Assembly (NCBI GenBank): GCA_963747695.1
Contig: CAVVFV010000010.1
Coordinates: forward strand, 133,618-197,617
Source: Candidatus Falkowbacteria bacterium
GTDB lineage: Bacteria; Patescibacteriota; Patescibacteriia; Patescibacteriales; WJLG01
DNA: 64,000 bases
Direction of reading: 5' to 3'
Shown here: positions 1-64,000 of the stretch, in pieces
How positions within the stretch are numbered: position 1 is the first letter of the stretch
How the letters are laid out: each line of letters opens with the position of its first letter
Translations under genes and position numbers: made by a program
The notes under the pieces: generated by a model
Databases searched by the model: none
What the model was told of the DNA's origin: nothing
Seen by the model: only the letters and a program-made list of their open reading frames with translations

Positions 1-3000
1 ACAAATAAACGGTGGTGTTTCCTTGCGTAGTCAGATTTCCGTACTGATCTTTCCGCGTTACCACATAAGCCGCTCGGTTTCCGGCAATAATATTTCCAGG
101 ATTGTTTAGAGAAAAAGCAGCGGTCACTCCGGCGGCAAAAACTGCCGTGGAGGCAGAAGAAACATCCAGCCCGGTCGATTGCGTGTCCGAAAGCGACAGA
201 TGGACTGTTTCAGCTACTTGATCGCTAATGCTGGTGGTGCCGACGCCATTGACGATATTAATAAGCCCTCCTCCGGTCGCCGAACCGGTGATCAGTAAAG
301 TCACATCCTGCTGATAATTTGTTACGACATTATTCAAAGCGTCCTCAGCTTTAACGGTAACGACGATCGGAGCATCAACTGTTCCGTCGGCGGGTTGAAC
401 GATCACGAATTTCGTGGCGACGGGAGCCGAACTCGTAACCGTGAAAGTCTGCGCGTTCGAAGTCCCGCCGCCCGGGACCGGATTGAAGACGGTAATTTCG
501 GCGGTAGAAGTTACGACAGTCAGATCTGAAGCCGGAATAGTTGCGGTTAACTCAGTTGAAGAGGAATAAGAAGTCGCTCGATCCGATCCGTTAAACCTGG
601 CAACTGAGGTATTAACGAAGTTGGTTCCTTTAACTGTCATAGTGAACTGCGAATCACCGACTGTTTTAAGATGCGGCGTGATGGATATTGTCGTGGGCAC
701 AGGATTGTTGACCGTGAAAATTTGAGCGTTGGAAGTATCGCCGTGAACCGGATTGAAGACTGTAATTTCGGCAGTGGTGGTCGCCGACAGCATATCCGAA
801 GCCGGAATAACGACTGTCAACTGCGTGGAAGATGAAAAAGAAGTAGCTCGATCCGCGCCATTGAAACGAACGATTGAACTATTTAGGAAATTGGTTCCCT
901 TCACCGTCATTATGAATTGCGCATCACCGACAGTTTTGGTGTCGGGGGAAATGGAGACGGTCGTGGGGGCCGTAGCATTGACCGTGAATGTTTGGGCATT
1001 GGAGGTGCCGCCGCCTGGTGCCGGGTTAAAGACGGTGATCTGGATAGTATCGGAGGCAGTGAGCATGTCCGAGGCCGGGATAGTCGCCGTGAGTTGGGTC
1101 GAGGAGGAATATGAAGTCACCCGATCCGAACCGTTGAAGCGGACGACCGAGGTATTGACGAAGTTAGTGCCCTTGATGGTCATGGTGAACTGGGCATCGC
1201 CCACTGTCTTGGTGTTAGGCGAAATCGAGACCGTGGTCGGGATCGGATTGTTGACCGTGAAGGTCTGGGCATTGGAGGTGCCGCCGCCGGGGGTGGTATT
1301 AAAAACAGTGATCGCCGCAGTCGTCGTAGCTTTGAGCATATCGGTCGCCGGGATGGTCGCCGTGAGTTGGGTCGAAGAGGCAAAGATAGTAGAGAGAGCC
1401 GAGCCATTGAATTGAGCGACCGAGGTATTCACAAAATTGGTGCCCTTGATGGTCATGGTGAACTGGGCATCGCCCACTGTCTTGGTGTTAGGCGAAATCG
1501 AGACCGTGGTCGGGATCGGATTGTTGACCGTGAAGGTCTGGGCATTGGAGGTGCCGCCGCCCGGAGCCGGATTGACCACGGTGATTTGGGCGGTGGTAGT
1601 CGCGTTAGTCATATCCGAGGCCGGGATGGTCGCGGTCAATTGAGTAGATGAGGCAAAGGTAGTGGTTCTGTTTGATCCGTTGAATTGAACTTGGGAAGTG
1701 GCGACGAAATTGGTGCCCTTGATGATCACGGTGAACTGGGCATCGCCCACTGTCTTGGTGTTAGGCGAAATCGAGACCGTGGTCGGGATCGGATTGTTGA
1801 CCGTGAAGGTCTGGGCATTGGAGGTGCCGCCGCCGGGGGTGGTATTAAAAACAGTGATCGCCGCAGTCGTCGTAGCTTTGAGCATATCGGTCGCCGGGAT
1901 GGTCGCCGTGAGTTGGGTCGAGGATGAAAATGTGGTTGTGAGATTCGAACCATTATAACGAGCGACTGAGGAAGTAACGAAGTCGGCGCCCTTGATAGTC
2001 ATCACGAATTGAGCATCCCCTACTGTTTTAGTTGCAGGTGAGATCGAGACAGTTGTCGGGACCGGATAATTCACCGTAAAACTCTGAGCGTTAGAAGTGC
2101 CGCCAAAGGGAGATGGATTGAATACCGTGATCTGATCGGTGGTAGTTGCTTTTAATAAATCTGAAGCAAGGATCGTCGCGGTCAATTGAGTAGAAGAGGA
2201 AAAAGTAGTCGTGCGACTAGACCCGTTGAATTTTACGACTGACGAAGCGATAAAATTTGTTCCTTTGACGGTAATTGTGAACTGGGCATCATAAACGTTT
2301 TTAGTCGCGGGCGAAACAGAAACAGTCGTCGGCACCGGATTACCCGCGGTAATTCCAGTCGAAAGAGTTGAGCTGGATTTGTTGCCGGCATAATCGTAAG
2401 CCCAAATGGAAAAACTGTATCTGGTCGCGAAACTCAAACCGGTTACGGTGGTCGTCACCTTACGGTTAAAATTAATATTACGCAAATTAGCATCGGAAGA
2501 TGAACCCCAAAGCAAATCAGTTTCATGAATCGGAGTGGAAGTGCCAACGCGATAATAAATCTTATACTGTCTAAACAGGGCGGCATCTTCGGTCGAGGTA
2601 GCGCCATATTTTAAAGTCATTGAAGCGGTGGTGGAAGCAGTGGGAGTTAGCGCGCCGGGAGCGGTTGGCACCGAGGTATCAACTTTAAAATTGGGGCTGG
2701 CGGCATTGAACGCCGTCCAATTTTTTGAGCAGACGCTGCTGGAATCGCAAGCAAGCGATTGCCATTTGTAGCCGGTGGTGGAAGCGGTGGAATCCGGCAG
2801 ACTGATGATCTTCACCGCTTTTTTATTGTTGGTCAGATAATATTGTTCCGGGGTCGTAGTCGTATAGAAAGTTCCCGGCGAACTCATATTATTGTACTCA
2901 GTTGAAAGCCATTTGGGTGATCGGGCAACGGAGACGATGCGGACTTCGTCGATGGCGCCGCGAAACCACTCCTTGATCGCTGTGCCGCCGAAATAAGATC

Positions 3001-4246
3001 GTCCGATCTGCGTCGGGTCGGTGTCGCCCGCGAGTGAGCCGGAAATAGCCACCGGCGTTCCTTGCGCCGCGCCGTTATAATAAAAACGCAAGTTAGCGCC
3101 GTCATAAGTTGAAGCGACATAGTTGTATGAGCCGGAGACGATGCCGGTCGTACCGGTCAAGCCGTATTGCGTGCCGCCAACGTCAATTTCCGTGCGCAGG
3201 TGTTGCGGAGTTGAGGCGTCATAGGTCAAGTTGTAAATACTGTACGGAGCCGCCGCAGTGGGAGTGGTTTTGGCCACGATCTTGGCATTTGCCACTTGCG
3301 TCGGTTTGGGACTGATCCAGGCCGACAAGGTCATATTGGTAAGAGCGGTCAGGTTGCCGAGATTGATACCGGTGGTCGCTCCATCAAAACTTCTTGCGCC
3401 GTTGGCACCGCCGAATTTGCTGGTGGTCGCCGTCGTACCGACATTCGTTCCATTGAAAGAACCGACTGAATCCTTAAAATTACTATTGTTCAAGTGATAA
3501 ACCGAGATATAGCTATTGGTCCAAACGCCGCGGGCGCCGAAAGTCGTGGAAGAAGCCGGCTGCGAAGCGGTCGATGAACCGTAATATAAATAGAAGACGG
3601 GGTTAGACGAAGAAGAGATGGCGTCAGCGCGGAAATAAACTTCACCGGTTTTGGAGGAGGTAGAGATCGAAACGATCTCGACCGGCATTCTGGTGCCGGA
3701 GGAATTAGTGATCAAAATATCGCCGCCGTCGCTATTCCTCTTGGTATGAGTCCAGAAATTATTAGTCGAACCCAATCGATTCATTTCCAGATAGATCGGA
3801 AAATTTGTTAGAGACCCCCCGACCCTGGCCGCCTGGACCGTGATCGGCTGGCGATATTTATAACTTTTATCAAACCACCCGGTCGTGGTCGTGGCATTGG
3901 CCCAAATGCCGCTGCCGCAGGAAGAAAAAGTCGTACCGGTTTTGCAGAAAGAAGCCGGCGCGGTGGTGGCGGTAGTGAAAGAAGAAGGACTGGTGATCAA
4001 TTGGTAATAAACCAAGAACGGATCGGTTGCGTCGGAGGAAGTTGCCTGGAGATTGACCGTGCCATTGGTTACCCAAGCGCCGTTAGTGATGGCGGTCGAA
4101 GTGCTCGGTCCATATTGTTGCAGAGACGACGGATTAGCCGGCGCGGCCTGAGTGAAAAAATAACTAAAAATAAAGATGACTAAAACCATAACCAGCCCGG
4201 CGCCCATAAACCACCAATGGCTATTTTTTAATAATTTCTCCGGCAT
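1..4246 (-). CDS. Giant cell-surface protein (over 1415 aa), 5' complete, 3' end lies beyond the window start. Order: N-terminal membrane anchor, DUF2341-like region, LamG/concanavalin-like lectin domain, FN3-like domain, 7 tandem IPT/TIG-like Ig repeats, Big-like domain(s)
   Basis: Absent from the ORF track because it has no in-window stop. My translation of the minus strand is open from ATG at 4246 (MPEKLLKNSHWWFMGAGLVMVLVIFIF) to position 1. Motifs read: KYRQPITV..FPIYLEM..DGGDI; SVYHLN..FDG..LSAWI..YDGANLRFYYNG..IDEVRIVSVARSPKWL; VDTSVPTAPG..WAYDYAGN; repeated PTTVSISPNTKTVGDAQFTMTIKGTNF..SSTQLTATIPASD..GGGTSNAQTFTV. Domain names are assigned from memory of family consensus. Confidence 0.85.
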   Translation of the reverse strand, partial: MPEKLLKNSHWWFMGAGLVMVLVIFIFSYFFTQAAPANPSSLQQYGPSTSTAITNGAWVTNGTVNLQATSSDATDPFLVYYQLITSPSSFTTATTAPASFCKTGTTFSSCGSGIWANATTTTGWFDKSYKYRQPITVQAARVGGSLTNFPIYLEMNRLGSTNNFWTHTKRNSDGGDILITNSSGTRMPVEIVSISTSSKTGEVYFRADAISSSSNPVFYLYYGSSTASQPASSTTFGARGVWTNSYISVYHLNNSNFKDSVGSFNGTNVGTTATTSKFGGANGARSFDGATTGINLGNLTALTNMTLSAWISPKPTQVANAKIVAKTTPTAAAPYSIYNLTYDASTPQHLRTEIDVGGTQYGLTGTTGIVSGSYNYVASTYDGANLRFYYNGAAQGTPVAISGSLAGDTDPTQIGRSYFGGTAIKEWFRGAIDEVRIVSVARSPKWLSTEYNNMSSPGTFYTTTTPEQYYLTNNKKAVKIISLPDSTASTTGYKWQSLACDSSSVCSKNWTAFNAASPNFKVDTSVPTAPGALTPTASTTASMTLKYGATSTEDAALFRQYKIYYRVGTSTPIHETDLLWGSSSDANLRNINFNRKVTTTVTGLSFATRYSFSIWAYDYAGNKSSSTLSTGITAGNPVPTTVSVSPATKNVYDAQFTITVKGTNFIASSVVKFNGSSRTTTFSSSTQLTATILASDLLKATTTDQITVFNPSPFGGTSNAQSFTVNYPVPTTVSISPATKTVGDAQFVMTIKGADFVTSSVARYNGSNLTTTFSSSTQLTATIPATDMLKATTTAAITVFNTTPGGGTSNAQTFTVNNPIPTTVSISPNTKTVGDAQFTVIIKGTNFVATSQVQFNGSNRTTTFASSTQLTATIPASDMTNATTTAQITVVNPAPGGGTSNAQTFTVNNPIPTTVSISPNTKTVGDAQFTMTIKGTNFVNTSVAQFNGSALSTIFASSTQLTATIPATDMLKATTTAAITVFNTTPGGGTSNAQTFTVNNPIPTTVSISPNTKTVGDAQFTMTIKGTNFVNTSVVRFNGSDRVTSYSSSTQLTATIPASDMLTASDTIQITVFNPAPGGGTSNAQTFTVNATAPTTVSISPDTKTVGDAQFIMTVKGTNFLNSSIVRFNGADRATSFSSSTQLTVVIPASDMLSATTTAEITVFNPVHGDTSNAQIFTVNNPVPTTISITPHLKTVGDSQFTMTVKGTNFVNTSVARFNGSDRATSYSSSTELTATIPASDLTVVTSTAEITVFNPVPGGGTSNAQTFTVTSSAPVATKFVIVQPADGTVDAPIVVTVKAEDALNNVVTNYQQDVTLLITGSATGGGLINIVNGVGTTSISDQVAETVHLSLSDTQSTGLDVSSASTAVFAAGVTAAFSLNNPGNIIAGNRAAYVVTRKDQYGNLTTQGNTTVYL
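438..2345 (-). repeat. Seven tandem ~273-nt (91-aa) intragenic repeats encoding IPT/TIG-like domains; several units are near-identical at DNA level
   Basis: The period is set by identical shadow ORFs at 1180-1407 and 1726-1953 (offset 546 = 2x273). A ~115-nt core is identical in the three units starting near 1165, 1438 and 1711. Confidence 0.85.
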
Positions 4247-4380
4247 ATTTTTATGGATATTTTTATAATTACTAGTATTTACTTGATTTCTAGTCCGAGA
4301 AAATGAATGGTATCAACCGCGGGGCAAGCCCTGCACGCTTATTTCTAAAGGGTGTCCCCGCCGCAAACGGACGGGGTATT

Positions 4381-4450
4381 TTATCATCGCTCGCTCGGAA
4401 ATAATCCCTGCGAGGCGCGGGATTATTTCGCTCGCTTCGCTTGATAATAA
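4381..4450. repeat. Imperfect palindromic element with central hairpin CGAAATAATCCCTGCG-AG-GCGCGGGATTATTTCG
   Basis: Inverted symmetry read directly. The core CGAGGCGCGGG also occurs at 55262-55272. Confidence 0.6.
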
Positions 4451-4909
4451 AAAAACCGCGAAATAATTTCAGCGGTCGGCAAACTTTGCTAAATTTTCGA
4501 TGAATCGGCCAAGAACCGGGGTCAAAGCGCTTGCCTCATTCCCCGCCATAGATAATCCGGCACTGGAAAATAATTTTTTATCAGTGACGGAATAAAAAAA
4601 TATTTTTTGAGTGGTTTCCCCTCCCCCTTTTTTCCCCCGCATTGGCTTGAAGATTATATAATTCTAAAAGATTATCTCCGAACTAAACTCCGGAAAAAAT
4701 CATCTCAAAATGATCTCTTCTTGTCCTGATTATTATACCATAAGCCGAAAAAAGCGTTAAGAGCTATTGAACAGTGAGTTTATCCAGATAATCCGGCCTT
4801 ATTTTTAGAAAGAACGAAAAATTTGACGGCGGAGAGATTATTTTGATAAACTGTTTTTTATCAAGTAACCAGTACCTTTTCACCTGCTTATATTAAGGAG
4901 GGTCGGACG

Positions 4910-5479
4910 ATGAGAAACATTGCCATTATTGTCGGATCAAAATCAGATTTGAAGCAATCCGATGCGGGATTGCATTGGATCAAACAGAATCCGGGACTGG
5001 TCAACCTGATGCAAATCGATGTTTCCAGCCAGCACCGCAATCCGCGCCATACGCGGAAAATCCTGCGTGATCTGGCCGGACAGAATTTCTGGTATAATCT
5101 GTTCCATCCGTTCCGACGGAAAATCCAGCCCGACGCGATCATCATCGGCGCCGGCTGGGCCAACCAGCTCACCTGCTGCAGCGATGCCTATCTGCGTAAC
5201 GAGCTGCATAACGACAAGATAGTCGTGATTGGTGCGGCTTTCGAAGACACCAATCCTGAAACCGATCCGGAAGTCAGGCGCAAACATAACCAAGCCGCAG
5301 TCTTGAGCATCACCGAAGTGCCGGGCAGAAAAGTCGTCTATGATGATTTCTTCGGTGCCGAAGGATTCTTCCGCGCCTGTCAATTCGCCGCGCTGGGAGA
5401 ACTGCCGAAAATAGTTTTGAAAGACCCGCCCGAACCCTTATCGCTCACTCTCAACCAAGCTCTCACACTGGCCGCCTAG
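4910..5479 (+). CDS. Divergent AIR carboxylase (PurE)-family protein
   Basis: SD AAGGAGGG lies upstream. IAIIVGSKSDL, SSQHRNP and IIIGAGWANQL parallel the PurE motifs GSKSD, SAHRTP and GAGGAAHL. It sits next to purC and purB. It ends in TAG followed by a terminator. Confidence 0.55.
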   Translation: MRNIAIIVGSKSDLKQSDAGLHWIKQNPGLVNLMQIDVSSQHRNPRHTRKILRDLAGQNFWYNLFHPFRRKIQPDAIIIGAGWANQLTCCSDAYLRNELHNDKIVVIGAAFEDTNPETDPEVRRKHNQAAVLSITEVPGRKVVYDDFFGAEGFFRACQFAALGELPKIVLKDPPEPLSLTLNQALTLAA

Positions 5480-5499
5480 CATTCATCGCCGAAAAAAAA

Positions 5500-5530
5500 T
5501 GGGCCCGAAACAGTTGTTTCGGGCCTTTTT
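5500..5530. terminator. Bidirectional intrinsic terminator between the convergent purE-like gene and purC
   Basis: GGGCCCGAAAC-AGTT-GTTTCGGGCC, flanked by an A-run and a T-run. Confidence 0.7.
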
Positions 5531-5550
5531 AAATTGATGGACTATTCCGC

Positions 5551-6522
5551 TCAGTTCTTGACGGCGTAAGGGGCGAGATTCGAGACCATCCGCAGACCGA
5601 TCGGCGCCGGATCAATGACGAACTCTTTGCCGGTGATCATTTCGTAAAGCTGGATATACCGCTCGGAAAGCTGGACAACCAGGTCGTCCGGGGCTTTGGG
5701 AAGCTCTTTGTCTTTGTACGGATCGCAATGGGCTTTGAACCAGAGGCGGAGGAATTCCTTATCGATATTCTCCGGCTCTTTCCCTTCAGCCAGCAGCTGC
5801 AGGTAAGTTTTCTGGATCCAGAAACGGGACGAATCAGGCGTATGGACTTCGTCAATCAGAAGAATACTGCCTTCGGCGTCCATCCCCAGTTCATATTTGG
5901 TGTCGACCAGGATCAGGCCGTGCAAACCGGCAATCAGCTGTCCGCGAGCGAACAGTCTCAAAACGATATTGGCGAGTTTGTCCCAGGTCGGCCGGTCCAT
6001 GATCCCGCGCTTGACTATTTCATCCGGCGAAATCGCTTCATCATGTTCGTCCGATTTGGTAGTCGGGGTGATGATGTTGAAGGGGAATTTCTGATTCTTC
6101 TTCATTCCCTCCGGCAACCGATTGCCGCACATTTCCCGGCCGCCTTTTTCATAAAGCGTCCAGGATGAAGTGCTGGTCGAGCCAGTAAGGTAGCCGCGCA
6201 CCACGAACTCAATCGGGATCGGCGTGCATTTTTTGACGACCATCACGTTGGGGTCGGGCAGGTCGAGCAGATGATTGCCGACGATGTCCTTGGTCTTGTC
6301 GAACCAGAAACCGCTGACTTGATTGAGCACTTGCCCCTTGAAAGGCACGTTGGCCAACAGGCGGTCGAAAGCGCTCTGGCGGTCGGTCGTCACCATGACG
6401 AGCTTATCGCCCAGATCGAAACTGTCGCGCACCTTGCCTTTTTTCAGATTGGGCAGCTTGAGAAAGCTGGAATCGACCAGACAATTGTCCAGGTTCCGCT
6501 GAATCGTTTCTCTCGTAACCAT
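5551..6522 (-). CDS. purC: Phosphoribosylaminoimidazole-succinocarboxamide (SAICAR) synthase
   Basis: GKVRDSFD..VTTDRQSAFDR..VVRGYLTGS..LILVDTKYELG..IDEVHTPDSSRFW. I moved the start to ATG at 6522 (MVTRET), which is preceded by AAGGAGGAG; the track start at 6588 has no SD. Confidence 0.9.
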   Translation of the reverse strand: MVTRETIQRNLDNCLVDSSFLKLPNLKKGKVRDSFDLGDKLVMVTTDRQSAFDRLLANVPFKGQVLNQVSGFWFDKTKDIVGNHLLDLPDPNVMVVKKCTPIPIEFVVRGYLTGSTSTSSWTLYEKGGREMCGNRLPEGMKKNQKFPFNIITPTTKSDEHDEAISPDEIVKRGIMDRPTWDKLANIVLRLFARGQLIAGLHGLILVDTKYELGMDAEGSILLIDEVHTPDSSRFWIQKTYLQLLAEGKEPENIDKEFLRLWFKAHCDPYKDKELPKAPDDLVVQLSERYIQLYEMITGKEFVIDPAPIGLRMVSNLAPYAVKN

Positions 6523-6663
6523 GAAACTCCTCCTTGGAAATGGGTTAGGAATTGATGAAAATTGATAATGAATATTGATCGTTTTCAAAGGTACAGCAAT
6601 TCAAATTATCATAATCATTTGCCGCTGTCAAGCCGAATTCTAACCGCAATTTGCCGGCTCAAA

Positions 6664-6692
6664 TTGACTTATCGCGGTTATTCTGATAAATT
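6664..6692 (+). promoter_or_regulatory. Sigma-70-like promoter for purB (TTGACT-17-TAAATT)
   Basis: Hexamers and spacer read directly. The position argues for the 6753 start codon. Confidence 0.5.
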
Positions 6693-6752
6693 AAAAAGTT
6701 CTTGGAATGGAATGCAATTTTAAAAAATAACCTCAAGAGAAAGGGGCAAACT

Positions 6753-8189
6753 ATGCCTGAACGCAATTTGATTCTACCCGGTACGCTTCGCTATCAGCCG
6801 AAGGAACAAAAAGAATTTTTCGGCTATGATAATTTGTATTGGGGCTTGGCCAAAGTCGAAGTTGCCACCATGGAAGTTCTAAATGAGATCGGCGTTATCC
6901 CGCAAGCGGAATTCGAAACGCTGACTCCGGAACTCATCGAAATGCTGGAAAAAATCCCGACCACGCAAGTGGATATCGAAGAACGTCAGATAACCCATCA
7001 CGATGTCCGTGCCTGGGTTCATCTCGCCCAGCAATTGATGCAGGAAAAATTACGCCGCTGGGTGCATGTCCCGCTCACCAGCTACGACCCTCTGGATACC
7101 GGCCGCATCTGGCAATTCCGGGAATCTTATTTCAAGGGACTGAGGCCGACCCTTAAGGAATTGATCGGACTCTATATCCGAATGATCAGAAAATTCGCCG
7201 GTCAATTGCAGATCGGTCGAACTCACGGACAGCACGCTTTGCCAATCACCATCGGCTTCTGGCTGGCGACGATCCTCAATCGCATTCTGACCAACTTTTT
7301 CTGGATGGAGCAGCATGCGCAATCATTGACCGGAAAACTTTCCGGCGCGGTCGGAGCTTATAATGCCCAGGTCGGCCTGGGTTTCGAAAATCTTTGCGGC
7401 ACCGAGACTTTTGAACGCCGCGTTCTGGCCAAACTGGGCCTGAAAGAAGCGCGAATCAGTACGCAAATACTCCAGCCTGAACCGCTCGGTTATTATCTTT
7501 TTTCCGCCACGATGCTTTCCGCCTCGCTGGGCCAATTCGGCCGCGACTGCCGGCAATTGATGAGAACGGAAATAGGCGAAATTTCCGAATCATTTGAAGA
7601 GGGTCAAGTCGGATCATCGACCATGGCTCAAAAACGAAATCCCATTTGGTCCGAAAACACTGAAGGAATGTGGTTACGGACCAAAAATGAATTCGGCAAA
7701 GTTCTGGATACCCTCATCTCCGAACATCAGCGCGATCTGGTTGGCAGCTGCGTTGCCCGCGATTATCCGCTCATTGTCATCAACCTGCAACAGCAGATTG
7801 ATACTTTATGCAAAAAAGATAAAAGCGGACTTCCCTTCCTTTCCCGAATCAGCGTCAACGCCGATAATTGCCAGCGCAATTTTGAGATGAGCGCCAATGT
7901 AATTCTGGCTGAGCCGATGTATATCGCCTTGCAAATGGCAGGATATCCCGGCGATGCCCATGAATTGGTGAACAGAAAAGTAGTGCCTCTCGCGCAAAAG
8001 AAGCAAACTTCATTATTGGTTGCCTTAACCGAATTGTCGATTAACGACGAGGTTATTAGAGAAACCAAAATGAAAATTCCCGATGAAATTCTCGAGCTGC
8101 TTGGTTCGCCGGAAAATTACACCGGCAAATCAAAAGAGAAAGCGTTGCAAATTGCCTCTTATGCCGAAGGTCTGATCGACTCACTTTAA
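6753..8189 (+). CDS. purB: Adenylosuccinate lyase
   Basis: Fumarate-lyase signature GSSTMAQKRNP. The ORF is 6702-8189; I prefer ATG 6753 (MPERNL), which follows GAGAAAGGGG and lies downstream of the predicted promoter. Confidence 0.9.
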   Translation: MPERNLILPGTLRYQPKEQKEFFGYDNLYWGLAKVEVATMEVLNEIGVIPQAEFETLTPELIEMLEKIPTTQVDIEERQITHHDVRAWVHLAQQLMQEKLRRWVHVPLTSYDPLDTGRIWQFRESYFKGLRPTLKELIGLYIRMIRKFAGQLQIGRTHGQHALPITIGFWLATILNRILTNFFWMEQHAQSLTGKLSGAVGAYNAQVGLGFENLCGTETFERRVLAKLGLKEARISTQILQPEPLGYYLFSATMLSASLGQFGRDCRQLMRTEIGEISESFEEGQVGSSTMAQKRNPIWSENTEGMWLRTKNEFGKVLDTLISEHQRDLVGSCVARDYPLIVINLQQQIDTLCKKDKSGLPFLSRISVNADNCQRNFEMSANVILAEPMYIALQMAGYPGDAHELVNRKVVPLAQKKQTSLLVALTELSINDEVIRETKMKIPDEILELLGSPENYTGKSKEKALQIASYAEGLIDSL

Positions 8190-8193
8190 AAAA

Positions 8194-8230
8194 CTCCCGC
8201 TCCGGTCATTATGACGGAGCGGGATTTTTA
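8194..8230 (+). terminator. Intrinsic terminator after purB
   Basis: CCCGCTCCGGTCAT-T-ATGACGGAGCGGG followed by a T-run. Confidence 0.7.
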
Positions 8231-8278
8231 TTGCTCAAAGTTCCGCAAAGGTTTAATCCAAACAATTTTTCGATAACA

Positions 8279-8307
8279 TTGACAAAATAGTAAATAGATG
8301 ATATACT
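8279..8307 (+). promoter_or_regulatory. Near-consensus sigma-70 promoter (TTGACA-17-TATACT)
   Basis: Read directly; lies 56 nt upstream of ATG 8363. Confidence 0.6.
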
Positions 8308-8362
8308 GAATTTTCTTGTTCATTGCTAAAAAACCATCAACCATTACCCAAGGAGGGTCTTA

Positions 8363-8851
8363 ATGGAAATGACAATAACCGCGGCGGTAAACCGCACCAA
8401 GATGATAACAATCGTGTTTCCCTGGGCGATTTGCCGCAGCTTGATCGCCGGTATTATCACTGTGCTGGCCTGGGTCAAAAGGATAGGGATGATAATCGCC
8501 TTTCCGCTTGCCTGTCTGTTCATCGTCGCTTTTGTCGGCTGGATAATTTTTTCCGATACTTCCGCGCCCAATTTTTATCCCGGCGCCGGAAATGCAATTG
8601 CGGCAACGGCTGCGAGCGCGAGCGGTCAGGATGACGGAGGATTCTGGGGAATTTTTCAGGCCATCGGCGAGCTGGACCAACTCTGGGCCAAGGCCAATCA
8701 AATGGAACGAGCTTACGCCGAAACCGGGTTTAATTTTAATCCGCCTTTTATGGGCTGGCTCAATCGGGACCGGGAAAATTTCCGTCAAGAAGGCAACGCC
8801 GTCATCTATGATGATGGGCAAAACAAGGCGATAATTTTTTTATCGCAATAA
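8363..8851 (+). CDS. Hypothetical membrane protein (two N-terminal TM segments)
   Basis: SD AAGGAGGG lies upstream. Hydrophobic N-terminal half. Has its own promoter and terminator. Confidence 0.6.
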   Translation: MEMTITAAVNRTKMITIVFPWAICRSLIAGIITVLAWVKRIGMIIAFPLACLFIVAFVGWIIFSDTSAPNFYPGAGNAIAATAASASGQDDGGFWGIFQAIGELDQLWAKANQMERAYAETGFNFNPPFMGWLNRDRENFRQEGNAVIYDDGQNKAIIFLSQ

Positions 8852-8885
8852 ATTTCAAATTTGTCGGCCGCGCGCCGATAAATAA

Positions 8886-8921
8886 ATCCCGCGCCGGACA
8901 TTTACGGAGCGGGATTTTTTT
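8886..8921 (+). terminator. Intrinsic terminator
   Basis: ATCCCGC..GCGGGAT stem followed by T7. Confidence 0.65.
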
Positions 8922-8965
8922 ATATAAAAAAAGTTCCTCGAAGCGATCGCGGAACTTTTAACGGC

Positions 8966-9211
8966 TTATTCCAGAGTGGGGCTGCTGCCCGAAGATAAGA
9001 TTAAATGGACGAGCTGACCGCCGTTCTTCCTTAGTTGGCGGTTAATCCGCTTCTTTTCGGCGCGGTTAAGCCTGACCAATTCCGCAGCGCTCTCCTTTTG
9101 CGAACGCAACGGATATGCCCGGCCCAAAATGCCAGGCTGCTCGGGTAAATTGTTTGAGGGCGAAGCTCCGGCTCTATTCTTCCAGGGCAATAGTTTTGAT
9201 CCCATCGTCAT
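8966..9211 (-). CDS. Small basic hypothetical protein (81 aa)
   Basis: SD GAGGGGAG lies 6 nt upstream of the ATG. No family recognised. Confidence 0.45.
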   Translation of the reverse strand: MTMGSKLLPWKNRAGASPSNNLPEQPGILGRAYPLRSQKESAAELVRLNRAEKKRINRQLRKNGGQLVHLILSSGSSPTLE

Positions 9212-9303
9212 AAAACTCCCCTCTTGATAAGTTTATCGATTTTTCCCTAAAAAAAGTACGAATTCGACTTAAAATCATAACAAAGAAAATAAAAACAATC
9301 AAC

Positions 9304-10349
9304 TGTGCGCCGGTCCGGCAGCTTCCAACCAGTTCCCTGCCTGCCGGCAGGCAGGGTTGCCCGCTGACGTGCCCCCGGCACGTCAGCGTCGCTCGATCAT
9401 TCGTCTCGGCTTCCGCCTCGACTCATATCTCGCTCGCAACCAGTTCGAATCCCCATATCTTACAAAAATAAAAATCACCCAGAGGGTGATTTTTATTTTT
9501 GTGCGCTCAGAGGGATTTCCGCGTTCGCTCGCCGCCGGAATGCGGCTCGCTCTCTTGTCCAGGGTTGCCCGCTGACGTGCCCCCGGCACGTCAGCGTCGC
9601 TCGATCATTCGTCTCGGCTTCCGCCTCGACTCATATCTCGCTCGCAACCAGTTCGAATCCCCATATCTTACAAAAATAAAAATCACCCAGAGGGTGATTT
9701 TTATTTTTGTGCGCTCAGAGGGATTTCCGCGTTCGCTCGCCGCCGGAATGCGGCTCGCTCTCTTGTCCAGGGTTGCCCGCTGACGTGCCCCCGGCACGTC
9801 AGCGTCGCTCGATCATTCGTCTCGGCTTCCGCCTCGACTCATATCTCGCTCGCAACCAGTTCGAATCCCCATATCTTACAAAAATAAAAATCACCCAGAG
9901 GGTGATTTTTATTTTTGTGCGCTCAGAGGGATTTCCGCGTTCGCTCGCCGCCGGAATGCGGCTCGCTCTCTTGTCCAGGGTTGCCCGCTGACGTGCCCCC
10001 GGCACGTCAGCGTCGCTCGATCATTCGTCTCGGCTTCCGCCTCGACTCATATCTCGCTCGCAACCAGTTCGAATCCCCATATCTTACAAAAATAAAAATC
10101 ACCCAGAGGGTGATTTTTATTTTTGTGCGCTCAGAGGGATTTCCGCGTTCGCTCGCCGCCGGAATGCGGCTCGCTCTCTTGTCCAGGGTTGCCCGCTGAC
10201 GTGCCCCCGGCACGTCAGCGTCGCTCGATCATTCGTCTCGGCTTCCGCCTCGACTCATATCTCGCTCGCAACCAGTTCGAATCCCCATATCTTACAAAAA
10301 TAAAAATCACCCAGAGGGTGATTTTTATTTTTGTGCGCTCAGAGGGATT
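9304..10349. repeat. Perfect 208-bp tandem array. Five copies of a 146-nt body plus an 18-nt tRNA-Lys 3'-end segment, and four copies of a 44-nt spacer, running directly into tRNA-Lys
   Basis: Unit starts at 9354, 9562, 9770, 9978 and 10186. The track shows four identical 68-aa and three identical 94-aa phantom ORFs at 208-nt spacing. A degenerate TGTGCGC at 9304 marks the distal boundary. Confidence 0.95.
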
Positions 10350-10406
10350 CGAACCCACGACCGTCTCCTTAAGAGGGAGCTGCTCTACCAACTGAGCTAT
10401 GAGCGC
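10334..10406 (-). tRNA. tRNA-Lys (anticodon CTT), no encoded CCA
   Basis: Hand-folded: GCGCTCA/TGAGCGC acceptor, GCTC-AGTTGGTA-GAGC D arm, CTCTTAA anticodon loop, GTGGG-TTCGAAT-CCCTC T arm. It has one U-U T-stem mismatch and one G-A anticodon-stem mismatch. Confidence 0.85.
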
Positions 10407-10412
10407 AAAATT

Positions 10413-10528
10413 CAGATTTAAGTTAAGAAAGAAGAGATAAGGGATAAAAATATAATATCAATTTAACAGAAAATAGTCATTTGTCAACAAAAAAATTTCT
10501 TATCTTTTATCTCTTCTCTCTTATCTGA
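10413..10528. repeat. Imperfect palindrome with purine-rich / pyrimidine-rich arms (CAGAT..AAGAGATAAGGGATAA ... TATCTCTTCTCTCTTATCTGA)
   Basis: Arms read directly. The core CTCTTCTCTCTTATCT recurs in trmD and queA, and near-identically in ruvB. Confidence 0.6.
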
Positions 10529-10535
10529 TTTTGTG

Positions 10536-10609
10536 TGGCGGGGGAGAGAATTGAACTCTCGACCTCGGCGTTATGAATGCCGTGCTCTAACCAGCTGAGC
10601 TACCCAGCC
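10536..10609 (-). tRNA. tRNA with CAT anticodon (elongator Met, or Ile2 if lysidine-modified), no encoded CCA
   Basis: Hand-folded to 74 nt: GGCTGGG/CCCCGCC acceptor (one U-C mismatch), TTCATAA anticodon loop, GAGAG-TTCAATT-CTCTC T arm. Confidence 0.8.
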
Positions 10610-10647
10610 AATGTTTTATCTTTTTTTTAGTTTTATAAAGAATATAT

Positions 10648-10698
10648 GCCGTGCTCCCTGTCCCGCTTCGGCGGGATAACCAGCTGAGCTACCCAGCC
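10648..10698 (-). pseudogene. Truncated 5' copy of the CAT tRNA (positions ~1-31) carrying a 20-nt GC hairpin inserted in the D loop
   Basis: GGCTGGGTAGCTCAGCTGGTTA-[TCCCGCCGAAGCGGGACAGG]-GAGCACGGC, then unrelated AT-rich sequence. No anticodon or T arm. Confidence 0.75.
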
Positions 10699-10703
10699 AA
10701 ATT

Positions 10704-10768
10704 CAATTAAAAGTTAAAAATGAAAAATTACAAATAATTTTTAATTTTGCATTTTTAACTTTTAATTG
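10704..10768. repeat. Perfect 19-bp inverted repeat (CAATTAAAAGTTAAAAATG / CATTTTTAACTTTTAATTG) around a 27-nt loop
   Basis: Read directly. Confidence 0.8.
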
Positions 10769-10771
10769 ACT

Positions 10772-10847
10772 TGGTGCGCCCGGCAAGGATCGAACTCGCA
10801 GCCTCTTGGTCCGAAGCCAAGCGCTCTATCCATTGAGCTACGGGCGC
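10772..10847 (-). tRNA. tRNA-Arg (anticodon TCG), CCA encoded
   Basis: GCGCCCG/CGGGCGC acceptor, CTTGG-CTTCGGA-CCAAG anticodon arm, GCGAG-TTCGATC-CTTGC T arm, ACCA end. Confidence 0.9.
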
Positions 10848-10873
10848 AAACAAATTATTATTTTTTTCAAAAA

Positions 10874-10993
10874 GGGTCCGCCCGGTCATCCGACCGGGCG
10901 CCAGGGGTTCATCCCCTGGCGAAGCCATACACTCTATCCAGTTGAGCTACCGGAGCGCAAAAGGTGCGGGGCTATCCATTGAGCTACGAGCGC
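10874..10993 (-). pseudogene. Two truncated 5' copies of tRNA-Arg-like sequence, each followed by GC hairpin(s) and a T-run
   Basis: GCGCTCGTAGCTCAATGGATAG+CCCCGCACCTTTT (10993-10962). GCGCTCCGGTAGCTCAACTGGATAGAGTGTATGGCTTCG plus hairpins CCAGGGG-ATGAA-CCCCTGG and CCCGGTC-GGAT-GACCGGG (10958-10874). No canonical T arm. Confidence 0.7.
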
Positions 10994-11062
10994 GAAAAAA
11001 CTTGCAACCTTTTCCTTCTAAACTAAATTCAACTTAACATAAACGACCTATAAAATCAAATC

Positions 11063-11165
11063 AGGGACAGAGAAGAGTTAAGAGAGAAGGGATAAATTTA
11101 AATAAAAAATATTTTTACACAATCTCTTATCTCTTCCCTCTTATCTGCCCATCTCCCTCTTAACG
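11063..11165. repeat. Second purine/pyrimidine-arm imperfect palindrome (same family as 10413-10528)
   Basis: GAGAAGAGTTAAGAGAGAAGGGATAA ... TCTCTTATCTCTTCCCTCTTATCTG..CTCCCTCTTAAC. Confidence 0.5.
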
Positions 11166-11224
11166 CAAAAGGAAGAGCGAAATAATTTTTCGTCTTCCTT
11201 TTAAGCCACTGTATATGTGAGAAA

Positions 11225-11506
11225 TTATTTACCTTTCAATGAATCCTTTAATCTTTTGCCGGTGCGGAACTTGGCCACTTTAACCTCCGGGATCTGGATG
11301 CGTTCAGTCGGTTTCTGCGGATTGACTCCGCCGCGGGCGTAACGCGTCATGGTTTCAAAAGTGCCGAACCCGGTAATGGAAACATCACTCCCCTTCTTTA
11401 ACTCTTCGATGATGATGTCCACCATGGAGTTGATCATACTCTCGGCGAGTTTCCGGTTAGCGCCGGTCTTCTCCGCGATCTTCTCGATTAAAGTTGCCTT
11501 GTTCAT
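11225..11506 (-). CDS. hup: HU/IHF-family nucleoid DNA-binding protein
   Basis: MNKATLIEKIAEKTG..ITGFGTFE..RGGVNPQKPTERIQIPEVKVAKFRTGKRLKD. Confidence 0.9.
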   Translation of the reverse strand: MNKATLIEKIAEKTGANRKLAESMINSMVDIIIEELKKGSDVSITGFGTFETMTRYARGGVNPQKPTERIQIPEVKVAKFRTGKRLKDSLKGK

Positions 11507-11547
11507 AGTATTTGTTTTTAGTTTATGATGATTTGTTATTTGCTAAC

Positions 11548-11575
11548 ATTATAACAAATCCAAAAAAATTGGCAA
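11548..11575 (-). promoter_or_regulatory. Sigma-70-like promoter for hup (TTGCCA-16-TATAAT on the minus strand)
   Basis: Read on the reverse complement. Confidence 0.5.
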
Positions 11576-11647
11576 GTAATTTTTTACCTTGGCAGTAAGC
11601 CCGTCCAGAACCACCCCCAAACCCCTCCTTCGAAAGGAGGGGAGCCA

Positions 11648-13171
11648 TTATCTGGCGTATTCGATAACGCGGTTTTCGCGGATCACATTAACCTTGATTT
11701 CGCCGGGATACTTCAATTCAGCCTCGATTTTCTTGGCGATTTCACGGGCCAGATTCTGCATACCCAGATCATCGATCTTTTCGGCATTGACAAAGACGCG
11801 GACTTCGCGGCCAGCCTGCAAGGCATAGGATTTTTCCACGCCTTCGAAAGAATTGGTCAGACTTTCCAGTTCTTCCAATCTTTGCAGATAACGTTCATAA
11901 GTGTCGCTGCGGACGCCCGGCCGGGAAGCGGAAATGGCATCGGCAACTTTGACAATGATCGAAATCAAGCCGCGCGGATGATCATCATGGTGGGTTTCGA
12001 TCGGCGCGATGACTTCTTCCGGCAGATTGAATTTCTTGGCGATGTCGCGGCCGATCTCCGGATGTGTTCCCTGAACTTCATGATCGACAGCCTTGCCGAT
12101 ATCGTGGAGCAGACCGGCTTTTTTGGCCAGCGGCACGTCAACGCCCAACTCTTCGGCGAGTAACCCGGAAAGGATAGCGACTTCCACCGAGTGGCGCAAA
12201 GCATTCTGTCCGTAGCTGGTGCGATATTTCAAACGTCCGAGAATCAAGACTAATTTCGGATCAAAACCGGTAATGCCCAATTCATAGATGGCTTCTTCGC
12301 CGGCCTTCTTGATATCCAAGGCCAGATCTTTTTTGGCCTTATCGATCGCCTCTTCGATCTTGGTCGGATGGATGCGGCCGTCTTTGATCAGCGCATCGAG
12401 CGCGCGCTTGGCCACATGGCGGCGGATCGGCGAAAAAGCGGAAATGACGATCGTATTCGGCGTATCATCAACGATGATCTCAACGCCGGCCAATTGTTCG
12501 ATGACTTTGATGTTGCGCCCTTCGCGGCCGATCACCCGTCCTTTCATTTCGTCATTGGGCAGATCGACGTTGGTGGTGGAAATTTCCGGAGTGTAAGAAG
12601 AGACGACGCGCTGCATCGAACTGGCAATCAGTTCTCTCGCCTTTTCGTCGACGGCTTCGTCATTTTCTCTTTCCGCCTTATTCATTCTCGCCACTAAATC
12701 GTCCTTGGCTTCGGCTTCGACATTTTTAAACAGCACTTCCCGAGCCTCTTCCTTGGACATTTCCGCGATCTTTTTTAATTTTTCCAATTGTTCTTCGCGG
12801 ATCACGCGGATCTTTTCTTTCGCTTCTTCGACTTTATTGACCCGGTCGTACAGCTCCTGCTGCTTTTCCTGCAATTCCAATAAGCGTTTGGAAAATGAGC
12901 TTTCACGCTGTTCCAAACGGATCTGCAGGCCGTTCAGTTCTTCGCGGCGCTTGCGTTCTTCTTCTTTGGATTCTTCGATGATCTTTAAGGCCTTGTCCTG
13001 CGCCTTAAGCAAGAGATCTTTTTCTTTGGATCGGGCTTCGTGCAGGATCTTTTCCGATTTGTCTTCGGCGGCGCCGATCTGCTGCGAAACGCGCTGCTTG
13101 CGCACCCAATAACCTAACAAAAAAACTCCCGCGGCAACAATCAGACCAACCAAAATTTCAACAATAATCAT
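11648..13171 (-). CDS. rny: Ribonuclease Y
   Basis: N-terminal TM segment, long K/E coiled coil, KH motif GREGRNIKVIEQLAGVE, HD motif LLHDIGKA..HH. Confidence 0.9.
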   Translation of the reverse strand: MIIVEILVGLIVAAGVFLLGYWVRKQRVSQQIGAAEDKSEKILHEARSKEKDLLLKAQDKALKIIEESKEEERKRREELNGLQIRLEQRESSFSKRLLELQEKQQELYDRVNKVEEAKEKIRVIREEQLEKLKKIAEMSKEEAREVLFKNVEAEAKDDLVARMNKAERENDEAVDEKARELIASSMQRVVSSYTPEISTTNVDLPNDEMKGRVIGREGRNIKVIEQLAGVEIIVDDTPNTIVISAFSPIRRHVAKRALDALIKDGRIHPTKIEEAIDKAKKDLALDIKKAGEEAIYELGITGFDPKLVLILGRLKYRTSYGQNALRHSVEVAILSGLLAEELGVDVPLAKKAGLLHDIGKAVDHEVQGTHPEIGRDIAKKFNLPEEVIAPIETHHDDHPRGLISIIVKVADAISASRPGVRSDTYERYLQRLEELESLTNSFEGVEKSYALQAGREVRVFVNAEKIDDLGMQNLAREIAKKIEAELKYPGEIKVNVIRENRVIEYAR

Positions 13172-13438
13172 AAATAATATGAGTCTGCCCGGGGAGTTTT
13201 TTCGAGTTTAAATTGTGAGAAAAACCAAATTAATTAGCAATGCCAAACGCAGGGATTTATCGATTCCCTTCTTTATATATATGAAGTCTTATAAAGTTTA
13301 CTAGTTTAACCGTAATCATTTTGCTAATTTTAAATGAATTTCACCAAATTATCCTCAGATCCCGAGACAGAAACTGTTTTAAATAATATTAACTTTACAA
13401 ATCATAGCACTAAATTACCAATTTGTAAAGTGTCTGTC

Positions 13439-14479
13439 CTATTGGGCGGTAGTCGGTGTCACGCAGGAAGCATTGCCGGAAGCAGCCGAGCCGGCGGCAG
13501 TGCCGAAACCAGTCGAAGGATCGGTCGAGGAAAGCTGGGTGTTGCATTCGGCCGGCGGCGTGGTAAAGGCCGAACAAATGGTCTTCAGCAGGCTAGCCGG
13601 ATCTCGTTGCGTCTCGATGGTTTGACCATTGATGACCAAAGTCGGAGAACCTTGCACTTGATATTTGGTATTGTCAGCCTTCCAAACATTAAATTGCGGG
13701 AAGCAGTAAGGGCCGCCGGTGGCGCAGTCCGATCCGGTCCAGGTGCTCTTATCATTGAAACCGGCAATGACTTGGTAAGTTTTGTCGGTCGACGCAATAC
13801 AAGAAGCCAATTTGGCAGTATTGATCTTGGTGCTCTTGACGCAAGCGGCGGCTCCCGCCGGGTCACCGTTGCTGGCCAAATAGCAACCGAGGTAAGCCTG
13901 ATAATTTTGCGGCTCATTCTTCTGGATGCAATATTGGCTCAATTCCTCGTTCAATTCAACGGGAACCGTGGTATTATGCATCGAGTAATCGCAGAACTTT
14001 ACGGTAAAATTTATTTTTTTACCCAACGTCTTCACTACCGGCAAAATGCCTTTTTCAATTTCGGTGCCGTACGGGCATTGGCTCATCACGAATAATTCGA
14101 TGGTCGGCTTGGCCGATTTGGTGGTGACGGTTTGCGTGGTCGGAGGTGTTTGCGTGTTAGCCGCGGTCGAAGAAGGGGTAACTTGCGGTTTGGTCATATC
14201 GATCGCCTGCACGAAAAAAGTTGTCGCATCCTTGGTCATATAAGCGTCGACTTTCTGGTTATTGACGTCGATCGACATCTTATACACTCCGCTAAAATCG
14301 GAAATCGTGTCCACCGTCGCCTTGTATGACGCTCCGGCCAAGAGTTGATTGTTAATAAAATCAGTGATCTTAGCCTTGGCCTGATCGGGCGTAAGATTTT
14401 TTGTCGCCTGGGGAGTCTTGAGGCTGCAACCGGTCATCACCAGTACCAACATCAAGCCTAAAATAATGGCTTTTTTCAT
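13439..14479 (-). CDS. Thioredoxin/DsbA-fold lipoprotein (single-Cys CPYG motif, Cys-rich C-terminal half)
   Basis: Lipobox LVMTGCS. FVMSQCPYGTE and QVQGSPTLVINGQ resemble DsbA-family motifs. Divergent neighbour of trxB. Confidence 0.6.
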   Translation of the reverse strand: MKKAIILGLMLVLVMTGCSLKTPQATKNLTPDQAKAKITDFINNQLLAGASYKATVDTISDFSGVYKMSIDVNNQKVDAYMTKDATTFFVQAIDMTKPQVTPSSTAANTQTPPTTQTVTTKSAKPTIELFVMSQCPYGTEIEKGILPVVKTLGKKINFTVKFCDYSMHNTTVPVELNEELSQYCIQKNEPQNYQAYLGCYLASNGDPAGAAACVKSTKINTAKLASCIASTDKTYQVIAGFNDKSTWTGSDCATGGPYCFPQFNVWKADNTKYQVQGSPTLVINGQTIETQRDPASLLKTICSAFTTPPAECNTQLSSTDPSTGFGTAAGSAASGNASCVTPTTAQ

Positions 14480-14560
14480 AATTTTTAGTTTTGAAAATTA
14501 ATTATTGATTAATAATATCCATACTTTATCAAATACGACCAAAGAAGTCAAAAAGAGACA

Positions 14561-14593
14561 AATGTTATATTGCTATATTGTTATATTGTCAAG
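14561..14593. repeat. Half-copy of the ATATTG-octamer palindrome family (TGTTATATTGCTATATTGTTATATTGTC)
   Basis: Same left arm as the elements at 22069, 31129, 36681 and 45696. Confidence 0.6.
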
Positions 14594-14650
14594 ATTGGCT
14601 GGATTTGTATAAAGTATTATGTATAATGTATGATGTATTAGGTATCTTGG

Positions 14651-14750
14651 TTTTAATTTTGTAATTTTTAAATTTTTAAAGAATTTTTAATTCCTAATTT
14701 TTTAAAAATTAAAAATTGGGATTTATTTAAAAATTTAAAAATTATAAAAT
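14651..14750. repeat. AT-only palindromic element (ends TTTTAATTTTGTAATTTTTAAA / TTTAAAAATTATAAAATTA)
   Basis: The left 23 nt are identical to 46551-46573. The right end matches 46659-46672. Confidence 0.65.
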
Positions 14751-14790
14751 TATTGTGTATTTTAAATAATAAATTTTAAATCTAAAGAAT

Positions 14791-15726
14791 ATGTACGATG
14801 TAATAATCATTGGCGGCGGGGCGGCGGCGATGTCGGCGGCGATCTATGCCGCTCGACGGCAGATGAAAACTTTAATGTTCACCAAAGACATCGGCGGACA
14901 GATGATGTGGGCTTCGGTGATTGAAAATTATCCCGGCTTCAAATCCATCCCGGCTCCCGAACTGATCGATAAATTCGCCGAGCAAGTGAAGGAGCTGGGC
15001 GTAGAGATGAAAATCAGCGAAGTGAAAGAAATAAAAAAAAATGCCGACGAGGATTTTGAAGTTTCCGCCGGCAATGAAAAATATTCCGCCAAAACGGTGA
15101 TTGTCGCGATCGGCGCGGCGCACCGCCAGCTCGGCGTCCCGGGCGAAAAAGAATTGGGCGGGCGGGGGGTAGCATATTGCGCCAACTGCGACGGTCCGCT
15201 TTTCCGGAATAAAACCGTGGCCGTGGTCGGCGGCGGCAACAGCGCCCTCGATTCCGCCGGCCTGCTTGCCAAAATAGCCAGCAAAGTGTATCTGATCCAT
15301 CAATTCGATACTTTCCAGGCTTTTGAACACTTGGAAAAAAAAGTCAGGGAATCAGCCAATATCGAGCTGATTTTCCAGAGCAAGGTGGAAGAAATCCTGG
15401 GCGACAAAAAAGTTAAAGCGCTGAAAGTCCGTAATTTAAAAGATAACTCCCTAAAAGAAATTCCCGTGGACGGCATCTTTGTCGAAATCGGCTTTGAAGT
15501 TAGGAATGATCTGGTCAAGAATTTAGTGAAGACCAATGAACGCGACGAAATCATCGTTAACGATAAATATGAAACCTCCCTGCCCGGCTTGTACGCCGCC
15601 GGCGACTGCACCAACGGTCCCTTCCGCCAGATCGTCATCTCAGCAGGTCAAGGCGCGATCGCGGCTTTATCGGCTTATCAATACATCCAGATCAAAGAGG
15701 GTAATGTGAAAAAAATTACCAAATAA
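14791..15726 (+). CDS. trxB: Thioredoxin-disulfide reductase
   Basis: YDVIIIGGGAAAMSAAIYAARR, redox motif CANCDG, second GGGNSA dinucleotide fold. Confidence 0.9.
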   Translation: MYDVIIIGGGAAAMSAAIYAARRQMKTLMFTKDIGGQMMWASVIENYPGFKSIPAPELIDKFAEQVKELGVEMKISEVKEIKKNADEDFEVSAGNEKYSAKTVIVAIGAAHRQLGVPGEKELGGRGVAYCANCDGPLFRNKTVAVVGGGNSALDSAGLLAKIASKVYLIHQFDTFQAFEHLEKKVRESANIELIFQSKVEEILGDKKVKALKVRNLKDNSLKEIPVDGIFVEIGFEVRNDLVKNLVKTNERDEIIVNDKYETSLPGLYAAGDCTNGPFRQIVISAGQGAIAALSAYQYIQIKEGNVKKITK

Positions 15727-15761
15727 TTTAAATTCTTCAATCATCGATCAGCAGCAAAAAA

Positions 15762-15796
15762 ACTCCGCCGGATAAAAGCCGGGCGGAGTTTTTTTA
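15762..15796. terminator. Bidirectional intrinsic terminator
   Basis: A-run, then CTCCGCC..GGCGGAG, then T7. Lies between convergent genes. Confidence 0.7.
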
Positions 15797-15837
15797 AAAA
15801 TCTGATTAGCGCTCAAATAAATAGACAGGGGTTAATA

Positions 15838-16227
15838 TTAAATTACGTCGGGCTTTTGTTTGGTTCTGCTTTTTACGAAATAACTCTCCAATCTTTCTTG
15901 ATAATATTCTTTTTCAGCCGAAGACATCATGACATCAATCAGCTTGTTCAATCTGGTTTCGAACAAATCCTCATAACCATAAAATTCCTTTTGGTCGTCA
16001 GAATTATCCCGATGCCCCAAAAACATTCCATCTTGACCGCGCAAATAACCAAGCGTATTTACCGCCGAAATTATCGCCGGCATCTGCCAGGCCAAATCAT
16101 GCAAATTTTCCTGTTTTTTGGCGCGATCTTCGCCATCGACGAGCTGTTCATCAAGTAAAGTGGCGAATTTTCTGACAAATTCCGCGTACTCTTCACTCGT
16201 GGCGATCTTTCTTAATTGAATGTCCAT
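15838..16227 (-). CDS. Hypothetical protein (129 aa)
   Basis: Clean ORF between a terminator and an AT-rich upstream region. No family recognised. Confidence 0.55.
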   Translation of the reverse strand: MDIQLRKIATSEEYAEFVRKFATLLDEQLVDGEDRAKKQENLHDLAWQMPAIISAVNTLGYLRGQDGMFLGHRDNSDDQKEFYGYEDLFETRLNKLIDVMMSSAEKEYYQERLESYFVKSRTKQKPDVI

Positions 16228-16293
16228 AATTTTTTAATTAAGAATTAATTTTTTATCGTAATTTTTAAAATCGCGGGCGGTAAACCGGCTGAA

Positions 16294-16887
16294 TTATTTT
16301 TTAACCTCAAACATCTCTCCATGACCTGGGATGACATAATCGGCCATCGCTAAAATTTTCCGGCGGCTGGCGGTCAATTGTTTTTTATTTTTAACATAGA
16401 GATCCTCGAGCTTGAGCAAACTCTGACGGTCAGTTTTTTGTTTCTGCTTGTCCCACCACCAAAATACATCACCCGCCACGGCAACGTTTCCGAATTTTTT
16501 CGTTTTTACCAAAACCGAGCAATGAAACTGATCGTGCCCGGGAGTCTTGATTATTTTTATTCCGGTTCTGGGAACTTTTCCCTCATGACCGACATTTTTT
16601 CCGTCCCAAGAAAAGATGACGTTGGCATCGATAATTTTCGCTTGCGCAAAAATACCGGCCAGAAGACAATGATCCGAATGATTATGCGTCAAGATCACAT
16701 AATTTATTTTTTTGACAGACAAACCCTCCTCGGACAGGGCGGCCAAAAGCTTTTTTCTGTCCAGTCCCGGATCGACGATCACGTTTATCCCGTTTTCCCG
16801 GATCAAAGTAACAGTCGAGGAGGCGAACTCGCTGCCGTTTTTTTCCCTGGCATAGCCGGGGACTAAAATTTTAATTTCCGCTGGCAT
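16294..16887 (-). CDS. MBL-fold metallo-hydrolase
   Basis: HxHxDH motif (LTHNHSDHC), later H and D ligands. Confidence 0.8.
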   Translation of the reverse strand: MPAEIKILVPGYAREKNGSEFASSTVTLIRENGINVIVDPGLDRKKLLAALSEEGLSVKKINYVILTHNHSDHCLLAGIFAQAKIIDANVIFSWDGKNVGHEGKVPRTGIKIIKTPGHDQFHCSVLVKTKKFGNVAVAGDVFWWWDKQKQKTDRQSLLKLEDLYVKNKKQLTASRRKILAMADYVIPGHGEMFEVKK

Positions 16888-16897
16888 AAATTTAAGG

Positions 16898-17503
16898 TTA
16901 TTTTTTCCGGGCGATCAGCTCCACCACATTGTGCCAATGCGGTTCGGGACAGCCGATATGTCCGCGGTCGGCAATAGTTTTTTCTTCATATTTAATCAAT
17001 TCAAAATCGGAAAATATTTTTTTCAATTCTCCGGCCGCGACATAACAGTGCCGATTATCCTTCTTGGCGGCCAGCGGCCGTTTGGTGAAGAAACAGGAGA
17101 TGATCACGTATCCCCCGCTCTTAAGGGATTTTTTTATTTCCTCCACGACGCGGAGCGCGTCCGCCTTGGACAAAAAATGCAAAGAATTAAAAGCGTTGAT
17201 GGTCGAGTATTTATCCGGTTCGATCTTAAACGCCGCCATGTCCTGACAGAATAATTTCTGCCGCGCCGCCGGCAGATGTTTGGCGGCCCTGACCTATTCG
17301 ATCTTCTTGATCCCCTCGCGCGAATTGTCTACCGCCGTCACCTTGAATCCGTTCTGCAGCATAAATAAAGAATCCCGGCCCTGGCTGCAACCCAGATCCA
17401 AAAATTCCGAACCCGGCTCCAGCCGCTCAAAAACTTTAGCGAGCAGCCGATTCGACTTTTCTCCCCAAACGTTCTGATGTTTATAGATGCTATCGTACTT
17501 CAT
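16898..17503 (-). pseudogene. Class I SAM-dependent methyltransferase (TehB-like size) interrupted by one in-frame TAG
   Basis: ORFs 17294-17503 (motif I FLDLGCSQGRD) and 16898-17239 are in the same frame. The only interruption is TAG at 17294-17296, followed by 18 sense codons. Confidence 0.7.
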
Positions 17504-17582
17504 TGATTGTCTTTTACCTTATTATCGGCTAAGATTATCGTAACTTCACTATATCACCGATTTTATCAATCTTACAATAATT

Positions 17583-17661
17583 TGTCATTCCCGCGAAGGC
17601 GGGGATCCAGAATCGTTCGTAATGGATAATTTTACTGGATTCCCGCCTTCGCGGGAATGAC
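17583..17661. repeat. TGTCAT-terminated palindromic mini-element, family A (27-bp inverted arms TGTCATTCCCGCGAAGGCGGGGATCCAG / CTGGATTCCCGCCTTCGCGGGAATGAC)
   Basis: Read directly. Ends 5 nt before the rnhB ATG. Confidence 0.8.
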
Positions 17662-17665
17662 CTGA

Positions 17666-18313
17666 TTGATCATGCTTAATCTGAAAAAGGAAAATTCGCT
17701 GTTCGCCGCCGGTTTCAAGCTGATCGCCGGGATAGACGAAGCCGGCCGGGGACCGCTGGCCGGACCGGTGGTCGCGGCCGCGGTCGTTCTTGATGCCGCC
17801 GCTGCCGAAAAAATTTCCCAGATCAAAGAGTTCAAAAAACTTAAGGACTCAAAATTATTGCCGGCGAAAAAGCGCGAAGAATTTTTTGAGCTGATCATGA
17901 ATAATTTCACGGCGGTCAGCGTCGGCGTTTGCGATCATGAGACGATCGACCGGGTCAATATTTATCAGGCGACTTTTCTCTGCATGAAAAAAGCTTTGGG
18001 CGATCTGAAAATCAAACCGGATTATGTGATGCTCGACGGCCGCGCTGAAATTCCTAATTCCTCGCTCAAGCAGGAAAGCATCGTTGACGGCGACAATCTG
18101 GTTTTTTCCATTGCCGCCGCCTCGATTATCGCCAAAGTCACTCATGACCGGCTGATCGCCCAGCTGGCTAAAGATTACCCGCAATACGGATTTCAAAATC
18201 ATAAAGGCTATGGCACCAAGGAACATCTTGCCGCTCTCAGAAAATTCGGGCCGACGCCGTTTCACCGAAAAAGCTTCGGCCCGGTCAAAGATCTACTCCA
18301 AAAAACGCCTTAG
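17666..18313 (+). CDS. rnhB: Ribonuclease HII
   Basis: IAGIDEAGRGPLAGPVV, ..DSK.L.., SIAAASIIAKV. Confidence 0.9.
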   Translation: MIMLNLKKENSLFAAGFKLIAGIDEAGRGPLAGPVVAAAVVLDAAAAEKISQIKEFKKLKDSKLLPAKKREEFFELIMNNFTAVSVGVCDHETIDRVNIYQATFLCMKKALGDLKIKPDYVMLDGRAEIPNSSLKQESIVDGDNLVFSIAAASIIAKVTHDRLIAQLAKDYPQYGFQNHKGYGTKEHLAALRKFGPTPFHRKSFGPVKDLLQKTP

Positions 18314-18341
18314 CCGGGCGTTTTTTTAAATAATCGTCTAT

Positions 18342-18370
18342 TTGACAATTCATATAAAATCTGCTATTTT
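18342..18370 (+). promoter_or_regulatory. Sigma-70-like promoter with extended -10 (TTGACA-17-TATTTT, TGC immediately upstream of the -10)
   Basis: Read directly. It shows the track's TTG start at 18342 is actually the -35 hexamer. Confidence 0.55.
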
Positions 18371-18446
18371 AATCATTATTATAAACATTCTGTTTATACT
18401 AAAATACTCATTAAAACTGATCTTTACAATAACCTTGGAGGAAAAA

Positions 18447-19241
18447 ATGGTAGATCTCTTGGCCTTTACCAAGATTTTTTTGTTAAGCACGTCCATCGAT
18501 ATGGGCGTGATGCCGGGACATGATATGACCATGTATGATGCCGTAACTACTCAAAACGGATCGTTGCGAGTAAACCAGGCTTTCTACACGGATTACTCGA
18601 CGGATTTATGCATCAGTAAGTACTTTTGCGCCTCCGGAGGAATGCGCTGCTATTTCTTTTCAGAGCGCGCTTCCATCCTCGAATTTTATCCGTTCCGAAT
18701 GGACTTCCATTTCGGGGGCTCTCTGATGTACAAGATTTTCGAAGTCGGAATAAAACACGAGTGTGATCATCCGATAGCACCCAGCGCCAACCACTGCCCT
18801 TTGCCCGAGATTGATTTCCATCAGGATCGATTTTACGGAAAAGCCGTGATCGACGAAAATATTTCACGGATTTTCAATCTCCGCCTTTCTCTTGAAGCCG
18901 GCTTCGTACCCGCCTACAATGTTTACGTCTACCAGAAAATGGACGAGCAAGATTCCATCCCGATCCATCAGACCTTCTATCCTGATCTGCAAACCAAGAT
19001 CGGAATAACCAAGTTCGGATTTATCGGCAGCGGGATCAAGTGCTACTTGCCCAACAAGCGCCAACCCTTCGACTTCAATCTTGGCACCGGGCTAAGATAC
19101 AAGAACGTTGAACTGGGATGGAAATACGGCCGCGACAAACCAATGGCAGCCGACGGATCGGAGCTCCCTCTCCCCCGGCTCGATTCCCGCAAGCATGAAT
19201 TTTATCTTTGCGCCACCCTGGGAAAATCGTGGCGGAAATAA
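18447..19241 (+). CDS. Hypothetical protein with an internal two-fold duplication (beta-rich, aromatic-rich)
   Basis: ATG 18447 is preceded by GGAGG. The halves QAFYTDYSTDL..CYFF..PLPEIDFHQDRFY and QTFYPDLQTKI..CYLP..PLPRLDSRKHEFY align. Confidence 0.6.
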   Translation: MVDLLAFTKIFLLSTSIDMGVMPGHDMTMYDAVTTQNGSLRVNQAFYTDYSTDLCISKYFCASGGMRCYFFSERASILEFYPFRMDFHFGGSLMYKIFEVGIKHECDHPIAPSANHCPLPEIDFHQDRFYGKAVIDENISRIFNLRLSLEAGFVPAYNVYVYQKMDEQDSIPIHQTFYPDLQTKIGITKFGFIGSGIKCYLPNKRQPFDFNLGTGLRYKNVELGWKYGRDKPMAADGSELPLPRLDSRKHEFYLCATLGKSWRK

Positions 19242-19248
19242 CCTCTGC

Positions 19249-19282
19249 AAGCCTTGCCCAACCAGCAAGGCTTTTACTTTTT
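19249..19282 (+). terminator. Intrinsic terminator
   Basis: AAGCCTTGC-CCAACCA-GCAAGGCTT followed by a T-rich tail. Confidence 0.65.
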
Positions 19283-19431
19283 CAAATCTGCTTGATCAGT
19301 GGAAACTTTCTTTGTCTCATCAGTAAAATCTCAAGCCAAAACCATCGATCTTTGACAAAAAAATAAAAAAGTGGTATGCTGCCACATAAACTGAACCTTT
19401 GCTCATTTTTTCTTTAACCGAGGATAATCCA

Positions 19432-19827
19432 ATGAAACCGTATTTATTATTAATCCTGTTTGGCCTGCTCGCTTCGGCCTGGTCCGAGCCGCCAAAACTT
19501 GCCAAGCTGGCCGCTCCCCTTTCCTTATCGATTGTCCCGGGAAGTATCAATGCCCCCGCCCCCAAACCGTCGTTCAATTTCAATAATCAGACGGCTGGCT
19601 CAAATGATGAGGGACAAAGTTTCGGCAGTATCGGCGAGTTCGTTTATGGAGCGATCTACTTTTTCAATGAGCTGGCGGAAAAACAGCCTTTTTGGAAACC
19701 GGACAAAGGATTGATCATTCCGCTCTCGATCAAAAAAAATCCCTTACAGGTCATGCCCTCGCTTGACTATGATTCAAGGGACAATCACAAAAACAAATAC
19801 ACTTTGAGGGCCTGCCTCATGTTCTGA
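19432..19827 (+). CDS. Small secreted hypothetical protein (signal peptide MKPYLLLILFGLLASAWS; C-terminal ..LMF)
   Basis: SD GAGGA lies upstream of ATG 19432. TGA stop is followed immediately by a terminator. Confidence 0.55.
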   Translation: MKPYLLLILFGLLASAWSEPPKLAKLAAPLSLSIVPGSINAPAPKPSFNFNNQTAGSNDEGQSFGSIGEFVYGAIYFFNELAEKQPFWKPDKGLIIPLSIKKNPLQVMPSLDYDSRDNHKNKYTLRACLMF

Positions 19828-19828
19828 C

Positions 19829-19863
19829 TACAGGAATTCTCCCCGGATTCCTGTATTTTTTTG
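19829..19863 (+). terminator. Intrinsic terminator
   Basis: TACAGGAAT..ATTCCTGTA followed by T7. Confidence 0.7.
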
Positions 19864-19988
19864 TTAAAATTTAATCTTCTCGACCATCGCAATAGTTTGA
19901 CTTACTCTTTAAAAAGCGGTAGTATTAAAATAATTCTTAGGAATTATTTTATTTTTGGCAAAACCCTCTCTTGCCTTAAATTCAGTAT

Positions 19989-20029
19989 TATTCGTAGATT
20001 CGCATCATTCGCGAAATTAGCATTATATT
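19989..20029 (+). promoter_or_regulatory. Conserved ~40-nt promoter/operator module upstream of infB (three ATTCG direct repeats, then TTAGCATTATATT)
   Basis: TATTCGTAGATTCGCATCATTCGCGAAATTAGCATTATATT. A near-identical copy lies in the same orientation upstream of rpsA. Confidence 0.6.
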
Positions 20030-20040
20030 AATTATTTTGT

Positions 20041-22023
20041 ATGAACGTAACCGAGCTCGCCAGAATTTTAAAGATCACCCCTAATGAACTCCGGGAGAAA
20101 TTGCCGCGGATGGGTTTTGATATCGGTTATCGCGCCATCAAAGTCGATCCGAAAACCGCGCAGATGATCATCCGCGACTGGCCTTTTTTATTGAGAAAAC
20201 TGCAAGCCGAAGATGAAGAAAAAAATAAAGCCAAGCGGGAAGAGATGATCGCCGAAGGCGTGGTCAAAAAAATCGTGCCGATCCCTTCGATTATGACCGT
20301 CCGTGATTTTGCCGCTTTGACGCATCTGCCGGTCAACAAAGTTTTGGCCGAATTGATGAAGAATGGCGTCTTCGCTTCGATGAACGAGCGGATCGATTTT
20401 GACACGGCTTCGATCATCGGTTCATCTTTGGGCGTGGAAGTGACACTCGACGAATCCACCGGGACGGCGGCGCAGGCGGCGGAAGGCGACAAAAAAATCG
20501 AAGAAATCTTGGCGCGCGAAAAAGACAGCAATCTGATCATTCGGCCGCCGGTCATCGTGGTGATGGGCCACGTCGATCACGGCAAAACCAAATTGCTCGA
20601 TACGATCCGCACCACCAACGTCGCCGGCGGCGAACACGGCGGCATCACCCAGCATATCGGCGCTTACCAAGTTGTCAAAAATAATCGCCTGATCACTTTT
20701 ATCGATACCCCGGGTCATGAAGCTTTCACCGCGATGCGTTCCCGCGGCGCCCGCATTGCCGACGTGGCCATTTTGGTCGTGGCGGCCGACGACGGCGTCC
20801 AACCGCAAACCATCGAGGCTTACAAAATAATCCAGGCCGCGCAACTTCCTTTTATCATTGCCATCAATAAAATAGACAAACCGGGCGTGGACATCACCAA
20901 GATCAAGCAGGAAATGGTCAATAAATTGGGAATTCTTCCGGAAGATTGGGGCGGCAAAACAGTCTGCGCGCCGATCTCGGCATTGAAAGGGACAGGCATC
21001 CAAGAATTGTTGGATTTAATTTTGCTCACCGCCGATTCGGAAGCCAAAAGTATGCGCGCCAATCCGGCCGCTCCGGCCTTGGGCACGGTCATCGAATCGC
21101 ATATTGATAAAAATTCCGGACCGTTGGCCACGATCTTAATCCAAAACGGCACGCTGCGGGTCGGCGACCAATTAGTCTTGCACGGCAAAATTTACGGCAA
21201 AGCCCGCGCCCTCAAAAATTACCTGGGCGAGAACGTTCAAGAAGCATTGCCCTCGATGCCGGTAATGATCCTTGGCTTAAAAATGGCGCCGGCGGTCGGC
21301 GATGTCCTGCAAGTCGGCGAAGGCGAACGCATCAAAGGCAAAATCGAGAAGGTCGCGCAAAACCGCAGTTCGATCCAGATGAAAAATGAGAATGAAGGCG
21401 AGACCGACGTGAAAAGATTGAATCTGATCATCAAGAGCGATGTCTTGGGTTCGGCCGAAGCGATCGAGGAATCGCTGATGAAGATCAATACCGAGGAAGT
21501 CAAAGTCAAAATTTTAAATAAAAGTTTGGGAAATATCATCGAGGGCGATATCGCCCGCGCCGAAGCTTCCAACGCCGAGATCATCGGCTTTAACGTCAAG
21601 ATCTCGCCGGCCATCGAAGTTTTGATCCGCGAAAAAGGCGTCAAGGTCCATACGTTCAACATTATTTACGATCTGATCGATTATGTGCAAGAAGAAATGA
21701 AGAAATTGGTGGTTGCTAAATTCCAGCGGGTCGATATCGGACGCGTCAAAGTATTGAAAATTTTCCGCACCGAAAATAAGAGCCAGATCGTCGGCGGCAA
21801 AGTTTTGGACGGTCAGGCGAAAAACGGCGTCCGGGTCGAGATTCTGCGCAACAAAGTGATGGTTGCCCAAGGCAAGATAACTAAATTACAAGCGGGCAAA
21901 ATGGATATGCCGACGGTGGATATCAACCAGGAATGCGGCATGCAATACGAAGGCAAGCCGGTCATCCAGGAAGGAGATATCTTGCAATTTTTTGAAGAGA
22001 AAGAAGTGGCAGCTAAAATTTAA
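20041..22023 (+). CDS. infB: Translation initiation factor IF-2
   Basis: G domain VVMGHVDHGKTKLLD..DTPGHEAF..NKIDK; full-length C-terminal domains. Confidence 0.95.
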   Translation: MNVTELARILKITPNELREKLPRMGFDIGYRAIKVDPKTAQMIIRDWPFLLRKLQAEDEEKNKAKREEMIAEGVVKKIVPIPSIMTVRDFAALTHLPVNKVLAELMKNGVFASMNERIDFDTASIIGSSLGVEVTLDESTGTAAQAAEGDKKIEEILAREKDSNLIIRPPVIVVMGHVDHGKTKLLDTIRTTNVAGGEHGGITQHIGAYQVVKNNRLITFIDTPGHEAFTAMRSRGARIADVAILVVAADDGVQPQTIEAYKIIQAAQLPFIIAINKIDKPGVDITKIKQEMVNKLGILPEDWGGKTVCAPISALKGTGIQELLDLILLTADSEAKSMRANPAAPALGTVIESHIDKNSGPLATILIQNGTLRVGDQLVLHGKIYGKARALKNYLGENVQEALPSMPVMILGLKMAPAVGDVLQVGEGERIKGKIEKVAQNRSSIQMKNENEGETDVKRLNLIIKSDVLGSAEAIEESLMKINTEEVKVKILNKSLGNIIEGDIARAEASNAEIIGFNVKISPAIEVLIREKGVKVHTFNIIYDLIDYVQEEMKKLVVAKFQRVDIGRVKVLKIFRTENKSQIVGGKVLDGQAKNGVRVEILRNKVMVAQGKITKLQAGKMDMPTVDINQECGMQYEGKPVIQEGDILQFFEEKEVAAKI

Positions 22024-22068
22024 ATGCTTATTTAACGCCAAGCTTTTTCTTACATTTTCTTGTCTTAA

Positions 22069-22157
22069 AATGTTATATTGTTATATTGTCATATTGTGGC
22101 GCAACGATTTAAAAACTTTTAACAATATAGCAATATAACAATATTGCAATATATTCC
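22069..22157. repeat. ATATTG-octamer palindromic element filling the infB-rbfA spacer
   Basis: TGTTATATTGTTATATTGTCATATTG-TGGCGCAACGATTTAAAAACTTTT-AACAATATAGCAATATAACAATATTGCAATATA. Confidence 0.8.
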
Positions 22158-22535
22158 ATGCCAAACATCGATCGCCTAAATGAAACTCTGCGCAAGGAGA
22201 TTGCGATGATCATCACCGAGGAAGTGGAAATCCCCGGCGGGTTGATCACTATCACTCATGTCGAATGCGATACCAATTTCTATTCGGCGCGCATTTTGTT
22301 TTCCGTCCTGCCGGATTCGCTGGTCGGCACGGCCTTGGAAAAATTAAGGAAGAATTCCAAGCTGATCGCCGAAGAATTGAAGCATCGCATCAAGATCCGC
22401 AAAATCCCGCATCTCATCTGGGAATTCGATCCCACCGAAAAGCAGGCCGGCGCCCTCGACAAGATATTCGCCGAAGCGGAAAAAGAAAAAAATACTCCGG
22501 ATGAAGAGTTGGCAGACATCAACTATAAATATTAA
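22158..22535 (+). CDS. rbfA: Ribosome-binding factor A
   Basis: RLNETLRKEIAMIITEEV..ITHVECDTNFYSARILFSV..IRKIPHLIWEFD; position after infB. Confidence 0.85.
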   Translation: MPNIDRLNETLRKEIAMIITEEVEIPGGLITITHVECDTNFYSARILFSVLPDSLVGTALEKLRKNSKLIAEELKHRIKIRKIPHLIWEFDPTEKQAGALDKIFAEAEKEKNTPDEELADINYKY

Positions 22536-22564
22536 AAAACTCATCACTATTTTGAAAATAAATC

Positions 22565-22600
22565 GCCGCGGTTTCCTCTTGGGAAACCGCGGCTTTTTTT
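22565..22600. terminator. Intrinsic terminator between convergent genes
   Basis: GCCGCGGTTTCC-TCTT-GGGAAACCGCGGC followed by T7. Confidence 0.75.
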
Positions 22601-22605
22601 GCCTG

Positions 22606-23175
22606 TTAATCGTAATTGCGAACTTCACCGGTCCGCGCGTTGACCGCGGAATAGGCCGGCTTGGCGGCAACTCCTTTGGCCAGCGGACCGCCGGTCTGCG
22701 TCACCAAAAGCAACTGGGGAAATTCCTGATTGATTCTTGCCCAACCGGGATACGCGCCCGCGATTACTTTTCCCGCGATGAATATCGAACTTTTTTGCGG
22801 TGATCCCATATTGCGGCCGTCGTAATAGCCGAATTGCGCGACGACCAGGTCTTTGGAGCTATCGGCCATCCATTGGAAATAATAGCCGCCGCTGGTTGAG
22901 TCGGAAAAAATCACTTCATCCCGATATGACAGAACAATCCGCTGCCCGTTATTCGTAATTTCCAGATCATAATTGCCATATTTCCCGTTATGCAACGGCC
23001 GGTCAAGATCGAATCCGGTCGCGTAAAGCGAATCGACTTCGGTGGCAGAGGTCGGCCATTTGGCAACCGCTGTTATGCTTTCAGTTGGCCCGGTCAAATT
23101 TCCGCGACTGCATCCGGCAATAAAAAAAATTGCCGCGACGAGCGCCAATCGAACTGCTAACTTCTTCATGTTCAT
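22606..23175 (-). CDS. Hypothetical lipoprotein (189 aa)
   Basis: Signal peptide plus lipobox FFIAGCS. SD GAAGGGG upstream. Confidence 0.65.
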   Translation of the reverse strand: MNMKKLAVRLALVAAIFFIAGCSRGNLTGPTESITAVAKWPTSATEVDSLYATGFDLDRPLHNGKYGNYDLEITNNGQRIVLSYRDEVIFSDSTSGGYYFQWMADSSKDLVVAQFGYYDGRNMGSPQKSSIFIAGKVIAGAYPGWARINQEFPQLLLVTQTGGPLAKGVAAKPAYSAVNARTGEVRNYD

Positions 23176-23317
23176 GGACTACCCCTTCTTTTTGGTGAAT
23201 AGTTATAAAAAGGACTTTTTTTGTTTGACTTCAAATTTTCCGTTGATAATTAACGTTATTTTATGTATAGCAATTAAACTTGCTTTTGTCAAGGCATAAA
23301 AAACTTCGCCGCCAATT

Positions 23318-23343
23318 AAAAAAGGCCCGCACTGTTGCGAGCC
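23318..23343 (-). terminator. Probable intrinsic terminator after the 270-aa gene
   Basis: On the minus strand: GGCTCGCA-ACAG-TGCGGGCC followed by T6. Confidence 0.5.
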
Positions 23344-23371
23344 TTGTGATGAGGTGAAAAAAGGACGTTAC

Positions 23372-24184
23372 TTACGGTTGCGTGGGCTTGGGCCGCGGAT
23401 TGACGATACCGTCAACTGAGACCGTGCCGATTGCTCCGTAAATAATCGAGATGCTGACGCCGCCGATCTTCGGTCCGACCCAGAGTAGCTGGATCAGCCG
23501 GCCGATGTTCGCGCCGGAGACAACCGTGACCGTGTCTTGTCCGGACCAGAGCAGCGTATCCTGGGTTATCCAGTCGCCGTAGGCCTGAATCAGAATGGTA
23601 TTCAGCGTACCCGATGGCGAGGCGGCCAGATAGTCATAGGCCAGTTTCAAAGTATCGAAACCCGAATTTTTGGCAAAAACCGAGTCCGCCACTTTGACGC
23701 CGTTGACTGTGATCTTGACTTCGGTCATCGAATCGGAAACCGGGAAGATCCGTACCGGCAACTGGGAATACTTGGACGGCAGATTCAAGGTTACGTTCAC
23801 CGTATCGTTTTCGATGACGGTGCAAGTGGTCGAATCGGAATGGATTACCTTGCCATTCACGTCGACTGACCAGGCCTTGACGTTCCAAGGCGTGGCCGTA
23901 ACCCGGAGATCAGCATAGATCTTGTTGATCTGAACCTGCGCATTACCGGAAAGAGGGAAAGAATCACTCCGAGTTCCCTGTCCGGTAGCTGACAATTGCA
24001 GATACCCTTCGCGCAGCTGGATGTTGGCGGCTTTCGCCAGCGATCCGACCGGGCCGACATTGATCAAAGCCGCGACTGATCCGTACCCCGCACCGTTACT
24101 CGCGGTGGGGCTTTTTGAACAGGAGCAGGAGCTGTAAATAACTCCGATCGCTCCGATCAAACAATACAGTAAAATGTTTCTCAC
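23372..24184 (-). CDS. Secreted protein or lipoprotein, distant member of the local paralog family (GTG start)
   Basis: AGGAGGA SD with GTG start. Signal peptide ending SSCSC. Shares ..VGSLAKAANI.. and C-terminal ..WVGP....G.IG.VSVDG.. with the two genes upstream. Confidence 0.7.
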   Translation of the reverse strand: MRNILLYCLIGAIGVIYSSCSCSKSPTASNGAGYGSVAALINVGPVGSLAKAANIQLREGYLQLSATGQGTRSDSFPLSGNAQVQINKIYADLRVTATPWNVKAWSVDVNGKVIHSDSTTCTVIENDTVNVTLNLPSKYSQLPVRIFPVSDSMTEVKITVNGVKVADSVFAKNSGFDTLKLAYDYLAASPSGTLNTILIQAYGDWITQDTLLWSGQDTVTVVSGANIGRLIQLLWVGPKIGGVSISIIYGAIGTVSVDGIVNPRPKPTQP

Positions 24185-24215
24185 ACTTCCTCCTGGAAAA
24201 GATGAAACGGACTAA

Positions 24216-25163
24216 TTACTTCTTCTTCGACAAACCGGACGGAGCTGCGGTTCCATCGACCGTTATCAGTCCGATGGAGCCAACATTGACATTCACCGTT
24301 TTTTTCTGAGTGACATTTCCGGGTCCGACCCAATTTAGCGTAAACGCATAGTTAGTGTCGGCTCCGGCGGTTACGTATGGAATCGTCAACCAGCCAAATG
24401 AAAGCGCCATTGGTATTCCACCCCAAGAACCGCCCACAACTACTTCAATACCCTGTGGTGGCGGATTCCAACCCATGTTGGGGGGGTTATACGCCCTGAC
24501 CGGAAGCCAATCATACCTTAGCTTAACCGTGTCCTGTGCAGTTACGCTTCCGATGGGAAATGTCGTATCTGCAAAAAGATTGTAGGAATAGGCGGGATAA
24601 GGCACGTCAACACTGTCACCATTGAATTGATAAAGTGAGACTTCGTTGGCACTGTCGGAAATACCGCTGATTCTTACCAGCAGCATCGAATAGTCCGAAT
24701 TGACCGACATGTTAACCGAGGAAGTATCGCCCATGACCACGGAAAAATTCGTGGATCCGTTGTGTACCCTTTGCACTACAGAGCTAGTACAGGATGGGCA
24801 ATTTGTCTCATACTGATACTTCTGCGTGGCATAAGTATTCACCTGGATCATCCAATTTTTTGGCGCCAGACTGAACGGCTCCGAAACTGTCTGAGAACCG
24901 CTACCGGAAATCGGAATCATGACGTGAATCGGCACTTCGCCGGTGGCCGTCAGATCCATAGTGAGCGAATCCAGATTGATATCTTTGGCCTGGGCCGCTT
25001 TGGCCAGACCGACTGCGCCGAGTTTGACATTGACGCGGACAAAACCGGTCGCGCTGTTGGAATTTCCGGAATTGGCGGAGAGCGGCATTGATTTGTTGGA
25101 GCAACCAGCTATCAGCCAAACCGCAAACAAAGAAATCGACAAGACAGAAATAAGCCTCTTCAT
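24216..25163 (-). CDS. Lipoprotein, paralog family member (315 aa)
   Basis: Lipobox LIAGCSN. Aligns along its length with 25220-26104 (GAVGLAK, DLTATGE.PIH, YSMLLV, LNW.GPG, VG.IGLIT). Confidence 0.75.
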   Translation of the reverse strand: MKRLISVLSISLFAVWLIAGCSNKSMPLSANSGNSNSATGFVRVNVKLGAVGLAKAAQAKDINLDSLTMDLTATGEVPIHVMIPISGSGSQTVSEPFSLAPKNWMIQVNTYATQKYQYETNCPSCTSSVVQRVHNGSTNFSVVMGDTSSVNMSVNSDYSMLLVRISGISDSANEVSLYQFNGDSVDVPYPAYSYNLFADTTFPIGSVTAQDTVKLRYDWLPVRAYNPPNMGWNPPPQGIEVVVGGSWGGIPMALSFGWLTIPYVTAGADTNYAFTLNWVGPGNVTQKKTVNVNVGSIGLITVDGTAAPSGLSKKK

Positions 25164-25219
25164 CAGATCCTCCTCGAAAAATAGTTAAGGAAAATTTTGC
25201 CTAAACAGTTTGTGAAAAA

Positions 25220-26104
25220 TCAGTTAGGTTTAGGAACTGGTGTGCCGATTGCCGTAATGAGGCCAATCTTCCCCACCGTGACCGTGATTGTCTTGACCTG
25301 CGGTACTCCGCCCGGACCGATCCAGTTGAGATTGAAACTGTACGTCGTATCCTGTCCGGCGATTACTTGCGGAATTTCCAAGGCTCCCCAATAAAGAGGG
25401 ATCCCGGGTGCTCCGTAAGTGCCGCGAATGATCGCCTGCACGCTTTGTTTCTGCATCTGGACGTTCAGATAATCATCGTGAAGCTTGATTGTGTCACTCG
25501 GCCCCATCGAACCGACAGAGAAAGAACTGTCACAGAGCTCGGTCATGCTGTTAGCCGCGTTCAAACTATCGCCCGAATACAAAGTAACGTCGTTGCAACT
25601 GTCCGGAATCGGATTGACCCAGACCAGGAGCATTGAATACTGCGAGCTGACTGCCATATTCACTTTGGCCGTATCGCCAGCCGTCACTGTGAAAGACGTC
25701 GAACCTTGGTGGACTACTCTGGTCTGGAGGAAATTGCCGCACATCGGACATGAGTAATTGACGACCAGGTGCGTGGCATAAGTCTTGACCAGGAGCGACC
25801 ATTGCCGCGGATCAAACGAAAAAGTGCTGTTAACGATTTGCTGGCCATGACCCGACAACGGAAAAACGCGATGAATCGGCGTTTCGCCAGTTGCGGTCAG
25901 ATCAAAGGTCATCGAATCGAGGTTGATGGTGGCGGCTTTAGCCTGCTTGGCCAAACCAACCGCACCCAGATCGATCGTAATCGCCGCGACTCCGCTTCCG
26001 CCGGCCGGATTGACCGAAACCGGGGACATTTTTTGATTGGAGCAACTTGCCACCAACCAAACAGCAAAGAAAGAAACCGCAAACACTGCAACGAGCCTCT
26101 TCAT
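25220..26104 (-). CDS. Lipoprotein, paralog family member (294 aa)
   Basis: Lipobox LVASCSN. GGAGG SD. Paralogous to 24216-25163. Confidence 0.75.
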   Translation of the reverse strand: MKRLVAVFAVSFFAVWLVASCSNQKMSPVSVNPAGGSGVAAITIDLGAVGLAKQAKAATINLDSMTFDLTATGETPIHRVFPLSGHGQQIVNSTFSFDPRQWSLLVKTYATHLVVNYSCPMCGNFLQTRVVHQGSTSFTVTAGDTAKVNMAVSSQYSMLLVWVNPIPDSCNDVTLYSGDSLNAANSMTELCDSSFSVGSMGPSDTIKLHDDYLNVQMQKQSVQAIIRGTYGAPGIPLYWGALEIPQVIAGQDTTYSFNLNWIGPGGVPQVKTITVTVGKIGLITAIGTPVPKPN

Positions 26105-26294
26105 GAGACCCTCCTCTTGGAAAAATGGTGAAAAAACAAAAAGACCGCCTTGGCCTTTCTTCCGCTAATAATTATAAGGAACTAGCAAAAACGACGACAA
26201 AACGAATGATACAATTAAATATAATTTTTGTCAACGGTAAAAAAATGCTCCACACAGTAATAGTGCAGAGCTGGGATGATCGCGATCGACTATC

Positions 26295-26657
26295 CTATTC
26301 CGGTTCGTATAAACAAGCTTCGACGCGGGTTTTGCGCCGCGAAGACAAAGGCAGACTGGCGCTAGCGCAGGCATTGCGGAAGGCGCGGCGCAGCAAGACA
26401 GCATTATGACCTTTGCTTATTCCCGCTTCATAATGAGCCTTGATCGATTTGAGCTTGGCCATCAGGTTATCATAACCGGGCATTCGTTTGCCGCCGGGCG
26501 CTGATCTGGCGAATTTTTTTTCGGCCAGATTAATCAGCCAGTCGATCCGCCTGGTATCGGCGAGTAAAATATCCTTGGCCTCTTGGCCGAATTGGCGGAC
26601 GGTTTCGCAATCGACGATTTTCAAAAATCCGACTGAAACTTCCAAGGTTAAAGCCAT
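26295..26657 (-). CDS. Hypothetical protein (120 aa)
   Basis: ORF only; no family recognised. The C-terminal third is of low plausibility. Confidence 0.45.
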   Translation of the reverse strand: MALTLEVSVGFLKIVDCETVRQFGQEAKDILLADTRRIDWLINLAEKKFARSAPGGKRMPGYDNLMAKLKSIKAHYEAGISKGHNAVLLRRAFRNACASASLPLSSRRKTRVEACLYEPE

Positions 26658-26805
26658 TGCTAAACTCCTTCGTTGTGGTTAAGGAACAATTAAATTTTAT
26701 TAATATAATATTATTTATAGCAAATTAATTCCGCCCGGTCAACGAAAATCCGCCGCTTCCGGCGCTCTTCCCAATTCTTAAAATAATCTATATAATTCCT
26801 CTGAT

Positions 26806-27786
26806 ATGGAAATCCAAGAATTAAAACCTAAATTCATCGCCGCTTTGGCCAAGATCATTACGGCCGAGAATATCCTGCTCGTCACTCACGAACGGCCGGA
26901 CGGCGACGCCTTGGCATCGCTGGGCGCGCTGGCGGTTTTCCTGAATCAGCTGGAAAAAACCCAGACGCTTTTTTGCGCCGACCCGGCCCAGGAATTCTTT
27001 TCTTTCCTGCCGGGCATCGACCGATTAACCGCCGTGAAACCGGCGGATTTTTCCGTGTTCGACCTGATCATCGTTCTGGATTGCGGCTCGCTCTCGCGGA
27101 CCAAACTCACCGAGGAGATCAGCGGGCGGAATAAAGATCAATTTGTTATCGAGTTCGACCATCATCCCAAAACCGAAGATTATTCGGACCTGGAAATCCG
27201 CTGCGTGATGTCTTCGACGGCCGAGTTGCTTTATTATTTTTTTCATTACAATAATCTGCCGTTTTCCAAAGGAATCGCCAATTGCCTGCTGACCGGAATA
27301 CTCACCGACACCGGCAATCTGCTTTTCGGCGCCGTCACTCCGGAAACGATCCGCATCTCTTCAGTGATGCTCTTAGCTGGCGCGACTTTCCCTAAAATCA
27401 CCCGGCACACCGTGCAGAACAAAAGCTTGTCGGCGATGAAAGCCTGGGGCCGGATCCTGGATAATTTAAAATTAAACATCCGCTATAATATCGCCTATTC
27501 GGTCTTGACTTTCGAGGAGATCCTGAAATTAAAAAAACAATTCGGCAATGATAACCTGCTGGACGCGGCCACGGATATTTTGAATAATATCGACGGCGTC
27601 AAAGCGGTGGTATTCTTGCGCGAAGAGATCAAAGGCCAGATCCGCGGCAGCTTGCGCACTAAAGATAAAAATATCGACGTTGCCCGACTCGCCTCCTTTT
27701 TGGGCGGCGGCGGCCATCCCCGCGCCGCGGCCTTCCGCCTCAACGGTAGCATCGCCAAAACGGAAACCGGCTGGAAAATAATTTGA
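26806..27786 (+). CDS. DHH/DHHA1 phosphoesterase (NrnA-type oligoribonuclease / pAp phosphatase)
   Basis: HERPDGDALAS, VLDCG, FDHHP, GGGGHPRAAAF. Confidence 0.85.
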   Translation: MEIQELKPKFIAALAKIITAENILLVTHERPDGDALASLGALAVFLNQLEKTQTLFCADPAQEFFSFLPGIDRLTAVKPADFSVFDLIIVLDCGSLSRTKLTEEISGRNKDQFVIEFDHHPKTEDYSDLEIRCVMSSTAELLYYFFHYNNLPFSKGIANCLLTGILTDTGNLLFGAVTPETIRISSVMLLAGATFPKITRHTVQNKSLSAMKAWGRILDNLKLNIRYNIAYSVLTFEEILKLKKQFGNDNLLDAATDILNNIDGVKAVVFLREEIKGQIRGSLRTKDKNIDVARLASFLGGGGHPRAAAFRLNGSIAKTETGWKII

Positions 27787-27840
27787 GTATCTGTCGCCGC
27801 TTTGTATCCGCCATAATCTTCAAATTTTGCTAATTTTTTT

Positions 27841-27874
27841 AAAAATAAAATCCCGCCTGTTATATTAGGCGGGA
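27841..27874 (-). terminator. Intrinsic terminator after the 27896-28222 gene
   Basis: On the minus strand: TCCCGCCT-AATATAAC-AGGCGGGA followed by a T-rich run. Confidence 0.65.
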
Positions 27875-27895
27875 ATTACCTTTAGAAAATAATTG

Positions 27896-28222
27896 CTAAA
27901 GCGGCCGTTCGGCGATAACTATGCAATCCACCCAACTTAAGGTCGACATGATTACCGCTTGAGGTTCTCCGCTGTTCCGAGGATCGAATTCCTCTTTCTT
28001 AAAATTACCCTGCGCGATGAAATCTTCGATTTTCATGAACATCCAGGCATTTTTTATGCTTCTGACCGCCTCCGGGCAATCTCCGGAGTATTCGGCATCG
28101 CCCTTGAAAAACAGGCCGTCAAAACGCTGCTGATTAGCCAGCGGTATCTCGGCTACCGTCCCTTTATCGCTGATCGTGAAAATCGTCTGAATGCTGATAT
28201 CGAATTTCAAAGGAAAACTCAT
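27896..28222 (-). CDS. Hypothetical protein (~108 aa)
   Basis: ATG 28222 lies 6 nt after AAAGGGG; the track's TTG at 28228 is less likely. Confidence 0.5.
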   Translation of the reverse strand: MSFPLKFDISIQTIFTISDKGTVAEIPLANQQRFDGLFFKGDAEYSGDCPEAVRSIKNAWMFMKIEDFIAQGNFKKEEFDPRNSGEPQAVIMSTLSWVDCIVIAERPL

Positions 28223-28236
28223 TGCCAACCCCTTTC

Positions 28237-28941
28237 TTAAAACGTTTGTTTTTCTTTACGCCATTTTTTTATTTTATCATGATCGCCGGATAAAAGTACT
28301 TCCGGTACTTTATAACATTTTTTATTAATTGTCAAGACCTCGGGACGGGTATATTGCGGATATTCCAAAACGCCTGCCTCGGAATGGGATTCAGAAACCG
28401 AGCTTTCAGCATTGCCAAGCACGCCGGGCAAAAGCCGGGTGATCGAATCAATCATCACCGCCGCGCCCAATTCGCCACCGGTCAAAACATAATCGCCGAT
28501 GGAAATTTCCTCATCGATAAAATTCGCGACCCGTTCGTCCACGCCCTCATATCGGCCACAGATAAAAACAACTTCATCAAGTTTGGCGTATTCCCGCGCT
28601 TTTTTTTGCGTCCATTTTTTACCCTTCGCCGATAACAAAATAATTTTTCTTCCTCGCCCGCCGAAGCCTTGGCGTAGGCGGGTTTTTTTTCTTCTCTCTT
28701 CTCTCTTATCTCTTATCTGCAAGGCGCGTAGCGCCTTGATGATCGGTTCCGCCTTCATAACCATCCCCGCTCCCCCGCCGTACGGCGAATCATCGACTGA
28801 TCGATGCTTATCAGCCGTCCAATCGCGCAAATTATATGCTTTAATCTTGATAATTTTTTTTACAATCGCGCGCTTAACCATCCCCTCATTAAAATAAGAG
28901 TCCAGCATTTCCGGAAAAATTGTAATAATGTTGAATATCAT
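28237..28941 (-). CDS. trmD: tRNA (guanine37-N1)-methyltransferase, carrying a ~20-aa basic insertion
   Basis: IITIFPEM..DDSPYGGGAGMVM..ICGRYEGVDERV..SIGDYVLTGGE..YTRPE. Extra segment IRDKREERRKKTRLRQGFGGRGR. Confidence 0.9.
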   Translation of the reverse strand: MIFNIITIFPEMLDSYFNEGMVKRAIVKKIIKIKAYNLRDWTADKHRSVDDSPYGGGAGMVMKAEPIIKALRALQIRDKREERRKKTRLRQGFGGRGRKIILLSAKGKKWTQKKAREYAKLDEVVFICGRYEGVDERVANFIDEEISIGDYVLTGGELGAAVMIDSITRLLPGVLGNAESSVSESHSEAGVLEYPQYTRPEVLTINKKCYKVPEVLLSGDHDKIKKWRKEKQTF

Positions 28942-29049
28942 TTTTAGCTAATCAATCGGTTAGGTGCTTAATCGTTAATTCTATTTCGGATAAATAAATT
29001 AATCTTCCTTATAGCGCGCCTTGGAAAATTTCCGTTAAATCACGCAGCG

Positions 29050-29129
29050 TATCACCGCCGTTGGCGGGACAGGGAAGCCGTACCCCGCCGCTCGCGAGCA
29101 GCGGGGCTAGGCTTCATAGCGGAGTGATA
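29050..29129. repeat. GC-rich extended hairpin (GAAGCC-GTA-CCCCGC..GCGGGG-CTA-GGCTTC nested in TATCACCGC/GCGGAGTGATA)
   Basis: Nested complementarity read directly. No match to ncRNA families I know. Confidence 0.45.
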
Positions 29130-29224
29130 GGAAATAAGGCCTGCGCGCAGTTTTTCTTGTCCCGTCATTTTTGCGGGATGTGCTACTTTTTTCTAAAAAA
29201 AGTGGCAAAGATTTTTGATAATAA

Positions 29225-29287
29225 TGTCGGGAATAGACCCTCCCCGCCTCGCAGGGCTCGGCACCCCTCCCGAGGAGGGGACTTTTT
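29225..29287. repeat. CCCCTC-hairpin element (family E) abutting the ftsH stop codon
   Basis: GTCGGGAATAGACCCTCCCCGCCTCGCAGGGCTCGGCACCCCTCCCGAGGAGGGGAC. An inverted copy lies at 34422-34513. Confidence 0.75.
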
Positions 29288-31118
29288 ACGCTTTCTTTCC
29301 AACTATGGCTTCGAATTCGTCTTTTTCCATCGTCTCCTTAATCATTAAGGCAGAGACGATCTTTTCCAAATCGGCTTTCTTAGTATTGAGAATCTCGACG
29401 GCGGTCTTAACCGCGGTGTTGATCAATTTACCCACTTCGCCATCGATCGCTTCGGAAGTTTTCTCGCTGTAATCACGGCCTTCGCGCATCTCGCGGCCCA
29501 AGAAAACTAATTCGTCGGAAGTGCCATAGGTGCGGATCGGCAAGTTATCGCTCATACCGTATTCAGTAACAATAGCCTTAGCGAGATCAGTTGCCGTGCG
29601 CAAATCCGAAGATGCGCCGGTGGTGACGTCGTTGAAGATTAATTTTTCCGCCATCCGTCCGGCAACGAGTACCGCCAATTCTTCGACGAATTCTTCTTTG
29701 GAATGCAAGCGGCGGTCTTCCATCGGCGTCTTCAAAGTATAGCCGGCGGCGCGACCTCTAGAGATGATCGAAATTTTTTGCACCGGATCGACGTTTTTCA
29801 AATTATGCGCAACCAGCGCATGGCCGGCTTCGTGATAGGCGGTTATTTTCTTCTCCCGGTCGGTGATAACGCGGCTTTTCCGTTCCGGACCGATCAAAAC
29901 TTTTTCGATCGAATCGAAAATCGTCTGCATCTTGATTTCTTTTTCGTCTTTCTTGGCAGTCGCGATCGCCGCTTCATTCAAAAGATTGGCCAAATCGGCG
30001 CCGGAAAAACCAGCGGTGCGCTCAGCGATCTTTTTCAAATCGACATCGGCGGACAGCGGCTTTTTTTCGGAATGGACTTTTAAGATCGCCTCTCTTTCTT
30101 TCAAATCCGGAATTTCCAAAACCACTTGGCGGTCAAAACGTCCCGGGCGCAGCAAGGCCGGATCCAAAACATCGGGACGGTTAGTCGCGGCAATGACGAT
30201 AATTTCCGTTTCCGAATCAAAACCGTCCATTTCCACCAAGATCTGATTCAAGGTCTGTTCGCGTTCGTCGTGGGAACCGCCCAACCCGGCACCGCGACGG
30301 CGGCCGACGGCATCGATTTCATCGATAAAGATTATGCAAGGCGCGGTTTTTTTCGCTTTATTAAATAAATCGCGGACACGGGAGGCGCCGACACCGACAA
30401 ACATTTCCACGAATTCTGAACCGGAAATATGATAGAACGGCACATTAGCTTCACCGGCCACGGCTTTAGCCATCAAAGTTTTGCCCGTCCCCGGGGCGCC
30501 GAGCAATAAAAATCCGCGAGGAATGCGCGCCCCGATCTCGCGGAATTTTTTAGGAAACTTTAAAAATTCAATCACTTCTTTCAATTCTTCCTTGGCTTCT
30601 TCTGAACCAGCCACGTCTTTGAAGGTGGTTTTATTCTTGGCGTCCTCGCGGAATTCCTTGGCTCCTGATTGCCCGAACATCATCGCTTTGGAATTGGCGC
30701 CGGCCACTGAACGCAGCATAAAATAGATCAGCACGCCGATGATCAAGGTCGGCAAAACTATCGGCAAAATAACCGATAACCAGTAATTAGAGCTCGAGCT
30801 GTTCTTGACTGTGATATTTATTTTTTCGATCTTATCCGGAGTGACGCCGTAATTTTTCAGCAAGTCGGACAAAGATTCACTGTCTTCCTTTTGGACGATC
30901 TTCACCGACTTGTCATTAAGCGTCTCGGTCACTTTTGTTCCCTCGACGACGATAGAAGCCACATTGCCGTTATTAATATCCTGCACCAGAGCGCCAATAT
31001 TTGAATCAGTGCTCGTCGGCTTGCTCATCAGGTTACCGCCGCCAAACAAACTGAAAATACCGGCCAAAACGAGGAACACGGCAAAAAAGATAATAAAATT
31101 TTTAATTAAATTTTTCAT
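29286..31118 (-). CDS. ftsH: ATP-dependent zinc metalloprotease FtsH
   Basis: Two N-terminal TM segments, Walker [12 protein letters not shown] region, HEAGHA zinc site. Confidence 0.95.
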
Positions 31119-31128
31119 ATTTATTATA

Positions 31129-31208
31129 TGGCTATATTGCTATATTGTTATATTGTTAAGCGATTTAAATCGTTGCGTAACAATATGACAATATGACAAT
31201 ATAACAAT
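31129..31208. repeat. ATATTG-octamer palindromic element 10 nt upstream of the ftsH start
   Basis: TGGCTATATTGCTATATTGTTATATTGTT-AAGCGATTTAAATCGTTGCG-TAACAATATGACAATATGACAATATAACAAT. Confidence 0.8.
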
Positions 31209-31304
31209 TTTATGTAACGCCCATATCATAACAAAAATAAGGGTTTTGTCAAAAAAAAGAGCCGCCGGTTTTGATTCCGACGGTTCAGCTTAAAAGTTTA
31301 GTCA

Positions 31305-31586
31305 CTATTTTGTCTGCAGGGAGATTTTCCTGCTGAACGAATTGCCGCTGGCAATTATGGTGACGGGGTTATGATTCTTATCAACGGCTTTGATTTCGAA
31401 GGCCACTTCGTCGGTCTCCGAGCAGCCGTAGAGATCACCAACAAACAAAACGTGTTTGTTGATAATCTTGACATCGCTATATCCTTCTTCAACGGCCCGG
31501 ATAACGTTGTCAGACCGAACGTTTATGCCACAGCTTGAAAAAAACAAGCTGCAGAAAATAACCGTCAAAAGAACTGCGTACTTCAT
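31305..31586 (-). CDS. Small lipoprotein (93 aa)
   Basis: ATG 31586 follows GGGAGG. MKYAVLLTVIFCSLFFSSCG carries a lipobox. Confidence 0.55.
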   Translation of the reverse strand: MKYAVLLTVIFCSLFFSSCGINVRSDNVIRAVEEGYSDVKIINKHVLFVGDLYGCSETDEVAFEIKAVDKNHNPVTIIASGNSFSRKISLQTK

Positions 31587-31740
31587 GCTGCCTCCCAGAA
31601 GGTTGAATGGATTATAGAGCAATATCTTAATATTTGTCTAAGGCTAATTATATCATAATTAGCTAACTTTGTCAATATTGGCAATAGGCAAGAAAACCCG
31701 GCTTAAGGCCAGGTTTTCCTTGCTTTATATTGAGCGATGA

Positions 31741-33006
31741 TTATTCTTTTTCTTCTTTCTTAGCCTTCTTGGCCTTTTTCGGCTTGTCCTCTGAAGCTTT
31801 AGCGGAGGAGGATTTTTCTTCCTTAGCCTCTTCTTTCTTCTCGGATTTTTCTTCAGCCTTTTCGATCTTTTCCTCTTTTATCTCTTCTTTCTTCTCTGTT
31901 TTTTTCTTGCCGCCTTCTTTGACGACTTGCAAGCCCAGGCGATGTTCTTTGGGTTCGATGGAAGTGATCTCAAAATCCATCACCGTGCCGGCCTTGTAAA
32001 GTTCTTCGATCTTCTGACCAGCCAACAAACCCAATTGTGAGATATGAGCCAAGCCATGGATGAGCTCGTCGAGTTCGACGAACAAACCGAACGGATTGAC
32101 TTTGAGGATTTTGCCGTTCACCACCTGGCCGACTTTGTATTTTTCAGCCACGCCAGCCCACGGATCAGTCATCAATTTCTTGGCCGATAAGAAAATCTTC
32201 GAGCCGTTGATGTTGATGATTTCCGCCTTGATCGGATCGCCGACCTTATACAAATCTCCCGGATTGTCGATTCTCTTCCAGGCCAATTCGGAAATATGGA
32301 TCAAACCTTCCATGTTCTCGCCGAAGGAAACGAAGACGCCGAAATCGGTGACGGCAGTAACTTCGCCTTCCACAACCGCGCCGACCTGGTACTTACTGAT
32401 AACATCTTTTTGATTTTCGCTCCAGGCTTCTTTTTCACTGAAGATGATCTTATTCTCATTCTCGTCCAAAGTCATCACCTTGGTTTCCATATCCATACCG
32501 ACAAACGATTTCAATTTTTCCAAAATCTTGGATTTGTCGCCGCCTGAAACGCGGGGATAATTTTCCGGCGCCAATTGGGAAACCGGCAAGAAACCGGAAA
32601 TCTGGCGGAAGCGGACCAACAGGCCGCCTTTGTTGCCGTCGATAACTTTGACTTTGACATTGGTCTTGTCCTTGTACGCTTCGCGCAGAGTGTCCCAGGC
32701 TTTTTCCTGACCGGCAATGCGGAAAGACAATTCCAATTCACCGTGTTCATTTTCCAGATCGACCACCGTGGCGTCGACTTCGTCGCCCGGTTTCAAGTTG
32801 GCGTATTCATCGGCTTCGCCGTAAAGCTCCGGACCGCGAACCACGCCGACCAAAATGCCATTGATGTCCAAACGGACTTCCGCTTTCGAGGCAGCCAAAA
32901 CCGTGCCCCTAACTGCTTCGCCGACAGCCGGAACGACCAATTTATCTTTCTCCAAGAGCTTGGCAAATGCCTCCTGCTCCGGAGTTAAATTCTTCTTCTC
33001 TTCCAT
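31741..33006 (-). CDS. rpsA: 30S ribosomal protein S1 (four S1 domains plus a K/E-rich tail)
   Basis: Repeated G..V.G.V......G.FV....G..GL.H.SE motifs. Confidence 0.9.
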   Translation of the reverse strand: MEEKKNLTPEQEAFAKLLEKDKLVVPAVGEAVRGTVLAASKAEVRLDINGILVGVVRGPELYGEADEYANLKPGDEVDATVVDLENEHGELELSFRIAGQEKAWDTLREAYKDKTNVKVKVIDGNKGGLLVRFRQISGFLPVSQLAPENYPRVSGGDKSKILEKLKSFVGMDMETKVMTLDENENKIIFSEKEAWSENQKDVISKYQVGAVVEGEVTAVTDFGVFVSFGENMEGLIHISELAWKRIDNPGDLYKVGDPIKAEIININGSKIFLSAKKLMTDPWAGVAEKYKVGQVVNGKILKVNPFGLFVELDELIHGLAHISQLGLLAGQKIEELYKAGTVMDFEITSIEPKEHRLGLQVVKEGGKKKTEKKEEIKEEKIEKAEEKSEKKEEAKEEKSSSAKASEDKPKKAKKAKKEEKE

Positions 33007-33008
33007 AA

Positions 33009-33049
33009 AATTATAATGCTAATTTTCGAATGATGCGAATCTACGAATA
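33009..33049 (-). promoter_or_regulatory. Second copy of the ATTCG-triplet promoter/operator module, directly upstream of rpsA
   Basis: Minus-strand reading: TATTCGTAGATTCGCATCATTCGAAAATTAGCATTATAATTTT, then ATG. Confidence 0.6.
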
Positions 33050-33215
33050 TAGATTCTATTTAATCCAACAAAAAAAGCATTTTAACCCGCGCATTCTTTA
33101 GTTAGAATACCGAGTCCCCCGACCACCTTAAATCAAGGGTTTTGTTATAGGTGATAATGATTATAAATGACTGATGATATATTAGTATAAACCACAAAAA
33201 ATTGCAAGAGCGGAC

Positions 33216-34394
33216 CTATTTGATAAACATCGCGTCGCCATAACTGTAAAACCGATATTTTTTCTTAATCGCCTCTCGATAGGCGCGATCGATATTTTTC
33301 TTGCCGGCCAAAGCGGAAACTAACATCAATAAAGTCGATTTGGGCAGATGGAAATTGGTGATCATAGCATCGACGATCTTGAATTTATATCCCGGATAAA
33401 TAAAAATATCCACCCAATCCTTGAAGCCGCGTAGGCCCGCAATACTTTGCGGGCAGGCTTTTTCCTGCCAGCAGGCTTCCAAACTTCTCGCGCTTGTCGT
33501 TCCCACGGCGATTATCCGTGACCGCGGAACGCAAGGTATTGCGTTCCTACGATTTATTTCCGCGATAACCTTACCAACTATCTCTACCCACTCGGAATGC
33601 ATTTTATGTTCCAAGATATTTTCCGTCTTCACCGGCGCGAAAGTTCCCATTCCGACATAAAGCGTAATTTCCAAAATCTTCACGCCTTTTTTCTTAATCT
33701 TCTTCAAAAGCTCCGGCGTAAAATGCAACCCAGCCGTCGGCGCCGCCACGCTGCCGGCCTTATTATTAGCAGCATATACGGTTTGGTATTCTTGTTTGTC
33801 TTTTTCAATGATTCTCTCTTCTCTCTTATCTTTTCTCTGATTCTCTATATACGGCGGCAGCGGCACTTCGCCGATCTTTTCAATCGCTTTCATCAGCGCC
33901 GCGCCGGATTTATTGAATTGCAAATCCCAAGTACCATCATGATTATTCTTTAAAATGACGGCTGTCATCCTGAGCGGAGCGTCAGCGGAGTCGAAGGACC
34001 CCTTCGAAATTTTAGAAACTTTAAGTGGTTCCTCGACTTCGGCCGTGGCGGCCTTCGCTCGGAATGACAGATGTAAATTTTCGCTCACCCGGCCACCCAG
34101 TAAACACTGCCAAGTATTCGCGCTCAATTTTTTATGCAATAAAACTTCAACTTTCCCGCCGGTTTCTTTTTTCTTCGCCCACAGCCGCGCCGGAATGACT
34201 TTGGAATTATTCAATACCAAAATATCGCCCGGATTCAAATAATCGATGATATCAAAAAAATGCTTATGTTCGATCTTGCCCGTCTTCTTGTCCAGCACTA
34301 AAAGCCGCGAACTGTCTCGCGGCTCAGCCGGATGCGTGGCGATCAATCCATCCGGCAAATTAAAGTCGTAATCACTCAACTTCACGTAACGCAT
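33216..34394 (-). CDS. queA: S-adenosylmethionine:tRNA ribosyltransferase-isomerase, about 50 aa longer than typical because of in-frame repeat insertions
   Basis: YDFNLP..LIA..P...RD.SRLLV..; PLPPYI; GSVAAPTAGLHFT; IIAVGTTSARSLE; NFHLPKSTLLMLVSA. Confidence 0.9.
   Translation of the reverse strand: MRYVKLSDYDFNLPDGLIATHPAEPRDSSRLLVLDKKTGKIEHKHFFDIIDYLNPGDILVLNNSKVIPARLWAKKKETGGKVEVLLHKKLSANTWQCLLGGRVSENLHLSFRAKAATAEVEEPLKVSKISKGSFDSADAPLRMTAVILKNNHDGTWDLQFNKSGAALMKAIEKIGEVPLPPYIENQRKDKREERIIEKDKQEYQTVYAANNKAGSVAAPTAGLHFTPELLKKIKKKGVKILEITLYVGMGTFAPVKTENILEHKMHSEWVEIVGKVIAEINRRNAIPCVPRSRIIAVGTTSARSLEACWQEKACPQSIAGLRGFKDWVDIFIYPGYKFKIVDAMITNFHLPKSTLLMLVSALAGKKNIDRAYREAIKKKYRFYSYGDAMFIK
33963..34069. 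mobile_element. TGTCAT-terminated palindromic element (family B relative) inserted in frame inside queA
   Basis: TGTCATCCTGAGCGGAGCG..GTCGAAGGACCCCTTCGAA..GGTTCCTCGACTTCGGCC..GCCTTCGCTCGGAATGACA. Same termini and core as the intergenic copies at 55762-55871 and 56413-56523. Translated as ..RAKAATAEVEEPLKVSKISKGSFDSADAPLRMTA.. Confidence 0.75.
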
Positions 34395-34421
34395 AACTCG
34401 TAACTCATAACACTTTTTTTA

Positions 34422-34513
34422 AAAATCCCCTCTTGCCTGCCCCGCAAAGCGGAAGTGTGCGTGGGGGAGGGGTGACTCGCGCCGCGAGACGGGGAGGGTC
34501 TATTCCCGACATT
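34422..34513. repeat. Family E element (inverted relative to 29225-29287) between queA and the nuclease-like gene
   Basis: ..CCCCTCTTGCC..GGGGGAGGGGTGACTCGCGCCGCGAGACGGGGAGGGTCTATTCCCGAC. Confidence 0.7.
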
Positions 34514-34515
34514 GG

Positions 34516-35628
34516 CTATGCAGCAGTCTCGCATAGGACCGCAGCACCACCCGACGTCCAATAATTATCAGCAACCCTACTTATAGCCTCTATCATACCG
34601 TCCACCTTACAATTCCAACCATCTATTCCAAAAACAGTTCTATTTGTGCCCTTCTCAACATGGATTCCAACTTTAGCAATTAGCGGTTCTAACTCTGCTA
34701 TCCTAGAAATTTGTTCCGCTGAGGCCCCCTTTTTTGGATAATCAAAAGAAATTCTTAAAACTCCACCTGATTCCAAAACAAATAATGGTTTTGTGCCGAG
34801 CGAATCAAACATTGCCGAAAAAGAACTGCGAATTGCCCCGGTGCCCCAGATTATTTTAGATTTTTGTTTTGCAAAATCATATAATTTTTTAACAGCGACA
34901 ATTTTTTCGCTATCCAAATTTTTTCGCACATCTTCAAAAAAACTTTGTTCATCCCATTTCATCCGAGGGCTCTCCGATGAATTAGCAGAAACATTTTTCT
35001 TTGCCTCGATACCGAATAATTTTGGGATCATTATTTTATATTTTTCGAACTCATAATACTCCATCTGAACAGCGTAAATATCAAATTGGCTATTTCGATT
35101 AACGTAAACGATTAAATCCCTTAATCTATCGTCAATCGAATCCATTAAAATAACAAATTTAATATTGCCGCTTTGAAGATTTCGTTTAACAGCCTCAATC
35201 AATATGCCAAATTGATCATCATCAATTTTAAAAGAAGACACAACCTTTTCCTTAAAACTAACTTTAAATTTTTCACGAATTTTATCACCAATTTTTACTA
35301 TAAATTCATCAAAGTCGCTATGTCGCCACAGCGAAGCCCCATAATCCAATGCTTGGGCAACGACCTTTCTTCTGTCTGGGTTTACCTCCCTCTTAGTTTC
35401 AACGACATAAATATCGCCGTCCTTATCAATAGCCAAAGCATCGATTGGACCCGATTCAGTCGCAAATTCTCTAGCTAGCACTAATAGCTCTTTATCTTCC
35501 TCTATTTCGTAAACGGGAATTGATTCCGGATTTTCATGAATATATTCTTGTAAATACCCTTCCTTCTCGATTTCCATCTTGTTAACCCTCTTTACCTTTT
35601 GACCATCTTCTAAAACCATTAATGGCAT
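34516..35628 (-). CDS. PD-(D/E)XK (NucS/DUF91-like) nuclease-fold protein with an uncharacterised C-terminal domain
   Basis: GPIDALAIDKDGDIYVVETKRE..VAQALDYG pattern. About 35% GC in a sampled 60-nt stretch versus about 52% in ruvB. Confidence 0.55.
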   Translation of the reverse strand: MPLMVLEDGQKVKRVNKMEIEKEGYLQEYIHENPESIPVYEIEEDKELLVLAREFATESGPIDALAIDKDGDIYVVETKREVNPDRRKVVAQALDYGASLWRHSDFDEFIVKIGDKIREKFKVSFKEKVVSSFKIDDDQFGILIEAVKRNLQSGNIKFVILMDSIDDRLRDLIVYVNRNSQFDIYAVQMEYYEFEKYKIMIPKLFGIEAKKNVSANSSESPRMKWDEQSFFEDVRKNLDSEKIVAVKKLYDFAKQKSKIIWGTGAIRSSFSAMFDSLGTKPLFVLESGGVLRISFDYPKKGASAEQISRIAELEPLIAKVGIHVEKGTNRTVFGIDGWNCKVDGMIEAISRVADNYWTSGGAAVLCETAA

Positions 35629-35637
35629 ATTATTAAT

Positions 35638-36672
35638 TTAAAATAGTTTTTTATCTCTTCTCTCTTCTTTTTTATCTTTCTTCAAATGCTCATACGCGTG
35701 CGGCGTCGCGATGCGGCCGCGAGGGGAACGATCTAAAAAGCCGAGGCGGATGAGATAGGGCTCATAGACATCTTCAATCGTTTCCATTTCTTCGCCCGTG
35801 GCGGCGGCGATAGTATTGAGACCAACCGGTCCGCCGGCGAATTTATCAATAATGGTTGTTAATATTTTGCGATCCACCCAATCCAGACCGAGCTCGTCGA
35901 TTTCCAGCATGCCAAAAGCGTCGCGGCAAGTGTTGTCCGATAAGCAGCCATCGCCTTTGACGGCGGAATAATCGCGGACACGTTTTAGTAAGCGATTGGC
36001 AACTCTGGGCGTGCGGCGAGCGCGAGAAGCGATCGCTTTCAAAGCGGCCGGATCAATCTCTACGCCTAAAATCTTGGCCGAGCGTTCGACTATTTTTTCA
36101 ATATCTTTATCTTCGTAAAAATCCAAATGGTGATGATGGCCAAAGCGGTCGCGCAACGGCGCGGAAAGCATGCTGACTTTGGTGGTCGCGCCGATCAAGG
36201 TGAATCTAGGCAGATCAATGCGCACCGTGCGGGCGGCCGGACCTTTACCTAAAATAATATCCAGAGCATAATCTTCCATCGCCGGATACAAAATTTCTTC
36301 CACGGTTTTGTTCAAGCGATGGATTTCGTCGATGAACAGCACATCGCCTTCTTCCAAGTTTGATAGGATCGCCGCCAGGTCGCCGGATTTCTCAATCGCC
36401 GGGCCGGTGGTGACGCGGATGTTGGCACCCATCTCTTTCGCAATCAAATGCGCCAGCGTGGTTTTGCCTAAACCCGGCGCGCCATATAACAAAACATGCT
36501 CGATCGATTCCTTTCTCCCTTTCGCCGCCTGAATGGTAATTTCCAAACTATCCTTAACTTTATTCTGCCCGATATAGTCGGCAAATTTCTGCGGCCGCAA
36601 AGTCAAATCTAAAGAGTTGTCTTCTTTCTCCTCTTTTGGATTAATTATTCTATTAATCGATTCTTCTGGCAT
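35638..36672 (-). CDS. ruvB: Holliday junction branch migration helicase RuvB
   Basis: [27 protein letters not shown] winged helix. Confidence 0.95.
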
Positions 36673-36680
36673 GTTTCGTT

Positions 36681-36752
36681 AATGTTATATTGTTATATTG
36701 CTATATTGTTGCGCAACGAATTAAATAGTTTAACAATATAGCAATATAACAA
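36681..36752. repeat. ATATTG-octamer palindromic element filling the DUF4186-ruvB spacer
   Basis: AATGTTATATTGTTATATTGCTATATTGTT-GCGCAACGAATTAAATAGTTT-AACAATATAGCAATATAACAAT. Confidence 0.8.
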
Positions 36753-36753
36753 T

Positions 36754-37107
36754 TTAGCAATTTTCCAATATCCAACTCATTATTATATCAATAATATACC
36801 TATTTTCCTCATCGTTCAAGGCTCGGCCTTTTGGTATCTGGTGCCATTTTTCCAAACAGCCGCGGCAGCAGGTGGCCGTCGCATGTTGTCCGACGAAGAC
36901 CGGATGGCCGTGGAACGGAGTCTGCTTTCCGTCGTTTTTCGGTTCCGCTGGCACCAATCGTTCTTTAATAAATTCTTCCGCGTGCATTTTTATTTCTTCA
37001 ATCCCTTTCTTGTTGATATATTCCAAATTTTTCAGCTTCAACTTAAAACTTGAGCGAAACTTCGACTTGGCCAATCTGATTTTCAATTCTTCCCAACTTT
37101 TAAACAT
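36754..37107 (-). CDS. DUF4186-family protein
   Basis: HPVFVGQHATATCCRGCLEKWH motif, recalled from the family. Confidence 0.65.
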   Translation of the reverse strand: MFKSWEELKIRLAKSKFRSSFKLKLKNLEYINKKGIEEIKMHAEEFIKERLVPAEPKNDGKQTPFHGHPVFVGQHATATCCRGCLEKWHQIPKGRALNDEENRYIIDIIMSWILENC

Positions 37108-37117
37108 AGCCTAGCTT

Positions 37118-37759
37118 TCAAATAATTTTCGGCAGCCAATCCTTTCTAACGCCCTCAATCACCTTGAGATCGAATAAATCATTAATCAATGACATTTTTC
37201 TTTTATCCTGCTCGAGCTCGGCGACATTTTTAAAAATATTTTTTGTTAATTTACTCAGAATTTTTTCTTCATAAAACATCGTTTTATAATATTCGGGACG
37301 TAAATCTTGATGCTCATAAAGCTTTTGCATCGCCGCAAGATGTTTTTCAATCAATTCCTTATCCTCGCTATTCGGATTGCCCATCGCGCCGATCAGCGGC
37401 AGATATTTACCTATCTCTATTTCCGCCGCGTTCCGAATATCGCCGATAACCTTGATGGCGGTATTTAACGCCAACCATTTTTCTTCCAGTTCGTTTAATT
37501 CTCCTAAAAATAATGGTTTCACCTCCCGATAATAAGCCTTGTCCGAAATAAGATGGGCGATCCAGCCCTTACGGAAATCATCACCACCGATAAAATTTTT
37601 ATCAATCAGATCTTTACCATGCGTCAGCGAACGGTCGATCTTGGTAAAATACCGGCTGTCCGGGTAAACGGCGCCGGTTAGATATTTGCCCAAATCTCTG
37701 ACTTGCAAATCGTCCTTTATTTCCAAAGCAAATTTAATGTGGCTGGCTTGCAGTGGCAT
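37118..37759 (-). CDS. Hypothetical protein (213 aa)
   Basis: Clean ORF; only vague resemblance to His-rich metal hydrolases. Not assigned. Confidence 0.5.
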   Translation of the reverse strand: MPLQASHIKFALEIKDDLQVRDLGKYLTGAVYPDSRYFTKIDRSLTHGKDLIDKNFIGGDDFRKGWIAHLISDKAYYREVKPLFLGELNELEEKWLALNTAIKVIGDIRNAAEIEIGKYLPLIGAMGNPNSEDKELIEKHLAAMQKLYEHQDLRPEYYKTMFYEEKILSKLTKNIFKNVAELEQDKRKMSLINDLFDLKVIEGVRKDWLPKII

Positions 37760-37767
37760 AGTTATGA

Positions 37768-40700
37768 TTATAATTTCCTAAATTCGCAAATGCCGTTGTA
37801 GTCGCAGAATTTGCATTGCTGGCCGGGGGTCGCCGGAAATTCTCCCTTGCGGATCGCGCGGATAGTTTCAGAAATCTTTTCATCAAGCTTGGCGAAATCT
37901 TTTTCCTTGCCTAAAAATTCTATCTCGCTATTATCATTCAAATAGCGATAACAAAGCGCGCCGACTTCCTGACGGAATAATTCTTTCACGGCTTGCTGGT
38001 AAATCAATAATTGCGCTTTTTCATTGAATTCCAATTTCTCTTTGGGCTTGCCGGTTTTGTAATCAACAATCTTCAGCCTGCCATCGGGCATTTCGTCGAT
38101 GCGGTCTATTTTTCCGGCGATGGTGATCCCCTCGCCATCGATCTTCATTCGCAGGGCGAAAGCTTTTTCCAGAAACAGGACTTTCGGCCAATTATTTTTA
38201 TATTCTTCATAAAAAGCCTTGGTCATCTCTCTGCCTTTCTCGTGATATTTTTTCTTGTTGGCTTCGGTTTCATACCATTCGTCGATCCACGATTCTTCAT
38301 AAATTTTCAGGCAATCTTCCAGAGAAAGTAACACACCCCGGCCTTCGGCCACCACTCTTGATAGAGGGGAATTTTCTTTTTTATCAGCCGGAGAGACAAA
38401 TAAACTATCCTGCTTTTTTTCGCCGGCTTCTTTTACGGTTTGAAGGATTTTCTGCAAAGTTGAATGCATGGTCTTGCCGAAGGACATCTGGAAATTGCCG
38501 CGTTTGGGAACTCTTAAGATATTATCAAACCGATATTGATACGGGCAGCGTTCGTAAGCTTCAAATTGGGAATAGGAAAATCTTTCCGGCGCTTGAGGTA
38601 CCCAACTCCGCTCCGTGGCGGAGCTTCGCTGGGCAAGTCCGGCAATTTTTAATTTCTTTCCGCGCAACATTGAATTCTTATCTTCCAGCGGTTCGACCGC
38701 TTTTTCATCGGCATTGCTGATATCCAAATCTTCGGCTAATTTAGTTTCGACTAAAAATCTTGAAGCGCGTCGTTCGCGTTTCCCGCCGGCATCCGACGAC
38801 CAGGAAAAATAAATCCCTTTTTTGGCACGAGTAATCGCCACGTAAAACAACCGCCGTTCTTCTTCCAAGTGATGGTCGCCAGCGGGGATTATCTCGTCGA
38901 GCAAAGCATCAGGAATCTTGATTGACTCAGAACGCTCAATCGATGGAAATCGCTTATCGATTAAATTTATGACAAAAACGTATTTGAATTCCAAACCTTT
39001 GGCGGCGTGCACGGTCATGATTTTGATCATCGCCGGGTCTTCTTCGTCGCTCAAAGGCAATGTCCCCTGCTCGCCGGCTTCCATCTCGACCGCTAGTCCG
39101 GCCAAAAATTCCCGCACTGATTTATCGGTCGAGCTGGTCTCAAATTCCTTGATCCGCTTCATGAATTGATTAAGCTGGTTAGTCGCCAAAATCTGCTGCC
39201 GCTCCGGCTGGGCATATAGATATTTCAAATACCCGGTGTCTTCGAGAAAATCCGAAAATATTTCCGAGGCCGGTTTATAGCGCGCATCCGCGGCGTGCTT
39301 GCGGAAAATTGCCAAAAATTTGTTGATCTTTTCCAAGGTTGCGCTGCCCAAACCCAGCGCTGAAGCTTCATTCAAGACTTTATAGAGCGACATGGCTTTG
39401 CGCGAAACGATATAATTCATCGCCGCCAATTCTTCGGCGGTAAAATTGAAAACCGGCAAAGTCAAAACTTTATACAAAGCCACGCCGTCATATTGGTCGG
39501 CCACGGCAGTCAGATAACTGATTGAATTGATAATCGGTATTGCCGCGTAAAGTCCGCGAGAAGAAAATAATTTATAAGGAAACTGCGCCTCGTCCAGATA
39601 GACGCAAATTTCCTTGCCCGCGTCATTAGATCTAGCCATAATCGCAAAGTCTCCCCAATTCGCCTCTTTGTCCTCAGTTTTTAGTTCGGCAATTTTCTTG
39701 ACCACCCGAACCATCTCATCGGCGGTATCGGCGCCGCGAATCACTTCAATCGAACCAGCATCTTTAAAATTCGCTTTTAATTTCTTAGATAATTTATCAC
39801 CGTCGTTCTTCAATTGCTCCTCTAGGCGGTTGGGATTATTCAATTTGATAAAATCATAGGCCAGATCCAAAATATTCTGCCGGTTGCGGTAATTCTCAAT
39901 CAAAAAAACCTGTTTGGCGTCAGGGTAATCTTTTTTGAATTCCAAAATATTGGCCATGGCCGCGCCGCGGAAGCGGTAGATCGCCTGGTCATCGTCGCCG
40001 ACGACCGTAATATTATTTTGCGGGGCAGCCAATAATTTCACCAGTTCATATTGCGCCCAATTCGTATCCTGGAATTCATCGACTAGAATATATTTGAACC
40101 TGGTTTGATAGCGCGCCAACACATTCGGCCGCTCGCGGAAAAGCTTAAGGCAATAATTGATCAGATCGCCAAAGTCCAGCGCATTATTTTCCAACAATAA
40201 ATTTTGGTAGATATGAAAAGCATTGGCCACTTCCTCAATCTTTTTAACTTCGAATTCCGCCACTTCCTGATCGAATTCACCTTTGGCATTAAGAAAATCT
40301 GCCGTAGGCGCGCAATGCTTCGTGGGTCCGCAATGCTTTGCGTACCGGTCTTCTTCACTGCTTTTCGGAACGCAAGGTATTGCGTTTCTACGTCCGCTTA
40401 GCATCCCGTCCAGATTCTGCCGCAGCTCTTCGGCATATTCCAAATATTTCAACGGCGTGATGTCTTCGTCTTTGCAACGGGAAAAATGCTTGAGCAAGTC
40501 GCGGATGAATTTGGTCGGGTTGCCCATCGGCCGATAATAATCCAGGCCGAACCGGTCCAGATGTTTCTTGAACAAAGCATACTGCTGATATTCGTCGAGC
40601 AATTTATAATCGGTCGGCAAACCGATATCTAAACCGGCTTCAGTCAAAACATCCTGGCAGAAAGAATGGAAAGTGGAAATCGACAAATCAAAAAAAGCGC

Positions 40701-40935
40701 CATAAGGCAACAGCCGATCAACGCGTTCCTCCATTTCGCCGGCCGCTTTTTCGGTAAACGTCAACGCTAAAATCTCTTCGGACTTGGCTTTGCCCGAGTC
40801 GATCAAACCGACGATCCTCTCTGAGATTACGCTGGTCTTGCCTGTGCCAGCGCCGGCCACGATCAATAATGGCCCTTCACCAAACTGAACCGCTTCGGCT
40901 TGCTCTTTATTTAATTGGTTTTTCTTCATTTCCAT
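37768..40935 (-). CDS. UvrD/PcrA-type superfamily-1 helicase fused to a C-terminal PD-(D/E)XK (Cas4/AddB-like, 4-Cys) nuclease domain
   Basis: GAGTGKT, LVDEFQDTN, VGDDDQAIYRFRGA, TVHAAKGLEF, YVAITRAK. C-terminus: CPYQYRF..DRID..VDYKTGK..CKFCDYNGIC. Confidence 0.85.
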   Translation of the reverse strand: MEMKKNQLNKEQAEAVQFGEGPLLIVAGAGTGKTSVISERIVGLIDSGKAKSEEILALTFTEKAAGEMEERVDRLLPYGAFFDLSISTFHSFCQDVLTEAGLDIGLPTDYKLLDEYQQYALFKKHLDRFGLDYYRPMGNPTKFIRDLLKHFSRCKDEDITPLKYLEYAEELRQNLDGMLSGRRNAIPCVPKSSEEDRYAKHCGPTKHCAPTADFLNAKGEFDQEVAEFEVKKIEEVANAFHIYQNLLLENNALDFGDLINYCLKLFRERPNVLARYQTRFKYILVDEFQDTNWAQYELVKLLAAPQNNITVVGDDDQAIYRFRGAAMANILEFKKDYPDAKQVFLIENYRNRQNILDLAYDFIKLNNPNRLEEQLKNDGDKLSKKLKANFKDAGSIEVIRGADTADEMVRVVKKIAELKTEDKEANWGDFAIMARSNDAGKEICVYLDEAQFPYKLFSSRGLYAAIPIINSISYLTAVADQYDGVALYKVLTLPVFNFTAEELAAMNYIVSRKAMSLYKVLNEASALGLGSATLEKINKFLAIFRKHAADARYKPASEIFSDFLEDTGYLKYLYAQPERQQILATNQLNQFMKRIKEFETSSTDKSVREFLAGLAVEMEAGEQGTLPLSDEEDPAMIKIMTVHAAKGLEFKYVFVINLIDKRFPSIERSESIKIPDALLDEIIPAGDHHLEEERRLFYVAITRAKKGIYFSWSSDAGGKRERRASRFLVETKLAEDLDISNADEKAVEPLEDKNSMLRGKKLKIAGLAQRSSATERSWVPQAPERFSYSQFEAYERCPYQYRFDNILRVPKRGNFQMSFGKTMHSTLQKILQTVKEAGEKKQDSLFVSPADKKENSPLSRVVAEGRGVLLSLEDCLKIYEESWIDEWYETEANKKKYHEKGREMTKAFYEEYKNNWPKVLFLEKAFALRMKIDGEGITIAGKIDRIDEMPDGRLKIVDYKTGKPKEKLEFNEKAQLLIYQQAVKELFRQEVGALCYRYLNDNSEIEFLGKEKDFAKLDEKISETIRAIRKGEFPATPGQQCKFCDYNGICEFRKL

Positions 40936-41059
40936 ATCTTCATATTATATTACAATTTTCTTTTTAACACTATTGACAAACGCTGTAAAATATGATAAAA
41001 TTTCAATATTCGTTCTGTAAAATAAAATATCAATAAACCTCATCAATCCGGGAGGATTC

Positions 41060-41557
41060 ATGAAAAAGTTCGAAGTATTAGGAATCGTTTCTCTGGTCGT
41101 CTTCTTTGCCATGCAGGCCGTCCCGCACAACGCCGCGAAAATCGCTTCCTGCCTCATCCCTAGCATTGTCTTCCTTTCACTCGCCTTCCTGTCGGCTGGC
41201 ATTGCCTGGAGTTCCAAAAGCTCCGGGTGGACAGCGATGACAGCAGGAATGGTGCTGATGGCGGCTAGCACGCTGATTTTTTCCGCCATCGATGCTAATA
41301 TCTGCCTGACCAAACTGGTTTTTGCCGCTATCTGTCTGGCGTTCATGGTTATGGTGATAATGATCGTCGCTCTGATGGGGGCCGGTTCTGATAATAACGG
41401 AACTTTGATCTTATCGATAATTGCCGGCACGATTATCATTATCTCACTCGGCCTGATATCAGGCTTGGCGCCGGCGCTCTGCCTGGCAGCAGCCAATGCG
41501 TGCTTTTTTTCCGCCCCTCCGATCTTTAGGCAGAAAAAAATTATTATTGTCAATTAA
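41060..41557 (+). CDS. Hypothetical polytopic membrane protein (165 aa)
   Basis: GGGAGGA SD lies 4 nt upstream. Four to five hydrophobic helices. Preferred over the antisense 202-aa ORF. Confidence 0.6.
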   Translation: MKKFEVLGIVSLVVFFAMQAVPHNAAKIASCLIPSIVFLSLAFLSAGIAWSSKSSGWTAMTAGMVLMAASTLIFSAIDANICLTKLVFAAICLAFMVMVIMIVALMGAGSDNNGTLILSIIAGTIIIISLGLISGLAPALCLAAANACFFSAPPIFRQKKIIIVN

Positions 41558-41624
41558 AAAGATCTGCTGCGGCTTTCGGAATAATCTTCTGCAGGCCGCT
41601 TTTTTATTGTTTTATTATTGTAAG

Positions 41625-41653
41625 TTGATTTTTCAAGAGCTAAAGACTAATAT
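41625..41653 (+). promoter_or_regulatory. Promoter (TTGATT-17-TAATAT) ending 6 nt before the uvrC ATG, implying a leaderless mRNA
   Basis: Hexamers read directly. No SD lies between the -10 and the ATG. Confidence 0.45.
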
Positions 41654-41659
41654 TGAAAT

Positions 41660-42994
41660 ATGAATCTAAAAAAAGTCAAAGAATTGAATATCCCGACCAG
41701 ACCAGGCTCTTATCAATATTATGATAAGTCTGGAAAAATAATCTATGTCGGGAAAGCCGCGAATTTAAGGTCGCGGGTGCTTTCGTATTGGCGGGAAAGT
41801 TCCGTGCTGGCACCCGATAAACAGCTGATGCTCAGTGAAATCAAAGAGATCAAATGGATTGAAACCGACACCGAAATCGAAGCTTTGTTATTGGAAGCTA
41901 ATTTGGTTAAGCGTTATCAGCCGGAATATAATATTATGCTCCGCGATGATAAACGCTATGCTTATATAAAAATCTCTATTGAGGATCAATGGCCAAGAGT
42001 TTTCTTAACGCGGGAAATCGCTAAGCAGGGAAAGTATTTCGGTCCGTTCTTAAGTGCCGAATCAGTCAAGGAAGTTTTAAAGATCATCCGCTACATCTGG
42101 CCGTTCCGCTCTTGCGCGACTATGCCGAAGCGCGCCTGCTTATATTATCGGATCGGCAAATGCCCGGGCATGTGCGAATTTCCAGTATCACGCGAAGAAT
42201 ATTTAAAAACGATTAACGAGATCGATAAATTTCTACAAGGAAAAAGAAAAGAAGTCGAAAAAAATCTTCAATCTTCGATTATCAATCTTCAATCGCAAAT
42301 TAATAAACTATCAGGAGGTGAAACAAGACAAAAACTCGAGGAAAGGTTGCAAGCGTATCAATACCGTTTATTTAACTTAGAAAAAGTTCTGGCAAATTCC
42401 CGGATTTTGACCGTTGGCGAAAAATACGCCGCCGATGTGATTGAATTGGCCAAGACTTTGAATCTCCCAAAAATCCCTGCCCGCATCGAAGGTTATGATA
42501 TTTCCAATATTTTCGGCAAAGAAGCGGTCGGCTCAATGGTGGTTTTCGCCGAAGGCGAGCCGGATAAGAATGAATACCGCAAATTTACCATCCGCGGCGT
42601 GGCCGGCGCACAGAGCAAGGGCGACGATACCGGGATGCTCAAAGAAGTTTTGGAACGGAGATTTCATAATCGACCCACGCCGGAAAACGGCGGGGCAGGT
42701 TGGCCGATGCCGGATTTGATTATTATTGACGGCGGAAAAGGCCAGCTTAACGCCGGTTTAGTAATTTTGAAAAAATTTAAATTTAATATTCCGATCATCG
42801 CCATTTCCAAAGGCGAAGGTCTGCGCTCGGCGCATGCGCCGGACAAGATATTTTTTCCGGGTATGAAAACTCCGTTGCTTTTGCCGCTCGCTTCGCCTTC
42901 TCTTCACGTCATCAAGCGCGTTCGGGATGAGGCGCATCGTTTTGCGATCAGCTTCCACCGGCAGCGGCGCTCAAAAAATTGGTTAAGCCATTAA
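41660..42994 (+). CDS. uvrC: Excinuclease ABC subunit C, short form lacking the C-terminal (HhH)2 domain
   Basis: GIY-YIG motif (GSYQYYD..IIYVGKAANLRSRV), central UvrC domain, IEGYDISN endonuclease V-like domain. Only 444 aa. Confidence 0.8.
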   Translation: MNLKKVKELNIPTRPGSYQYYDKSGKIIYVGKAANLRSRVLSYWRESSVLAPDKQLMLSEIKEIKWIETDTEIEALLLEANLVKRYQPEYNIMLRDDKRYAYIKISIEDQWPRVFLTREIAKQGKYFGPFLSAESVKEVLKIIRYIWPFRSCATMPKRACLYYRIGKCPGMCEFPVSREEYLKTINEIDKFLQGKRKEVEKNLQSSIINLQSQINKLSGGETRQKLEERLQAYQYRLFNLEKVLANSRILTVGEKYAADVIELAKTLNLPKIPARIEGYDISNIFGKEAVGSMVVFAEGEPDKNEYRKFTIRGVAGAQSKGDDTGMLKEVLERRFHNRPTPENGGAGWPMPDLIIIDGGKGQLNAGLVILKKFKFNIPIIAISKGEGLRSAHAPDKIFFPGMKTPLLLPLASPSLHVIKRVRDEAHRFAISFHRQRRSKNWLSH

Positions 42995-42998
42995 AAAA

Positions 42999-43024
42999 CC
43001 TGACAAAATGTCAGGCTTTTTTTA
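42999..43024 (+). terminator. Intrinsic terminator after uvrC
   Basis: CCTGACA-AAA-TGTCAGG followed by a T-run. Confidence 0.7.
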
Positions 43025-43057
43025 TATCAAGCTAAAAAAATAGCTACTAAGAGAATA

Positions 43058-43130
43058 TCTTCTTACTTCTTACTTCTTACTTCTTACTTCTTACTTCTTA
43101 CTTCTTACTTCTTACTTCTTACTTCTTACT
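43058..43130. repeat. Heptanucleotide microsatellite, (TCTTACT) x10.4, equal to (GAAGTAA)n on the minus strand
   Basis: Counted 10 exact units across 43061-43130. The last unit contains the final Lys codon and the TAA stop of the DUF4340 gene. Confidence 0.95.
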
Positions 43131-44034
43131 TCAAATCCGTCATCTTCTTATCCAGCGCGTCGCGATCGGTTTTGGAAATCAAGTAAATGTCGTCGTTAGC
43201 CGCTGACTTGGCGTAGCAGAGATTGTCTTTGGTACAGTCGCCGATCATGATCGTATCGTCAAAATCTCCGCCTGTAACCTGGACGATGATGCTATGCTTT
43301 TCCAAACCGGTGTTGGTAAAAGTCTGGGCGGGAATCTTCACCGCCGTCAAATTTTGCAATACGCTTAACACCGCGTCAATCTTGGTCGCATCGACGTCGA
43401 ATTTCTTCGGCTGGGTGCCAGTCCACTGGTTGGCGATCTGTTCGACGGTAAATTGCCGGTCAGGATATTGGAAGCGGATCTTCTCGCTGCGTTCCTTCAT
43501 AAAAGAAAAGATGGTCAGGCTGCGCCAATCGCTGCGGCCGAAAATGCTGTTCAAATCCAAAGCGATCGAAAAAGTCTTGCTGGAATCCGGCTCGGCGATG
43601 TAGGTGCCGGAGTAATCGGGCGTCGTGGTGCCGACCACAAAATCAAAAGTCTGCCGGCCTTGTTCGATCTCGACCTTAATTCCCTGACCATCGGTACCGA
43701 AAGAACTTTTTTTATCAGCGTTGGTGCTGACCGTTTCGATCGGCAAAACGCCGATTTCATTCAGCGCCGAGTCCAAGGCGCCGGCGGCGGTATTGTCCAC
43801 GCTGAAATTTTTCACGCCGGCGATCGCCCAACCATCGGCGGTTTTGTCCAATTCGGTTTTCTGCCCGTTATTATCGATCGAGATCTTTTTAATTTGCGCC
43901 AAAGAGACGGCGGCCAGAAAATTCTTTTCCTGCCCTTTGGTTTTTTTCCAGTCAGCCAGCGGTCCGCTCCAGATCCAAGCAAAAGCGACCAGTAATATCA
44001 AAATTCCTCCCAGGATTAAATTCTTTTTAGACAT
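43126..44034 (-). CDS. DUF4340-like protein (N-terminal TM), a usual partner of GldG-type ABC accessory proteins
   Basis: N-terminal anchor LILGGILILLVAF. Operon position downstream of the GldG-like gene. Confidence 0.65.
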   Translation of the reverse strand: MSKKNLILGGILILLVAFAWIWSGPLADWKKTKGQEKNFLAAVSLAQIKKISIDNNGQKTELDKTADGWAIAGVKNFSVDNTAAGALDSALNEIGVLPIETVSTNADKKSSFGTDGQGIKVEIEQGRQTFDFVVGTTTPDYSGTYIAEPDSSKTFSIALDLNSIFGRSDWRSLTIFSFMKERSEKIRFQYPDRQFTVEQIANQWTGTQPKKFDVDATKIDAVLSVLQNLTAVKIPAQTFTNTGLEKHSIIVQVTGGDFDDTIMIGDCTKDNLCYAKSAANDDIYLISKTDRDALDKKMTDLK

Positions 44035-44078
44035 ATATTTCGCATAACTCGTAACGCGTAACGCGCAACGATTTTATT

Positions 44079-45680
44079 TTATACTGTTGTCAAATTAACC
44101 GCGGCCGGCGCGGTTTTCTTGTCCCGGCGGCGCAGGAAATACCGGGCAACGCCGAACACGAGGACGATTACGGTAACGCCAAAGATGTTCAGATAGCGCA
44201 TCGTTTCTTTGGCCGCGGTGGACGGCAAAGTTATCGGCCGTTCCGTCGCGGTCTTGGCGCGGATATTGATCAAATCGGAATCCAAAGACAAGCCGTCGAC
44301 CAGGTTCTGGAAGAAAAGCATATTGTCCGAACCGTCACCCGTGAACATATCGGTGGCAAAATCGGAGTCGCCCACCAAAACAATCCTGGCTTTATCCGTT
44401 GATCCGGCGCCGAAAGCGCTGGTCACTTTGCCCGAAACATATACCGCCAGATCATATTGGCCGGATTTGCCGCTGGCATTCGCGGCGGCTTGCGGATCAA
44501 GGACGAAACTATCCGTTTCGGCCAAGCTGTCACTAGTAGATTTGGCCAGGTAAACGACGTTTTCGCCGGCCTTCGGCGTTACGTCAATACTTGATACCCA
44601 AGGAAAAATTATGCTCTGCAGATTGGCGACGATCACATTGGATTTATCCATATTGTTCGGCAAAATTTTCGGCCAAAGCGGATAATTTATCATATACGTC
44701 ATGCTGTAACCGCCGCTCGTGGAAGAAAAAGACGCCCGGCCGTTGGAAGAAGCATCGGCGATCAAATCATTATTAAGCTGCAAACCGTAAGCGGATAATA
44801 ATTTACTCAAGCCCAGATCATTTTTCGTCGCCCCCATTCCCTTGGCCACTGTCACGCCATCAGCCAGAAGGATCAGCGACTTGCCTTTCATCACGAACGC
44901 ATCGATCTTTTTCAATTCATCGTCGGTGAATTTATCCTGCGGACCGACGATCAGCAATGTGCTGACATCATCGGTGATCTGATCTTTAGCCAGATCGATA
45001 TTCTTGACCTCGTAAAGGTCGCTGAGTTTGGCATAAGCCTGCGTCATCAAGGTGTCGCCCGAGTTCGGATCGCCGGTGGTCGGCACAGTCTTGTTGCTGG
45101 TCACCAGGCCGATGACCGGCAAATTTTTTCCGGCTAATTTTTTGATATCGGAAGTGACCTGATATTCCAGATTCGAGGTATCGCTCACCACCGGGATGAC
45201 TTCGGTCTTGCCGCCATACTGCAAAACGATCCCCAGATAGCCGTTGACGACCTGGTAAGAATCATTGCGCATCACATTGAACTGCAAAGTCGGAATGCCC
45301 TTGGCCGCCAATTCGTTGGAGGCGTCTTTCAAGGTAGCCGGATCAATCATTTGCACTTTTATTTTCCCGTTGGAATAGCTGGAGTATTCAGCCAACAGAT
45401 CACTGACTTGCTGCTGCAAATCCAAATATTGCGCGGGCAGATTCTTGCTGAAATAAGCCTTAATATTGACAACATCGTCAAGATTGGCGGCGGTTTTTTT
45501 GCTGGCGGTCGACAAAGAGTAATCACCGTTGGCAGTCAGATCCCAGCGGAAATGTAACTGGCTGAAAATAAAATTAATAACAAGCAAGAGACCGATAATA
45601 ATAACAATTGTAATAAAATTATCACCTTGCTTTGGCAGCTTCCACGCCCTGATCCGTTTCGTTATATCGAAAAATTTCAT
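44079..45680 (-). CDS. GldG-like ABC-transporter auxiliary protein (N- and C-terminal TM anchors)
   Basis: Architecture and position after the ABC-2 permease. NIKAYFSKNLP-type N-terminal region. Confidence 0.7.
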   Translation of the reverse strand: MKFFDITKRIRAWKLPKQGDNFITIVIIIGLLLVINFIFSQLHFRWDLTANGDYSLSTASKKTAANLDDVVNIKAYFSKNLPAQYLDLQQQVSDLLAEYSSYSNGKIKVQMIDPATLKDASNELAAKGIPTLQFNVMRNDSYQVVNGYLGIVLQYGGKTEVIPVVSDTSNLEYQVTSDIKKLAGKNLPVIGLVTSNKTVPTTGDPNSGDTLMTQAYAKLSDLYEVKNIDLAKDQITDDVSTLLIVGPQDKFTDDELKKIDAFVMKGKSLILLADGVTVAKGMGATKNDLGLSKLLSAYGLQLNNDLIADASSNGRASFSSTSGGYSMTYMINYPLWPKILPNNMDKSNVIVANLQSIIFPWVSSIDVTPKAGENVVYLAKSTSDSLAETDSFVLDPQAAANASGKSGQYDLAVYVSGKVTSAFGAGSTDKARIVLVGDSDFATDMFTGDGSDNMLFFQNLVDGLSLDSDLINIRAKTATERPITLPSTAAKETMRYLNIFGVTVIVLVFGVARYFLRRRDKKTAPAAVNLTTV

Positions 45681-45695
45681 ATTTTTAAATTATTA

Positions 45696-45790
45696 AATGT
45701 TATATTGTTATATTGTTACTCAACGAATTTGATTACTCGGCGCATTTTTTTCACAACGCAACAATATGACAATATATCAATATGGCAATT
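45696..45790. repeat. ATATTG-octamer palindromic element filling the permease-GldG spacer
   Basis: AATGTTATATTGTTATATTGTTACTCAACGAATTT..CACAACGCAACAATATGACAATATATCAATATGGCAAT. Confidence 0.75.
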
Positions 45791-45795
45791 TTATA

Positions 45796-46530
45796 CTATC
45801 GCCACGCCCGTTTCTGAATAACCTGCGCGTTGAGCCAGAGGAATAAGAAAATAAAAGTCAGGTAATAAACGATATCTTGAGAATCGATCACGCCGCGGGC
45901 AATACTGTCAAAATGCGTGCCCAATCCCAGAAAGGCGAAGACGGGGGCGATAGCGGGCGGCGCTACCTGGAGGACAAAGCTGGAACCGACGATCAGCGCC
46001 GCGAAACAAGCGACTAAGCCGAGTACGAAAGCGATGATCTGATTGCGGGTCAGCGCCGACAGGAAAAGCCCAAGCGACAAATAAGCGCCGGCCAAGAAGA
46101 TCGATCCCAGATAACTGCCGATCAGCGGACCGAAATCCAGCCGGCCCAGGAAAGAAATGGAAACCGGAATGGTAAAAGTCAAAGCCAGGGCGATGATCAT
46201 AAAACATAAAGCGCCCAAAAATTTAGCCAGCACGGCTTGCCAGGTGGTGATCGGCAAGGTCAGCAGAAATTCGATCGTGCCGGATTTTTTTTCTTCCGCC
46301 CAAAGCCGCATTGTTACGGCCGGCGAGAGAAATAAGAAAATCCAGGGCAGCAGCGCGAAATATTCGCGCATGCTCGCTTCCTGATAAATGAAAAAATTCT
46401 GGAAGAAAAGCCAGTTGCCGGCCACCAAAAACACCGCAATGAATATGTAGGCGATCGGGGAATTGAAATAGGACATCAGCTCCTTCTTAAATAAAGTCCA
46501 GATTATTTTGAAATATTGTTTATTATTCAT
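45796..46530 (-). CDS. ABC-2 type transporter permease (GldF-like)
   Basis: Six hydrophobic segments. Position downstream of the ATPase. Confidence 0.8.
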   Translation of the reverse strand: MNNKQYFKIIWTLFKKELMSYFNSPIAYIFIAVFLVAGNWLFFQNFFIYQEASMREYFALLPWIFLFLSPAVTMRLWAEEKKSGTIEFLLTLPITTWQAVLAKFLGALCFMIIALALTFTIPVSISFLGRLDFGPLIGSYLGSIFLAGAYLSLGLFLSALTRNQIIAFVLGLVACFAALIVGSSFVLQVAPPAIAPVFAFLGLGTHFDSIARGVIDSQDIVYYLTFIFLFLWLNAQVIQKRAWR

Positions 46531-46544
46531 AATTATATCAATTT

Positions 46545-46680
46545 TTGAATTTTTAATTTTGTAATTTTTAAATAAGTCTTAATTTTTAATTATTAAACTT
46601 TGAAATTACCGCTGGTTTAAAAATTAATAATTTGACCTTAAAAATTATTTAGAAATTAAAAATTATAAAAATTTAAAAAT
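46545..46680. repeat. AT-only palindromic element, second copy (see 14651-14750)
   Basis: TTTTAATTTTGTAATTTTTAAAT ... AAATTAAAAATTATAAAAATTTAAAAAT. Confidence 0.65.
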
Positions 46681-47607
46681 TTATTTTGTCAGTTCCCTAA
46701 ACGCGTCTTCCAGCGACGCCTGATACTTGGCAATCTCCAAAACATTGAACCCGCCGATGATCAGCGCCTTGTTGATCGCGGCCCGGGCATCGCGGCCCGC
46801 TTCAGTTTCCACCTCATATAAGATGGCGCTGCCTTCCTGCCCGACCGGCACAACTTTAGTCACTCCCGGGGTTTTGCCCAACAGCGCCAAAACTTTTTCC
46901 TTGGCGCCTTCAACTTTTATCTTTACCATCTCCCTGGATTTGGTCTGCTTGATCAATTCGGCCGGACTGCCTTCGCCGACGATTTTTCCGTTATTGATGA
47001 TAATCACCCGGTCGCAAACCGCGCTCACCTCGCCCAGAATATGCGTGGAAAAAATCACGGTTTTTTCTTTGCCGATCTTCTTGATCAACTCGCGGATCTC
47101 CATTATCTGATTCGGGTCCAAGCCGGTAGTCGGTTCATCCAAAATCAAAACATCTGGATTGCCCATGATCGCCTGCGCCAATCCCACTCTTTGCCGATAG
47201 CCTTTGGATAATTCGTCGATCAATTTATTCATCACTCCGGAAACGCCGCAAGCCGCCGCCACTTCCGCCAGCCGCGACTTCAGTTTTTCACCCGACAAGC
47301 CGCGCATTTCCGCCACGAATTTCAGATACTCTCTGACTTTCAGATCTTCGTAAAGCGGCACGGTTTCCGGCAGATAGCCGATCTTGGCCCGAGTCGCGAG
47401 AGAATTATTGACTGCATCGATACCGTCGATCGTAATCGAACCGGAAGTCGGAGTCCAAAAAGAAGTGAGGATCTTCATCGTCGAAGTCTTGCCCGCGCCG
47501 TTCGGGCCCAAAAAACCGAGGATCTCCCCGGTCTTAACCGAGAAGGAAATATCGTTCAAAATCTGGGTATTACCGATCTTTTTGGTGAGATTTTTGATTT
47601 CGATCAT
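46681..47607 (-). CDS. ABC transporter ATP-binding protein (GldA-like)
   Basis: Walker A GPNGAGKTS, signature LSKGYRQRV, Walker B LILDEPTTGLD. Confidence 0.9.
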   Translation of the reverse strand: MIEIKNLTKKIGNTQILNDISFSVKTGEILGFLGPNGAGKTSTMKILTSFWTPTSGSITIDGIDAVNNSLATRAKIGYLPETVPLYEDLKVREYLKFVAEMRGLSGEKLKSRLAEVAAACGVSGVMNKLIDELSKGYRQRVGLAQAIMGNPDVLILDEPTTGLDPNQIMEIRELIKKIGKEKTVIFSTHILGEVSAVCDRVIIINNGKIVGEGSPAELIKQTKSREMVKIKVEGAKEKVLALLGKTPGVTKVVPVGQEGSAILYEVETEAGRDARAAINKALIIGGFNVLEIAKYQASLEDAFRELTK

Positions 47608-47710
47608 ATTTAAAAAAAATTATTATCTTAGAATTTCCGCCGAACGGACTATTAATACTAATACGACAAAACTATATTTTTGTGACATCTAATGTGTAAT
47701 CTTACCAAAT

Positions 47711-47751
47711 AAAAAAGCCTGGCGTCAATCTTGCGCGCCAGGCAAAAAAAT
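47711..47751 (-). terminator. Intrinsic terminator after the Cys-rich gene
   Basis: GCCTGGCG..CGCCAGGC flanked by A/T runs. Confidence 0.65.
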
Positions 47752-47788
47752 GTCGTTATAAAAAACAGGTTTTGAAAATCCGCCCAGC

Positions 47789-48109
47789 TCACTTATCATC
47801 AAATTTTCGTCCGCACAAGGAGCAGTCATAAATGTCCTGATTGTCAGGACTGGCTCCGCCACCCATATTGCACGTTTTCCATGAACATAGTCTCTCTTCT
47901 TTGCAATCGGGATTAAGACAAATGTGCCGGCTAGTATTGTAGATCACGTCTGGATTATCATTCAGATCAATGACACATACAATCGGAGCGCCGCAAACGC
48001 ATTTTTGGTCGATTACCTTTGTGCTGACATCAAGACCAAGATCTTTGATCTTCAGCTTGATCGTCTCTTCAGGAGTGAGTAATTTTTCGGACTTCTTACT
48101 TTCATCCAT
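47789..48109 (-). CDS. Small Cys-rich (zinc-ribbon-like) hypothetical protein
   Basis: Ten cysteines, including C.C, C...C and CSLCG pairs. GGAGGG SD upstream. Confidence 0.55.
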   Translation of the reverse strand: MDESKKSEKLLTPEETIKLKIKDLGLDVSTKVIDQKCVCGAPIVCVIDLNDNPDVIYNTSRHICLNPDCKEERLCSWKTCNMGGGASPDNQDIYDCSLCGRKFDDK

Positions 48110-48158
48110 AATCCCTCCTTTTTAAAGATCAGCATGATTGAACTTATTCTAAAAAAAA

Positions 48159-49265
48159 TTATATGTCCAATTCTTTTAAAGCCTCTTTTTGTTTCTTGTT
48201 CAAATTTTTCGGCGTCCTGATGATTACTGTTACCAGATGATCCCCTTTCGTGCGCCCATCTTGATATTGCACGCCCTTATTTTTCAATTTAAAGACCGTG
48301 CTCGATTGCGTGCCTTCGGGGATTTTCAATTCGACCGGCCCGTAAACCGTTTCAATCTCAACCTTGGCGCCCAAAGCCGCTTGGGAAAAATTAATTTCTT
48401 TTTTAGTTAAGATATCATAATCATCGCGCGCGAATTTGTCACTCGGCTTCACTCTGATTTCCAAATACAGATCGCCGGCGCTGGCGCCTTTTTCGCCAGC
48501 CTCGCCATATCCGGGAATCCGGATGCGGCCGCCATTGTCCACGCCGGCCGGAATCTTCACTTTGAATTTTACCGTATCGTAAACCGTTCCCGCGCCGCGG
48601 CAAGCTTCGCATTTCTGGGAAACGGTTTTGCCTTCGCCGCCGCAATTCGGGCAGGAGGTTTCGGTCTGGATATTTCCTAAAATCGTTTGTTGAACTCGGC
48701 GGACGCGGCCGTGCCCTTTGCAAGTCGGACATTCTTCAACCTTCGCATTCGGGTGAGCGCCGGAACCATTACATTCTTTACAGACGACCTTTTTCTTCAG
48801 CGTGACTTCTTTCTCGACGCCGAAAATGGCTTCCATAAAATCAACCGTCATTTGCGCTTCGATATCCTGGCCGCGCTGCGTCCGCCCTCGTCCGCCTCTG
48901 GCGGAGCGGGATGAACCAAAACCAAATATATCTCCTAGTCCGCCGAACATTTCGCCCAGATCGCCCAAGTCATCCATATTGATATTCATTCCGCCATTCT
49001 GAAAACCGCCGAAGCCTCCATAACCTCCCTGACCAGGATTAAACCCTCCGGCGCCGTTGAAATTCGCACCGAATTGATCGAATTGTTTTCTCTTTTCCGG
49101 ATTCCCCAAAACCTGATAAGCTTCATTGATCTCCTTGAACTTATCGTCTTTGCCCGCGTTCTTGTCCGGATGATATTGATGCGCCAATTTCAAAAACGCC
49201 TTCTTGATCTCGTCGGCGGAGGCCGTTTTTTCTACACCTAAAATCTTATAATAATCTTTAGACAT
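48159..49265 (-). CDS. dnaJ: Molecular chaperone DnaJ
   Basis: J domain with HPD (YHPDKN), G/F region, four CxxCxGxG zinc motifs. Confidence 0.95.
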
Positions 49266-49447
49266 GTTTATTTAAAAATGATAGATGATAAATGATAGAT
49301 GATAAATTTCTTAACATTATTTATCACTTATCATTTATTATTAATCATTGATACAACCTATTGCTTTTTTTATTAATTTATGTTATACTATTTAGACGTT
49401 CATTTGAAATTAATTAGCCATAAAATCCAATCAACGAAAGGATTGCC

Positions 49448-49708
49448 ATGTACCCAGCACCCCTGACAAAAGAAGAATCTGCGGAGAATATCAAGGTGAT
49501 GTTCAGATGGTTCAAGGTCATGATCATTTTGGCCAATCTCGCGGCCATCGCCATCGCCATTACCGACAACCAGGATCTTCCTGAACTCAGCTCCAAAATA
49601 TTTTGCTGCATCCTCGGCGTCGGTATCCCGTGGCTTGCCTTCATGGTCTGCAAATTCATGATCGACAACCAGACCGAACAAGAGCAAACAGGAACCAAAC
49701 AATCCTAA
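49448..49708 (+). CDS. Small membrane protein (86 aa, two TM segments)
   Basis: AAAGGA SD upstream. Own terminator. Confidence 0.5.
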   Translation: MYPAPLTKEESAENIKVMFRWFKVMIILANLAAIAIAITDNQDLPELSSKIFCCILGVGIPWLAFMVCKFMIDNQTEQEQTGTKQS

Positions 49709-49732
49709 CAAACATTTTTTCGATCACCAGAG

Positions 49733-49764
49733 CGCCTCTAAGGAAAAGAGGCGTTTTTATTTTG
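49733..49764 (+). terminator. Intrinsic terminator
   Basis: CGCCTCT-AAGGAAA-AGAGGCG followed by a T-run. Confidence 0.7.
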
Positions 49765-49765
49765 C

Positions 49766-50053
49766 TTAGGCTTTGAATCCGATCTCCTTATTCAATTCTT
49801 CCGCTTCCTTGATCTTGCCGAATTTGGCTTCATAATCTTTCAACGCTTTTTCCATCACCGCGATCATCCGTTTATAATGTCCGGGGTTGGAAATTATCTT
49901 CGCGACCACGCGGCCGTTCTGCCCGACCAGATTGAAAAACGGCAAAGTGAATTCATCCTTATTAAAGACGACTTGCATCGCGTTGGTATACTCCCCGCCC
50001 GGAATGTTGTCGGCGATCTTAATTTCCACCGGCTTAGTTTGATTGGGTCCCAT
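49766..50053 (-). CDS. DUF3467-like protein
   Basis: GGEYTNAMQVVFNKDEFTLPFF pattern, recalled from the family. Confidence 0.55.
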   Translation of the reverse strand: MGPNQTKPVEIKIADNIPGGEYTNAMQVVFNKDEFTLPFFNLVGQNGRVVAKIISNPGHYKRMIAVMEKALKDYEAKFGKIKEAEELNKEIGFKA

Positions 50054-50078
50054 AGTATTAAGAATTATAAATTATAAA

Positions 50079-50651
50079 TTACAAATTATAAATTTTTAAT
50101 CGATTCTTAAATTCTTTCAAACTTTTCACCCCGCCCTTTAAAACCGCTTCGTATATTTTAAAGCCGGCGATTATAATCTTGTTATCATTCCTGAATTTTT
50201 TTAACGCGAGAATCAGCTCTCTCTGCCGATCGGAAATTTTTTTCCAGAAAACGATGCTGGCTTTCGTCCTTCTGGCAAATTCCTTTTCGTCCATGAACCA
50301 AACATCGATCGTCCAGGTTTCGCCGGCGAATCTGGTTTTCATGCCGAGATAATGGCCATTAGGAAATTCTTTGCCCATTCTGGGATCATCCCATTTACCG
50401 CCGATAAAATAACTCTTGAATTTATTCTGCCAATAAAGCCGGTTGAATATCCGTAAAACTTCCTGCCTGGAATATTTTTTTGCTCTCGTCACCTCCAGAT
50501 CAATATCGCCGTGCATCATCAAACCAAGCGAATAGGCGCCGACCAAATGCACCTGGCCGAATTTTGCCAAATCCTTGATCAGTCCGGTCTTGGTCAGTAA
50601 ATTATCGGCTTGATTTTTATATTTTCGGCTGATTCGGGTAAGTTTTGACAT
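50079..50651 (-). CDS. Nucleotidyltransferase-fold protein (putative)
   Basis: HLVGAYSLGLMMHGDIDLEV resembles the G[SG]..D.D minimal NTase motif. AT-rich. Confidence 0.45.
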   Translation of the reverse strand: MSKLTRISRKYKNQADNLLTKTGLIKDLAKFGQVHLVGAYSLGLMMHGDIDLEVTRAKKYSRQEVLRIFNRLYWQNKFKSYFIGGKWDDPRMGKEFPNGHYLGMKTRFAGETWTIDVWFMDEKEFARRTKASIVFWKKISDRQRELILALKKFRNDNKIIIAGFKIYEAVLKGGVKSLKEFKNRLKIYNL

Positions 50652-50660
50652 AGATATTTA

Positions 50661-50712
50661 ATTCCCCTCTTGGGAGGGGTGTCTGCCCCGCACGGACGGG
50701 GTGGGTTTATTG
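50661..50712. repeat. Family E element
   Basis: TTCCCCTCTTGGGAGGGGTGTCTGCCCCGCACGGACGGGGTGGGTTT. Confidence 0.7.
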
Positions 50713-50719
50713 TCTTTCA

Positions 50720-51469
50720 TTATTTAAAAAACTTTTTTATCTTCCGCCAGAATTGCGGCTTGATCGAGTTGCGAGCGGAAAGATGACCGCCCTTCTTTAA
50801 ATATAGGTGTTGGCAGCCAAGGTCTTTAACGAACTTTTTCACTGATGGCGTACTGATAAGCTTATCGTCATTAGCTTGAATTATGAAAATATTTTTGGCG
50901 TTCAATTTTTTTACGACCGAAGCCGGATTATATATTTTACCTTCTTCTAATTTTTTCCAATCGCGGTGATCAAACCGGTATCCTTCGCCGAAGGCCGCAC
51001 GGGTGAATTTTTCCAGCCAAGGCATCGGTTCGATTTTACTATGCACTTCTTCGCGCCAATCAACCACAGGCGAAAACGCCACGGCCTTTTTAACTTTCGG
51101 ACTCTGCGAGGCCAAGATGACCGCCGGTCCGCCGAAACTTGAACCGATCAAATAAACCTGCGGCTTCTTTATCTGCAAAACTTTGCCGCTCCACAAATCC
51201 TTAAAACCTTTCGGCAGTTCTTCAATAATATCCAAGATATCCTGATGCGGTGACACTCGCAAAAACTTTCCGCCGCTCTCCCAGGTCCCGCGATATCTCG
51301 GCAAGAACGCCCAATAGGCTCGCTTAGCCAGCCAAAAAAGCATTTCATCACTTCTGCCCGGATAGCCAGGCATGCCGCCGCAAACAATCACCACCTTATT
51401 CGATCTCTTCTTAGGAGCAACAAACTCGCAGATAATATCTTTCTTAATTCTAGTTCTCAATGTATACAT
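50720..51469 (-). CDS. Alpha/beta hydrolase (dienelactone hydrolase / peptidase S9-like)
   Basis: Nucleophile elbow GSSFGG. The start was moved to ATG 51469 (MYTLRT) because the track's N-terminal 43 aa read through a family E repeat. Confidence 0.75.
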   Translation of the reverse strand: MYTLRTRIKKDIICEFVAPKKRSNKVVIVCGGMPGYPGRSDEMLFWLAKRAYWAFLPRYRGTWESGGKFLRVSPHQDILDIIEELPKGFKDLWSGKVLQIKKPQVYLIGSSFGGPAVILASQSPKVKKAVAFSPVVDWREEVHSKIEPMPWLEKFTRAAFGEGYRFDHRDWKKLEEGKIYNPASVVKKLNAKNIFIIQANDDKLISTPSVKKFVKDLGCQHLYLKKGGHLSARNSIKPQFWRKIKKFFK

Positions 51470-51477
51470 AAATTTAA

Positions 51478-51524
51478 GTCCCCTCTTGAGAGGGGTGGCC
51501 GAAGGCCGGGGTGTGTGAAGATTT
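51478..51524. repeat. Family E element (reverse orientation) directly 3' of the DUF559 gene
   Basis: CCCCTCTTGAGAGGGGTGGCCGAAGGCCGGGGTGTGTGAAGATT. Confidence 0.75.
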
Positions 51525-51947
51525 TCAAAGGCGCGGACTATTTTTACCCATCCAATCCTTAATCTCCTCGACAATCGCCCAACGGGCATTTTTAACATTG
51601 CTATCTGTAAACCGCAAGAATCTTATTCCCAATTTTTCCAATTCCCTCTGGCGAATTTCATCTTCAATTTCTTTATATCCGTGCGAATCACCATCGATCT
51701 CGATCGCCAGCCGCAATTCGTCGCAGAAAAAATCGACAATATAATTTCCCATTGGCTTCTGCCGGTGAAAATTATAACCGCGGATTTTTCTCTGTTTCAA
51801 CTCCTGCCAAAGCAGTATTTCGGCCAAGGTGCTATGTTTTCTCAAATTACGCGCCAGCTGTTTCAATTTTGGATCGTATTTGATCAATAATTTTGTTTTT
51901 CTTATCCCCCTCCTTATTAATAAATTATATTTCCCGCCGCTTCCCAA
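51525..51947 (-). CDS. DUF559 (Vsr-like PD-(D/E)XK) endonuclease-domain protein; start codon uncertain (TTG in track)
   Basis: LRKHSTLAEILLWQELK..GYNFHRQKPMGNYIVDFFC..LAIEIDGDSH..R...L...G...LRF. Confidence 0.8.
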   Translation of the reverse strand: MGSGGKYNLLIRRGIRKTKLLIKYDPKLKQLARNLRKHSTLAEILLWQELKQRKIRGYNFHRQKPMGNYIVDFFCDELRLAIEIDGDSHGYKEIEDEIRQRELEKLGIRFLRFTDSNVKNARWAIVEEIKDWMGKNSPRL

Positions 51948-52083
51948 TCTTCACACACCCCGTCAGTCCGCGGCGGACTGCCACCCCTCTCTAGAGGGGA
52001 CTTTTTCCGACGCCGGTTTCTTCGTTGCGAAGTCCCCTCTGGAGAGGGGTGCCGAGCCCGGCGAGGCGGGGTGTGTGAAGATG
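51945..52083. repeat. Two family E elements in head-to-head arrangement (51945-52005 forward, 52030-52083 reverse)
   Basis: AATCTTCACACACCCCGTCAGTCCGCGGCGGACTGCCACCCCTCTCTAGAGGGGAC ... AAGTCCCCTCTGGAGAGGGGTGCCGAGCCCGGCGAGGCGGGGTGTGTGAAGAT. Confidence 0.8.
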
Positions 52084-52105
52084 TTATTTGCGACAAAATG
52101 ATTTT

Positions 52106-54013
52106 TTACTTCTTTTCTTGGTATTCTCCTTCAACCGGACCCTGTTCATCTTTCTTCGCTTCTCCGGCGTTAGGTTGTTCGGCACCCGGAGCTCCGGCAC
52201 CCGGCTGACCCGCTTGTGATTGGTACATCTTCGCGCCGATCGATTGCGCGAGCTGATTCATTTCTTCCAATTTTTTCTTGATCGCCTCGGTATCCGTGCC
52301 GTCCTTGATCTTTTTCAGATCTTCGACATGATCGGTTAAAGTCTTGATATCTTCCGGCGACATTTTGGCGCCCATATCTTTGATCAATTTTTCCGTCTGG
52401 AAAATCACACCCTCGGCTTGATTTTTCAGATCAATGCTTTCCTTTTTCTTCTTGTCATCCTCGGCATGCAGTTCGGCTTCTTTCTTCATCTTCTCCACTT
52501 CTTCCTTGGATAAACCAGAGGAAGCAGTGATGGTGATCTTCTGCTGTTTATTGGAAGCTTTGTCGGTCGCGGAAACATTCAAGATGCCGTTGGCGTCGAT
52601 ATCAAATTTAACTTCAACTTGCGGGACACCGCGAGGAGCCGGCGGAATGCCGTCGAGCATAAATCTGCCCAAAGTTTTATTATCAGTCGCCATTGGCCGT
52701 TCGCCTTGGAGAATATGGATTTCGACGGAAGTCTGGCCATCAGCCGCGGTCGAGAAGACCTGGGATTTCTGTGTCGGGATGGTGGTGTTGCGTTCGATCA
52801 ATGGAGTGGACACGCCGCCCAAAGTCTCAATGCCCAAAGTCAAAGGCGTCACATCAAGCAACAAGATATCTTTCACTTCGCCTCTTAAAATACCGCCTTG
52901 CACGCCGGCGCCAGCCGCCACGACTTCATCCGGATTGACTGACATATTCGGGTCTTTCTTGAAAAAATCTTTAACCAGGGCTTGCACCATCGGCATGCGA
53001 GTCTGGCCGCCGACCAAAACGACTTCTTGCAGATCTTCAACTTTCATTCCCGCGTCAGCCAAAGCTTTTTTGCAAGGCTCGATAGTTTTCTGCACCAAAT
53101 CGCCCACCAATTCTTCCAATTTCGCGCGAGTCATTTTTTTCACCAAATGCTTCGGACCTTCCGCGCCGACAGTAATGAAAGGCTGATTGATTTCGGTTTC
53201 CATCGCGCTCGACAATTCGATCTTGGCTTTTTCGGCCGCTTCCTTGATGCGCTGCAAAGCCAGCGGATCTTTGGACAAGTCCACGCCGTTCTCGCGCTTG
53301 AAATCATCCAAAATCCAATTGATGATGCGCTGATCAAAATCCGCGCCGCCCAAATGCGTATCGCCGTTGGTGGCTTTCACCATCACGCTGTCGCCGGAAA
53401 CATCCAAAATGGAAACATCGAAAGTTCCGCCGCCCAAATCGTAGACCACGATCTGATGGCCTTGCTTCTTGTCCATACCGTAAGCCAAAGCGGCCGCGGT
53501 CGGTTCGTTGATAATTCTTTTCACATCTAGCCCAGCTATCTGGCCGGCATCTTTGGTCGCCTGTCTTTGCGAATCGTTGAAGTAAGCCGGCACGGTGATG
53601 ATCGCTTCGGTGATGGTTTCGCCCAAACGCGCTTCGGCATCAGCTTTTAATTTTGACAAGATCTTGGCGGAAATTTCCTGCGGAGTATATTCTTTGCCGG
53701 AAATGATGATCTTCACGCCTTCGCCGGCCTGCACGATCTTGAACGGCATATTCTTGAGGTCGCGCTGAACTTCGGCATCATTGAAATGACGGCCGATCAA
53801 ACGCTTAACTTCAAAAATCGTGTTCTCCGGATTAGTGACGGCTTGCCGTTTCGCTGAAGCGCCCACCAGCCATTCGCCGGATTTGGAAATCGCGACGATG
53901 GACGGAGTAGTTCTCATGCCTTCCGAATTTTCTAAAATTTTCGGCTGCCCGCCTTCGACGATCGCCATCGCGGAGTTAGTTGTTCCTAAGTCGATTCCTA
54001 GTATTTTACTCAT
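52106..54013 (-). CDS. dnaK: Molecular chaperone DnaK (Hsp70)
   Basis: [17 protein letters not shown], full substrate-binding domain and lid. Confidence 0.97.
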
Positions 54014-54044
54014 AGATTTTTTTATTAAATTAATTTTTATAAAA

Positions 54045-54284
54045 CTAAATTTTACCCTGTTTTATATTCATCTTCTCCCTTGCAGTTAAAGTTTTTGAAT
54101 CCGGACATTTATCTTTTAAAATTTTCATTATTCCTTTTAATTCATCAATGACTTCCTTAGAAAGACAGGCTTCGGATTGAATATTTTCGTTTGAATTTAA
54201 ATTTTGAATCCTTGAATGAATTCCTGCTTTAAGCTCGCGATATTTTTTTATTAATTTTTCACAATCATTATTTTGATTTTCCAT
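54045..54284 (-). CDS. Small hypothetical protein (79 aa), AT-rich
   Basis: Begins 3 nt after the upstream gene's stop codon. No family recognised. Confidence 0.5.
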
Positions 54285-54287
54285 AAT

Positions 54288-55061
54288 TTATTTTTTAGCT
54301 CTGGCAGAGTCTTGCCCTAAGGACTCCGACGAGGCCAATTTTTTAGATTCTTCCCACGTTTTATTAATTTCTTTTTGGCGTAATTTCTTTAATTCCGCGG
54401 AATCGCAATAATCACCGCCAAGCTGATCTTTAAAACGTTTTTCTATTTCTTCCATTCTTATATATAACTTTTCTCTTGCGTAAAGGTGCTCTTGTCCATC
54501 CTCTCTAGATAAATAATTTAATATTTCCATCTCGTGAACAACATCTCCTAATACATCCATGTAGTCAGTCCAGTCTTTAACCACCCTATCAAGCAATGTT
54601 TTATCATGTTTAAAGCGTTCGCTAAGGCGAATAAAGTTTTTTTTACCACAATCAAACGAAGCAATCTCTATTCCGTTTTGTTCACCATCTTTCAAATCCC
54701 TTGTTTTTATTTTATTTAAAAGAAAACTTTCCTTTTGTTCAATTTCGGCTCGTACATCTTCGTTAGCTCCGTCAGAGGCTTCCTCCACAGACCCCGATGA
54801 TATCAAACGCTGCTTAATTTTTCCTTTTTTACCATACACTAGTAATTTATAAATTTTATATGTCAGAAAAGCTGAGCCAAAAGCCCCAATTAAAATTGCT
54901 GCCGAATTTACATCAGAATATACTCTGGCATTTTCCGAAATATGTATTCCAATCATATTTAATACTAAAGTCGTGATCAATGCCACGATAAATTTAATCA
55001 CTTGGTAAAAAATTATTAATGTAAAAAAACCAATTACAAATCCTAAAATTTTTTTTCCCAT
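54288..55061 (-). CDS. Hypothetical membrane-anchored protein (257 aa; two N-terminal TM segments and a charged helical C-terminal domain), AT-rich
   Basis: Hydrophobic segments FVIGFFTLIIFYQVIKFIVALITTLVL and AAILIGAFGSAFLTY. Confidence 0.6.
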   Translation of the reverse strand: MGKKILGFVIGFFTLIIFYQVIKFIVALITTLVLNMIGIHISENARVYSDVNSAAILIGAFGSAFLTYKIYKLLVYGKKGKIKQRLISSGSVEEASDGANEDVRAEIEQKESFLLNKIKTRDLKDGEQNGIEIASFDCGKKNFIRLSERFKHDKTLLDRVVKDWTDYMDVLGDVVHEMEILNYLSREDGQEHLYAREKLYIRMEEIEKRFKDQLGGDYCDSAELKKLRQKEINKTWEESKKLASSESLGQDSARAKK

Positions 55062-55129
55062 AGTTGTTAGTTCAAATTAATTAATTTTGGCTCTGACAGA
55101 GTCTCGCGGCTGCAGACTCTGCCAAGGCT

Positions 55130-55300
55130 GATCTTCACACACCCCGTCCGCGCGGCGCGGCCACCCCTCTCAAGAGGGGAATTTTACTTGTCATTGCGAG
55201 CGCCTCGCGAAGCAGTCTCGCCCTGACTGCGTCTGCTCTTGGGCAGGACATATTAGCCGCGAGGCGCGGGTTTGCTTCGTCGCTAATCGCTCCTCGCATA
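55130..55300. repeat. Composite of a family E element (55130-55186) and a TGTCAT-terminated element of the GCGAGCG type (55189-55300)
   Basis: GATCTTCACACACCCCGTCCGCGCGGCGCGGCCACCCCTCTCAAGAGGGGAA, then TGTCATTGCGAGCGCCTCGCGAAGCAG..CCGCGAGGCGCGGG..CGCTCCTCGCA. Confidence 0.7.
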
Positions 55301-55314
55301 TGTGTTATGTTTTT

Positions 55315-55749
55315 TTATTTCTTCTCAATCTTAATATTTTTTACGACCTGTTCGGTTCCCGCTTCGGAATACTGAATTTTCAAGATGCCGGACTCGGAAA
55401 TGGCCGAGGCTCTGTCGCCGTCCACATGAGCCGGTAACGGAATGGAACGGAAGAATGAGCCGCGGCGGATTTCTTTGCGGTAATAATCTTTATCTTCCAC
55501 CTCGCTTTTCTTTTCGCTTTCGCCCTTGATCGTCAACACATCATTTTCGATGGCGATGGAAACTTTTTCCGGATCGATTCCGGCTAATTGCGTTTCGACA
55601 ATTAAATTACCGCCATCCTCATATATATCCACGGCTGGGACAAAGCCGGCGGAATCGGTGCGGCGCACCATCGGCACGAATTCAGAGAACATCTTGTCCG
55701 TATCATCGAACCCGTCGAAGAACGGACTCCACTTGATTAAATTGCTCAT
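55315..55749 (-). CDS. Hsp20/alpha-crystallin family small heat-shock protein
   Basis: VDIYEDGGNLIVETQLAGI..VSIAIENDVLTIKGE..F.RSIPLP..V....A....GIL.I. Confidence 0.9.
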   Translation of the reverse strand: MSNLIKWSPFFDGFDDTDKMFSEFVPMVRRTDSAGFVPAVDIYEDGGNLIVETQLAGIDPEKVSIAIENDVLTIKGESEKKSEVEDKDYYRKEIRRGSFFRSIPLPAHVDGDRASAISESGILKIQYSEAGTEQVVKNIKIEKK

Positions 55750-55761
55750 ATTTTTTTACAT

Positions 55762-55871
55762 TGTCATTCCGACCGAGCACGCCGCGTGCGAGCGGAGGAA
55801 CCGCTTCGAGTTATTTAAAACTTTAAGGGGTCCTTCGACTGCGGCCGAGGCGGCCTTCGCTCAGGATGACA
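55762..55871. repeat. TGTCAT-terminated palindromic element, family B, filling the grpE-hsp20 spacer
   Basis: TGTCATTCCGACCGAGCACGCCGCGTGCGAGCGGAGGAACCGCTTCGAG..CTTTAAGGGGTCCTTCGACTGCGGCCGAGGCGGCCTTCGCTCAGGATGACA. Confidence 0.85.
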
Positions 55872-55885
55872 AAAAAAATAAATTA

Positions 55886-56401
55886 TTACTCTAGAACTAC
55901 GCGGGCGGCACGGATTACTTTGCCGTTTAATTTATAGCCGGTCATAATCTCTTTCGCGACTTTTTCGCCGGTGCCTTCGACCGCTTCCATTTCGGCCGGA
56001 TTGAATTTCTCGCCGATCGTTTTTATCTCATCAACGCCATTCACGCTCAGTAAATCTTTAAATTGCTTCACGGTATATTCCACGCCCTTCACCCAGGCGC
56101 TGGCCTTTTCAGCTTCCGGCAAAGATATGATGGATAATTTCAAATGATCGTAGACCATCAAAAATTCCGATAGAACTTCCTGATTGGCATATTTCACGAA
56201 TTCATCCTTTTCGATCGATTGCCGTTTGATCAGATTCTGTTCTTCCGCCAGCACGCGCAAATACTTATCATTGGCGTCTTTCAATTCGGTTTCCAAACGC
56301 AGAATTTTTTCATCAGCAGTTTCTTCCTGCGGTGCAATTTCTTCATTATTTTTTCCCTTGTCCTCCGTATCTTTAGCGGAGGAGGATTTTTCTTCTGACA
56401 T
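55886..56401 (-). CDS. grpE: Nucleotide exchange factor GrpE
   Basis: Coiled-coil N-terminus, YLRVLAE.QN..KR, C-terminal beta domain GYKLNGKVIRAARV. Confidence 0.9.
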   Translation of the reverse strand: MSEEKSSSAKDTEDKGKNNEEIAPQEETADEKILRLETELKDANDKYLRVLAEEQNLIKRQSIEKDEFVKYANQEVLSEFLMVYDHLKLSIISLPEAEKASAWVKGVEYTVKQFKDLLSVNGVDEIKTIGEKFNPAEMEAVEGTGEKVAKEIMTGYKLNGKVIRAARVVLE

Positions 56402-56412
56402 ATTTAATCTTC

Positions 56413-56523
56413 TGTCATTCCGACCGAACGCGCCGCGCGTGAGCGGAGGAACCGCTTCGAGTTTTTTAAAAACTTTAAGGGGTCCTTCGACTGCGGCCGC
56501 GGCGGCCTTCGCTCAGGATGACA
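56413..56523. repeat. TGTCAT-terminated palindromic element, family B, filling the hrcA-grpE spacer
   Basis: About 95% identical to 55762-55871 by eye. Confidence 0.85.
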
Positions 56524-56532
56524 AAATAATTT

Positions 56533-57231
56533 TTAACTTTTAACTTTTAACTTATTTAAAATATACTCAACTAGCGACAGATTCCGTTCGTAGTCCATCC
56601 GCATCGGGCCGAGGATGCCGAACAAGCCGGATTGATTGCCGCGTTTGTATTTGGCAAGGATCGCGCCGCAGAAATTGCCGAACGGATTTTCTTCGCCGAT
56701 CATAATTTGCGCTTCGGTGCCGGTCTTTTCAAAAATATTATCGATAATCTCGTCCATCCGGTCGATCACGGCGGATACATTATATACCAAGCCGCTGTTC
56801 AAGAATTCCGGCTGCTGAAAAAGATTGGATAATCCAGTGTAATAAAGATTATTTTTGTGGAAAGCCCAGAACACAGCGGAATCGGTCAGCGCCGCCAAAG
56901 TCTTGGCCGTGTCGCGCATCGCTCCCTCGTCCGAATCACCCAAAGCAATATCTAATTCCTGCAAATCTTTATCTTTGATTTTCTTCGCTTTTTTCTTGCC
57001 GATCACTTCCGCTAAATATAATTTATAGGCGGCTTCGGTGGGAACGCGGCCGGCGGAAGTGTGAGGCTGGCGGATAAATCCTTCCTCTTCCAGTTCCGCC
57101 ATAATATTGCGCACGGTCGCCGAAGAGCAATCCAGTTTATATTTCTCCACCAAATTCGAAGACCCGACCGGTGCGCCGGTCGAAATATGTTCTTTAATGA
57201 TGGCTTCAAGAATTTGTTTTTTCCGATCCAT
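56533..57231 (-). CDS. hrcA: Heat-inducible transcription repressor HrcA (short form, 232 aa)
   Basis: Winged-helix N-terminus ILEAIIKEHISTGAPVGSSNL..SSATVRNIMAELEEEGFI.QPHTSAGRVPT. A CIRCE operator lies upstream. Confidence 0.85.
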   Translation of the reverse strand: MDRKKQILEAIIKEHISTGAPVGSSNLVEKYKLDCSSATVRNIMAELEEEGFIRQPHTSAGRVPTEAAYKLYLAEVIGKKKAKKIKDKDLQELDIALGDSDEGAMRDTAKTLAALTDSAVFWAFHKNNLYYTGLSNLFQQPEFLNSGLVYNVSAVIDRMDEIIDNIFEKTGTEAQIMIGEENPFGNFCGAILAKYKRGNQSGLFGILGPMRMDYERNLSLVEYILNKLKVKS

Positions 57232-57366
57232 AGTTTTTCGCTTCGCTCGGCCGCACTACTGATGCGGCGCATACGAATATTACGTAATGTTGATCTACGA
57301 ATGCATCCAAATCACTAAATTAATGTTCGAGTCATTCAGCTTCGCTCGTAGATTGGAATTATTATC

Positions 57367-57396
57367 ATAATACTTTATTTAGCACTCAGGTGTCAA
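57367..57396 (-). promoter_or_regulatory. Probable hrcA promoter: the -35 TTGACA lies in the CIRCE spacer, followed by an 18-nt spacer and -10 TATTAT
   Basis: Read on the minus strand: TTAGCACTCTTGACACCTGAGTGCTAAATAAAGTATTAT. Confidence 0.45.
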
Positions 57397-57405
57397 GAGT
57401 GCTAA
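57379..57405. promoter_or_regulatory. CIRCE operator (HrcA binding site), a perfect inverted repeat
   Basis: TTAGCACTC-AGGTGTCAA-GAGTGCTAA matches the consensus TTAGCACTC-N9-GAGTGCTAA exactly. Confidence 0.9.
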
Positions 57406-57525
57406 ATAATCAGCAATTAACCATTCCCGCTCTTGACTATTTTAATTTTTTATGCCAAATTATAATCGGTTCGTTTACAATCAATTCTTGTCCGATATTT
57501 TTCAAATCCCAAAAAGGAGAAACGT

Positions 57526-58881
57526 ATGGAAGGTAAATTTTTTAAAGGCTCAGTAAGCGGCTTTCCGCTTCGCGGTAGGCTGATAAATTTCGGCAGCGGC
57601 GACGCCGGCAAAACGCTTTCGGCCGCCACGAAAGTGGCCAAGGGCGCGTTGGTAGTCGGCGGCGGCCTGGCTGTCGCCAGCGGCATTATCAACCTGTTCA
57701 AATTCGGGGGTAGCTTATTAACAGCTGCTTTTGAGTCGTATGAGAGTGAAGAAGAGAAAAAAGAAAGAATCAGAAGGGAAGAAGAAATAGCCAGGGAATT
57801 GGCAAAGCAGCGGAGCAGACAGGCCTTAGAAAAATTCAAAAATGGACTTCCCGAAATGCTGACGATCGATCTCTTGTGCATGGCCAAAACTGAGGACCAA
57901 TTATTTTATGGCATTTGCGCCAGTGATAATCTGGATATCTTTTGTGAACATGAACCGTTTTCAATCCCGATTAAATTAATCAAGTTGATTACCCAGATTG
58001 AAAACCGGGGAACCCTGCTGAATGCGGTCGTCCTGCTTGACGGTTCAACTTTCGTCGTTAACGATTATTTGGACGAATTACCGACTTTGAATTTCTGGAC
58101 TGTCGCCGGACTGCACAAGATTCCTCTTGGTTCAGATCTCCAGTTTGTCAGCGGAATGATGCCCAAAGATAAAGAGCAACTTGCTCAAAACTTGAGAACC
58201 TTCATGGCCCAAAAGGAAGATGATATAATTTCCCTGCTCGGCGAAGAGGGGCTGATGAAAATATTGACCGAATGCGGTATTAACCCGGTGCCAAGGCGAT
58301 TAGCTGGCCTGACTCCGGCCGCCAATTGCGAAAAACAAAAAGCCGAACCGCCGCACGAGGGGGAAAGCCCCGCTACTGCAACAGAAAAAACTCCGCTGGC
58401 GGATTCAGACTCAACTTCCCGCAAAGAAGAAACAGCTGTTCCGGATACCCAGCCCAGCGAACAGCTGAAAAGAGCGGCGATCTATGCCAAGCTGGATGAA
58501 GTCGACCGCCAAAAACTGATGACCAATTTTGAACGGGCGGAAGAAACTGTTCCGTCAGAAAAAGCAATGCTGCTCGAAACGGAGCGACTAATCAAGAAGG
58601 TCAAATTCCATATAAAAGAGCTCGAATTTAGGATTCGCCGGCTGTCCAATGAATTCAAATTTGACCGGAAGACACTCAAATCCAACAAAAATATCGTCAA
58701 GATTTTCAAAAACAACAAGGAGCAATATGAGGAGAACTTGCTCGAACTGGAAACTAACGCCAAAGACCTGCGACTGCAGCTAAGTAAGTGGGCGGAATAT
58801 AAGAAAATAATATTCACCAGCGATGCCGACGGATTAGATTCACTGGGCGAAGAGCTTCGGCGCGCGACTTTGGTGCAATGA
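57526..58881 (+). CDS. Hypothetical protein (451 aa): Gly-rich N-terminal hydrophobic segment, acidic/basic coiled coils, low-complexity linker
   Basis: AAGGAG SD. VVGGGLAVASGIINLF segment; EEEKKERIRREEEIARELAKQR; C-terminal heptad-like region. No family recognised. Confidence 0.65.
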   Translation: MEGKFFKGSVSGFPLRGRLINFGSGDAGKTLSAATKVAKGALVVGGGLAVASGIINLFKFGGSLLTAAFESYESEEEKKERIRREEEIARELAKQRSRQALEKFKNGLPEMLTIDLLCMAKTEDQLFYGICASDNLDIFCEHEPFSIPIKLIKLITQIENRGTLLNAVVLLDGSTFVVNDYLDELPTLNFWTVAGLHKIPLGSDLQFVSGMMPKDKEQLAQNLRTFMAQKEDDIISLLGEEGLMKILTECGINPVPRRLAGLTPAANCEKQKAEPPHEGESPATATEKTPLADSDSTSRKEETAVPDTQPSEQLKRAAIYAKLDEVDRQKLMTNFERAEETVPSEKAMLLETERLIKKVKFHIKELEFRIRRLSNEFKFDRKTLKSNKNIVKIFKNNKEQYEENLLELETNAKDLRLQLSKWAEYKKIIFTSDADGLDSLGEELRRATLVQ

Positions 58882-58939
58882 ATGCCAAAATTCGCCAACG
58901 GTAGTTGTCGGCAAACTTCTCAACCAGTTTTCAATCAGC

Positions 58940-58971
58940 GCGCGTCCATTCCTCTGGACGCGCTTTTTTTA
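58940..58971 (+). terminator. Intrinsic terminator
   Basis: GCGCGTCCA-TTCCTC-TGGACGCGC followed by T7. Confidence 0.75.
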
Positions 58972-58995
58972 GCTTCTTCGAACCATTTTTTCAAC

Positions 58996-59021
58996 AAAAA
59001 AAAGCAACCCAAGGGGGTTGC
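58996..59021 (-). terminator. Intrinsic terminator after the TPR gene
   Basis: On the minus strand: GCAACCC-CCTT-GGGTTGC followed by T8. Confidence 0.7.
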
Positions 59022-59025
59022 AGTT

Positions 59026-59592
59026 CTACTTGGCAGCAAACGCTAAATCGTTGCTGCTGAACATTTGCTTTTGCATCGCATCGTGCAGACAATGGAATGC
59101 CTCGGCCTTGCTGTTCCGCTGAACTTCGGCGACTCGCAGCCGCGCCGCTTTGATCCGTTCAAACGAATCTTTCTCCTCTTTTTTCAAGCCGGCTGCCGTC
59201 CCCAGCGACAATTCATCGAGCAGCGATAGTGCCCGGTCCCAATCACCCAAATTGCTGTAAAGGCCGGATTGAAAGAACATCACGTATCGGCTTTTTTTGC
59301 CCGGTCGGCTTTGACCATTTTCCGGTTCAAAAGCATCGAGCTGCTCAGCGGAATCAGACGGATTGAGCGTTGCATACAGATCGGCGGCATGGTTCAAGAG
59401 AATTTCGGCCGACTTGAGCCATCCCAAGCGCCGACAAGTTTCGCCCAGATAATAATAGACTGTGTGGCTGTTCGGGTTATTTTTCCGCGCCTGGCGAAAA
59501 TGTATTAACGCCTCGTCCAGATTATTTTCTTCCAGACTCAATATTCCAAGATTGCAGCGAGCTTCAAACCCCAGTTTTTTAGCCATAGCCAT
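59026..59592 (-). CDS. TPR-repeat protein (188 aa)
   Basis: Two to three TPR-like units (LDEALIHFRQARKNNPNSHTVYYYLGETCRRLG..). GGAGGATGG SD. Confidence 0.65.
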   Translation of the reverse strand: MAMAKKLGFEARCNLGILSLEENNLDEALIHFRQARKNNPNSHTVYYYLGETCRRLGWLKSAEILLNHAADLYATLNPSDSAEQLDAFEPENGQSRPGKKSRYVMFFQSGLYSNLGDWDRALSLLDELSLGTAAGLKKEEKDSFERIKAARLRVAEVQRNSKAEAFHCLHDAMQKQMFSSNDLAFAAK

Positions 59593-59689
59593 CCTCCTTA
59601 TTATGAAGGAACAAAGCGTCTTCCTGCCTTTAATATTAGGCCGTTGGCTGGCTTTGTCAATCCAAAATTCGGCTAAAATTATCGTGCTC

Positions 59690-59718
59690 TTGACATTTTT
59701 ACTAATTTATGATAAGAT
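59690..59718 (+). promoter_or_regulatory. Sigma-70-like promoter (TTGACA-17-TAAGAT)
   Basis: Read directly; lies 69 nt upstream of ATG 59787. Confidence 0.55.
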
Positions 59719-59786
59719 TCCCTGATTTTAGAAGAACTTTCTAAAATATTAAAAGATCGCTATTTCACAATTAAAAGGGAGGTTTT

Positions 59787-61476
59787 ATGTTCTCTGTCGT
59801 CCTCATCACCGGTTTGTTTCTGGTTGCCGTGTGTTGGTTGGTCCACTTTGTCGCGTGGGTCAACTCAAAAATGCTCGCGCCCGACGGATCAGTCGAGTGG
59901 CTAAAAGTGAACGGCAAGGAAGACCGCGCCCAGATCGCGCTGAAGTTTTACTTCGGCGACAATTTTGGGTGGACGATCAGCGTCCTGCGTTCCGTCTTCC
60001 GCGTCCTGATCAAGGTCGCCGCGACACTCTGGCGTTTCACCGCTCCGGCCATCGTCAGAGCCGCCAAAAAAATTCAGTTGTCGCTTTCCATAGCGCGGCT
60101 GAAAATTTTGAAAGCGCGCGCTGAAAAGAAAGCCAAGGCGGCGCGGAAAATCGTGCCGGTCATTCCCAAAGCGCGGCAGGTCAAAGCTGACAAGAAAAAG
60201 GAATTCGTCCCGATTCGGATCGAAGAACCAAAAACGGAACTGCTCGCAACAGCAAAGCTTGCGGCGGCGGAACCGGTGGCGGAAAAAGACGAGGAGCTGA
60301 CGCTGAAAGAAAAACTGGCGGCGCTCTTTGCCAAATTACTTCCCGCGAAGCCGGTGAAGAAACCCGTGCCGGTGAAAAAACCGACCGATCGGGACTTGCT
60401 TGACCAGTATCATCGCGATGCTGAAAAAACCGTCGACTACCGAACGCAAATGCATTACCTCGAACTCGCCAAAACGCAAATTCCCTTGGACATCTTTATC
60501 AGAATGCCTGGTGGAGCCGAAATTCTGGATAAATATCTGGAAAGTAATCTTTGGGTCAGGCGGCGCTGGGAATCAGTTTGCCAATATTATTTCAGTCTGC
60601 CGTTTGAAGAACTCAATGACGAATCGTGGGTTCGGCATTGGCATTATACGGTCTGCCTGGAATCCATCCTCAAAACCGCCATCGTTCTTCCTTCCGAAGA
60701 AAAACCGGCCGATCCGATAGTCCAGCACTTCCAAACGTCGCTGCCTGAACAACAAAGCGGCGTCACGCTGGCCAATTCGAACGGAGTTTCGTTCGCTACG
60801 CTTTTTGACAAGACGGTGGGCAAAATTGTCCATGAGGATAACGAATCCCTGCCCGCCTTAGTCGAAAAACCGAACACGGAAGCGAATGACGCCTCACGAA
60901 CATCCGCTACGGCAAATCCGCCGGCGGCTGCGACCAAAGAAAAAACTTCCGAACCGGAAATCAAAATCGCCAAAGTCGAGGCGGTCGTCACGGGTAAGGA
61001 AGACAAAGAAAAAGTAAGCGTACTGATCAAACAGGTTGATCGCACGAAGGAAGTCCAAACTCGCCAAACAAATCCGCAATCGGAAGGAGAGAGTATGAAA
61101 TTCTGGGAAGATCTGAAAAATGTGTTGGGCCTGATCCCACGCCTGAAAGGACGGTCAAAGGACGTCAAAAAAGCGCACGACGAGCTGATCGTAGCCGCCC
61201 TTAAAAAACAGGTTGCGGATACGAACAGCGATGTGCTGGTCGCCGACAAAGCCAACATGGAATTGCGCAGAGCAATTTCTCAACGAGAAAAAGAATCTGC
61301 TTCCTTTGGAACAGGAAGTCAGCGAATCATGGTTGTTGCACTACATAGAGCTCGATGAAGCCAAGAAAGCCCACGAGCAAGGCAAAACCATCGAAGAAAT
61401 CAAGCTCAAACTCAGTTCGCCCAAGGATGGCGAACCGGAAACTATGCCCAAAGCGGCTCAAGAACAGCTGGCCTAA
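59787..61476 (+). CDS. Hypothetical membrane-anchored, Lys-rich/coiled-coil protein. The track ORF ends at 61358, but the reading frame appears to shift by +1 near the A5 run at 61288-61292 and continue to 61476
   Basis: GGGAGG SD. N-terminal TM VVLITGLFLVAVCWLVHFVAW. The +1 frame (KKNLLPLEQEVSESWLLHYIELDEAKKAHEQG..) ends 25 nt before a strong terminator. Confidence 0.6.
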
Positions 61477-61500
61477 GGCGAGCAAGCATCAAATGTATCG

Positions 61501-61537
61501 ACCCTGACTGTCTTATTCAGTCGGGGTCTTTTTTTAT
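61501..61537 (+). terminator. Intrinsic terminator
   Basis: ACCCTGACTG-TCTTAT-TCAGTCGGGGT followed by T7. Confidence 0.7.
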
Positions 61538-61637
61538 TCATTATCTAAAAAATATAGCTAAAACCTCTTAATTTTCCCGATAAATTATCTCTAATATTAA
61601 ATGATTTACCGCCATTTTCATCTTTCCCCTAAAACCA

Positions 61638-61667
61638 TTGACTTTTCATGCTATTTTATGCTATACT
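61638..61667 (+). promoter_or_regulatory. Strong sigma-70-like promoter with extended -10 (TTGACT-18-TATACT, TGC immediately upstream of the -10)
   Basis: Read directly. The predicted TSS near 61674 gives a ~270-nt leader for the SPFH gene. Confidence 0.6.
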
Positions 61668-61700
61668 AAAATGATTTGGAATAAGGCAAATTCTGCCAAG

Positions 61701-61863
61701 GGGACTGTCATCGAATGCTCATTTAGTCATAAATTTTCAAATTTTGAGGAAATTTTTTTCAAAAATTTTTGAAGCGATATGACCATATCGTTGAAAAGAT
61801 TTTTGAAAAAATTTACCGAAATTTGAAGATTTAGGGCAAATACGGCATTCGATGACAGTTCCC
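61701..61863 (+). other. About 163-nt imperfect long hairpin (TGTCAT-containing 18-bp outer stem, AT-rich inner stems, apical CGATATG-ACC-ATATCG). Either a structured 5' leader or a MITE-like element
   Basis: GGGACTGTCATCGAATGC pairs with GCATTCGATGACAGTTCCC. TTCAAATTT, AAATTTTTT and CAAAAAT segments pair across the axis near 61783. Confidence 0.6.
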
Positions 61864-61947
61864 GAATCTGAATCAAATGTCCCTTACAATTTTTTGTAAG
61901 TAACATCAAAACAATCCATTCTGAAACCTTAATCAAAGGAGTCCTGT

Positions 61948-63720
61948 ATGATGAACGCGCTTATCGTTGTCGCGATTGTGTTGGCTGTCTATCTTCTCGC
62001 CCGGTTCTGGATCTTCCGGAACTGGTTCGCGAAGAGAAAGACGGAGACCGAGTATGAGAAACGATTGTCGGAAATCCGCGCGACCGAAGAAGGAAGAAGG
62101 GTCGCCGACGAAATCCGCCTAACTGAGCTGGACCTCGAAAGAACGAAGAAGCAAACCTTGACCGAACAGGAAAAGATCAACCTCATCCAGTTGCGCAAAA
62201 CTCATCTCGAGTTGAAGCGGTCATTGCTCAAATCCTTGAAGGATGAAGAGCCGACTGCCGGCGCAACGGACTCCGGAGTCGAAGATTCCCAAAACAAGCG
62301 AAGCCGTCGCGGGAAAAAAGGCTGGTCAGTAATGATCAGTTTAGTTTCGCTGGCCGCAATCGTCATTTGGGCCGGAATGAGTTTTCTCAATCACTGGGAA
62401 TGGCCCGCCACCTATCTGCCGATCATCGGTATGATCGCGGCCGCCGTGCTCATCATCAGGAGACTTAATTCGAACAAAAAAAACAAGGTCAACCAGACAG
62501 GAAACAAGACGGGCAGGAAGTCCAAACCAGGCAAAAAAAAGAGCAAAGAAATTACTCAATTATTTTACCCTCACTGGTTATGGATTTCGTTTCTGGCAAT
62601 GATAAGTCTTATTCCTATTACCGTTTTGATTCTGAATCTTTCTTGGCAGTACAGTCAGAAACATCCGGCAATTTTTTATCTCAGCATTGTCATTTCCCTG
62701 CTCATCGCGGCTTATTATCTGGTGCGTACGGTCAAAGGCGCAAACAATCCGTTGCCGGAAAAAGATGAGTTTGCCGTAACTATTTTTAAAAAATATTGCG
62801 GCACAAGGAAAACCCCCGGGCTATTCTTTGCCTTTCCCCTTTTCGGCTGGGTCGAACTTCTGGGCATAAGCACGGAAGACGATCAAGAGCAATTATTCCA
62901 AGTGGTCGATAAAGAAGGAAAAGTGAGCACGGCGCGGTTTGACCTCGACGATGCGAGCGTTCCCCTGCTGGCCGACGTCTTCTTCCGAATCGTCGATGCG
63001 TATAAATTCCTTTTCGGCAATGAAGATAGCGTCCAGTCCATGGTCGAATATGTCGAAGCCTATCTGCGGCGAGTCTTTATAGTGCCAGCGGATGCGGCAA
63101 GCGGAAAATCAGAACGAGTCATGAATTTGGAAGAAGCCTTACTGTTCAAAGCCAAAGACATGATCACCCGCTTTAATACCGAGAATAACGAAAACGGAGA
63201 AGTTCATCGTGATTTCGTTAAGTCTCATTGGGGAATAGAAGTTTTTCGGATCCAGATCAGGGACTTTGACCTAAATGAAGAACAGCGCAAAGCGTTAAAT
63301 ATGAAACTTGAAGCGAAAAAAAGAAAAGAAGCGGCCCGGGAAGATGCCGATGCCGAAGCTGTGCGAGCTGACGGCAAAGCGCGCGGAATCGAAAGGCTGG
63401 CTAAAGCAAGCCGGGTGGAATTTGCGGAAAATGCCGCAGGATATTCGGATGCCGTAAACTCGTTCGCGGGCAAAGTCGAACCCGACGAAGTTCTTTTTCA
63501 CATTAGGGAAATGAGAAAATTCGGTATGCCTAATGCCACCCTCGTCATCAGCGACGGAGGCGGCAATGCGGCATTTGGCGCCCAATTCGAAGCGGGCCGC
63601 CAAGCTTACAACAGAAACAACGAAAGGAAAGAACCAAATGCTGAAACCATATTACCCAAGAAACGGCCGGACGGTTCAAAGGAAGGAACAGGGTCTTCCG
63701 ACAAAAAACCCAACGGCTGA
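61948..63720 (+). CDS. Polytopic membrane protein with a C-terminal SPFH/Band-7 (prohibitin/flotillin-like) domain
   Basis: AAAGGAG SD. About five TM segments with a coiled coil and a Lys-rich linker. SPFH-like FRIVDAYKFLFG..WGIEVFRIQIRDFDL..EAKKRKEAAREDADAEA. Confidence 0.7.
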   Translation: MMNALIVVAIVLAVYLLARFWIFRNWFAKRKTETEYEKRLSEIRATEEGRRVADEIRLTELDLERTKKQTLTEQEKINLIQLRKTHLELKRSLLKSLKDEEPTAGATDSGVEDSQNKRSRRGKKGWSVMISLVSLAAIVIWAGMSFLNHWEWPATYLPIIGMIAAAVLIIRRLNSNKKNKVNQTGNKTGRKSKPGKKKSKEITQLFYPHWLWISFLAMISLIPITVLILNLSWQYSQKHPAIFYLSIVISLLIAAYYLVRTVKGANNPLPEKDEFAVTIFKKYCGTRKTPGLFFAFPLFGWVELLGISTEDDQEQLFQVVDKEGKVSTARFDLDDASVPLLADVFFRIVDAYKFLFGNEDSVQSMVEYVEAYLRRVFIVPADAASGKSERVMNLEEALLFKAKDMITRFNTENNENGEVHRDFVKSHWGIEVFRIQIRDFDLNEEQRKALNMKLEAKKRKEAAREDADAEAVRADGKARGIERLAKASRVEFAENAAGYSDAVNSFAGKVEPDEVLFHIREMRKFGMPNATLVISDGGGNAAFGAQFEAGRQAYNRNNERKEPNAETILPKKRPDGSKEGTGSSDKKPNG

Positions 63721-64000
63721 AAAGGAAAACACAAATGGTGAATCGGGAACTCCGGAAAAATGCCAACCAACGGGCAGGCCGGCGGTGAGCAATGAAACAC
63801 TGTCAATTCTTTTCGTGATCGGAGTATTCGTAGTCGGGACAATTCTTCTGGCATATCTCCAGAACTTGAAAAACCCTGCCGCGACCATCACGGACATCGT
63901 GTTCAGCAATAATTTCTGGTTGTTTACCGTAGCCTGCGTTTTAAGCTGGATCTACGGCGTGATCAAGAAAAAAAGCTTGCTGCACGTTGTCAACCGAATT
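63638..64000 (+). CDS. Hypothetical membrane protein, 3' end beyond the window; overlaps the SPFH gene end by 83 nt in another frame
   Basis: Not in the track (no in-window stop). ATG 63638 follows AAAGGAAAG. Translation MLKPYYPRNG..SILFVIGVFVVGTILLAYL..FWLFTVACVLSWIYGVI is open to 64000. Confidence 0.5.
   Translation, partial: MLKPYYPRNGRTVQRKEQGLPTKNPTAEKENTNGESGTPEKCQPTGRPAVSNETLSILFVIGVFVVGTILLAYLQNLKNPAATITDIVFSNNFWLFTVACVLSWIYGVIKKKSLLHVVNRI

Follow-up and report, generated by a model that had tools for sequence, protein, structure and literature searches.

Results

A perfect tandem array downstream of tRNA-Lys

The window, by which we mean the whole stretch of DNA analyzed (64 kb), contains an intact tRNA-Lys gene of a Patescibacteria genome and, directly downstream of it, a tandem array whose features are collected in Table 1. 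TRF detected a perfect 208-bp period at 9352–10349, with 4.8 copies, 100% matches, and no indels, and direct string comparison showed that all full periods of the array are identical, which bears out the perfect 208-bp array of the preliminary description; such a repeat cannot have arisen by chance. The five copies counted there are indeed perfectly repeated but are not all complete: the array is made up of four complete units, one unit truncated after ...GGGCAACCCTG, and a 48-bp relic, whose distal boundary, TGTGCGC at 9304, had been placed correctly. In the truncated unit the linker GGACAAGAGAG is missing, and there is neither a hairpin C nor a direct tRNA-3'-end copy; the covariance model presented below matched four full cores and one partial core in the array, the partial match to the truncated unit lying at 9329–9452 with 96 bits.

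The 18-mer TGTGCGCTCAGAGGGATT, rightly recognized earlier as the 3' end of tRNA-Lys, occurs five times, with starts at 9500, 9708, 9916, 10124, and 10332. The copy at 10332 is the 3' end of tRNA-Lys itself, in which the last 16 nt of the tRNA (A58–A73) and two trailer nt make up the 18-mer at 10332–10349, so the total of five includes the tRNA's own. The 41-nt palindrome with the terminator and GTTCGAATCCCC likewise have five occurrences each in the array, and a single unit is bracketed by a 57-bp direct repeat composed of the tRNA 3' end and T1. All three hairpins noticed earlier were present: the 11-bp GC hairpin, one of 17/18 bp flanked by A/T, and another in the "spacer". On the tRNA strand, each period does end in such a tRNA-3'-end copy, behind which comes an intrinsic-terminator-like hairpin. 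The segment TTCGAATCCCC, previously called T-arm-like, is related to the T arm but lies on the strand opposite to that of the tRNA; it reads GGGGATTCGAAC on the tRNA strand, and of its 12 nt, 11 (GGGATTCGAAC) match the reverse complement of tRNA-Lys G53–C63 exactly. The U50–U64 mismatch, which had been taken as a sign that the 3' end of the tRNA was derived from the repeat, is no evidence of this: the same T arm (GTGGG/CCCTC) is present in eight other loci (L001, L002, L026, L035, L037, L038, L040, and L041), whatever sits downstream.

Because whole 208-bp periods are identical, the array contains no unique spacer, and it is not a CRISPR array. Plus-strand ORFs of 90–94 aa across the array were rejected as coding sequences and considered repeat artefacts; no record anywhere matched their exact product. 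No hidden tRNA or tmRNA was called in the unit, in either orientation, by ARAGORN or by the Rfam tRNA model.

The copy number of 4.8 comes from one assembly alone. An independent short-read (Logan) assembly of run ERR11748453, the sole independent assembly with this genotype, has the same distal junction, but its contig (L011) breaks inside the array, and this fragmented assembly cannot count copies. The 100% identity of the copies and the break in the Logan assembly are what would be seen if a single or double copy had been inflated by the assembler, an artefact of copy number and not of the unit, but we consider this quite unlikely. The array sits in a 453,905-bp contig, and assemblers usually collapse such repeats instead of expanding them. 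L011 starts in the repeated body and runs into the unique truncation junction at the distal end, ...CCCTG/CCTGCC (slash at the junction), as fits an assembly branch between this junction and the internal one, ...CCCTG/GACAAG. Other genomes (L016, L021, L024, L002) likewise speak for genuine repetition, since they show stacked units and one more perfect tandem duplicate.

Table 1. Positions of the tRNA-Lys gene, the array, and their component parts in the window
Feature	Position	Strand	Basis
Promoter-like site TTGACA-16-TAAATT, upstream of tRNA-Lys, in AT-rich palindromic spacer	10460..10487	-	consensus match only
tRNA-Lys(CTT), intact	10333..10406	-	ARAGORN; Rfam tRNA 68.4 bits
Unit 1 (208 nt): terminator, 8-nt spacer TAAGATAT, inverted T-arm copy, core, direct tRNA-3'-end copy	10124..10331	-	TRF, model, string comparison
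Unit 2, same sequence as unit 1	9916..10123	-	TRF, model, string comparison
Unit 3, same sequence as unit 1	9708..9915	-	TRF, model, string comparison
Unit 4, same sequence as unit 1	9500..9707	-	TRF, model, string comparison
Unit 5, truncated: terminator, spacer, inverted copy, core up to ...GGGCAACCCTG at 9352	9352..9499	-	read directly
Relic, candidate older different cassette; GGGAACTGGTTGGAAGC resembles type C unit start; end is GGCGCACA	9304..9351	-	direct reading and type C comparison; inference
Palindrome T1, ACAAAAATAAAAATCACCC-AGA-GGGTGATTTTTATTTTTGT, bidirectional intrinsic-terminator-like hairpin	10294..10334	.	string comparison
Palindrome T1, further copies	10086-10126, 9878-9918, 9670-9710, 9462-9502		
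Inverted T-arm copy GGGGATTCGAAC; last 11 nt reverse complement of tRNA-Lys G53-C63	10275..10286	-	
Inverted T-arm copy, further copies	10067-10078, 9859-9870, 9651-9662, 9443-9454	-	
Structured core of unit 1, ~142 nt	10144..10284	-	covariance model R1, 150 bits
Structured core, further copies	9936-10076, 9728-9868, 9520-9660	-	
Helix P2, 5' strand GGTTGC; partner GCAACC at 10187-10192; surrounds hairpins A and B	10268..10273	-	
Hairpin A, broken by internal loops; apical region GAGGCGGAAGCCGAG	10220..10267	-	
Hairpin B, GCTGACGTGCC-GGG-GGCACGTCAGC	10195..10219	-	
Conserved unpaired linker CTGGACAAGAGAG, within family motif ACCCYGGACAAGRGAG	10174..10186	-	invariant columns
Hairpin C, with tandem G-A/A-G internal loop	10151..10173	-	
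Conserved 3' core tail GAACGCG (family motif GAMCGCG)	10144..10150	-	
Direct copy of tRNA-Lys 3' end, AATCCCTCTGAGCGCACA (A58 to discriminator plus 2 nt)	10124..10141	-	
Direct copy of tRNA-Lys 3' end, further copies	9916-9933, 9708-9725, 9500-9517	-	

Related cassettes at the 3' flanks of other tRNA genes

A search of related genomes, proposed in the preliminary description, yielded about 20 homologous but diverged units in other Patescibacteria-like contigs, with covariance model scores of 105–157 bits. These units are always on the tRNA strand, directly past the tRNA terminator, and their partner tRNAs are Lys(CTT), Leu(CAA), Ser(TGA), Ser(CGA), Ser(GCT), Gly(TCC), and Glu(CTC). The fetched copies all stand behind tRNA genes or tRNA relics except L020, in which no upstream tRNA gene was detected; within the 64-kb window the model found no family copy outside the array. 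MITE-like dispersal to many unrelated sites was seen neither in the window nor among the fetched loci. A pattern match in Frankiales (L013) was rejected as a chance match inside a coding region. Tandem duplication also occurs elsewhere, as in L016, where a 55-nt prefix is repeated at 218-bp spacing.

On the tRNA strand the order of parts is terminator, inverted copy, helix P2 enclosing hairpins A and B, linker, hairpin C, and, often, direct copy. The left edge of the cassette lies 0–25 nt from the terminator, exactly at the inverted T-arm copy, which is the exact antisense of the T loop and T-stem 3' strand of the local tRNA (G53 to C62–C65); it matches over 10–13 nt in 12 of the 13 tabulated units, including those with T-loop position-59 variants (AAT, ATT, ACT). 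The direct copy, intact in 7 of the 13, is 17–23 nt long and starts at A58 (G57 in one unit). With the direct copy at its far end, the insert has the tRNA 3' end repeated directly on both sides, as attL and attR flank an integrated element; an intact tRNA with a displaced direct repeat of its 3' part is the arrangement expected of integration. The direct repeats range from 17 to 62 nt and correspond to the tRNA 3' end, alone or together with the terminator, and there is no fixed short target-site duplication of the kind that marks MITEs. As judged from their complementarity, the two cassette ends can pair as an acceptor/T-stem-like helix. This end-pairing of inverted repeats, whose sequence tracks that of the neighboring tRNA, extends over 6–8 bp in most copies and over 12–19 bp in three (L001u2, L002u2, and L020). 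Note that the inverted copy decays closest to the palindrome center and that its farthest part is conserved.

A literature search found no description of such elements. We read these units as members of a hitherto undescribed family of cassettes, ~145 nt long, non-coding, and highly structured, at tRNA 3' flanks in Patescibacteria-type bacteria, and the array as one member that was recently amplified in tandem.

A conserved fold within the cassettes

Folding and covariance modeling of the unit, also suggested beforehand, revealed a conserved covarying multi-hairpin core, and the body of the repeat proved to be a conserved covarying element behind many different tRNAs, which the earlier reader could not see. 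Helix P2 covaries (GGTCAG/CTGACC, GGTTGG/CCAACC), the apical region of hairpin A is GAGGGAACGAG in types B and C, and the 11–12-bp stem of hairpin B is hypervariable in sequence between units, with constant pairing and a G-rich loop. Compensatory (double) changes were found in 27 of the 34 core pairs. Paired cells made up 96.3% of the core versus 72.7% in shuffles, none of 500 shuffles reaching the observed value, and no more than 52% when the partners were slid; the covariation score was 0.686 versus 0.235 in shuffles (0 of 500 reached it), and 0.17 at most in slid controls. Compensatory pairing thus exceeded the controls, as expected of a conserved structured RNA or single-stranded DNA element. 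G-U and A-C pairs occurred in a ratio of 10:3 on the tRNA-sense strand, with G-U making up only 2% of paired cells. Covariation of this strength indicates long-term selection on the fold, and a host-beneficial RNA gene would show the same.

The main alternative, although a doubtful one, is that the cassettes are small-RNA genes of the host that form a family. Transcription would run along the tRNA strand, starting at a weak -10-like box directly behind the upstream terminator or reaching the unit as tRNA read-through. The core would be closed by the acceptor/T-stem-like helix, and the RNA would end at its own terminator or by tRNA-processing trimming; its role might lie in tRNA metabolism, for instance through base pairing to the neighboring (pre-)tRNA at its T arm, and the array would then provide dosage. 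Strong covariation together with invariant unpaired motifs is seen in functional RNAs, the excess of G-U over A-C on the tRNA-sense strand points the same way, the parts are ordered as a -10-like TAnnAT, 5' stem, core, 3' stem, and terminator, and cores are intact in units without the closing helix. In addition, the inner 11–13 nt antisense to the local T arm are exact despite decay of the direct copy, suggesting that they serve to pair with the tRNA or its gene. However, a consensus scan found no canonical promoter within the unit, TAnnAT is expected by chance in AT-rich spacers, and several units (L026, L024 unit 2) have no terminator past the direct copy. Type, number, and order vary among close relatives at a single locus, and there are truncated or rearranged units (L035, L040), which would be unusual for an essential RNA gene; moreover, 2% G-U is low for an RNA evolving by point mutation.

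Turnover of cassettes between relatives

Unit types A, B, and C, which are only 55–70% identical, group across loci and not inside arrays. Thus L021u1 (at tRNA-Gly) shares 91% identity with L026 (at tRNA-Lys), and identity between the two units of the L021 array (L019, which is near-identical, stands in for the second) is only 61%. Three units within one genome (L012, L015, L018) are 65–79% identical, and this divergence implies that any mobility is slow.

Different cassette types are stacked behind a single tRNA, and relatives differ in their presence, type, number, and order. Cassette A is present in L021 and absent from L019, the order being tRNA-Gly-terminator-C in L019 and tRNA-Gly-terminator-A-repeat-terminator-C in L021. 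At the orthologous tRNA-Lys locus there are 4.8 copies of A in the window, A+S+partial in L001, B+A+S in L002, A in L026, C in L041, a short rearranged form in L035, an unrelated AT-rich element in L037 and L038, and the same AT-rich element with a degenerate B in L040. In L040 this second element type lies between the tRNA and the T1 module, which in the window, L001, and L035 is directly next to the tRNA, and the T1 module stands behind a displaced copy of the tRNA 3' end, the layout to be expected if the element had inserted at the tRNA and pushed the old 3' end away. Presence/absence differences like those of tRNA-island-type insertions were thus found between L019 and L021 and between L040 and the window, L001, and L035. 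The comparison of relatives supports an insertion-like history. The module of T1, spacer, and inverted copy is constant in the window, L001, L035, and L040, and the body differs; homologous recombination that exchanges bodies accounts for this no less well than site-specific integration does.

Bodies that vary between constant flanks would also be produced if the cassettes were structural DNA by-products made by no dedicated machinery. Template switching at the terminator and the T-loop TTCGAA palindromes would yield a direct copy, terminator, inverted copy, and direct copy, and GC-rich hairpin modules would be spread by ectopic gene conversion via common T-arm sequences and kept as promoters of stalling or switching. 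The tRNA 3' end, terminator, and inverted copy do form one long palindrome, near-perfect in L041 and L002 unit 2, and both body junctions fall within the T loop; the stems are almost purely Watson-Crick, hairpin B swaps its whole stem between close relatives, and palindromic intergenic spacers are abundant in these genomes. We nevertheless regard this origin as unlikely: it leaves unexplained the invariant unpaired motifs and the multi-helix architecture conserved across types that are 55–70% identical, the decay gradient of the inverted copy is the opposite of that predicted by hairpin-templated correction, and a regex scan of all loci found no body-less intermediate.

Searches for an enzyme, a vehicle, and a known RNA

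The integration-like layout without an integrase noted in the preliminary description, in which an intact tRNA, an insert, and a direct repeat succeed one another, held for the whole 64 kb: Pfam searches of the ~50 ORFs in the window found no integrase, transposase, RT, Rep, or IntI, and no recombinase gene lies inside or beside the 150–210-bp insert. When the ORFs lying up to 4 kb from 15 loci were compared all against all, only syntenic housekeeping genes and no shared neighbor enzyme came to light. No circular or excised form was found, and the regex scan of all loci for a body-less "empty" site, with an inverted plus a direct copy, gave chance matches only. The unit had no blastn match in phage and plasmid collections and the strict pattern none in IMG/VR; seven IMG/VR loci matched by a loose pattern were rejected as chance matches because none was confirmed by the model and none had a tRNA. 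In Rfam 15, only the three tRNAs reached the gathering score, and at E values up to 10 for the window region and up to 0.5 for six other loci we obtained tRNAs and noise, with no consistent sub-threshold match; the families covered there include tRNA-like RNAs, ribozymes, group I/II introns, and IS-associated guide RNAs. A group I intron or relic was rejected, as there was no Intron_gpI match even at E=10.

These searches bear on the idea that led the preliminary description, namely that the inserts are decayed scars of integrase-mediated islands or prophages in tRNA genes, each consisting of attL, a remnant, and attR. An intact tRNA with a direct 3'-end repeat starting in the T loop is the classical signature of such events, and different inserts stacked behind one tRNA resemble tandem accretion. 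But an integrase gene or fragment occurs in none of the ~20 loci, the remnant is always the same ~145-nt core with its left edge fixed at the inverted T-arm copy, which random deletion would not give, its fold covaries, and classical att sites have no inverted copy of the core region. Decayed scars therefore seem highly improbable.

Discussion

We tentatively propose, at somewhat less than an even chance, that the cassettes are a non-autonomous family that inserts and recombines at tRNA 3' ends and that was amplified here by recombination between the 57-bp repeats. As no recombinase, excised form, or empty site was found, the whole of the mechanism is one that we infer. The cassettes would be non-autonomous insertion or recombination elements that enter at the T-loop/3'-end region and leave the tRNA intact, with the near-universal T-arm sequence serving as homology or guide. 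The enzyme would act in trans and might be an unlinked recombinase or the host recombination or replication machinery, and the part under selection would be the folded core, as RNA or as single-stranded DNA. Growth of the array could have occurred by unequal recombination or slippage between the 57-bp repeats, as would leave the identical head-to-tail units and bounding 57-bp direct repeats observed, or by repeated integration into a regenerated site.

A rather improbable alternative is that the cassette is a nucleic-acid-guided element without a protein gene, in which the 5' 11–13 nt would act as a guide pairing across T-loop position 57/58 in the neighboring tRNA or its gene and the core, as a catalytic or recruiting RNA or single-stranded DNA, would join its own 3' end to A58. 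Two forms of it are conceivable, a small ribozyme-like or splint-guided system inserting into tRNA genes, and replacement or repair of the tRNA 3' end in trans. The tracking of the local T arm, the junctions at 53 and 57/58, and the apparent spare "3' exon" with its terminator are compatible with such guidance.

Whether the cassettes insert and recombine as we propose or are expressed as RNAs, the covariance model makes the family searchable. Patescibacteria have tiny genomes with scant room for junk, yet their tRNA flanks hold stacked, fast-turnover, gene-less cassettes with a selected fold. If mobile, these would be the smallest tRNA-targeting insertion elements known, raising the question of what machinery moves a 150-bp element that regenerates its tRNA; if RNAs, they would be a new structured class associated with tRNA 3' ends, and their phylum is as yet genetically intractable. 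The tRNA-Lys locus is handy as a strain-level marker, and such arrays and tRNA fragments can break assemblies and mislead island finders that use tRNA fragments as att sites.

Among the known systems close to the cassettes are integrative elements that target tRNA genes. They leave an intact tRNA, an insert, and a direct 3'-end repeat from the T loop, and different ones can accumulate in tandem behind the same tRNA; known integration hotspots include tRNA-Lys(CTT), and CIMEs, the cis-mobilizable elements of streptococci, are integrase-less derivatives with no recombinase of their own. The cassettes share the intact tRNA, the insert with its direct 3'-end repeat, the tandem inserts, and the want of an own recombinase, but differ in that the insert is only 150–210 bp and gene-free, with a covarying multi-hairpin core and an inverted T-arm copy at the other end; we know of no cognate integrase-bearing element. 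MITEs, REP/BIME, Rickettsia palindromic elements, and fungal mitochondrial double-hairpin elements are small palindromic non-autonomous repeats, and the cassettes, too, are short and non-coding, with GC-rich hairpins in AT-rich spacers, compensatory changes, and several subfamilies. In contrast to those repeats, their ends are copied from the neighboring tRNA instead of being element-specific, and no target-site duplication of fixed length accompanies them.

Integron and CALIN arrays, which can be integrase-free, carry attC boxes RYYYAAC ... GTTRRRY. Like them, the array consists of small promoterless units arranged head-to-tail with an imperfect, structure-conserved palindrome between them, in an order that may record insertion history. 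Unlike integrons, the cassettes have no R''/L''-L'/R' boxes (by inspection, TTCGAAC and GTTCGAA fit five of seven positions each), their direct copy is without GTTCG, the array is anchored at a tRNA, and the conserved structured part is the cassette content itself. Bacterial YrlA/Y RNAs are said to mimic tRNAs; like these and the tRNA-like domain of tmRNA, the cassettes have ends that can, by predicted pairing, form an acceptor/T-stem-like helix closing a structured body. Unlike in tRNA-mimicking RNAs, however, the mimic is a literal copy of the 3' strand of the neighboring tRNA plus its complement, with no Rfam match, the T loop is not kept as a loop, and the outer (acceptor) part has decayed in most copies.

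Patescibacteria also harbor tRNA group I introns, which lie inside the anticodon loop at position 35/36 (Nakagawa et al. 2026, PMC13011429) and fit the group I model. The cassettes differ from these introns in standing outside the tRNA, in their ~130-nt body, and in having no Intron_gpI match; yet, in the same host phylum, their 5' segment could pair, as one continuous guide, on either side of T-loop position 57/58 in the manner of a group I internal guide (P1 + P10), CGAAC with G53–G57 and GGGAUU with A58–C63.

The array and its unit

TRF analysis revealed a single array at 9352-10349 with a period of 208, 4.8 copies, 100% matches and zero indels, and direct string comparison showed all full periods to be identical to one another. 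The preliminary description of the array was therefore correct overall, except that its five copies are four complete units and a truncated one. The 18-mer AATCCCTCTGAGCGCACA (tRNA strand), which is the 3' terminus of tRNA-Lys, occurred five times, as did a 41-nt palindrome and the 12-mer GTTCGAATCCCC. R1, a covariance model built from the structured cores of the units, found no copy elsewhere in the 64-kb window. That the number of units, and nothing else, is inflated seems very doubtful: a Logan contig (L011) begins within the repeated body and reaches the unique junction at the distal end, a pattern that fits a branch introduced into the assembly by the repeat, and tandem stacking occurs in other genomes too, including a perfect duplicate at 218-bp spacing in L016. 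Two ORFs beside the array gave no Pfam match, and no record other than the Logan assembly of ERR11748453 contains their exact sequences.

On the tRNA strand the discriminator is followed by the hairpin T1, a spacer of 8 nt (TAAGATAT), GGGGATTCGAAC, a GC-rich body of ~130 nt, and a direct tRNA copy, which in the window units runs from tRNA A58 to A73 plus CA. T1, a perfect 18-bp hairpin flanked by A and T tracts, resembles an intrinsic terminator that would work in both directions. The last 11 nt of GGGGATTCGAAC match the reverse complement of tRNA-Lys G53-C63 exactly; the segment previously called T-arm-like is thus indeed T-arm sequence, but inverted and copied from the T loop and T stem of the tRNA itself. 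Folding predicts that this inverted copy can pair with the direct one, GGGGAUU with AAUCCCU, closing the body. The unit folded far better than shuffled controls on both strands (z = -5.9 and -6.5), as palindromes would be expected to do; this result is therefore neutral as to the active strand. Two elements of the earlier interpretation found support: the signature resembling integration, and the reading as a "pseudo-tRNA end plus terminator". The further argument, that the U50-U64 mismatch in the T stem marks a repeat-derived 3' end, fell away, since this mismatch was found in 8/8 relatives whatever followed the tRNA, and is a lineage trait uninformative on that point.

Coordinates of features in the window and in related contigs
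Feature	Contig	Positions	Strand	Remark
tRNA-Lys(CTT)	window	10333-10406	minus	last gene of Arg(TCG)-Met-Lys cluster; adjoined by array
Complete units (4)	window	10124-10331, 9916-10123, 9708-9915, 9500-9707		
Fifth unit	window	9352-9499		truncated after ...GGGCAACCCTG
48-nt relic	window	9304-9351		ends in GGCGCACA
Promoter-like site	window	9274-9302		directly after array; candidate for 81-aa ORF
81-aa ORF	window	8966-9211	minus	between array and purB
162-aa ORF	window	8363-8851	plus	between array and purB
tRNA-Met 5' fragment (positions 1-31)	window	10650-10700	minus	GC hairpin inserted in D loop; ~45 nt upstream of true tRNA-Met
Same arrangement, different hairpin sequence	L001	6546-6612		
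Same arrangement, different hairpin sequence	L026	about 4177-4250		
Two tRNA-Arg 5' fragments	window	10866-10990	minus	upstream of true tRNA-Arg
Two tRNA-Arg 5' fragments	L002	6517-6650		upstream of true tRNA-Arg
Inter-tRNA AT-rich palindromes	window	10412-10533, 10700-10772		also in L035, L037, L038
8-nt-period motif clusters	window	14561-14619, 22044-22155, 31111-31213, 36664-36766, 45663-45796		TATTGTTA / TATTGCTA; intergenic
Heptamer CTTCTTA x10.6	window	43059-43132		perfect
82-nt repeat family	window	33988-34069, 55790-55871, 56442-56523		intergenic; 67-79% identical to first copy
GC-rich double hairpins	window	29223-29279, 34465-34513, 38331-38367, 50660-50706, 51476-51516, 51968-52005, 52030-52082, 55131-55185		at gene ends; CCCCTCT.GAGAGGGG, then second GC hairpin
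270/273-bp tandem repeats	window	477-2104		in-frame TIG/IPT domain repeats
ORF with TIG/IPT repeats	window	1-4246	minus	surface protein >1415 aa, running off window
AT-rich element, ~125 nt	L037	4434-4585		behind tRNA-Lys
AT-rich element, ~125 nt	L038	4509-4655		behind tRNA-Lys
AT-rich element, ~125 nt	L040	3963-4108		behind tRNA-Lys

A family of cassettes behind tRNA genes

An HU protein is encoded 1 kb from the array, and exact matches to it led to contigs sharing the Arg-Met-Lys cluster; in two of them, L001 and L002, tRNA-Lys was followed by two or three units, homologous to those of the window but diverged. A strict pattern, which favors close relatives, was run once on the genome and once on the metagenome collections and yielded 14 more true loci and one chance match, and HU homologues gave six additional loci with DNA bearing the tRNA-Lys gene or its cluster. 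The family sample is about 20 loci, several of them from related strains. In all true cases but L020, where no tRNA gene was detected immediately upstream of the unit, the units lay on the tRNA strand 0-25 nt past the terminator that follows a tRNA gene or a relic of one; partner tRNAs were Lys(CTT), Leu(CAA), Ser(TGA), Ser(CGA), Ser(GCT), Gly(TCC) and Glu(CTC). By the NCBI names of identical or near-identical proteins the hosts are Patescibacteria. Contigs L012, L015, L016 and L018 (MAGs CAYNAR01, CAZJPG01) and L014 and L017 (DATJQC01) carry the labels "uncultured Gammaproteobacteria" and "Candidatus Nanoarchaeia", which are contradicted by their bacterial gene content (RecG, NusB, RNase III) and disagree with the Patescibacteria names of near-identical proteins; these MAGs have probably been mislabelled or mis-binned.

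The tRNA-derived ends recur throughout the family. In 12/13 tabulated units the 5' 10-13 nt were exactly antisense to the local tRNA, from G53 to C62-C65, and the inverted copy tracked T-loop position-59 variants of the neighboring tRNA: tRNA-Leu with TTCGATT was followed by GGGAATCGAAC, and tRNA-Gly with TTCGACT by GGGGAGTCGAAC, both in an A-type and in a C-type unit (A, B and C being unit types). The direct copy was intact in 7/13, starting at A58 (G57 in one) with a length of 17-23 nt and at times extending through a copy of the terminator. The inner T-arm portion of the inverted copy was exact even in units whose direct copy was lost; its acceptor-stem portion was intact in few (the second units of L001 and L002, L041 and L020) and decayed elsewhere.

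At gathering thresholds, Rfam reported three tRNAs and nothing else in the window, and below threshold nothing consistent on its units or those of six other loci. The unit had no blastn match in phage and plasmid collections, and the strict pattern none in IMG/VR; seven IMG/VR matches to a loose pattern were rejected as family members, being unconfirmed by R1. The ORFs near 15 loci had only syntenic housekeeping genes in common and included no linked enzyme. About 50 ORFs of the window were housekeeping genes (IF-2, TrmD, FtsH, S1, QueA, RuvB, an AddA-like helicase-nuclease, UvrC, DnaK/DnaJ, HrcA, ABC transporters), with no integrase, transposase, RT or Rep protein among them. Scars of ordinary islands are a highly improbable explanation of the cassettes, whose core is constant and precisely bounded. 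The literature searched did not describe such elements; the group I introns reported in 2026 in Patescibacteria tRNAs, at anticodon-loop position 35/36 (PMC13011429), are a different thing.

A conserved fold

An alignment of 15 distinct cores had a mean column identity of 67%, and RNAalifold predicted 34 pairs: a helix P2 around hairpins A and B, a linker, hairpin C with tandem G-A pairs, and a tail GAMCGCG. The linker, ACCCYGGACAAGRGAG, is invariant and single-stranded in the predicted fold. Double compensatory changes occurred at 27/34 pairs; 96.3% of cells were paired on the consensus structure versus 72.7% in column shuffles (0/500 reached the observed value) and at most 52% in slid controls, and the covariation score was 0.686 versus 0.235 in column shuffles. 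The fold has thus been under selection. Hairpin B kept its 11-12-bp stem and G-rich loop with the stem sequence swapped wholesale, even among close relatives. Full-length units scored 105-157 bits with R1.

The pairs were almost purely Watson-Crick (453, with 10 G-U and 3 A-C). The excess of G-U over A-C weakly favors the tRNA-sense strand (p about 0.05, the sequences being non-independent), and the scarcity of G-U is compatible with a single-stranded-DNA fold. Watson-Crick purity and palindromic layout would both be accounted for by a DNA-level by-product, in which template switching at the terminator and TTCGAA palindromes is followed by gene conversion; we consider this improbable, since it leaves the invariant unpaired motifs and the decay pattern unexplained.

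Turnover at tRNA loci

Unit types grouped across loci, not within arrays. Type A members (window, first units of L001 and L021, L014, L022, L026) were 79-91% identical and accompanied Lys, Gly and Glu tRNAs plus one tRNA relic. Within the L021 array, identity between the two units was only 61%, with the near-identical L019 standing in for the second. Cassettes have been stacked, gained or lost, and exchanged at these loci: the related contigs L019 and L021 differ by one unit with the same downstream sequence, and cassette content behind the orthologous tRNA-Lys varies among genomes with HU 96-100% identical.

Elements following the tRNA gene in related contigs
Contig	tRNA	Following elements
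L019	Gly	terminator, C
L021	Gly	terminator, A, direct copy, terminator, C
Window	Lys	A x4.8, type C relic
L001	Lys	A, short form, fragment
L002	Lys	B, A, short form
L026	Lys	A
L035	Lys	short rearranged form
L041	Lys	C with full 20-nt inverted copy
L037, L038	Lys	unrelated AT-rich ~125-nt element ending in perfect 20-nt tRNA 3'-end copy
L040	Lys	AT-rich element, direct copy, T1-TAAGATAT-GGGGATTCAAAC, degenerate B body

The window, L001 and L035 share an identical module of T1, spacer and inverted copy next to the tRNA; in L040 this module has been pushed away by an extra element, the outcome predicted if an element inserts at the tRNA 3' end and regenerates the tRNA. The module precedes different bodies in different genomes, so that bodies also seem exchangeable between fixed flanks.

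A host small-RNA gene family, transcribed on the tRNA strand and raised in dosage by the array, would be in keeping with the covariation and the invariant loops, and with an antisense match to the local T arm that persists. We nevertheless regard it as unlikely, as neither rapid turnover nor truncated forms fit, promoters are missing, and downstream terminators are often missing.

Other repeats and tRNA fragments

The AT-rich elements form a second gene-less family, 72-83% identical and bounded by a terminator and the perfect tRNA 3'-end copy (TTCGAATCCCTCTGAGCGCA); their 3' part is similar to the tRNA beginning with the anticodon arm, except that a small covarying hairpin replaces the T-stem 5' strand. 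L026 carries a pseudo-5'-tRNA-Lys upstream of tRNA-Lys, equivalent to the tRNA-Met fragments. The longer tRNA-Arg fragment reaches the anticodon (36/37), after which come two GC hairpins and a run of T. It may represent a small-RNA gene, or else what is left of a tRNA that was duplicated or carried an intron. Midway along the long inter-tRNA palindromes lies a promoter-like site for the next tRNA, and relatives keep this architecture with quite different sequences. Some 8-nt-motif clusters are inverted pairs ~9 kb apart (22067-22113 versus 31164-31210, 91% complementary). Two copies of the 82-nt repeat flank a grpE-like ORF beside hrcA and dnaK. The GC-rich double hairpins are probably terminators or REP-like modules.

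Discussion

We tentatively favor, at somewhat less than even confidence, the combined proposal of non-autonomous cassettes at tRNA 3' ends and a recent multiplication in the window. Cassettes would enter tRNA genes, or recombine with them, in the T-loop/3'-end region without disrupting the tRNA. The near-universal T-arm sequence would perhaps serve them as homology or guide, and an enzyme would be supplied in trans. In the window a single cassette between 57-bp repeats (tRNA 3' end plus T1) may have multiplied by unequal recombination, slippage or repeated integration, and recently, since no copy has mutated so far. That the element is nucleic-acid-guided, possibly catalytic, and acts at T-loop position 57/58 is a long shot.

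The nearest known systems are CIMEs, which sit at tRNA genes between att sites and have no integrase; small palindromic repeats of the MITE, REP and RPE types; integron cassette arrays; and tRNA-mimicking RNAs. The cassette belongs to none of them, as at least one defining feature fails in each.

Follow-up and report, generated by a model that had tools for sequence, protein, structure and literature searches.

The partial tRNA gene copies that surround an Arg-Met-Lys tRNA cluster in an ultra-small bacterium, a Falkowbacteria-like member of the Patescibacteria, are probably non-functional relics of earlier duplicated or replaced tRNA genes, left behind by recombination-driven turnover. This reading rests on the sequence relationships between copies and genes, on the location of the relics behind conserved promoters and ahead of the genes, on their presence or absence in close relatives, and on allele replacement in a sister species. 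The cluster is sited behind the RNase Y and HU genes in the window, i.e., the whole 64,000-nucleotide stretch of DNA that was analyzed. ARAGORN and the Rfam tRNA model detected only three tRNAs in the region, all on the minus strand, as are all the features described below: functional tRNA-Arg (TCG; 10847-10772; 69.5 bits with the Rfam tRNA model), a functional CAT tRNA that ARAGORN assigns to Met (10609-10535), and functional tRNA-Lys (CTT; 10406-10333).

The initial annotation had described tRNA-Arg as preceded by two truncated copies of its 5′ end, each running into GC hairpins and a T-run. Two copies are indeed present, but neither is a clean truncation. Copy 1 (relic 1, 10959-10993) matches positions 1-22 of tRNA-Arg over 10993-10972 (21/22 identities, E 5e-5, blastn-short and repeat search) and then reads CCCCGCACC-TTTT. 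The tail of this copy, CACCTTTTG, can be aligned both to the 3′ end of the tRNA and to the relic 2 tail, both copies being closed by a matching CACC-TTTTG tail, and relic 1 is a unit with an internal deletion. Its D loop has the state CAATGG, which is specific to the window, and it shares 95% identity with the window's real tRNA-Arg. Copy 2 (relic 2, 10868-10958) matches positions 1-38 of tRNA-Arg over 10958-10920, with two 1-nt indels and ∼85% identity. Hairpin A (10919-10901) follows this 5′ part directly, and is succeeded by hairpin B (10900-10879), which resembles an acceptor-stem minihelix, and by GACCC and TTTTT; the tail of the relic is GACCCTTTTTG. The hairpins and T-run are thus real after copy 2, but they are the decayed 3′ half of the gene, because relic 2 aligns end to end with a pseudo-Arg of the sister species L084, and its GC-rich trailing segment can be aligned to the T-loop and the 3′ acceptor end of tRNA-Arg as well as to that pseudo-Arg. 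Judged by these alignments, copy 2 and its hairpins form a full-length degenerate pseudogene with an orthologue in the sister species. Relic 2 is 85-87% identical to any real tRNA-Arg allele, and its D loop (CAACTGG) differs from that of the current gene.

A copy of the CAT tRNA carrying a 20-nt GC hairpin in its D loop had also been reported upstream of that gene, and this was confirmed, with an extent of positions 1-33 (Met relic, 10646-10698). The segment 10698-10677 is identical to positions 1-22 of the CAT tRNA (22/22, E 2e-7), the hairpin TCCCGCCGAAGCGGGACAGG lies at 10676-10657, and positions 23-33 resume after it at 10656-10646. Between tRNA-Arg and the Met relic lies an AT-rich palindrome (inverted repeat I1, 10699-10772, 36-nt arms, 92% complementary), and the relic adjoins this palindrome exactly where the real CAT gene begins in L001, the nearest genome. 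The junction of palindrome and tRNA start is also found in species B (L083), L091 and L092, as it is in L001, where the real gene follows directly. Orthologous Met relics are present in species B and L091, with different hairpins at two D-loop positions, and the locus comparison found none in L001, L084 and L092. The tRNA-derived segments of the relic are identical to the gene sequence in three species, and the neighboring spacers are unalignable. Since these segments span just 11-22 nt, which is short for RecA-driven gene conversion, and are nonetheless identical to the gene, selection may act on them. The AT-rich spacer between the relic and the functional CAT tRNA (10610-10645) is unrelated to the upstream flank of the relic, which argues for inserted DNA, and a simple tandem duplication was rejected.

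It had been considered that these segments might fold into complete non-canonical tRNAs, and this was not borne out. The Rfam tRNA model gave no match at E≤10 outside the three tRNA genes, relic 2 included. In its standard and intron modes ARAGORN found no tRNA among the relics at normal thresholds, and lowered thresholds produced only spurious or degenerate calls; a tRNA-like call for 10872-10958 required a threshold of 70%, and its anticodon loop was abnormal, with a 4-nt ‘anticodon’. The relics and their hairpins matched no Rfam family, either at gathering score or at E≤10, and the Rfam search of 8900-11250 at E≤10 returned only hairpin-type matches far below gathering scores, mostly to eukaryotic microRNA models. 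From their homology, the failure of the tRNA models and their lineage-specific presence, we classify the relics as putative tRNA pseudogenes.

The array of 3′ ends noticed downstream of tRNA-Lys is likewise present: it comprises 4.8 units of 208 bp (9352-10349; Tandem Repeats Finder, 100% matches between units), each of which begins at position 58 of tRNA-Lys. Within a unit, tRNA-Lys positions 58-74 are accompanied by a bidirectional terminator, by a T-loop piece that is inverted and has eroded (GGGATTCGAAC), and by X, our name for a structured, GC-rich body some 145 nt long. Homologues of X lie 3′ of tRNA-Lys in L001, L083, L084, L095 and L098; the element is confined to one small clade and adjoins tRNA-Lys in every case. 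In a covariation test on four sequences, a small sample, 16 of the 35 conserved pairs showed compensatory changes on both sides and 99.3% of the cells were paired; none of 500 shuffles reached the observed values, and slid controls gave at most 2 such pairs. The pairs are almost purely Watson-Crick (one G-U and no A-C among 140 cells). Neither X nor the 208-bp unit matched any Rfam 15 family at gathering score, and lowering the cutoff to E≤10 yielded no family for X. A tmRNA, a two-piece tmRNA, an SRP RNA, a Y-RNA-like RNA and a ribozyme-bearing rolling-circle unit were considered and set aside for want of a model match; for a tmRNA-type RNA, ARAGORN called no tag reading frame. The inverted tRNA end lacks the complement of CCA, and a retroviral-type primer-binding site was likewise rejected. 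GC hairpins in the window are mostly terminators; one of them, CCTGCCGGCAGGCAGG, was considered as a mobile repeat and proved elsewhere to be a plain bidirectional terminator.

Comparison with related genomes, which the initial annotation had recommended, largely bears out the refuting case named there, in which the copies are decay products that other genomes lack. L001, whose RNase Y is 96% identical, is without any 5′ copies; their presence varies among species with an identical HU protein, and between species they also differ in length and hairpin content. L084 carries an Arg relic, L100 a Lys 5′ relic, and L096 and L103 have a 12-nt Arg relic with hairpins ahead of two different Arg alleles. 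Identity between tRNA-Arg alleles is only 72-87% in a set of genomes that share 99-100% identity in their Met and Lys genes (the CAT tRNA is 100% identical between the window, L083 and L084). Once its insert is removed, the L084 relic matches the intact tRNA-Arg gene of L001 at 36/36 positions, and the working tRNA-Arg of L084 is another allele, with a 171-aa ORF behind it. These alignments show that the tRNA-Arg allele was replaced in the sister species, and close relatives have exchanged tRNA-Arg alleles. The relics hold the ancestral promoter-proximal position, and the working gene is displaced downstream. Relics of different tRNAs carry related hairpins, of two families (F1 and F2), at the same two places in the D loop, a recurrence not predicted by passive decay.

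The predicted promoters lead to a similar picture. A promoter-like site for the tRNA-Arg unit, recognized by consensus only, lies at 11031-11059 (TTGATT-N17-TAAGTT, with TG upstream of the second hexamer). It is invariant in an alignment of seven related loci, and precedes the first tRNA-like start in each arrangement: copy 1 in the window, the pseudo-Arg in L084, and the real gene in L001, species B, L091 and L092. A weaker predicted promoter, read by eye and below the threshold of the promoter scan, lies within the AT-rich palindrome (TTGTAA at 10733-10728, N17, TTAATT at 10710-10705) and ends 6 nt before the Met relic. The tRNA-Lys promoter (TTGACA-N16-TAAATT at 10487-10460, 10/12 matches in the promoter scan) lies in a GA-rich palindrome (inverted repeat I2, 10421-10526). 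The scan detected no promoter between the relics and their working tRNA genes, the spacer behind the Met relic included. Their position suggests that all the 5′ copies are leader sequence between conserved promoters and functional genes, and not separate 5′-half genes.

We compared this layout with that of integrative islands at tRNA genes. A census of 91 related loci (1.35 Mb, 253 tRNAs), counted per parent gene, found a same-strand 5′ fragment upstream in 8 parent genes and a same-strand 3′ fragment downstream in 14; no gene had a 3′ fragment upstream. The 22 parent genes that obey the island rule are accompanied by 2 exceptions, which are downstream 5′ fragments, both cross-matches upstream of the next tRNA. 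All fragments in the window are on the strand of their parent, with Arg and Met 5′ copies upstream and Lys 3′ copies downstream. In tRNA-gene islands the 5′ fragment is likewise upstream and the 3′ fragment downstream, and crossovers occur in the anticodon loop or the T loop (Hudson et al. 2015, PMC4383910; Williams 2002, PMC100330). The window therefore presents the configuration by which Islander recognizes an island, a complete tRNA beside a same-orientation cognate end fragment, and shares with islands the tandem arrays and the relative rarity of 5′ fragments, which account for 159 of 3919 islands (PMC4383910). Sixteen of the 19 3′ fragments begin within the T loop, at positions 54-58, and the L100 3′ fragment follows a lineage-specific substitution of its parent; both features suggest a site-specific or ongoing process, not one-off accidents. 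However, several properties depart from those of islands. The fragment-to-parent distance is 7-320 bp (up to 816 bp across the array), whereas Islander accepts candidates of 2-200 kb (PMC4383910), and an element body of kilobase size is absent at these tRNA intervals. The intervals in the window (35-210 bp) hold no ORF and no tyrosine integrase gene, and no integrase domain was found in the neighboring ORFs examined or among the called genes of related loci. The 5′ breakpoints are scattered (12, 19-22, 27, 29, 33, 38, 48 and full length), some copies are full-length pseudogenes and not clean end fragments, and hairpins lie inside the fragments. The repeated insertion or excision that had been proposed is thus favored by the ancestral position of the relics, the exchange of Arg alleles and the island-like layout, but simple site-specific integration and excision is unsupported, given the scatter of the 5′ breakpoints and the lack of both an integrase and an element body.

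In the reading that we prefer, the cluster would be a recombination hot spot in this lineage. A second copy, either a duplicate or the allele of a relative, would be placed beside or into the resident tRNA gene. One copy would remain functional, and the other would retain only the end adjoining the old promoter (5′ relic) or the old terminator (3′ relic); the rest of the losing copy would be deleted or degenerate, with GC-rich hairpins later building up there. The conserved Arg promoter would transcribe relic 1, relic 2 and then, by read-through, the working tRNA-Arg, the Met relic would be the 5′ leader of the working CAT tRNA, and RNase P would remove the relic-bearing leaders. Illegitimate or one-sided homologous recombination after DNA uptake would best fit the scattered 5′ breakpoints, with a site-specific step possible at the tRNA-Lys T loop. 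In homology-facilitated illegitimate recombination during natural transformation, a conserved anchor on one side is combined with a variable, illegitimate joint on the other. With a tRNA as the anchor, such events would yield scattered breakpoints and foreign spacers, and would fit the replacement of tRNA-Arg, but they leave the T-loop clustering of the 3′ fragments and the recurrent D-loop hairpins unexplained. A second parallel is found in organelle genomes, where tRNA pseudogenes are left by duplication and random loss. There too, degenerate copies stand beside functional ones, decay is lineage-specific and tRNA models fail; here, in contrast, the copies lie in a bacterial chromosome, the spacers are not copies of the upstream flank, and alleles are apparently replaced from relatives, so that the process is not purely internal duplication. 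A literature search found no relevant work on partial tRNA copies in Patescibacteria or on hairpin-bearing tRNA pseudogenes.

The most serious alternative, which we nevertheless regard as unlikely, is that the relics are by-products of miniature cassettes without an integrase that insert site-specifically into the T, D and anticodon loops of tRNA genes. Such cassettes would bring the missing tRNA end with a terminator or a leader; they would be shrunken islands of 50-210 bp whose recombinase is encoded elsewhere, and the 208-bp array would have arisen when one of them was integrated in tandem or amplified. The island-defining layout, the T-loop start of most 3′ fragments and the fixed D-loop positions of F1 and F2 across relics of different tRNAs are in its favor. 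In addition, L095 shows a nested accretion (tRNA-Lys, terminator A, module Y, 3′ fragment, terminator 1, X), and in L001 and L084 X has on one side a regenerated tRNA-Lys end, complete with a terminator of its own, and on the other a displaced 3′ fragment, behind which comes a second, shared terminator context. The nearly complete Watson-Crick pairing of X is expected of a folded DNA site, and folded single-stranded recombination sites are known from the integron attC and the CTX phage attP. Like these sites, X and the module ends are inverted repeats; folded back about a structured center that varies, they resemble their target, the 3′ region of tRNA-Lys, and their stems covary with almost no G-U pairs. 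The small hairpins also recall REP elements and mitochondrial GC clusters, GC-rich palindromic repeats that invade non-essential DNA. However, the attC consensus boxes are not recognizable by eye in X, and no integron integrase, Xer-exploiting phage or REP-associated transposase is linked to any of these elements. Against the cassettes stand also the lack of an integrase in the intervals or neighboring ORFs examined, the scatter of the 5′ breakpoints, and the restriction of X to its place beside tRNA-Lys in one small clade, with no sign of new sites. Neither X nor the hairpins were found in viral sequences: viral contigs scanned for the X end, the tRNA-Lys 3′ end, F2 and the D-loop/F1 junction yielded nothing related, and blastn of the X unit against phage records gave no match. 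(The scan of viral contigs returned one unrelated match, a jumbo-phage tRNA array, L094.) An 18-mer from the X start gave only two chance matches in a metagenome scan, in unrelated organisms (L081 and L082). Finally, extension of the terminator palindrome, as in L098, would suffice to produce the inverted tRNA end at the X start.

A more specific form of the cassette explanation is, in our estimate, rather doubtful. It holds that tRNA loops in this clade of Patescibacteria are the docking sites of undescribed, gene-less miniature cassettes, with X (208 bp), Y (about 200 bp), F1 and F2 as their representatives. Equally doubtful are its two corollaries, that the cassettes fold back to mimic the tRNA end or bring a replacement tRNA end with a terminator, and that an outside recombinase, possibly acting on folded ssDNA acquired by competence, inserts, excises and amplifies them at the T or D loop. 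Were the docking sites real, an active system would have left the partial tRNA copies as its footprints, and a recent amplification would account for the 4.8 identical X units.

It is improbable that the relics are kept for an RNA function, either as attenuating or pairing-competing 5′ leaders that control tRNA output or as 5′-half-like small RNAs. Hairpin B with its T-run was the one site in the region called as terminator-like, the relic 5′ leader folds slightly better than shuffles (z = -2.4), and the tRNA-derived segments of the Met relic stay identical to the gene in three species despite fast change of the spacers. However, the 5-nt GACCC separates the stem of hairpin B from the T-run, and an efficient terminator there would silence the only tRNA-Arg(TCG) of the cluster, a gene that lacks its own promoter. 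No terminator-like site lies in the Met relic, whose fold is no better than that of shuffles (z = -1.5). Relic 2 has drifted to 85% identity, the relics are missing from L001 and several species with an identical HU protein, and the sequence, number and position of the hairpins differ between species, with no structure kept. The earlier suggestion of deliberate 5′-half transcripts ending at terminators is likewise improbable, given the shared promoter, the gap before the T-run, the absence of the copies from L001 and their variability.

An artefact of assembly, by wrong concatenation of strain variants or mis-assembly of a repeat, is very improbable. In its favor, the window comes from a metagenome-type assembly whose array units show 100% identity, and the short-read contigs L089 and L093 break inside repeats. 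These independent assemblies nevertheless share relic sequences and junctions with the window: in L089, copies 1 and 2 and the first hairpin recur without a difference, and L093 has the same array end junction. Moreover, four assemblies of different origin show an identical arrangement for species B, and many unrelated MAGs contain analogous structures. As assembled, the region is really in doubt only in the copy number of its array.

In the split tRNA genes of Nanoarchaeum and the permuted ones of Cyanidioschyzon, the halves are the only copy and are joined into a tRNA. That the segments are parts of split, permuted or intron-containing genes joined as RNA can practically be dismissed: separate 5′ pieces followed by GC-rich sequence, hairpins in loops where archaeal introns are tolerated, and a complete tRNA-Arg in L073 flanked by 5′ and 3′ fragments with complementary GC-rich sequences between recall such genes, but a complete functional gene of the same identity adjoins every relic, no partner half exists (no Arg or Met 3′ fragments anywhere in the 64-kb window), the intron mode of ARAGORN was empty at normal thresholds, and bacteria are not known to possess the archaeal splicing endonuclease.

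The attractive but unsupported idea of purpose-built 5′-half tRNA genes is replaced by that of recombination turnover, which probably leaves leader and trailer debris in these tiny genomes. During annotation, relics of this kind, and the hairpins in them, may be taken for small RNAs, terminators or split tRNAs, and they break short-read assemblies at tRNA clusters. The covarying 208-bp unit beside tRNA-Lys is a candidate for a new structured RNA or DNA element. The island-like layout at a scale of tens of bases without an integrase, the exchange of Arg alleles between neighborhoods that are otherwise nearly identical, and the recurrent D-loop hairpins suggest that tRNA genes are unusually active recombination sites in Patescibacteria, and so strict an arrangement of fragments merits genome-wide attention in this group.

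The chromosome that carries the window belongs to the Patescibacteria (Candidate Phyla Radiation), close to Candidatus Falkowbacteria, and the best related contigs came from Patescibacteria and Falkowbacteria MAGs. ARAGORN and the Rfam tRNA model called the same three tRNA genes: tRNA-Arg(TCG) at 10847-10772, a CAT tRNA (Met according to ARAGORN) at 10609-10535, and tRNA-Lys(CTT) at 10406-10333. All the tRNA genes, relics and the array described here lie on the minus strand. The cluster neighbours the genes for HU (11225-11506) and RNase Y (11648-13171), with purine-synthesis enzymes and thioredoxin reductase also encoded nearby, and most of the related loci that were retrieved share the gene order RNase Y, HU, Arg, Met, Lys. 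The initial annotation reported partial tRNA copies beside this cluster, and self-matches in the window confirmed that they are real. Upstream of the working tRNA-Arg, copy 1 (10993-10972) matches positions 1-22 of the gene at 21 of 22 nt, and copy 2 (10958-10920) is ~85% identical to positions 1-38 and includes two single-base indels. The copy of the CAT tRNA (Met copy, 10698-10646) consists of a segment with 22/22 identity, a 20-nt hairpin (TCCCGCCGAAGCGGGACAGG, 10676-10657) and tRNA positions 23-33. Downstream of tRNA-Lys, a 208-bp unit (X) forms an array of 4.8 copies with 100% identity (9352-10349), and every unit starts at tRNA-Lys position 58. An assembly artefact is unlikely, the array copy number perhaps excepted, because two independent short-read contigs reproduce these features: L089 carries both Arg copies and the first hairpin unchanged, and the array end junction in L093 is the same as in the window.

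These segments are probably relics, left by tRNA genes that were replaced or duplicated and now lying within the leaders of their working counterparts. Copy 2, together with its hairpins and T-run, could be aligned end to end with a pseudo-Arg in the related locus L084, and the alignment takes in GGCGCCC(G/T)GTCG(G/A)ATG...GGGCGG, i.e., the T loop and acceptor 3′ end. In addition, ARAGORN at a 70% threshold called 10872-10958 as tRNA-like with an abnormal anticodon loop. Given the whole-length alignment and this call, copy 2 is a full-length degenerate pseudogene. The tail of copy 1 (CACC-TTTTG) resembles that of copy 2, so copy 1 is a unit with an internal deletion. The D loop of copy 2 reads CAACTGG, as in other alleles, and that of copy 1 CAATGG, which is specific to the window.

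A promoter-like site, TTGATT-N17-TAAGTT with a TG before the second hexamer (11059-11031, minus strand), is invariant in seven related loci. Downstream of it lies the real tRNA-Arg in L001, species B (L083), L091 and L092, copy 1 in the window, and the pseudo-Arg in L084. Similarly, the Met copy adjoins an AT-rich palindrome at the junction where the real gene of L001 starts, and no promoter was found to separate the copies from the working genes. From these junctions and the lack of an intervening promoter, the copies hold the ancestral gene position, with the working genes shifted 90-150 nt downstream. The proposal that the copies are deliberate 5′-half transcripts ending at terminators is unsupported, given this leader position, the lack of an intervening promoter, and a sole terminator-like call (10900-10879) in which five bases separate the stem from the T-run; efficient termination at this site would turn off the one tRNA-Arg(TCG) gene that the cluster has.

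Each tRNA promoter was found in the loop of a long palindrome of short tandem units, TCTTATC/GATAAGA or AT-rich (10421-10526, 10699-10772 and 11069-11146; 28690-28718 is also listed). At the same positions in relatives, the palindromes are built from very different units. L001 and L100-L103 have CGAAGT, species B has ATTATAAATT, and L095 and L096 share GATTTTCGA. A dispersed intergenic repeat of 3-4 tandem GTTATATT units, a 20-45 nt spacer and 3-4 inverted AACAATAT units is present in five copies in the 64 kb (14563-14645, 22071-22153, 31124-31208, 36683-36763 and 45699-45790), possibly as promoter-flanking arrays that bind proteins. ATGATAG units are arranged in a similar way at 49276-49349, and a perfect heptamer, CTTCTTA x 10.6, was observed at 43059-43132. 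The tandem repeats of 270-273 bp at 477-2104 (4.7 copies at ~75% identity; 273 is divisible by 3), to which a repeat region in L001 is homologous, appear to encode a protein domain repeated within a large gene at the window start.

The relics vary among close relatives. L001 (RNase Y 96% identical) and L092 (HU identical) have neither an Arg nor a Met 5′ relic. Species B, known from four independent assemblies and with an HU identical to that of the window, has no Arg relic, and carries a Met relic with a D-loop hairpin (CCCGACTCGCC...CGAGGCGGG) inserted after GCTGG. With HU again identical, L091 has only a Met relic, with two hairpin inserts, and L084 only an Arg relic, with a 62-nt D-loop insert. 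L096 and L103 (HU 96-99% identical) have a 12-nt Arg relic and hairpins, preceding two different functional Arg alleles, and no Met relic; L100 (HU 96% identical) has neither, and has a Lys 5′ relic. The tRNA-Arg(TCG) genes (window 10772-10847, L001 12150-12223, L083 4404-4476, L084 4685-4759) fall into three classes, one of them distinguished by its D arm (GTGGTGAAACGGATATCAC), and share only 72-87% identity. They thus differ by 13-28% among genomes in which HU, tRNA-Met and tRNA-Lys match fully or almost fully (Met and Lys genes 99-100% among the window, L001, L083 and L084, with the L001 Met gene at 96%). This implies that tRNA-Arg was repeatedly replaced by foreign alleles. In L084, the relic minus its insert is identical to the intact tRNA-Arg of L001 (36/36), and the working gene, followed by a 171-aa ORF, is a different allele; here the resident tRNA-Arg was replaced and the old copy then decayed. 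Plain tandem duplication is argued against by the relic-to-gene spacers, which bear no repeat of the sequence preceding the relic. The tRNA-Arg/tRNA-Met spacer is an insertion hot spot, and small ORFs are inserted there in L084 (4789-5304, 171 aa, cysteine-rich) and L092 (1965-2336, 123 aa). In the contig L086 (880-4685), an identical HU gene and Arg promoter are followed by GC-rich DNA encoding TruD- and NMD3-like proteins rather than by the tRNA cluster; either chimeric assembly or rearrangement at the tRNA site could account for this.

A census of 91 non-redundant loci (1.35 Mb, 253 tRNAs) yielded 39 partial copies lying no more than 1 kb from the parent gene, spread over 15 loci. Counted per parent gene on the same strand, 3′ fragments were downstream of 14 genes and upstream of 0, and 5′ fragments upstream of 8 and downstream of 2, the two exceptions being matches to the conserved D arm that precede the next tRNA. 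Partial copies occur across the lineage and obey a rule. The same configuration serves to recognise integrative islands at tRNA genes; in the published island survey, 3′ fragments are far commoner than 5′ fragments and crossovers fall in the anticodon or T-loop region (PMC4383910). Unlike in islands, the intervals here are 7-320 bp, an integrase is absent, the 5′ ends are scattered (12, 19-22, 27, 29, 33, 38, 48, full length), and the 3′ fragments mostly begin in the T loop (positions 54-58, 16/19). The earlier idea of insertion or excision at tRNA genes held in part: turnover among relatives and the island-like layout agree with it, and the absent integrase and scattered 5′ ends do not. Taken together, these differences favour illegitimate or one-sided homologous recombination, by which the 5′ relics would have arisen; for tRNA-Lys, a site-specific step at its T loop is possible. 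DNA uptake is believed to occur in these bacteria.

Two GC-hairpin families recur at the same two D-loop positions in 5′ relics of Arg, Met, Lys and one more tRNA from different genomes. Family F1 (CCCGCCTCG...CGAGGCGGG, after GCTGG) was found in the Lys relic of L002 (11706-11738) and the Met relics of L083 (4566-4597) and L091 (2489-2592). F2 (TCCGCGAC...CCGCTCACGGCC...AGCGGGG, after GG(A/T)TA) was found in the Arg relic of L084 (4538-4600) and the Met relic of L091, in copies ~85% identical, and its position also holds the hairpins of the window (10657-10676) and L074 (3668-3683). Passive decay does not predict such recurrence, which suggests copy-and-paste or targeted insertion. In three species, the tRNA-derived segments of the Met relic have kept full identity to the gene, and the spacers are unalignable.

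The X unit (e.g., 10125-10332) begins with an inverted tRNA-Lys 3′ end, mirrored around a bidirectional terminator (complete in L098, L083 and L084, eroded to a T-loop piece in the window), and ends with a direct copy of tRNA-Lys positions 58-74. Its GC-rich body of ~145 nt has a conserved multi-helix structure: 35 pairs are common to four homologues, 16 of them with changes on both sides and pairing kept, and 99.3% of the 140 cells are paired, with only one G-U and zero A-C pairs. The observed values were reached in 0/500 shuffles, and slid controls gave at most 2 such pairs. X, which is absent from Rfam, may represent a new element, either a structured RNA or folded DNA. A second conserved module, Y, differs from X and separates tRNA-Lys from a 3′ fragment (positions 54-74) in L095 (3923-4108), L096 (3969-4154) and L100 (3373-3556), and also occurs in L002 (11865-11957). 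In order, Y has a terminator whose stem covaries, ~150 nt of conserved AT-rich sequence, a GC hairpin that also covaries, and tRNA-Lys positions 54-74; the L100 fragment has its parent's lineage-specific T-to-C change. L095 has both modules nested, Y proximal and X distal to tRNA-Lys, which looks like successive insertions at one site. The hairpin recurrence, the Met relic identity, the X fold and ends, and the Y nesting keep alive a more novel reading, that miniature cassettes dock at tRNA loops, which we consider improbable.

Read as remnants of replaced or duplicated genes, the relics would be a new small-scale variant of the already known island signature. The D-loop hairpins and the X element are two unexplained side observations that are worth genome-wide attention.

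Follow-up and report, generated by a model that had tools for sequence, protein, structure and literature searches.

A Patescibacteria dnaK operon, probably enlarged by gene insertions and colonised by nuclease-linked, MITE-like hairpin repeats

The 64-kb stretch of DNA analysed here (the window) holds what is probably an ordinary dnaK operon, enlarged by gene insertions and colonised by nuclease-linked, MITE-like repeats. The base is the conserved Patescibacteria operon hrcA-grpE-hsp20-dnaK-(DUF3467)-dnaJ with one CIRCE/HrcA-controlled promoter, which two independent processes would have enlarged from approximately 5 kb to approximately 9 kb. In the first, lineage-specific, co-directional genes were inserted at two tolerant gaps, the hsp20|dnaK gap taking an AT-rich orphan pair and the dnaK|dnaJ gap taking DUF559, hydrolase and 190-aa genes, and a convergent 86-aa gene now uncouples dnaJ from the operon. 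In the second, small selfish repeats of two hairpin-forming families (B/TGTCAT and E) would have colonised the intergenic gaps. The window operon reads hrcA, grpE, hsp20, two AT-rich ORFs, dnaK, DUF559, hydrolase, 190-aa gene, DUF3467 and dnaJ, and this gene order and the orientations agree with the initial annotation, the 86-aa ORF being the only gene of the locus on the plus strand.

The operon promoter and its CIRCE operator occupy 57367–57405 on the minus strand, with the −35 box TTGACA at 57391–57396 and the −10 box TATTAT at 57367–57372. The CIRCE (TTAGCACTC-N9-GAGTGCTAA, 57379–57405) is perfect, overlaps the promoter (TTGACA-18-TATTAT) and is, as had been claimed, single, with no second match in the 64 kb at up to three mismatches. 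Downstream on the minus strand follow hrcA (56533–57231; Pfam HrcA, 1.8e-18), encoding the short 232-aa form typical of the clade, grpE (55886–56401; Pfam GrpE, 4.3e-33), hsp20 (55315–55749; Pfam HSP20) and dnaK (52106–54013), the last identified, as was dnaJ (48159–49265, minus strand), by translation and tblastn. From hrcA to DUF3467 no convincing hairpin plus T-run terminator was found on the operon strand, the three weak consensus matches being one E hairpin and two sites within coding sequence; such terminators are in use elsewhere in the genome. As there is a single CIRCE and no convincing terminator in this interval, it is plausible that the inserted genes are transcribed by read-through from the HrcA-controlled promoter. 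The convergent 86-aa membrane ORF (49448–49708, plus strand) has a predicted intrinsic terminator (hairpin 49729–49757 and T run TTTTTATTTT, plus strand) and cuts dnaJ off from the rest of the operon. dnaJ is preceded by its own AT-rich promoter-like region, where an AT-rich inverted repeat with 31-nt arms, 84% complementary (49277–49349), lies directly 5′ of the gene and contains several promoter-like sites.

Related loci were anchored on hrcA (n = 80), and 40 related Patescibacteria loci were compared in a synteny table. The compact operon in relatives, hrcA-grpE-hsp20-dnaK-(DUF3467)-dnaJ, measures approximately 5 kb (4.7–5.1 kb, n at least 13), compared with 9.1 kb in the window and 9.3–9.9 kb in three expanded relatives (L001–L003). 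hsp20 stands between grpE and dnaK in approximately 34 of the 40 loci, and DUF3467 directly 5′ of dnaJ in 10; as both are present at the same place in related loci they are not insertions, and we regard them, on this comparative evidence, as old operon members in the clade. Our synteny comparison hence upholds the proposal of an operon stretched by co-directional, lineage-specific inserted genes, but not the inclusion of hsp20 and DUF3467 among them. True insertions fall at two hot spots, hsp20|dnaK and dnaK|dnaJ, with content that varies by lineage and with nearly all inserted genes of the related loci running in the direction of the operon. They include GIY-YIG, HEPN and 23S rRNA-intervening-sequence protein genes (by Pfam), and also signal peptidase, NUDIX, MazG, PurF, nitroreductase and others (by reading translations).

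In the window, the hsp20|dnaK hot spot holds a two-gene, AT-rich insertion (54045–55061, minus strand) of GC 0.30–0.35. The first ORF (54288–55061) encodes 257 aa with membrane/coiled-coil character and the second (54045–54284) 79 aa; a search for family matches found none for either. This near-orphan pair is absent from all relatives compared and is the youngest insertion in the operon. In the dnaK|dnaJ gap, all on the minus strand, lie the DUF559 gene (51525–51947, from a putative start codon; Pfam DUF559, 8.6e-30), a Vsr-like PD-(D/E)XK endonuclease with its DF...EIDG motif intact (P0072, 120 aa, in the public annotation), followed by an alpha/beta hydrolase (50720–51469; Pfam), a 190-aa gene (50079–50651) and DUF3467 (49766–50053; Pfam). 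The hydrolase is shared with L001 at 65% identity, and a longer ORF reaching 51598 merely reads through an E copy. The 190-aa gene, for which L003 has a 53% identical homologue in the corresponding place, belongs to no recognised family; its earlier description as NTase-like found no support in Pfam, NCBIfam, PADLOC, PHROGs or a low-confidence structure model.

B elements are MITE-like, 107–117 nt long in the window (93–150 nt across the B/TGTCAT family), with TGTCAT...ATGACA inverted ends. Copy 1 (56413–56529) fills the hrcA|grpE gap and folds at −55.7 kcal/mol (z = −5.1), while copy 2 (55762–55877), 93% identical to it, fills grpE|hsp20. A further element, of the TTGCGAG subfamily and with one end degenerate, lies at 55190–55303 in the hsp20|dnaK gap. 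The hrcA|grpE element of L001 belongs to this TTGCGAG subfamily; the same gaps in the two genomes are filled by differing TGTCAT subfamilies. B copy 3 (33963–34069) lies in frame within queA (33216–34394, minus strand), adding approximately 29 residues to QueA which are missing in homologues of 52–62% identity; the closest homologue has these residues and a second such insertion. The in-frame copy absent from homologues, and the exchange of subfamilies between the window and L001, indicate that B behaves as a mobile element. An extra imperfect hairpin (TTGGCAGAGTCT...AGACTCTGTCAGAGCCAA, 55085–55128) was also read from the sequence between hsp20 and the AT-rich pair, and a similar motif occurs in L001 at 16010–16050.

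In the sister genome L001, inverted TGTCAT half-elements in the grpE|hsp20 gap enclose a GIY-YIG gene (Pfam, 1.5e-08), and “empty” 150-nt TGTCAT copies come next after this unit. Each of the other GIY-YIG loci retrieved (L201/L203, L204 and L205/L206, the last two GC-rich) had TGTCAT flanks too, and in homologues of the GIY-YIG protein the protein ends themselves encode TGTCAT half-elements. B therefore appears, from these arrangements, to be the “empty” form of a unit which elsewhere bears a small GIY-YIG nuclease gene.

E is a two-hairpin module of approximately 50 nt (45–55 nt), comprising the tail ACACACCCCG, a hairpin that varies in sequence yet preserves its pairing, and a conserved hairpin CACCCCTCT-NN-AGAGGGGAATT. 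Five copies lie at the junctions named in the initial annotation; 0.03 occurrences of the core motif are expected by chance. The variable hairpin has 3.41 consecutive Watson–Crick pairs compared with 1.48 ± 0.07 after shuffling, and a covariation score of 0.161 compared with 0.044, with none of 500 shuffles as high. The copies are located 3′ of hsp20 (55131–55183, plus strand, antisense to the operon), just 3′ of dnaK (52030–52082, minus, sense) as the first half of an inverted doublet, at 51946–52003 (plus, antisense) as its second half, at 51476–51523 (minus, sense; 56 bits with the covariance model) and at 50660–50708 (minus, sense), the last a sub-variant (CCCACCCCG...CACCCCTCCC) with a related copy just 5′ of dnaJ in L001 (18190–18238). 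A sixth canonical copy, detected outside the locus with the covariance model (38329–38373, plus), lies in frame within a UvrD/PDDEXK_1 helicase-nuclease gene (37768–40935, minus strand), where its 45 nt supply 15 codons and the host frame is kept. Canonical E copies fall within the operon in five of six cases in the window, six of six in L001 and one of one in L002; so few and so clustered copies would be unusual for a freely dispersing MITE, and local duplication or selection fits better. At least 120 metagenome stretches contain E, with GC contents of 32–70% among the 80 for which this was measured, as do 11 viral-contig stretches; its copies stand singly, as inverted doublets or in tandem arrays. 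In public short-read assemblies made from the same strain, breaks fall at E. Searches of Rfam with E and B elements returned no family matches, and neither family showed a recognisable target-site duplication.

E or a variant directly adjoins the DUF559 gene in all ten loci examined (the window, L001, L128, L130, L147, L205, L208, L209, L211 and L213), although the deliberately fetched loci are few and, coming from the best matches to the window protein, are biased to one subfamily. Seven of the ten were found via the protein (L205 by chance, beside a GIY-YIG gene) and L128, L130 and L147 via the E pattern itself. In most, E bounds the gene on both sides as inverted repeats, as in the window, where the copies at 51946–52003 and 51476–51523 are its upstream and downstream repeats; in L130, L147 and L213 it was seen upstream only. 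The longest flanking repeats have 55-nt arms, 96% complementary (L208), and 78-nt arms, 91% complementary (L128). DUF559 genes are enriched among predicted inversion targets (odds ratio 14; PMC9881135), which is what inverted repeats on either side of a gene would lead one to expect. Each repeat family is tied to a nuclease gene, B to GIY-YIG and E to DUF559, and we infer from this association that these nucleases mobilise the repeats, which could proceed by homing or repair-type copying or by transposition. The DUF559 gene of the operon, bounded by inverted E copies, probably seeded the local E cluster.

The same association would also arise if E were not independently mobile but a cis part of a DUF559 unit, solitary copies being scars left by the gene, and likewise for TGTCAT and GIY-YIG. 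The constant company of E and DUF559, the tight clustering of E around this gene in the window and L001 and the resemblance of “empty” TGTCAT elements to a GIY-YIG unit minus its gene all fit such an origin. However, among the 120 metagenome stretches to which E led, a DUF559 gene is present in only three, and in this sample solitary E copies outnumber gene-bearing ones by approximately 40 to 1. Furthermore, the commonest E doublet is forward-then-reverse, where deletion of the gene would leave reverse-then-forward, tandem arrays reach five or more units (L112, L167), and the 45-nt in-frame helicase copy would not readily result from a gene of approximately 400 bp being inserted and then lost. 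We consider a scar origin quite improbable.

Alternatively, E and B could be kept mainly by host selection, with hairpins that tune the operon by means of mRNA stability set segment by segment, processing sites, or pausing between hrcA, grpE, hsp20, dnaK and the genes after them, and with the nuclease link secondary. Both fold very stably, the window, L001 and L002 share an E copy at the 3′ end of dnaK, the window and L001 each have a TGTCAT element in the hrcA|grpE gap, and E lies 3′ of a same-strand gene in 36 cases compared with 15 (from crude gene calls). The E copy after hsp20 has an orthologue in L123 with the same variable hairpin and 96% identity, compared with 86% for the hsp20 coding DNA, which may reflect constraint or gene conversion. 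In the dnaK-operon mRNA of Bacillus, the hrcA segment is removed by cleavage and decays faster (PMC3446304, citing Homuth 1999). Set against this, orientation varies between orthologous positions, the site 3′ of dnaK holding a doublet in the window and one antisense copy each in L001 and L002; sister genomes fill the same gap with different subfamilies, and at least 13 relatives have gaps of 19–200 nt without such elements. Copies in queA, the helicase gene and metagenome tandem arrays have no operon-tuning logic, and overall this explanation seems unlikely. Under colonisation by nuclease-linked repeats, which we prefer, the E and B hairpins would still be transcribed in the operon mRNA and could act in a REP-like manner as barriers or processing sites.

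The initial annotation had placed a palindrome at almost every junction and likened the locus to a cassette array. Its five E and three B/TGTCAT palindromes are located as stated, but their coverage is less complete, with six of the 11 hrcA–dnaJ junctions occupied by B, E or TGTCAT elements, two by other hairpins and three by none. Strong intergenic hairpins are not special to the dnaK locus, occurring in 27 of 43 gaps outside it and five of 10 inside (64-kb window). In a cassette array, E and B would be attC-like recombination sites which captured promoterless genes singly downstream of the CIRCE promoter. The succession of ORF and imperfect palindrome does recur four to six times with the genes co-directional, and the single CIRCE and the lack of convincing terminators between inserted genes suit this idea. 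However, no recombinase, integrase or transposase domain was detected in the 59 window ORFs of at least 90 aa checked (with Pfam for all but dnaK, dnaJ and six more whose identity came from other evidence). The element ends (TGTCAT/ATGACA in B, ACACACCCCG/GAGGGGAATT in E), read from the sequence, lack the attC cores RYYYAAC/GTTRRRY. E occurs in either orientation and as a doublet, B sits between the never-inserted core genes (hrcA|grpE and grpE|hsp20), both families also occur inside coding genes, and E-bearing metagenome stretches include many gene-less doublets and tandem arrays. L002 and L003 are equally expanded, with 3–4 kb of inserted genes, yet have one E copy or none, and GC-rich palindromes looked for at their junctions were absent. 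A cassette array is largely refuted by these observations and we reject it as highly implausible.

The locus resembles several known systems in part. As in integrons, imperfect palindromes stand 3′ of co-directional, apparently promoterless ORFs behind a single promoter, but the locus has no intI integrase or attC core sites, element orientation and multiplicity are inconsistent, elements are found between core operon genes and within coding sequences as well, and relatives hold the inserted genes but hardly any elements. Ogata et al. in 2000 reportedly described Rickettsia palindromic elements inserted in frame within genes. Coxiella MITEs are likewise reported to insert in frame into genes (PMC5896051). 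The likeness is that B, with its inverted ends and long hairpin, in queA and E in the helicase-nuclease gene sit in frame and leave the host reading frame intact. The present host, by contrast, is of a free-living-type CPR lineage with a candidate partner gene (GIY-YIG or DUF559).

Homing endonucleases, free-standing or intron-borne, share nuclease folds with the partner genes, including GIY-YIG enzymes such as I-BmoI (PMC3161791) and a Vsr-like PD-(D/E)XK group I intron enzyme (PMC3424549), and are likewise small selfish genes between or within host genes. A gene amid its palindromic “target” would be the picture expected from homing, with E and TGTCAT as putative cleavage targets, but there is no intron or intein context here, and classical homing does not yield hundreds of gene-less copies. 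REP/REPIN elements with their RAYT genes (“REPtrons”; PMC3116915, PMC2817692, PMC3733652) resemble E in being short, GC-rich extragenic hairpins occurring as singlets and inverted doublets, with one protein gene flanked by inverted repeat copies, and resemble both families in that “empty” copies far outnumber gene-bearing ones and are probably transcribed within operons. They differ in that the flanked gene here is DUF559 (Vsr-like) or GIY-YIG instead of an IS200/IS605-type HUH tyrosine transposase, E and B lack a GTAG or CGTC tag, E has two hairpins of which the first is sequence-variable, and copies in the window are few and locally clustered. The operon itself matches the Gram-positive HrcA/CIRCE dnaK operon in its leading hrcA, its perfect CIRCE over the promoter and the canonical order of grpE, dnaK and dnaJ, and departs from it in the fixed extras hsp20 and DUF3467 of the Patescibacteria clade, the lineage-specific genes between dnaK and dnaJ and the convergent gene which separates dnaJ from the rest.

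The heat-shock operon, hrcA through dnaJ, is encoded on the minus strand throughout, apart from an 86-aa ORF on the plus strand. HrcA, GrpE, HSP20, DUF559 (a Vsr-like PD-(D/E)XK nuclease, 51525–51947, minus strand), the alpha/beta hydrolase and DUF3467 were verified with Pfam, and DnaK and DnaJ were recognised by translation and tblastn. Searches of Pfam, NCBIfam, PADLOC and PHROGs gave nothing significant for five ORFs of the locus: an AT-rich pair of 257 and 79 aa (GC 0.30–0.35 against ~0.45–0.53 in the surroundings), a 190-aa ORF, the 86-aa ORF and a 106-aa ORF below dnaJ. The 190-aa gene had been labelled NTase-like in the initial annotation, a label left unsupported by these databases; its AlphaFold model, built from the one sequence, was of low quality (pLDDT 49.6), and the Foldseek matches (TM ≤0.29, GAPDH/ArgC) were meaningless. 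A perfect CIRCE operator (TTAGCACTC-N9-GAGTGCTAA, 57379–57405) overlaps a TTGACA-18-TATTAT promoter and, as annotated initially, is single, being the sole match within 64 kb with up to three mismatches allowed. With CIRCE at the promoter and hrcA first, followed by grpE, dnaK and dnaJ, the layout is that of an HrcA/CIRCE dnaK operon. The repeats were also present as listed initially alongside the genes and CIRCE: two B copies (116–117 nt, 93% mutual identity) in the hrcA–grpE and grpE–hsp20 gaps, a TGTCAT-type element plus an E copy 3′ of hsp20, an inverted E doublet 3′ of dnaK, and single E copies 3′ of DUF559 and 3′ of the hydrolase.

The organism belongs to the Patescibacteria (CPR), near Falkowbacteria. 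In all, 80 loci from species-representative genomes were fetched via HrcA and the window proteins were mapped on 40 of them, the closest relatives (L001, L002 and L003) having HrcA identities of 78%, 73% and 74%, respectively. A compact arrangement of 4.7–5.1 kb, hrcA-grpE-hsp20-dnaK-(DUF3467)-dnaJ, was found in at least 13 genomes and is, judged from this comparison, the ancestral order. Both hsp20 and DUF3467 had been counted among the inserted genes, a view the synteny comparison reverses because they recur at the same positions among related loci, hsp20 between grpE and dnaK in ~34 of the 40 and DUF3467 as the immediate 5′ neighbour of dnaJ in 10, as well as in the window (L002, L003, L007–L010, L013, L015 and L016 among the related loci); the other insertions were borne out. 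The place of DUF3467 directly upstream of dnaJ in relatives suggests that this small protein, so far uncharacterised, has a function connected with chaperones.

The operon has grown to 9–10 kb in the window and in L001–L003, with lesser growth in others, and expansion is nearly always at hsp20–dnaK or dnaK–dnaJ, less often at hrcA–grpE. Inserted genes vary by lineage and are nearly all co-directional with the operon. In relatives they include GIY-YIG, HEPN and 23S-rRNA-intervening-sequence proteins (by Pfam) and, recognised from translations, a signal peptidase, NUDIX, MazG, CYTH, an AlaX-like protein, PurF, a nitroreductase and other hydrolases. The 190-aa gene is common to the window and L003 at the same position, DUF559 and the hydrolase are common to the window and L001 only (75% and 65% identity), and three genes, the AT-rich two and the 86-aa one, were found in this genome alone, the 257-aa ORF having hardly any homologue in a set of 5.8 billion proteins. 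On this distribution hsp20 and DUF3467 are old, the 190-aa gene, DUF559 and the hydrolase are of intermediate age, and the AT-rich pair is recent. The orphan pair was also considered as defence-system or prophage genes, for which there was no significant match. The only informative homologue of the 257-aa ORF, covering its C-terminal half, lies in L214, a locus from outside the window, and adjoins genes for an ImmA/IrrE-type peptidase, an XRE-type HTH protein and an Mrr-like nuclease; these neighbours weakly suggest that the pair derives from a mobile element.

Transcription of this expanded operon would be driven from hrcA onward by the CIRCE-overlapped promoter. No convincing terminator was detected on the operon strand from hrcA to DUF3467, the three weak hits falling on an E hairpin and, twice, within the 257-aa ORF, hence transcription from the heat-shock promoter probably continues through the inserted genes. 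Ahead of dnaJ, there is the 86-aa gene, which is convergent and has a terminator to itself, and an AT-rich inverted repeat with several promoter-like sites. The proposal that genes were inserted into one CIRCE-controlled unit is partly supported: given the one CIRCE and the terminator search it is plausible as far as DUF3467, with dnaJ set apart behind its own promoter-like region. AT-rich inverted repeats with short heptad-like units (AATGATAGATGATAAAT..., ATATTGTTATATTGCTATATTG...) were observed in several promoter-proximal gaps (window 49277–49349, directly upstream of dnaJ, 31119–31200 and 36673–36753; L003 6124–6201), and may represent either an operator or a further family of repeats.

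The alternation of genes and palindromes had been read initially as a cassette array, with a palindrome at almost every junction. No integrase, recombinase or transposase domain, including any of IntI type, was detected in 59 checked ORFs of ≥90 aa in the 64-kb window (Pfam was run on all of these save dnaK, dnaJ and six whose identity came from other evidence). Integron attC sites carry an inverse core RYYYAAC and a core GTTRRRY at cassette boundaries; these cores were absent from the repeats, E ending in ACACACCCCG and GAGGGGA(A/C)TT and B in TGTCAT and ATGACA. The E copies of the operon are of mixed orientation (three sense, two antisense, with a doublet after dnaK), B sits between core operon genes, three operon junctions have no element at all, and both queA (B) and a helicase gene (E) hold copies inside coding sequence. 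Furthermore, L002 and L003 have gained 3–4 kb of foreign genes yet carry at most one E copy each, and their insertion junctions lack GC-rich palindromes. A role of the E and B palindromes as cassette recombination sites is not supported.

Enrichment of junction palindromes in the operon was likewise rejected, strong hairpins (threshold −18 kcal/mol per 60 nt) occurring in 5 of 10 gaps inside the locus vs 27 of 43 outside (Fisher p = 0.49). They are found throughout the intergenic DNA of this genome, and outside the locus many are hairpin-plus-T-run terminators, for example near 5490, 8190, 22536 and 47688. E and B have no T runs and are not intrinsic terminators. No Rfam family matched E or B in either gathering-score or E-value mode, nothing credible was found across 49000–57600 at E-values up to 5, and three tRNAs alone reached the gathering score in the 64 kb. 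Elsewhere in the window, a ~416-nt unit is repeated three times (9250–10333), directly adjoining three tRNA genes (10334–10847), each unit comprising a 94-aa ORF and a 130-nt spacer with a tRNA-like 3′ half (GGTTCGAATCC) and a terminator. A further ~4 kb (~700–4900) has no long ORF despite 50% GC and coding-like GC skew, and includes 273-nt (91-aa) tandem repeats (1400–2245) with in-frame stops at a conserved position; this region may represent a large repeat-protein gene that has decayed or been assembled wrongly.

Each of the two repeat families has its own anatomy. Family B, bounded by TGTCAT...ATGACA, folds as a single long hairpin (−49 to −57 kcal/mol, z −3.9 to −5.6), and at least five B/TGTCAT members are present in the window. 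[quoted passage not shown] No consistent target-site duplication was seen at four B/TGTCAT window copies. The queA insertion, the third B copy (33963–34069), lies in frame within the gene (33216–34394, minus strand), whose product has 392 aa vs 345–347 aa in solved QueA proteins. Alignment with relatives drawn from a 1.8-billion-protein library showed that ~29 B-encoded residues (RAKAATAEVEEPLKVSKISKGSFDSADAP) are missing in homologues of 52–62% identity; the closest homologue (P0214) shares the insertion and has a second B-like one ~60 residues further on. A TGTCAT-family element of a subfamily unlike B was also observed at ~17583–17661 (GTCATTCCCGCGAAGGCGGGGATC...GATTCCCGCCTTCGCGGGAATGAC), directly upstream of the RNase HII gene.

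In the grpE–hsp20 gap of L001, a GIY-YIG nuclease gene (Pfam 1.5e-08) lies between inverted TGTCAT half-elements, and 'empty' 150-nt TGTCAT copies come after this bracketed gene. The same bracket surrounds the gene at all other GIY-YIG loci retrieved, a small sample (L201/L203, L204 and L205/L206, the last being GC-rich), and many GIY-YIG homologues begin or end with peptides that are translated TGTCAT half-elements. Longer units sharing the TGTCAT ends encode a GIY-YIG nuclease, not a recognised transposase. B/TGTCAT behaves as a mobile, MITE-like family linked to a GIY-YIG gene.

Family E consists of ACACACCCCG, a variable GC-rich hairpin, then CACCCCTCT-NN-AGAGGGGA(A/C)TT. An exact-pattern scan found it in at least 120 metagenome stretches (GC 32–70% in the 80 measured) and in 11 viral-contig stretches, with copies standing singly, in forward-reverse doublets or in tandem arrays. 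Over 139 distinct copies, which have 103 different middle segments, the variable hairpin has 3.41 uninterrupted Watson-Crick pairs vs 1.48 ± 0.07 when shuffled. An ungapped alignment of 23 copies showed compensatory changes at two positions of this hairpin, with a covariation score of 0.161 vs 0.044 ± 0.014, reached in none of 500 shuffles. The second hairpin is set by the search pattern, hence it is uninformative here. The loops of the variable hairpin, considered as UNCG RNA tetraloops, proved to be mostly TNC triloops (51/64), and most loops read GNA on the complementary strand. GNA loops are very stable in single-stranded DNA.

DUF559 genes are rare among E-bearing sequences, with three of the 120 E-found metagenome stretches carrying one among the matches listed. 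Conversely, at all ten DUF559 loci examined the gene immediately adjoins E or a variant of it particular to the lineage: the window, L001, L128, L130, L147, L205 (GC-rich), L208 (CPR), L209 (Ignavibacteriales), L211 (Thermodesulfovibrionia) and L213 (Runella defluvii, an isolate); this sample is small, and L128, L130 and L147 were reached through the E pattern itself. Most have E on both sides in inverted orientation, with only an upstream copy seen in L130, L147 and L213. The flanking arms measure 55 nt in L208 (96% complementary, the same variable hairpin included) and 78 nt in L128 (91% complementary). The inverted E flanks also explain why PMC9881135 lists DUF559 genes among inversion targets. 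The GC-rich contig L205 carries both DUF559 and GIY-YIG genes (339–689, 3001–3315), the former flanked by a variant E module (ACCCCTCCG-hairpin-CACCTCCCCAGCG..CGCTGGGGAG) and the latter by TGTCATCCCGAGC half-elements, and the flanking hairpin sequences appear to co-vary with the nuclease lineage, as the L209 variant also suggests.

DUF559 and GIY-YIG genes each lie between two halves of a palindromic element, as would be expected if they home. A tentative and rather doubtful suggestion is that DUF559 and small COG2827-type GIY-YIG nucleases are 'master genes' of E and TGTCAT in several phyla. The nuclease would trigger copying of the repeats, which would spread in this way with no need of a conventional transposase, and for E its recognition site would be the conserved hairpins. 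Mobilisation of E/TGTCAT by these nucleases is inferred from anatomy alone; if it occurs, the large DUF559 family would gain a function, and a class of spurious peptide ends in annotated proteins (...PLKRG..., ...QDDK, ...SFRAKA...) would be explained.

A covariance model built from E detected a sixth canonical copy at 38329–38373 (plus strand; 37 bits, E = 2e-08), in frame within a UvrD/PDDEXK_1 (PD-(D/E)XK) helicase-nuclease gene (37768–40935, minus strand) to which it contributes 15 residues (NSPLSRVVAEGRGVL, in the context ...ENSPLSRVVAEGRGVL...). Together with diverged modules at 29235–29284 (plus), 34425–34510 (minus) and 11607–11646 (plus), this copy contradicts the idea that E occurs only at the heat-shock locus. 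Two diverged modules have a GGGAATAGACCCTCCCCG tail in common, and one is short, without the variable hairpin, resembling the short form around DUF559 in L211. No target-site duplications were seen at E. Canonical copies are concentrated in the operon (five of six in the window, six of six in L001, one of one in L002), which fits seeding from the resident DUF559 unit, selection also being possible. REP elements, for comparison, act as mRNA decay barriers or processing sites. A similar secondary role for B/E hairpins in the operon mRNA, either instead of or in addition to selfish spread, seems improbable, although some conservation of position hints at it: E follows dnaK in the window and likewise in L001 and L002, and the post-hsp20 E copy is 96% identical to its counterpart in L123 vs 86% for coding DNA. 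A parallel for hairpins acting as processing sites is the mRNA cleavage between hrcA and grpE in Bacillus, as mentioned in PMC3446304, which cites Homuth 1999.

The repeats have practical weight, as they break short-read assemblies and add false N- or C-terminal extensions to gene calls. Public short-read assemblies of the same strain stop within E or ≤~70 nt away, as expected of a multi-copy repeat. Exact-protein look-ups with DUF559 and the 257-aa ORF returned just short same-strain assemblies, 100% identical and broken at E; the look-up with hsp20 gave no match. The longest hydrolase ORF (50720–51598, minus strand, 292 aa) starts within the DUF559 gene and crosses an E copy, whose read-through yields ...HTPRPSATPLKRGLK...; the real start is at 51469, and the false extension is present in public gene calls (284 aa in L207, another locus).

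Overall, this locus is ordinary biology, operon plasticity plus colonisation by selfish repeats. A repeated gene-plus-palindrome pattern can arise in a compact genome simply because small selfish repeats can survive only in intergenic gaps, and the result guards against over-reading it. E and TGTCAT, each tightly tied to one small nuclease family, were found in CPR, Bacteroidota, Ignavibacteriota and Nitrospirota and on a GC-rich contig. No description of either was found in the searchable literature using sequence strings, DUF559, GIY-YIG with MITE, and CPR repeats, and they appear to be two widespread, undescribed, nuclease-associated hairpin repeat families.

The closest known parallel to E is the REP/REPIN-RAYT system. 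Both comprise short palindromes in inverted doublets, mostly extragenic, that far outnumber their partner genes, so that each gene has repeats and few repeats have a gene. E lacks the GTAG tag of REP/REPIN, however, and the alternative tag CGTC is present in some copies only, within the variable hairpin. The flanked gene also differs, being RAYT (an HUH/Y1 transposase) in REP/REPIN and DUF559 in E, with no Y1 transposase domain in the checked window ORFs. If the nucleases do mobilise E and TGTCAT, this would be a REP/RAYT-like system run by different enzymes, with a testable function for DUF559.
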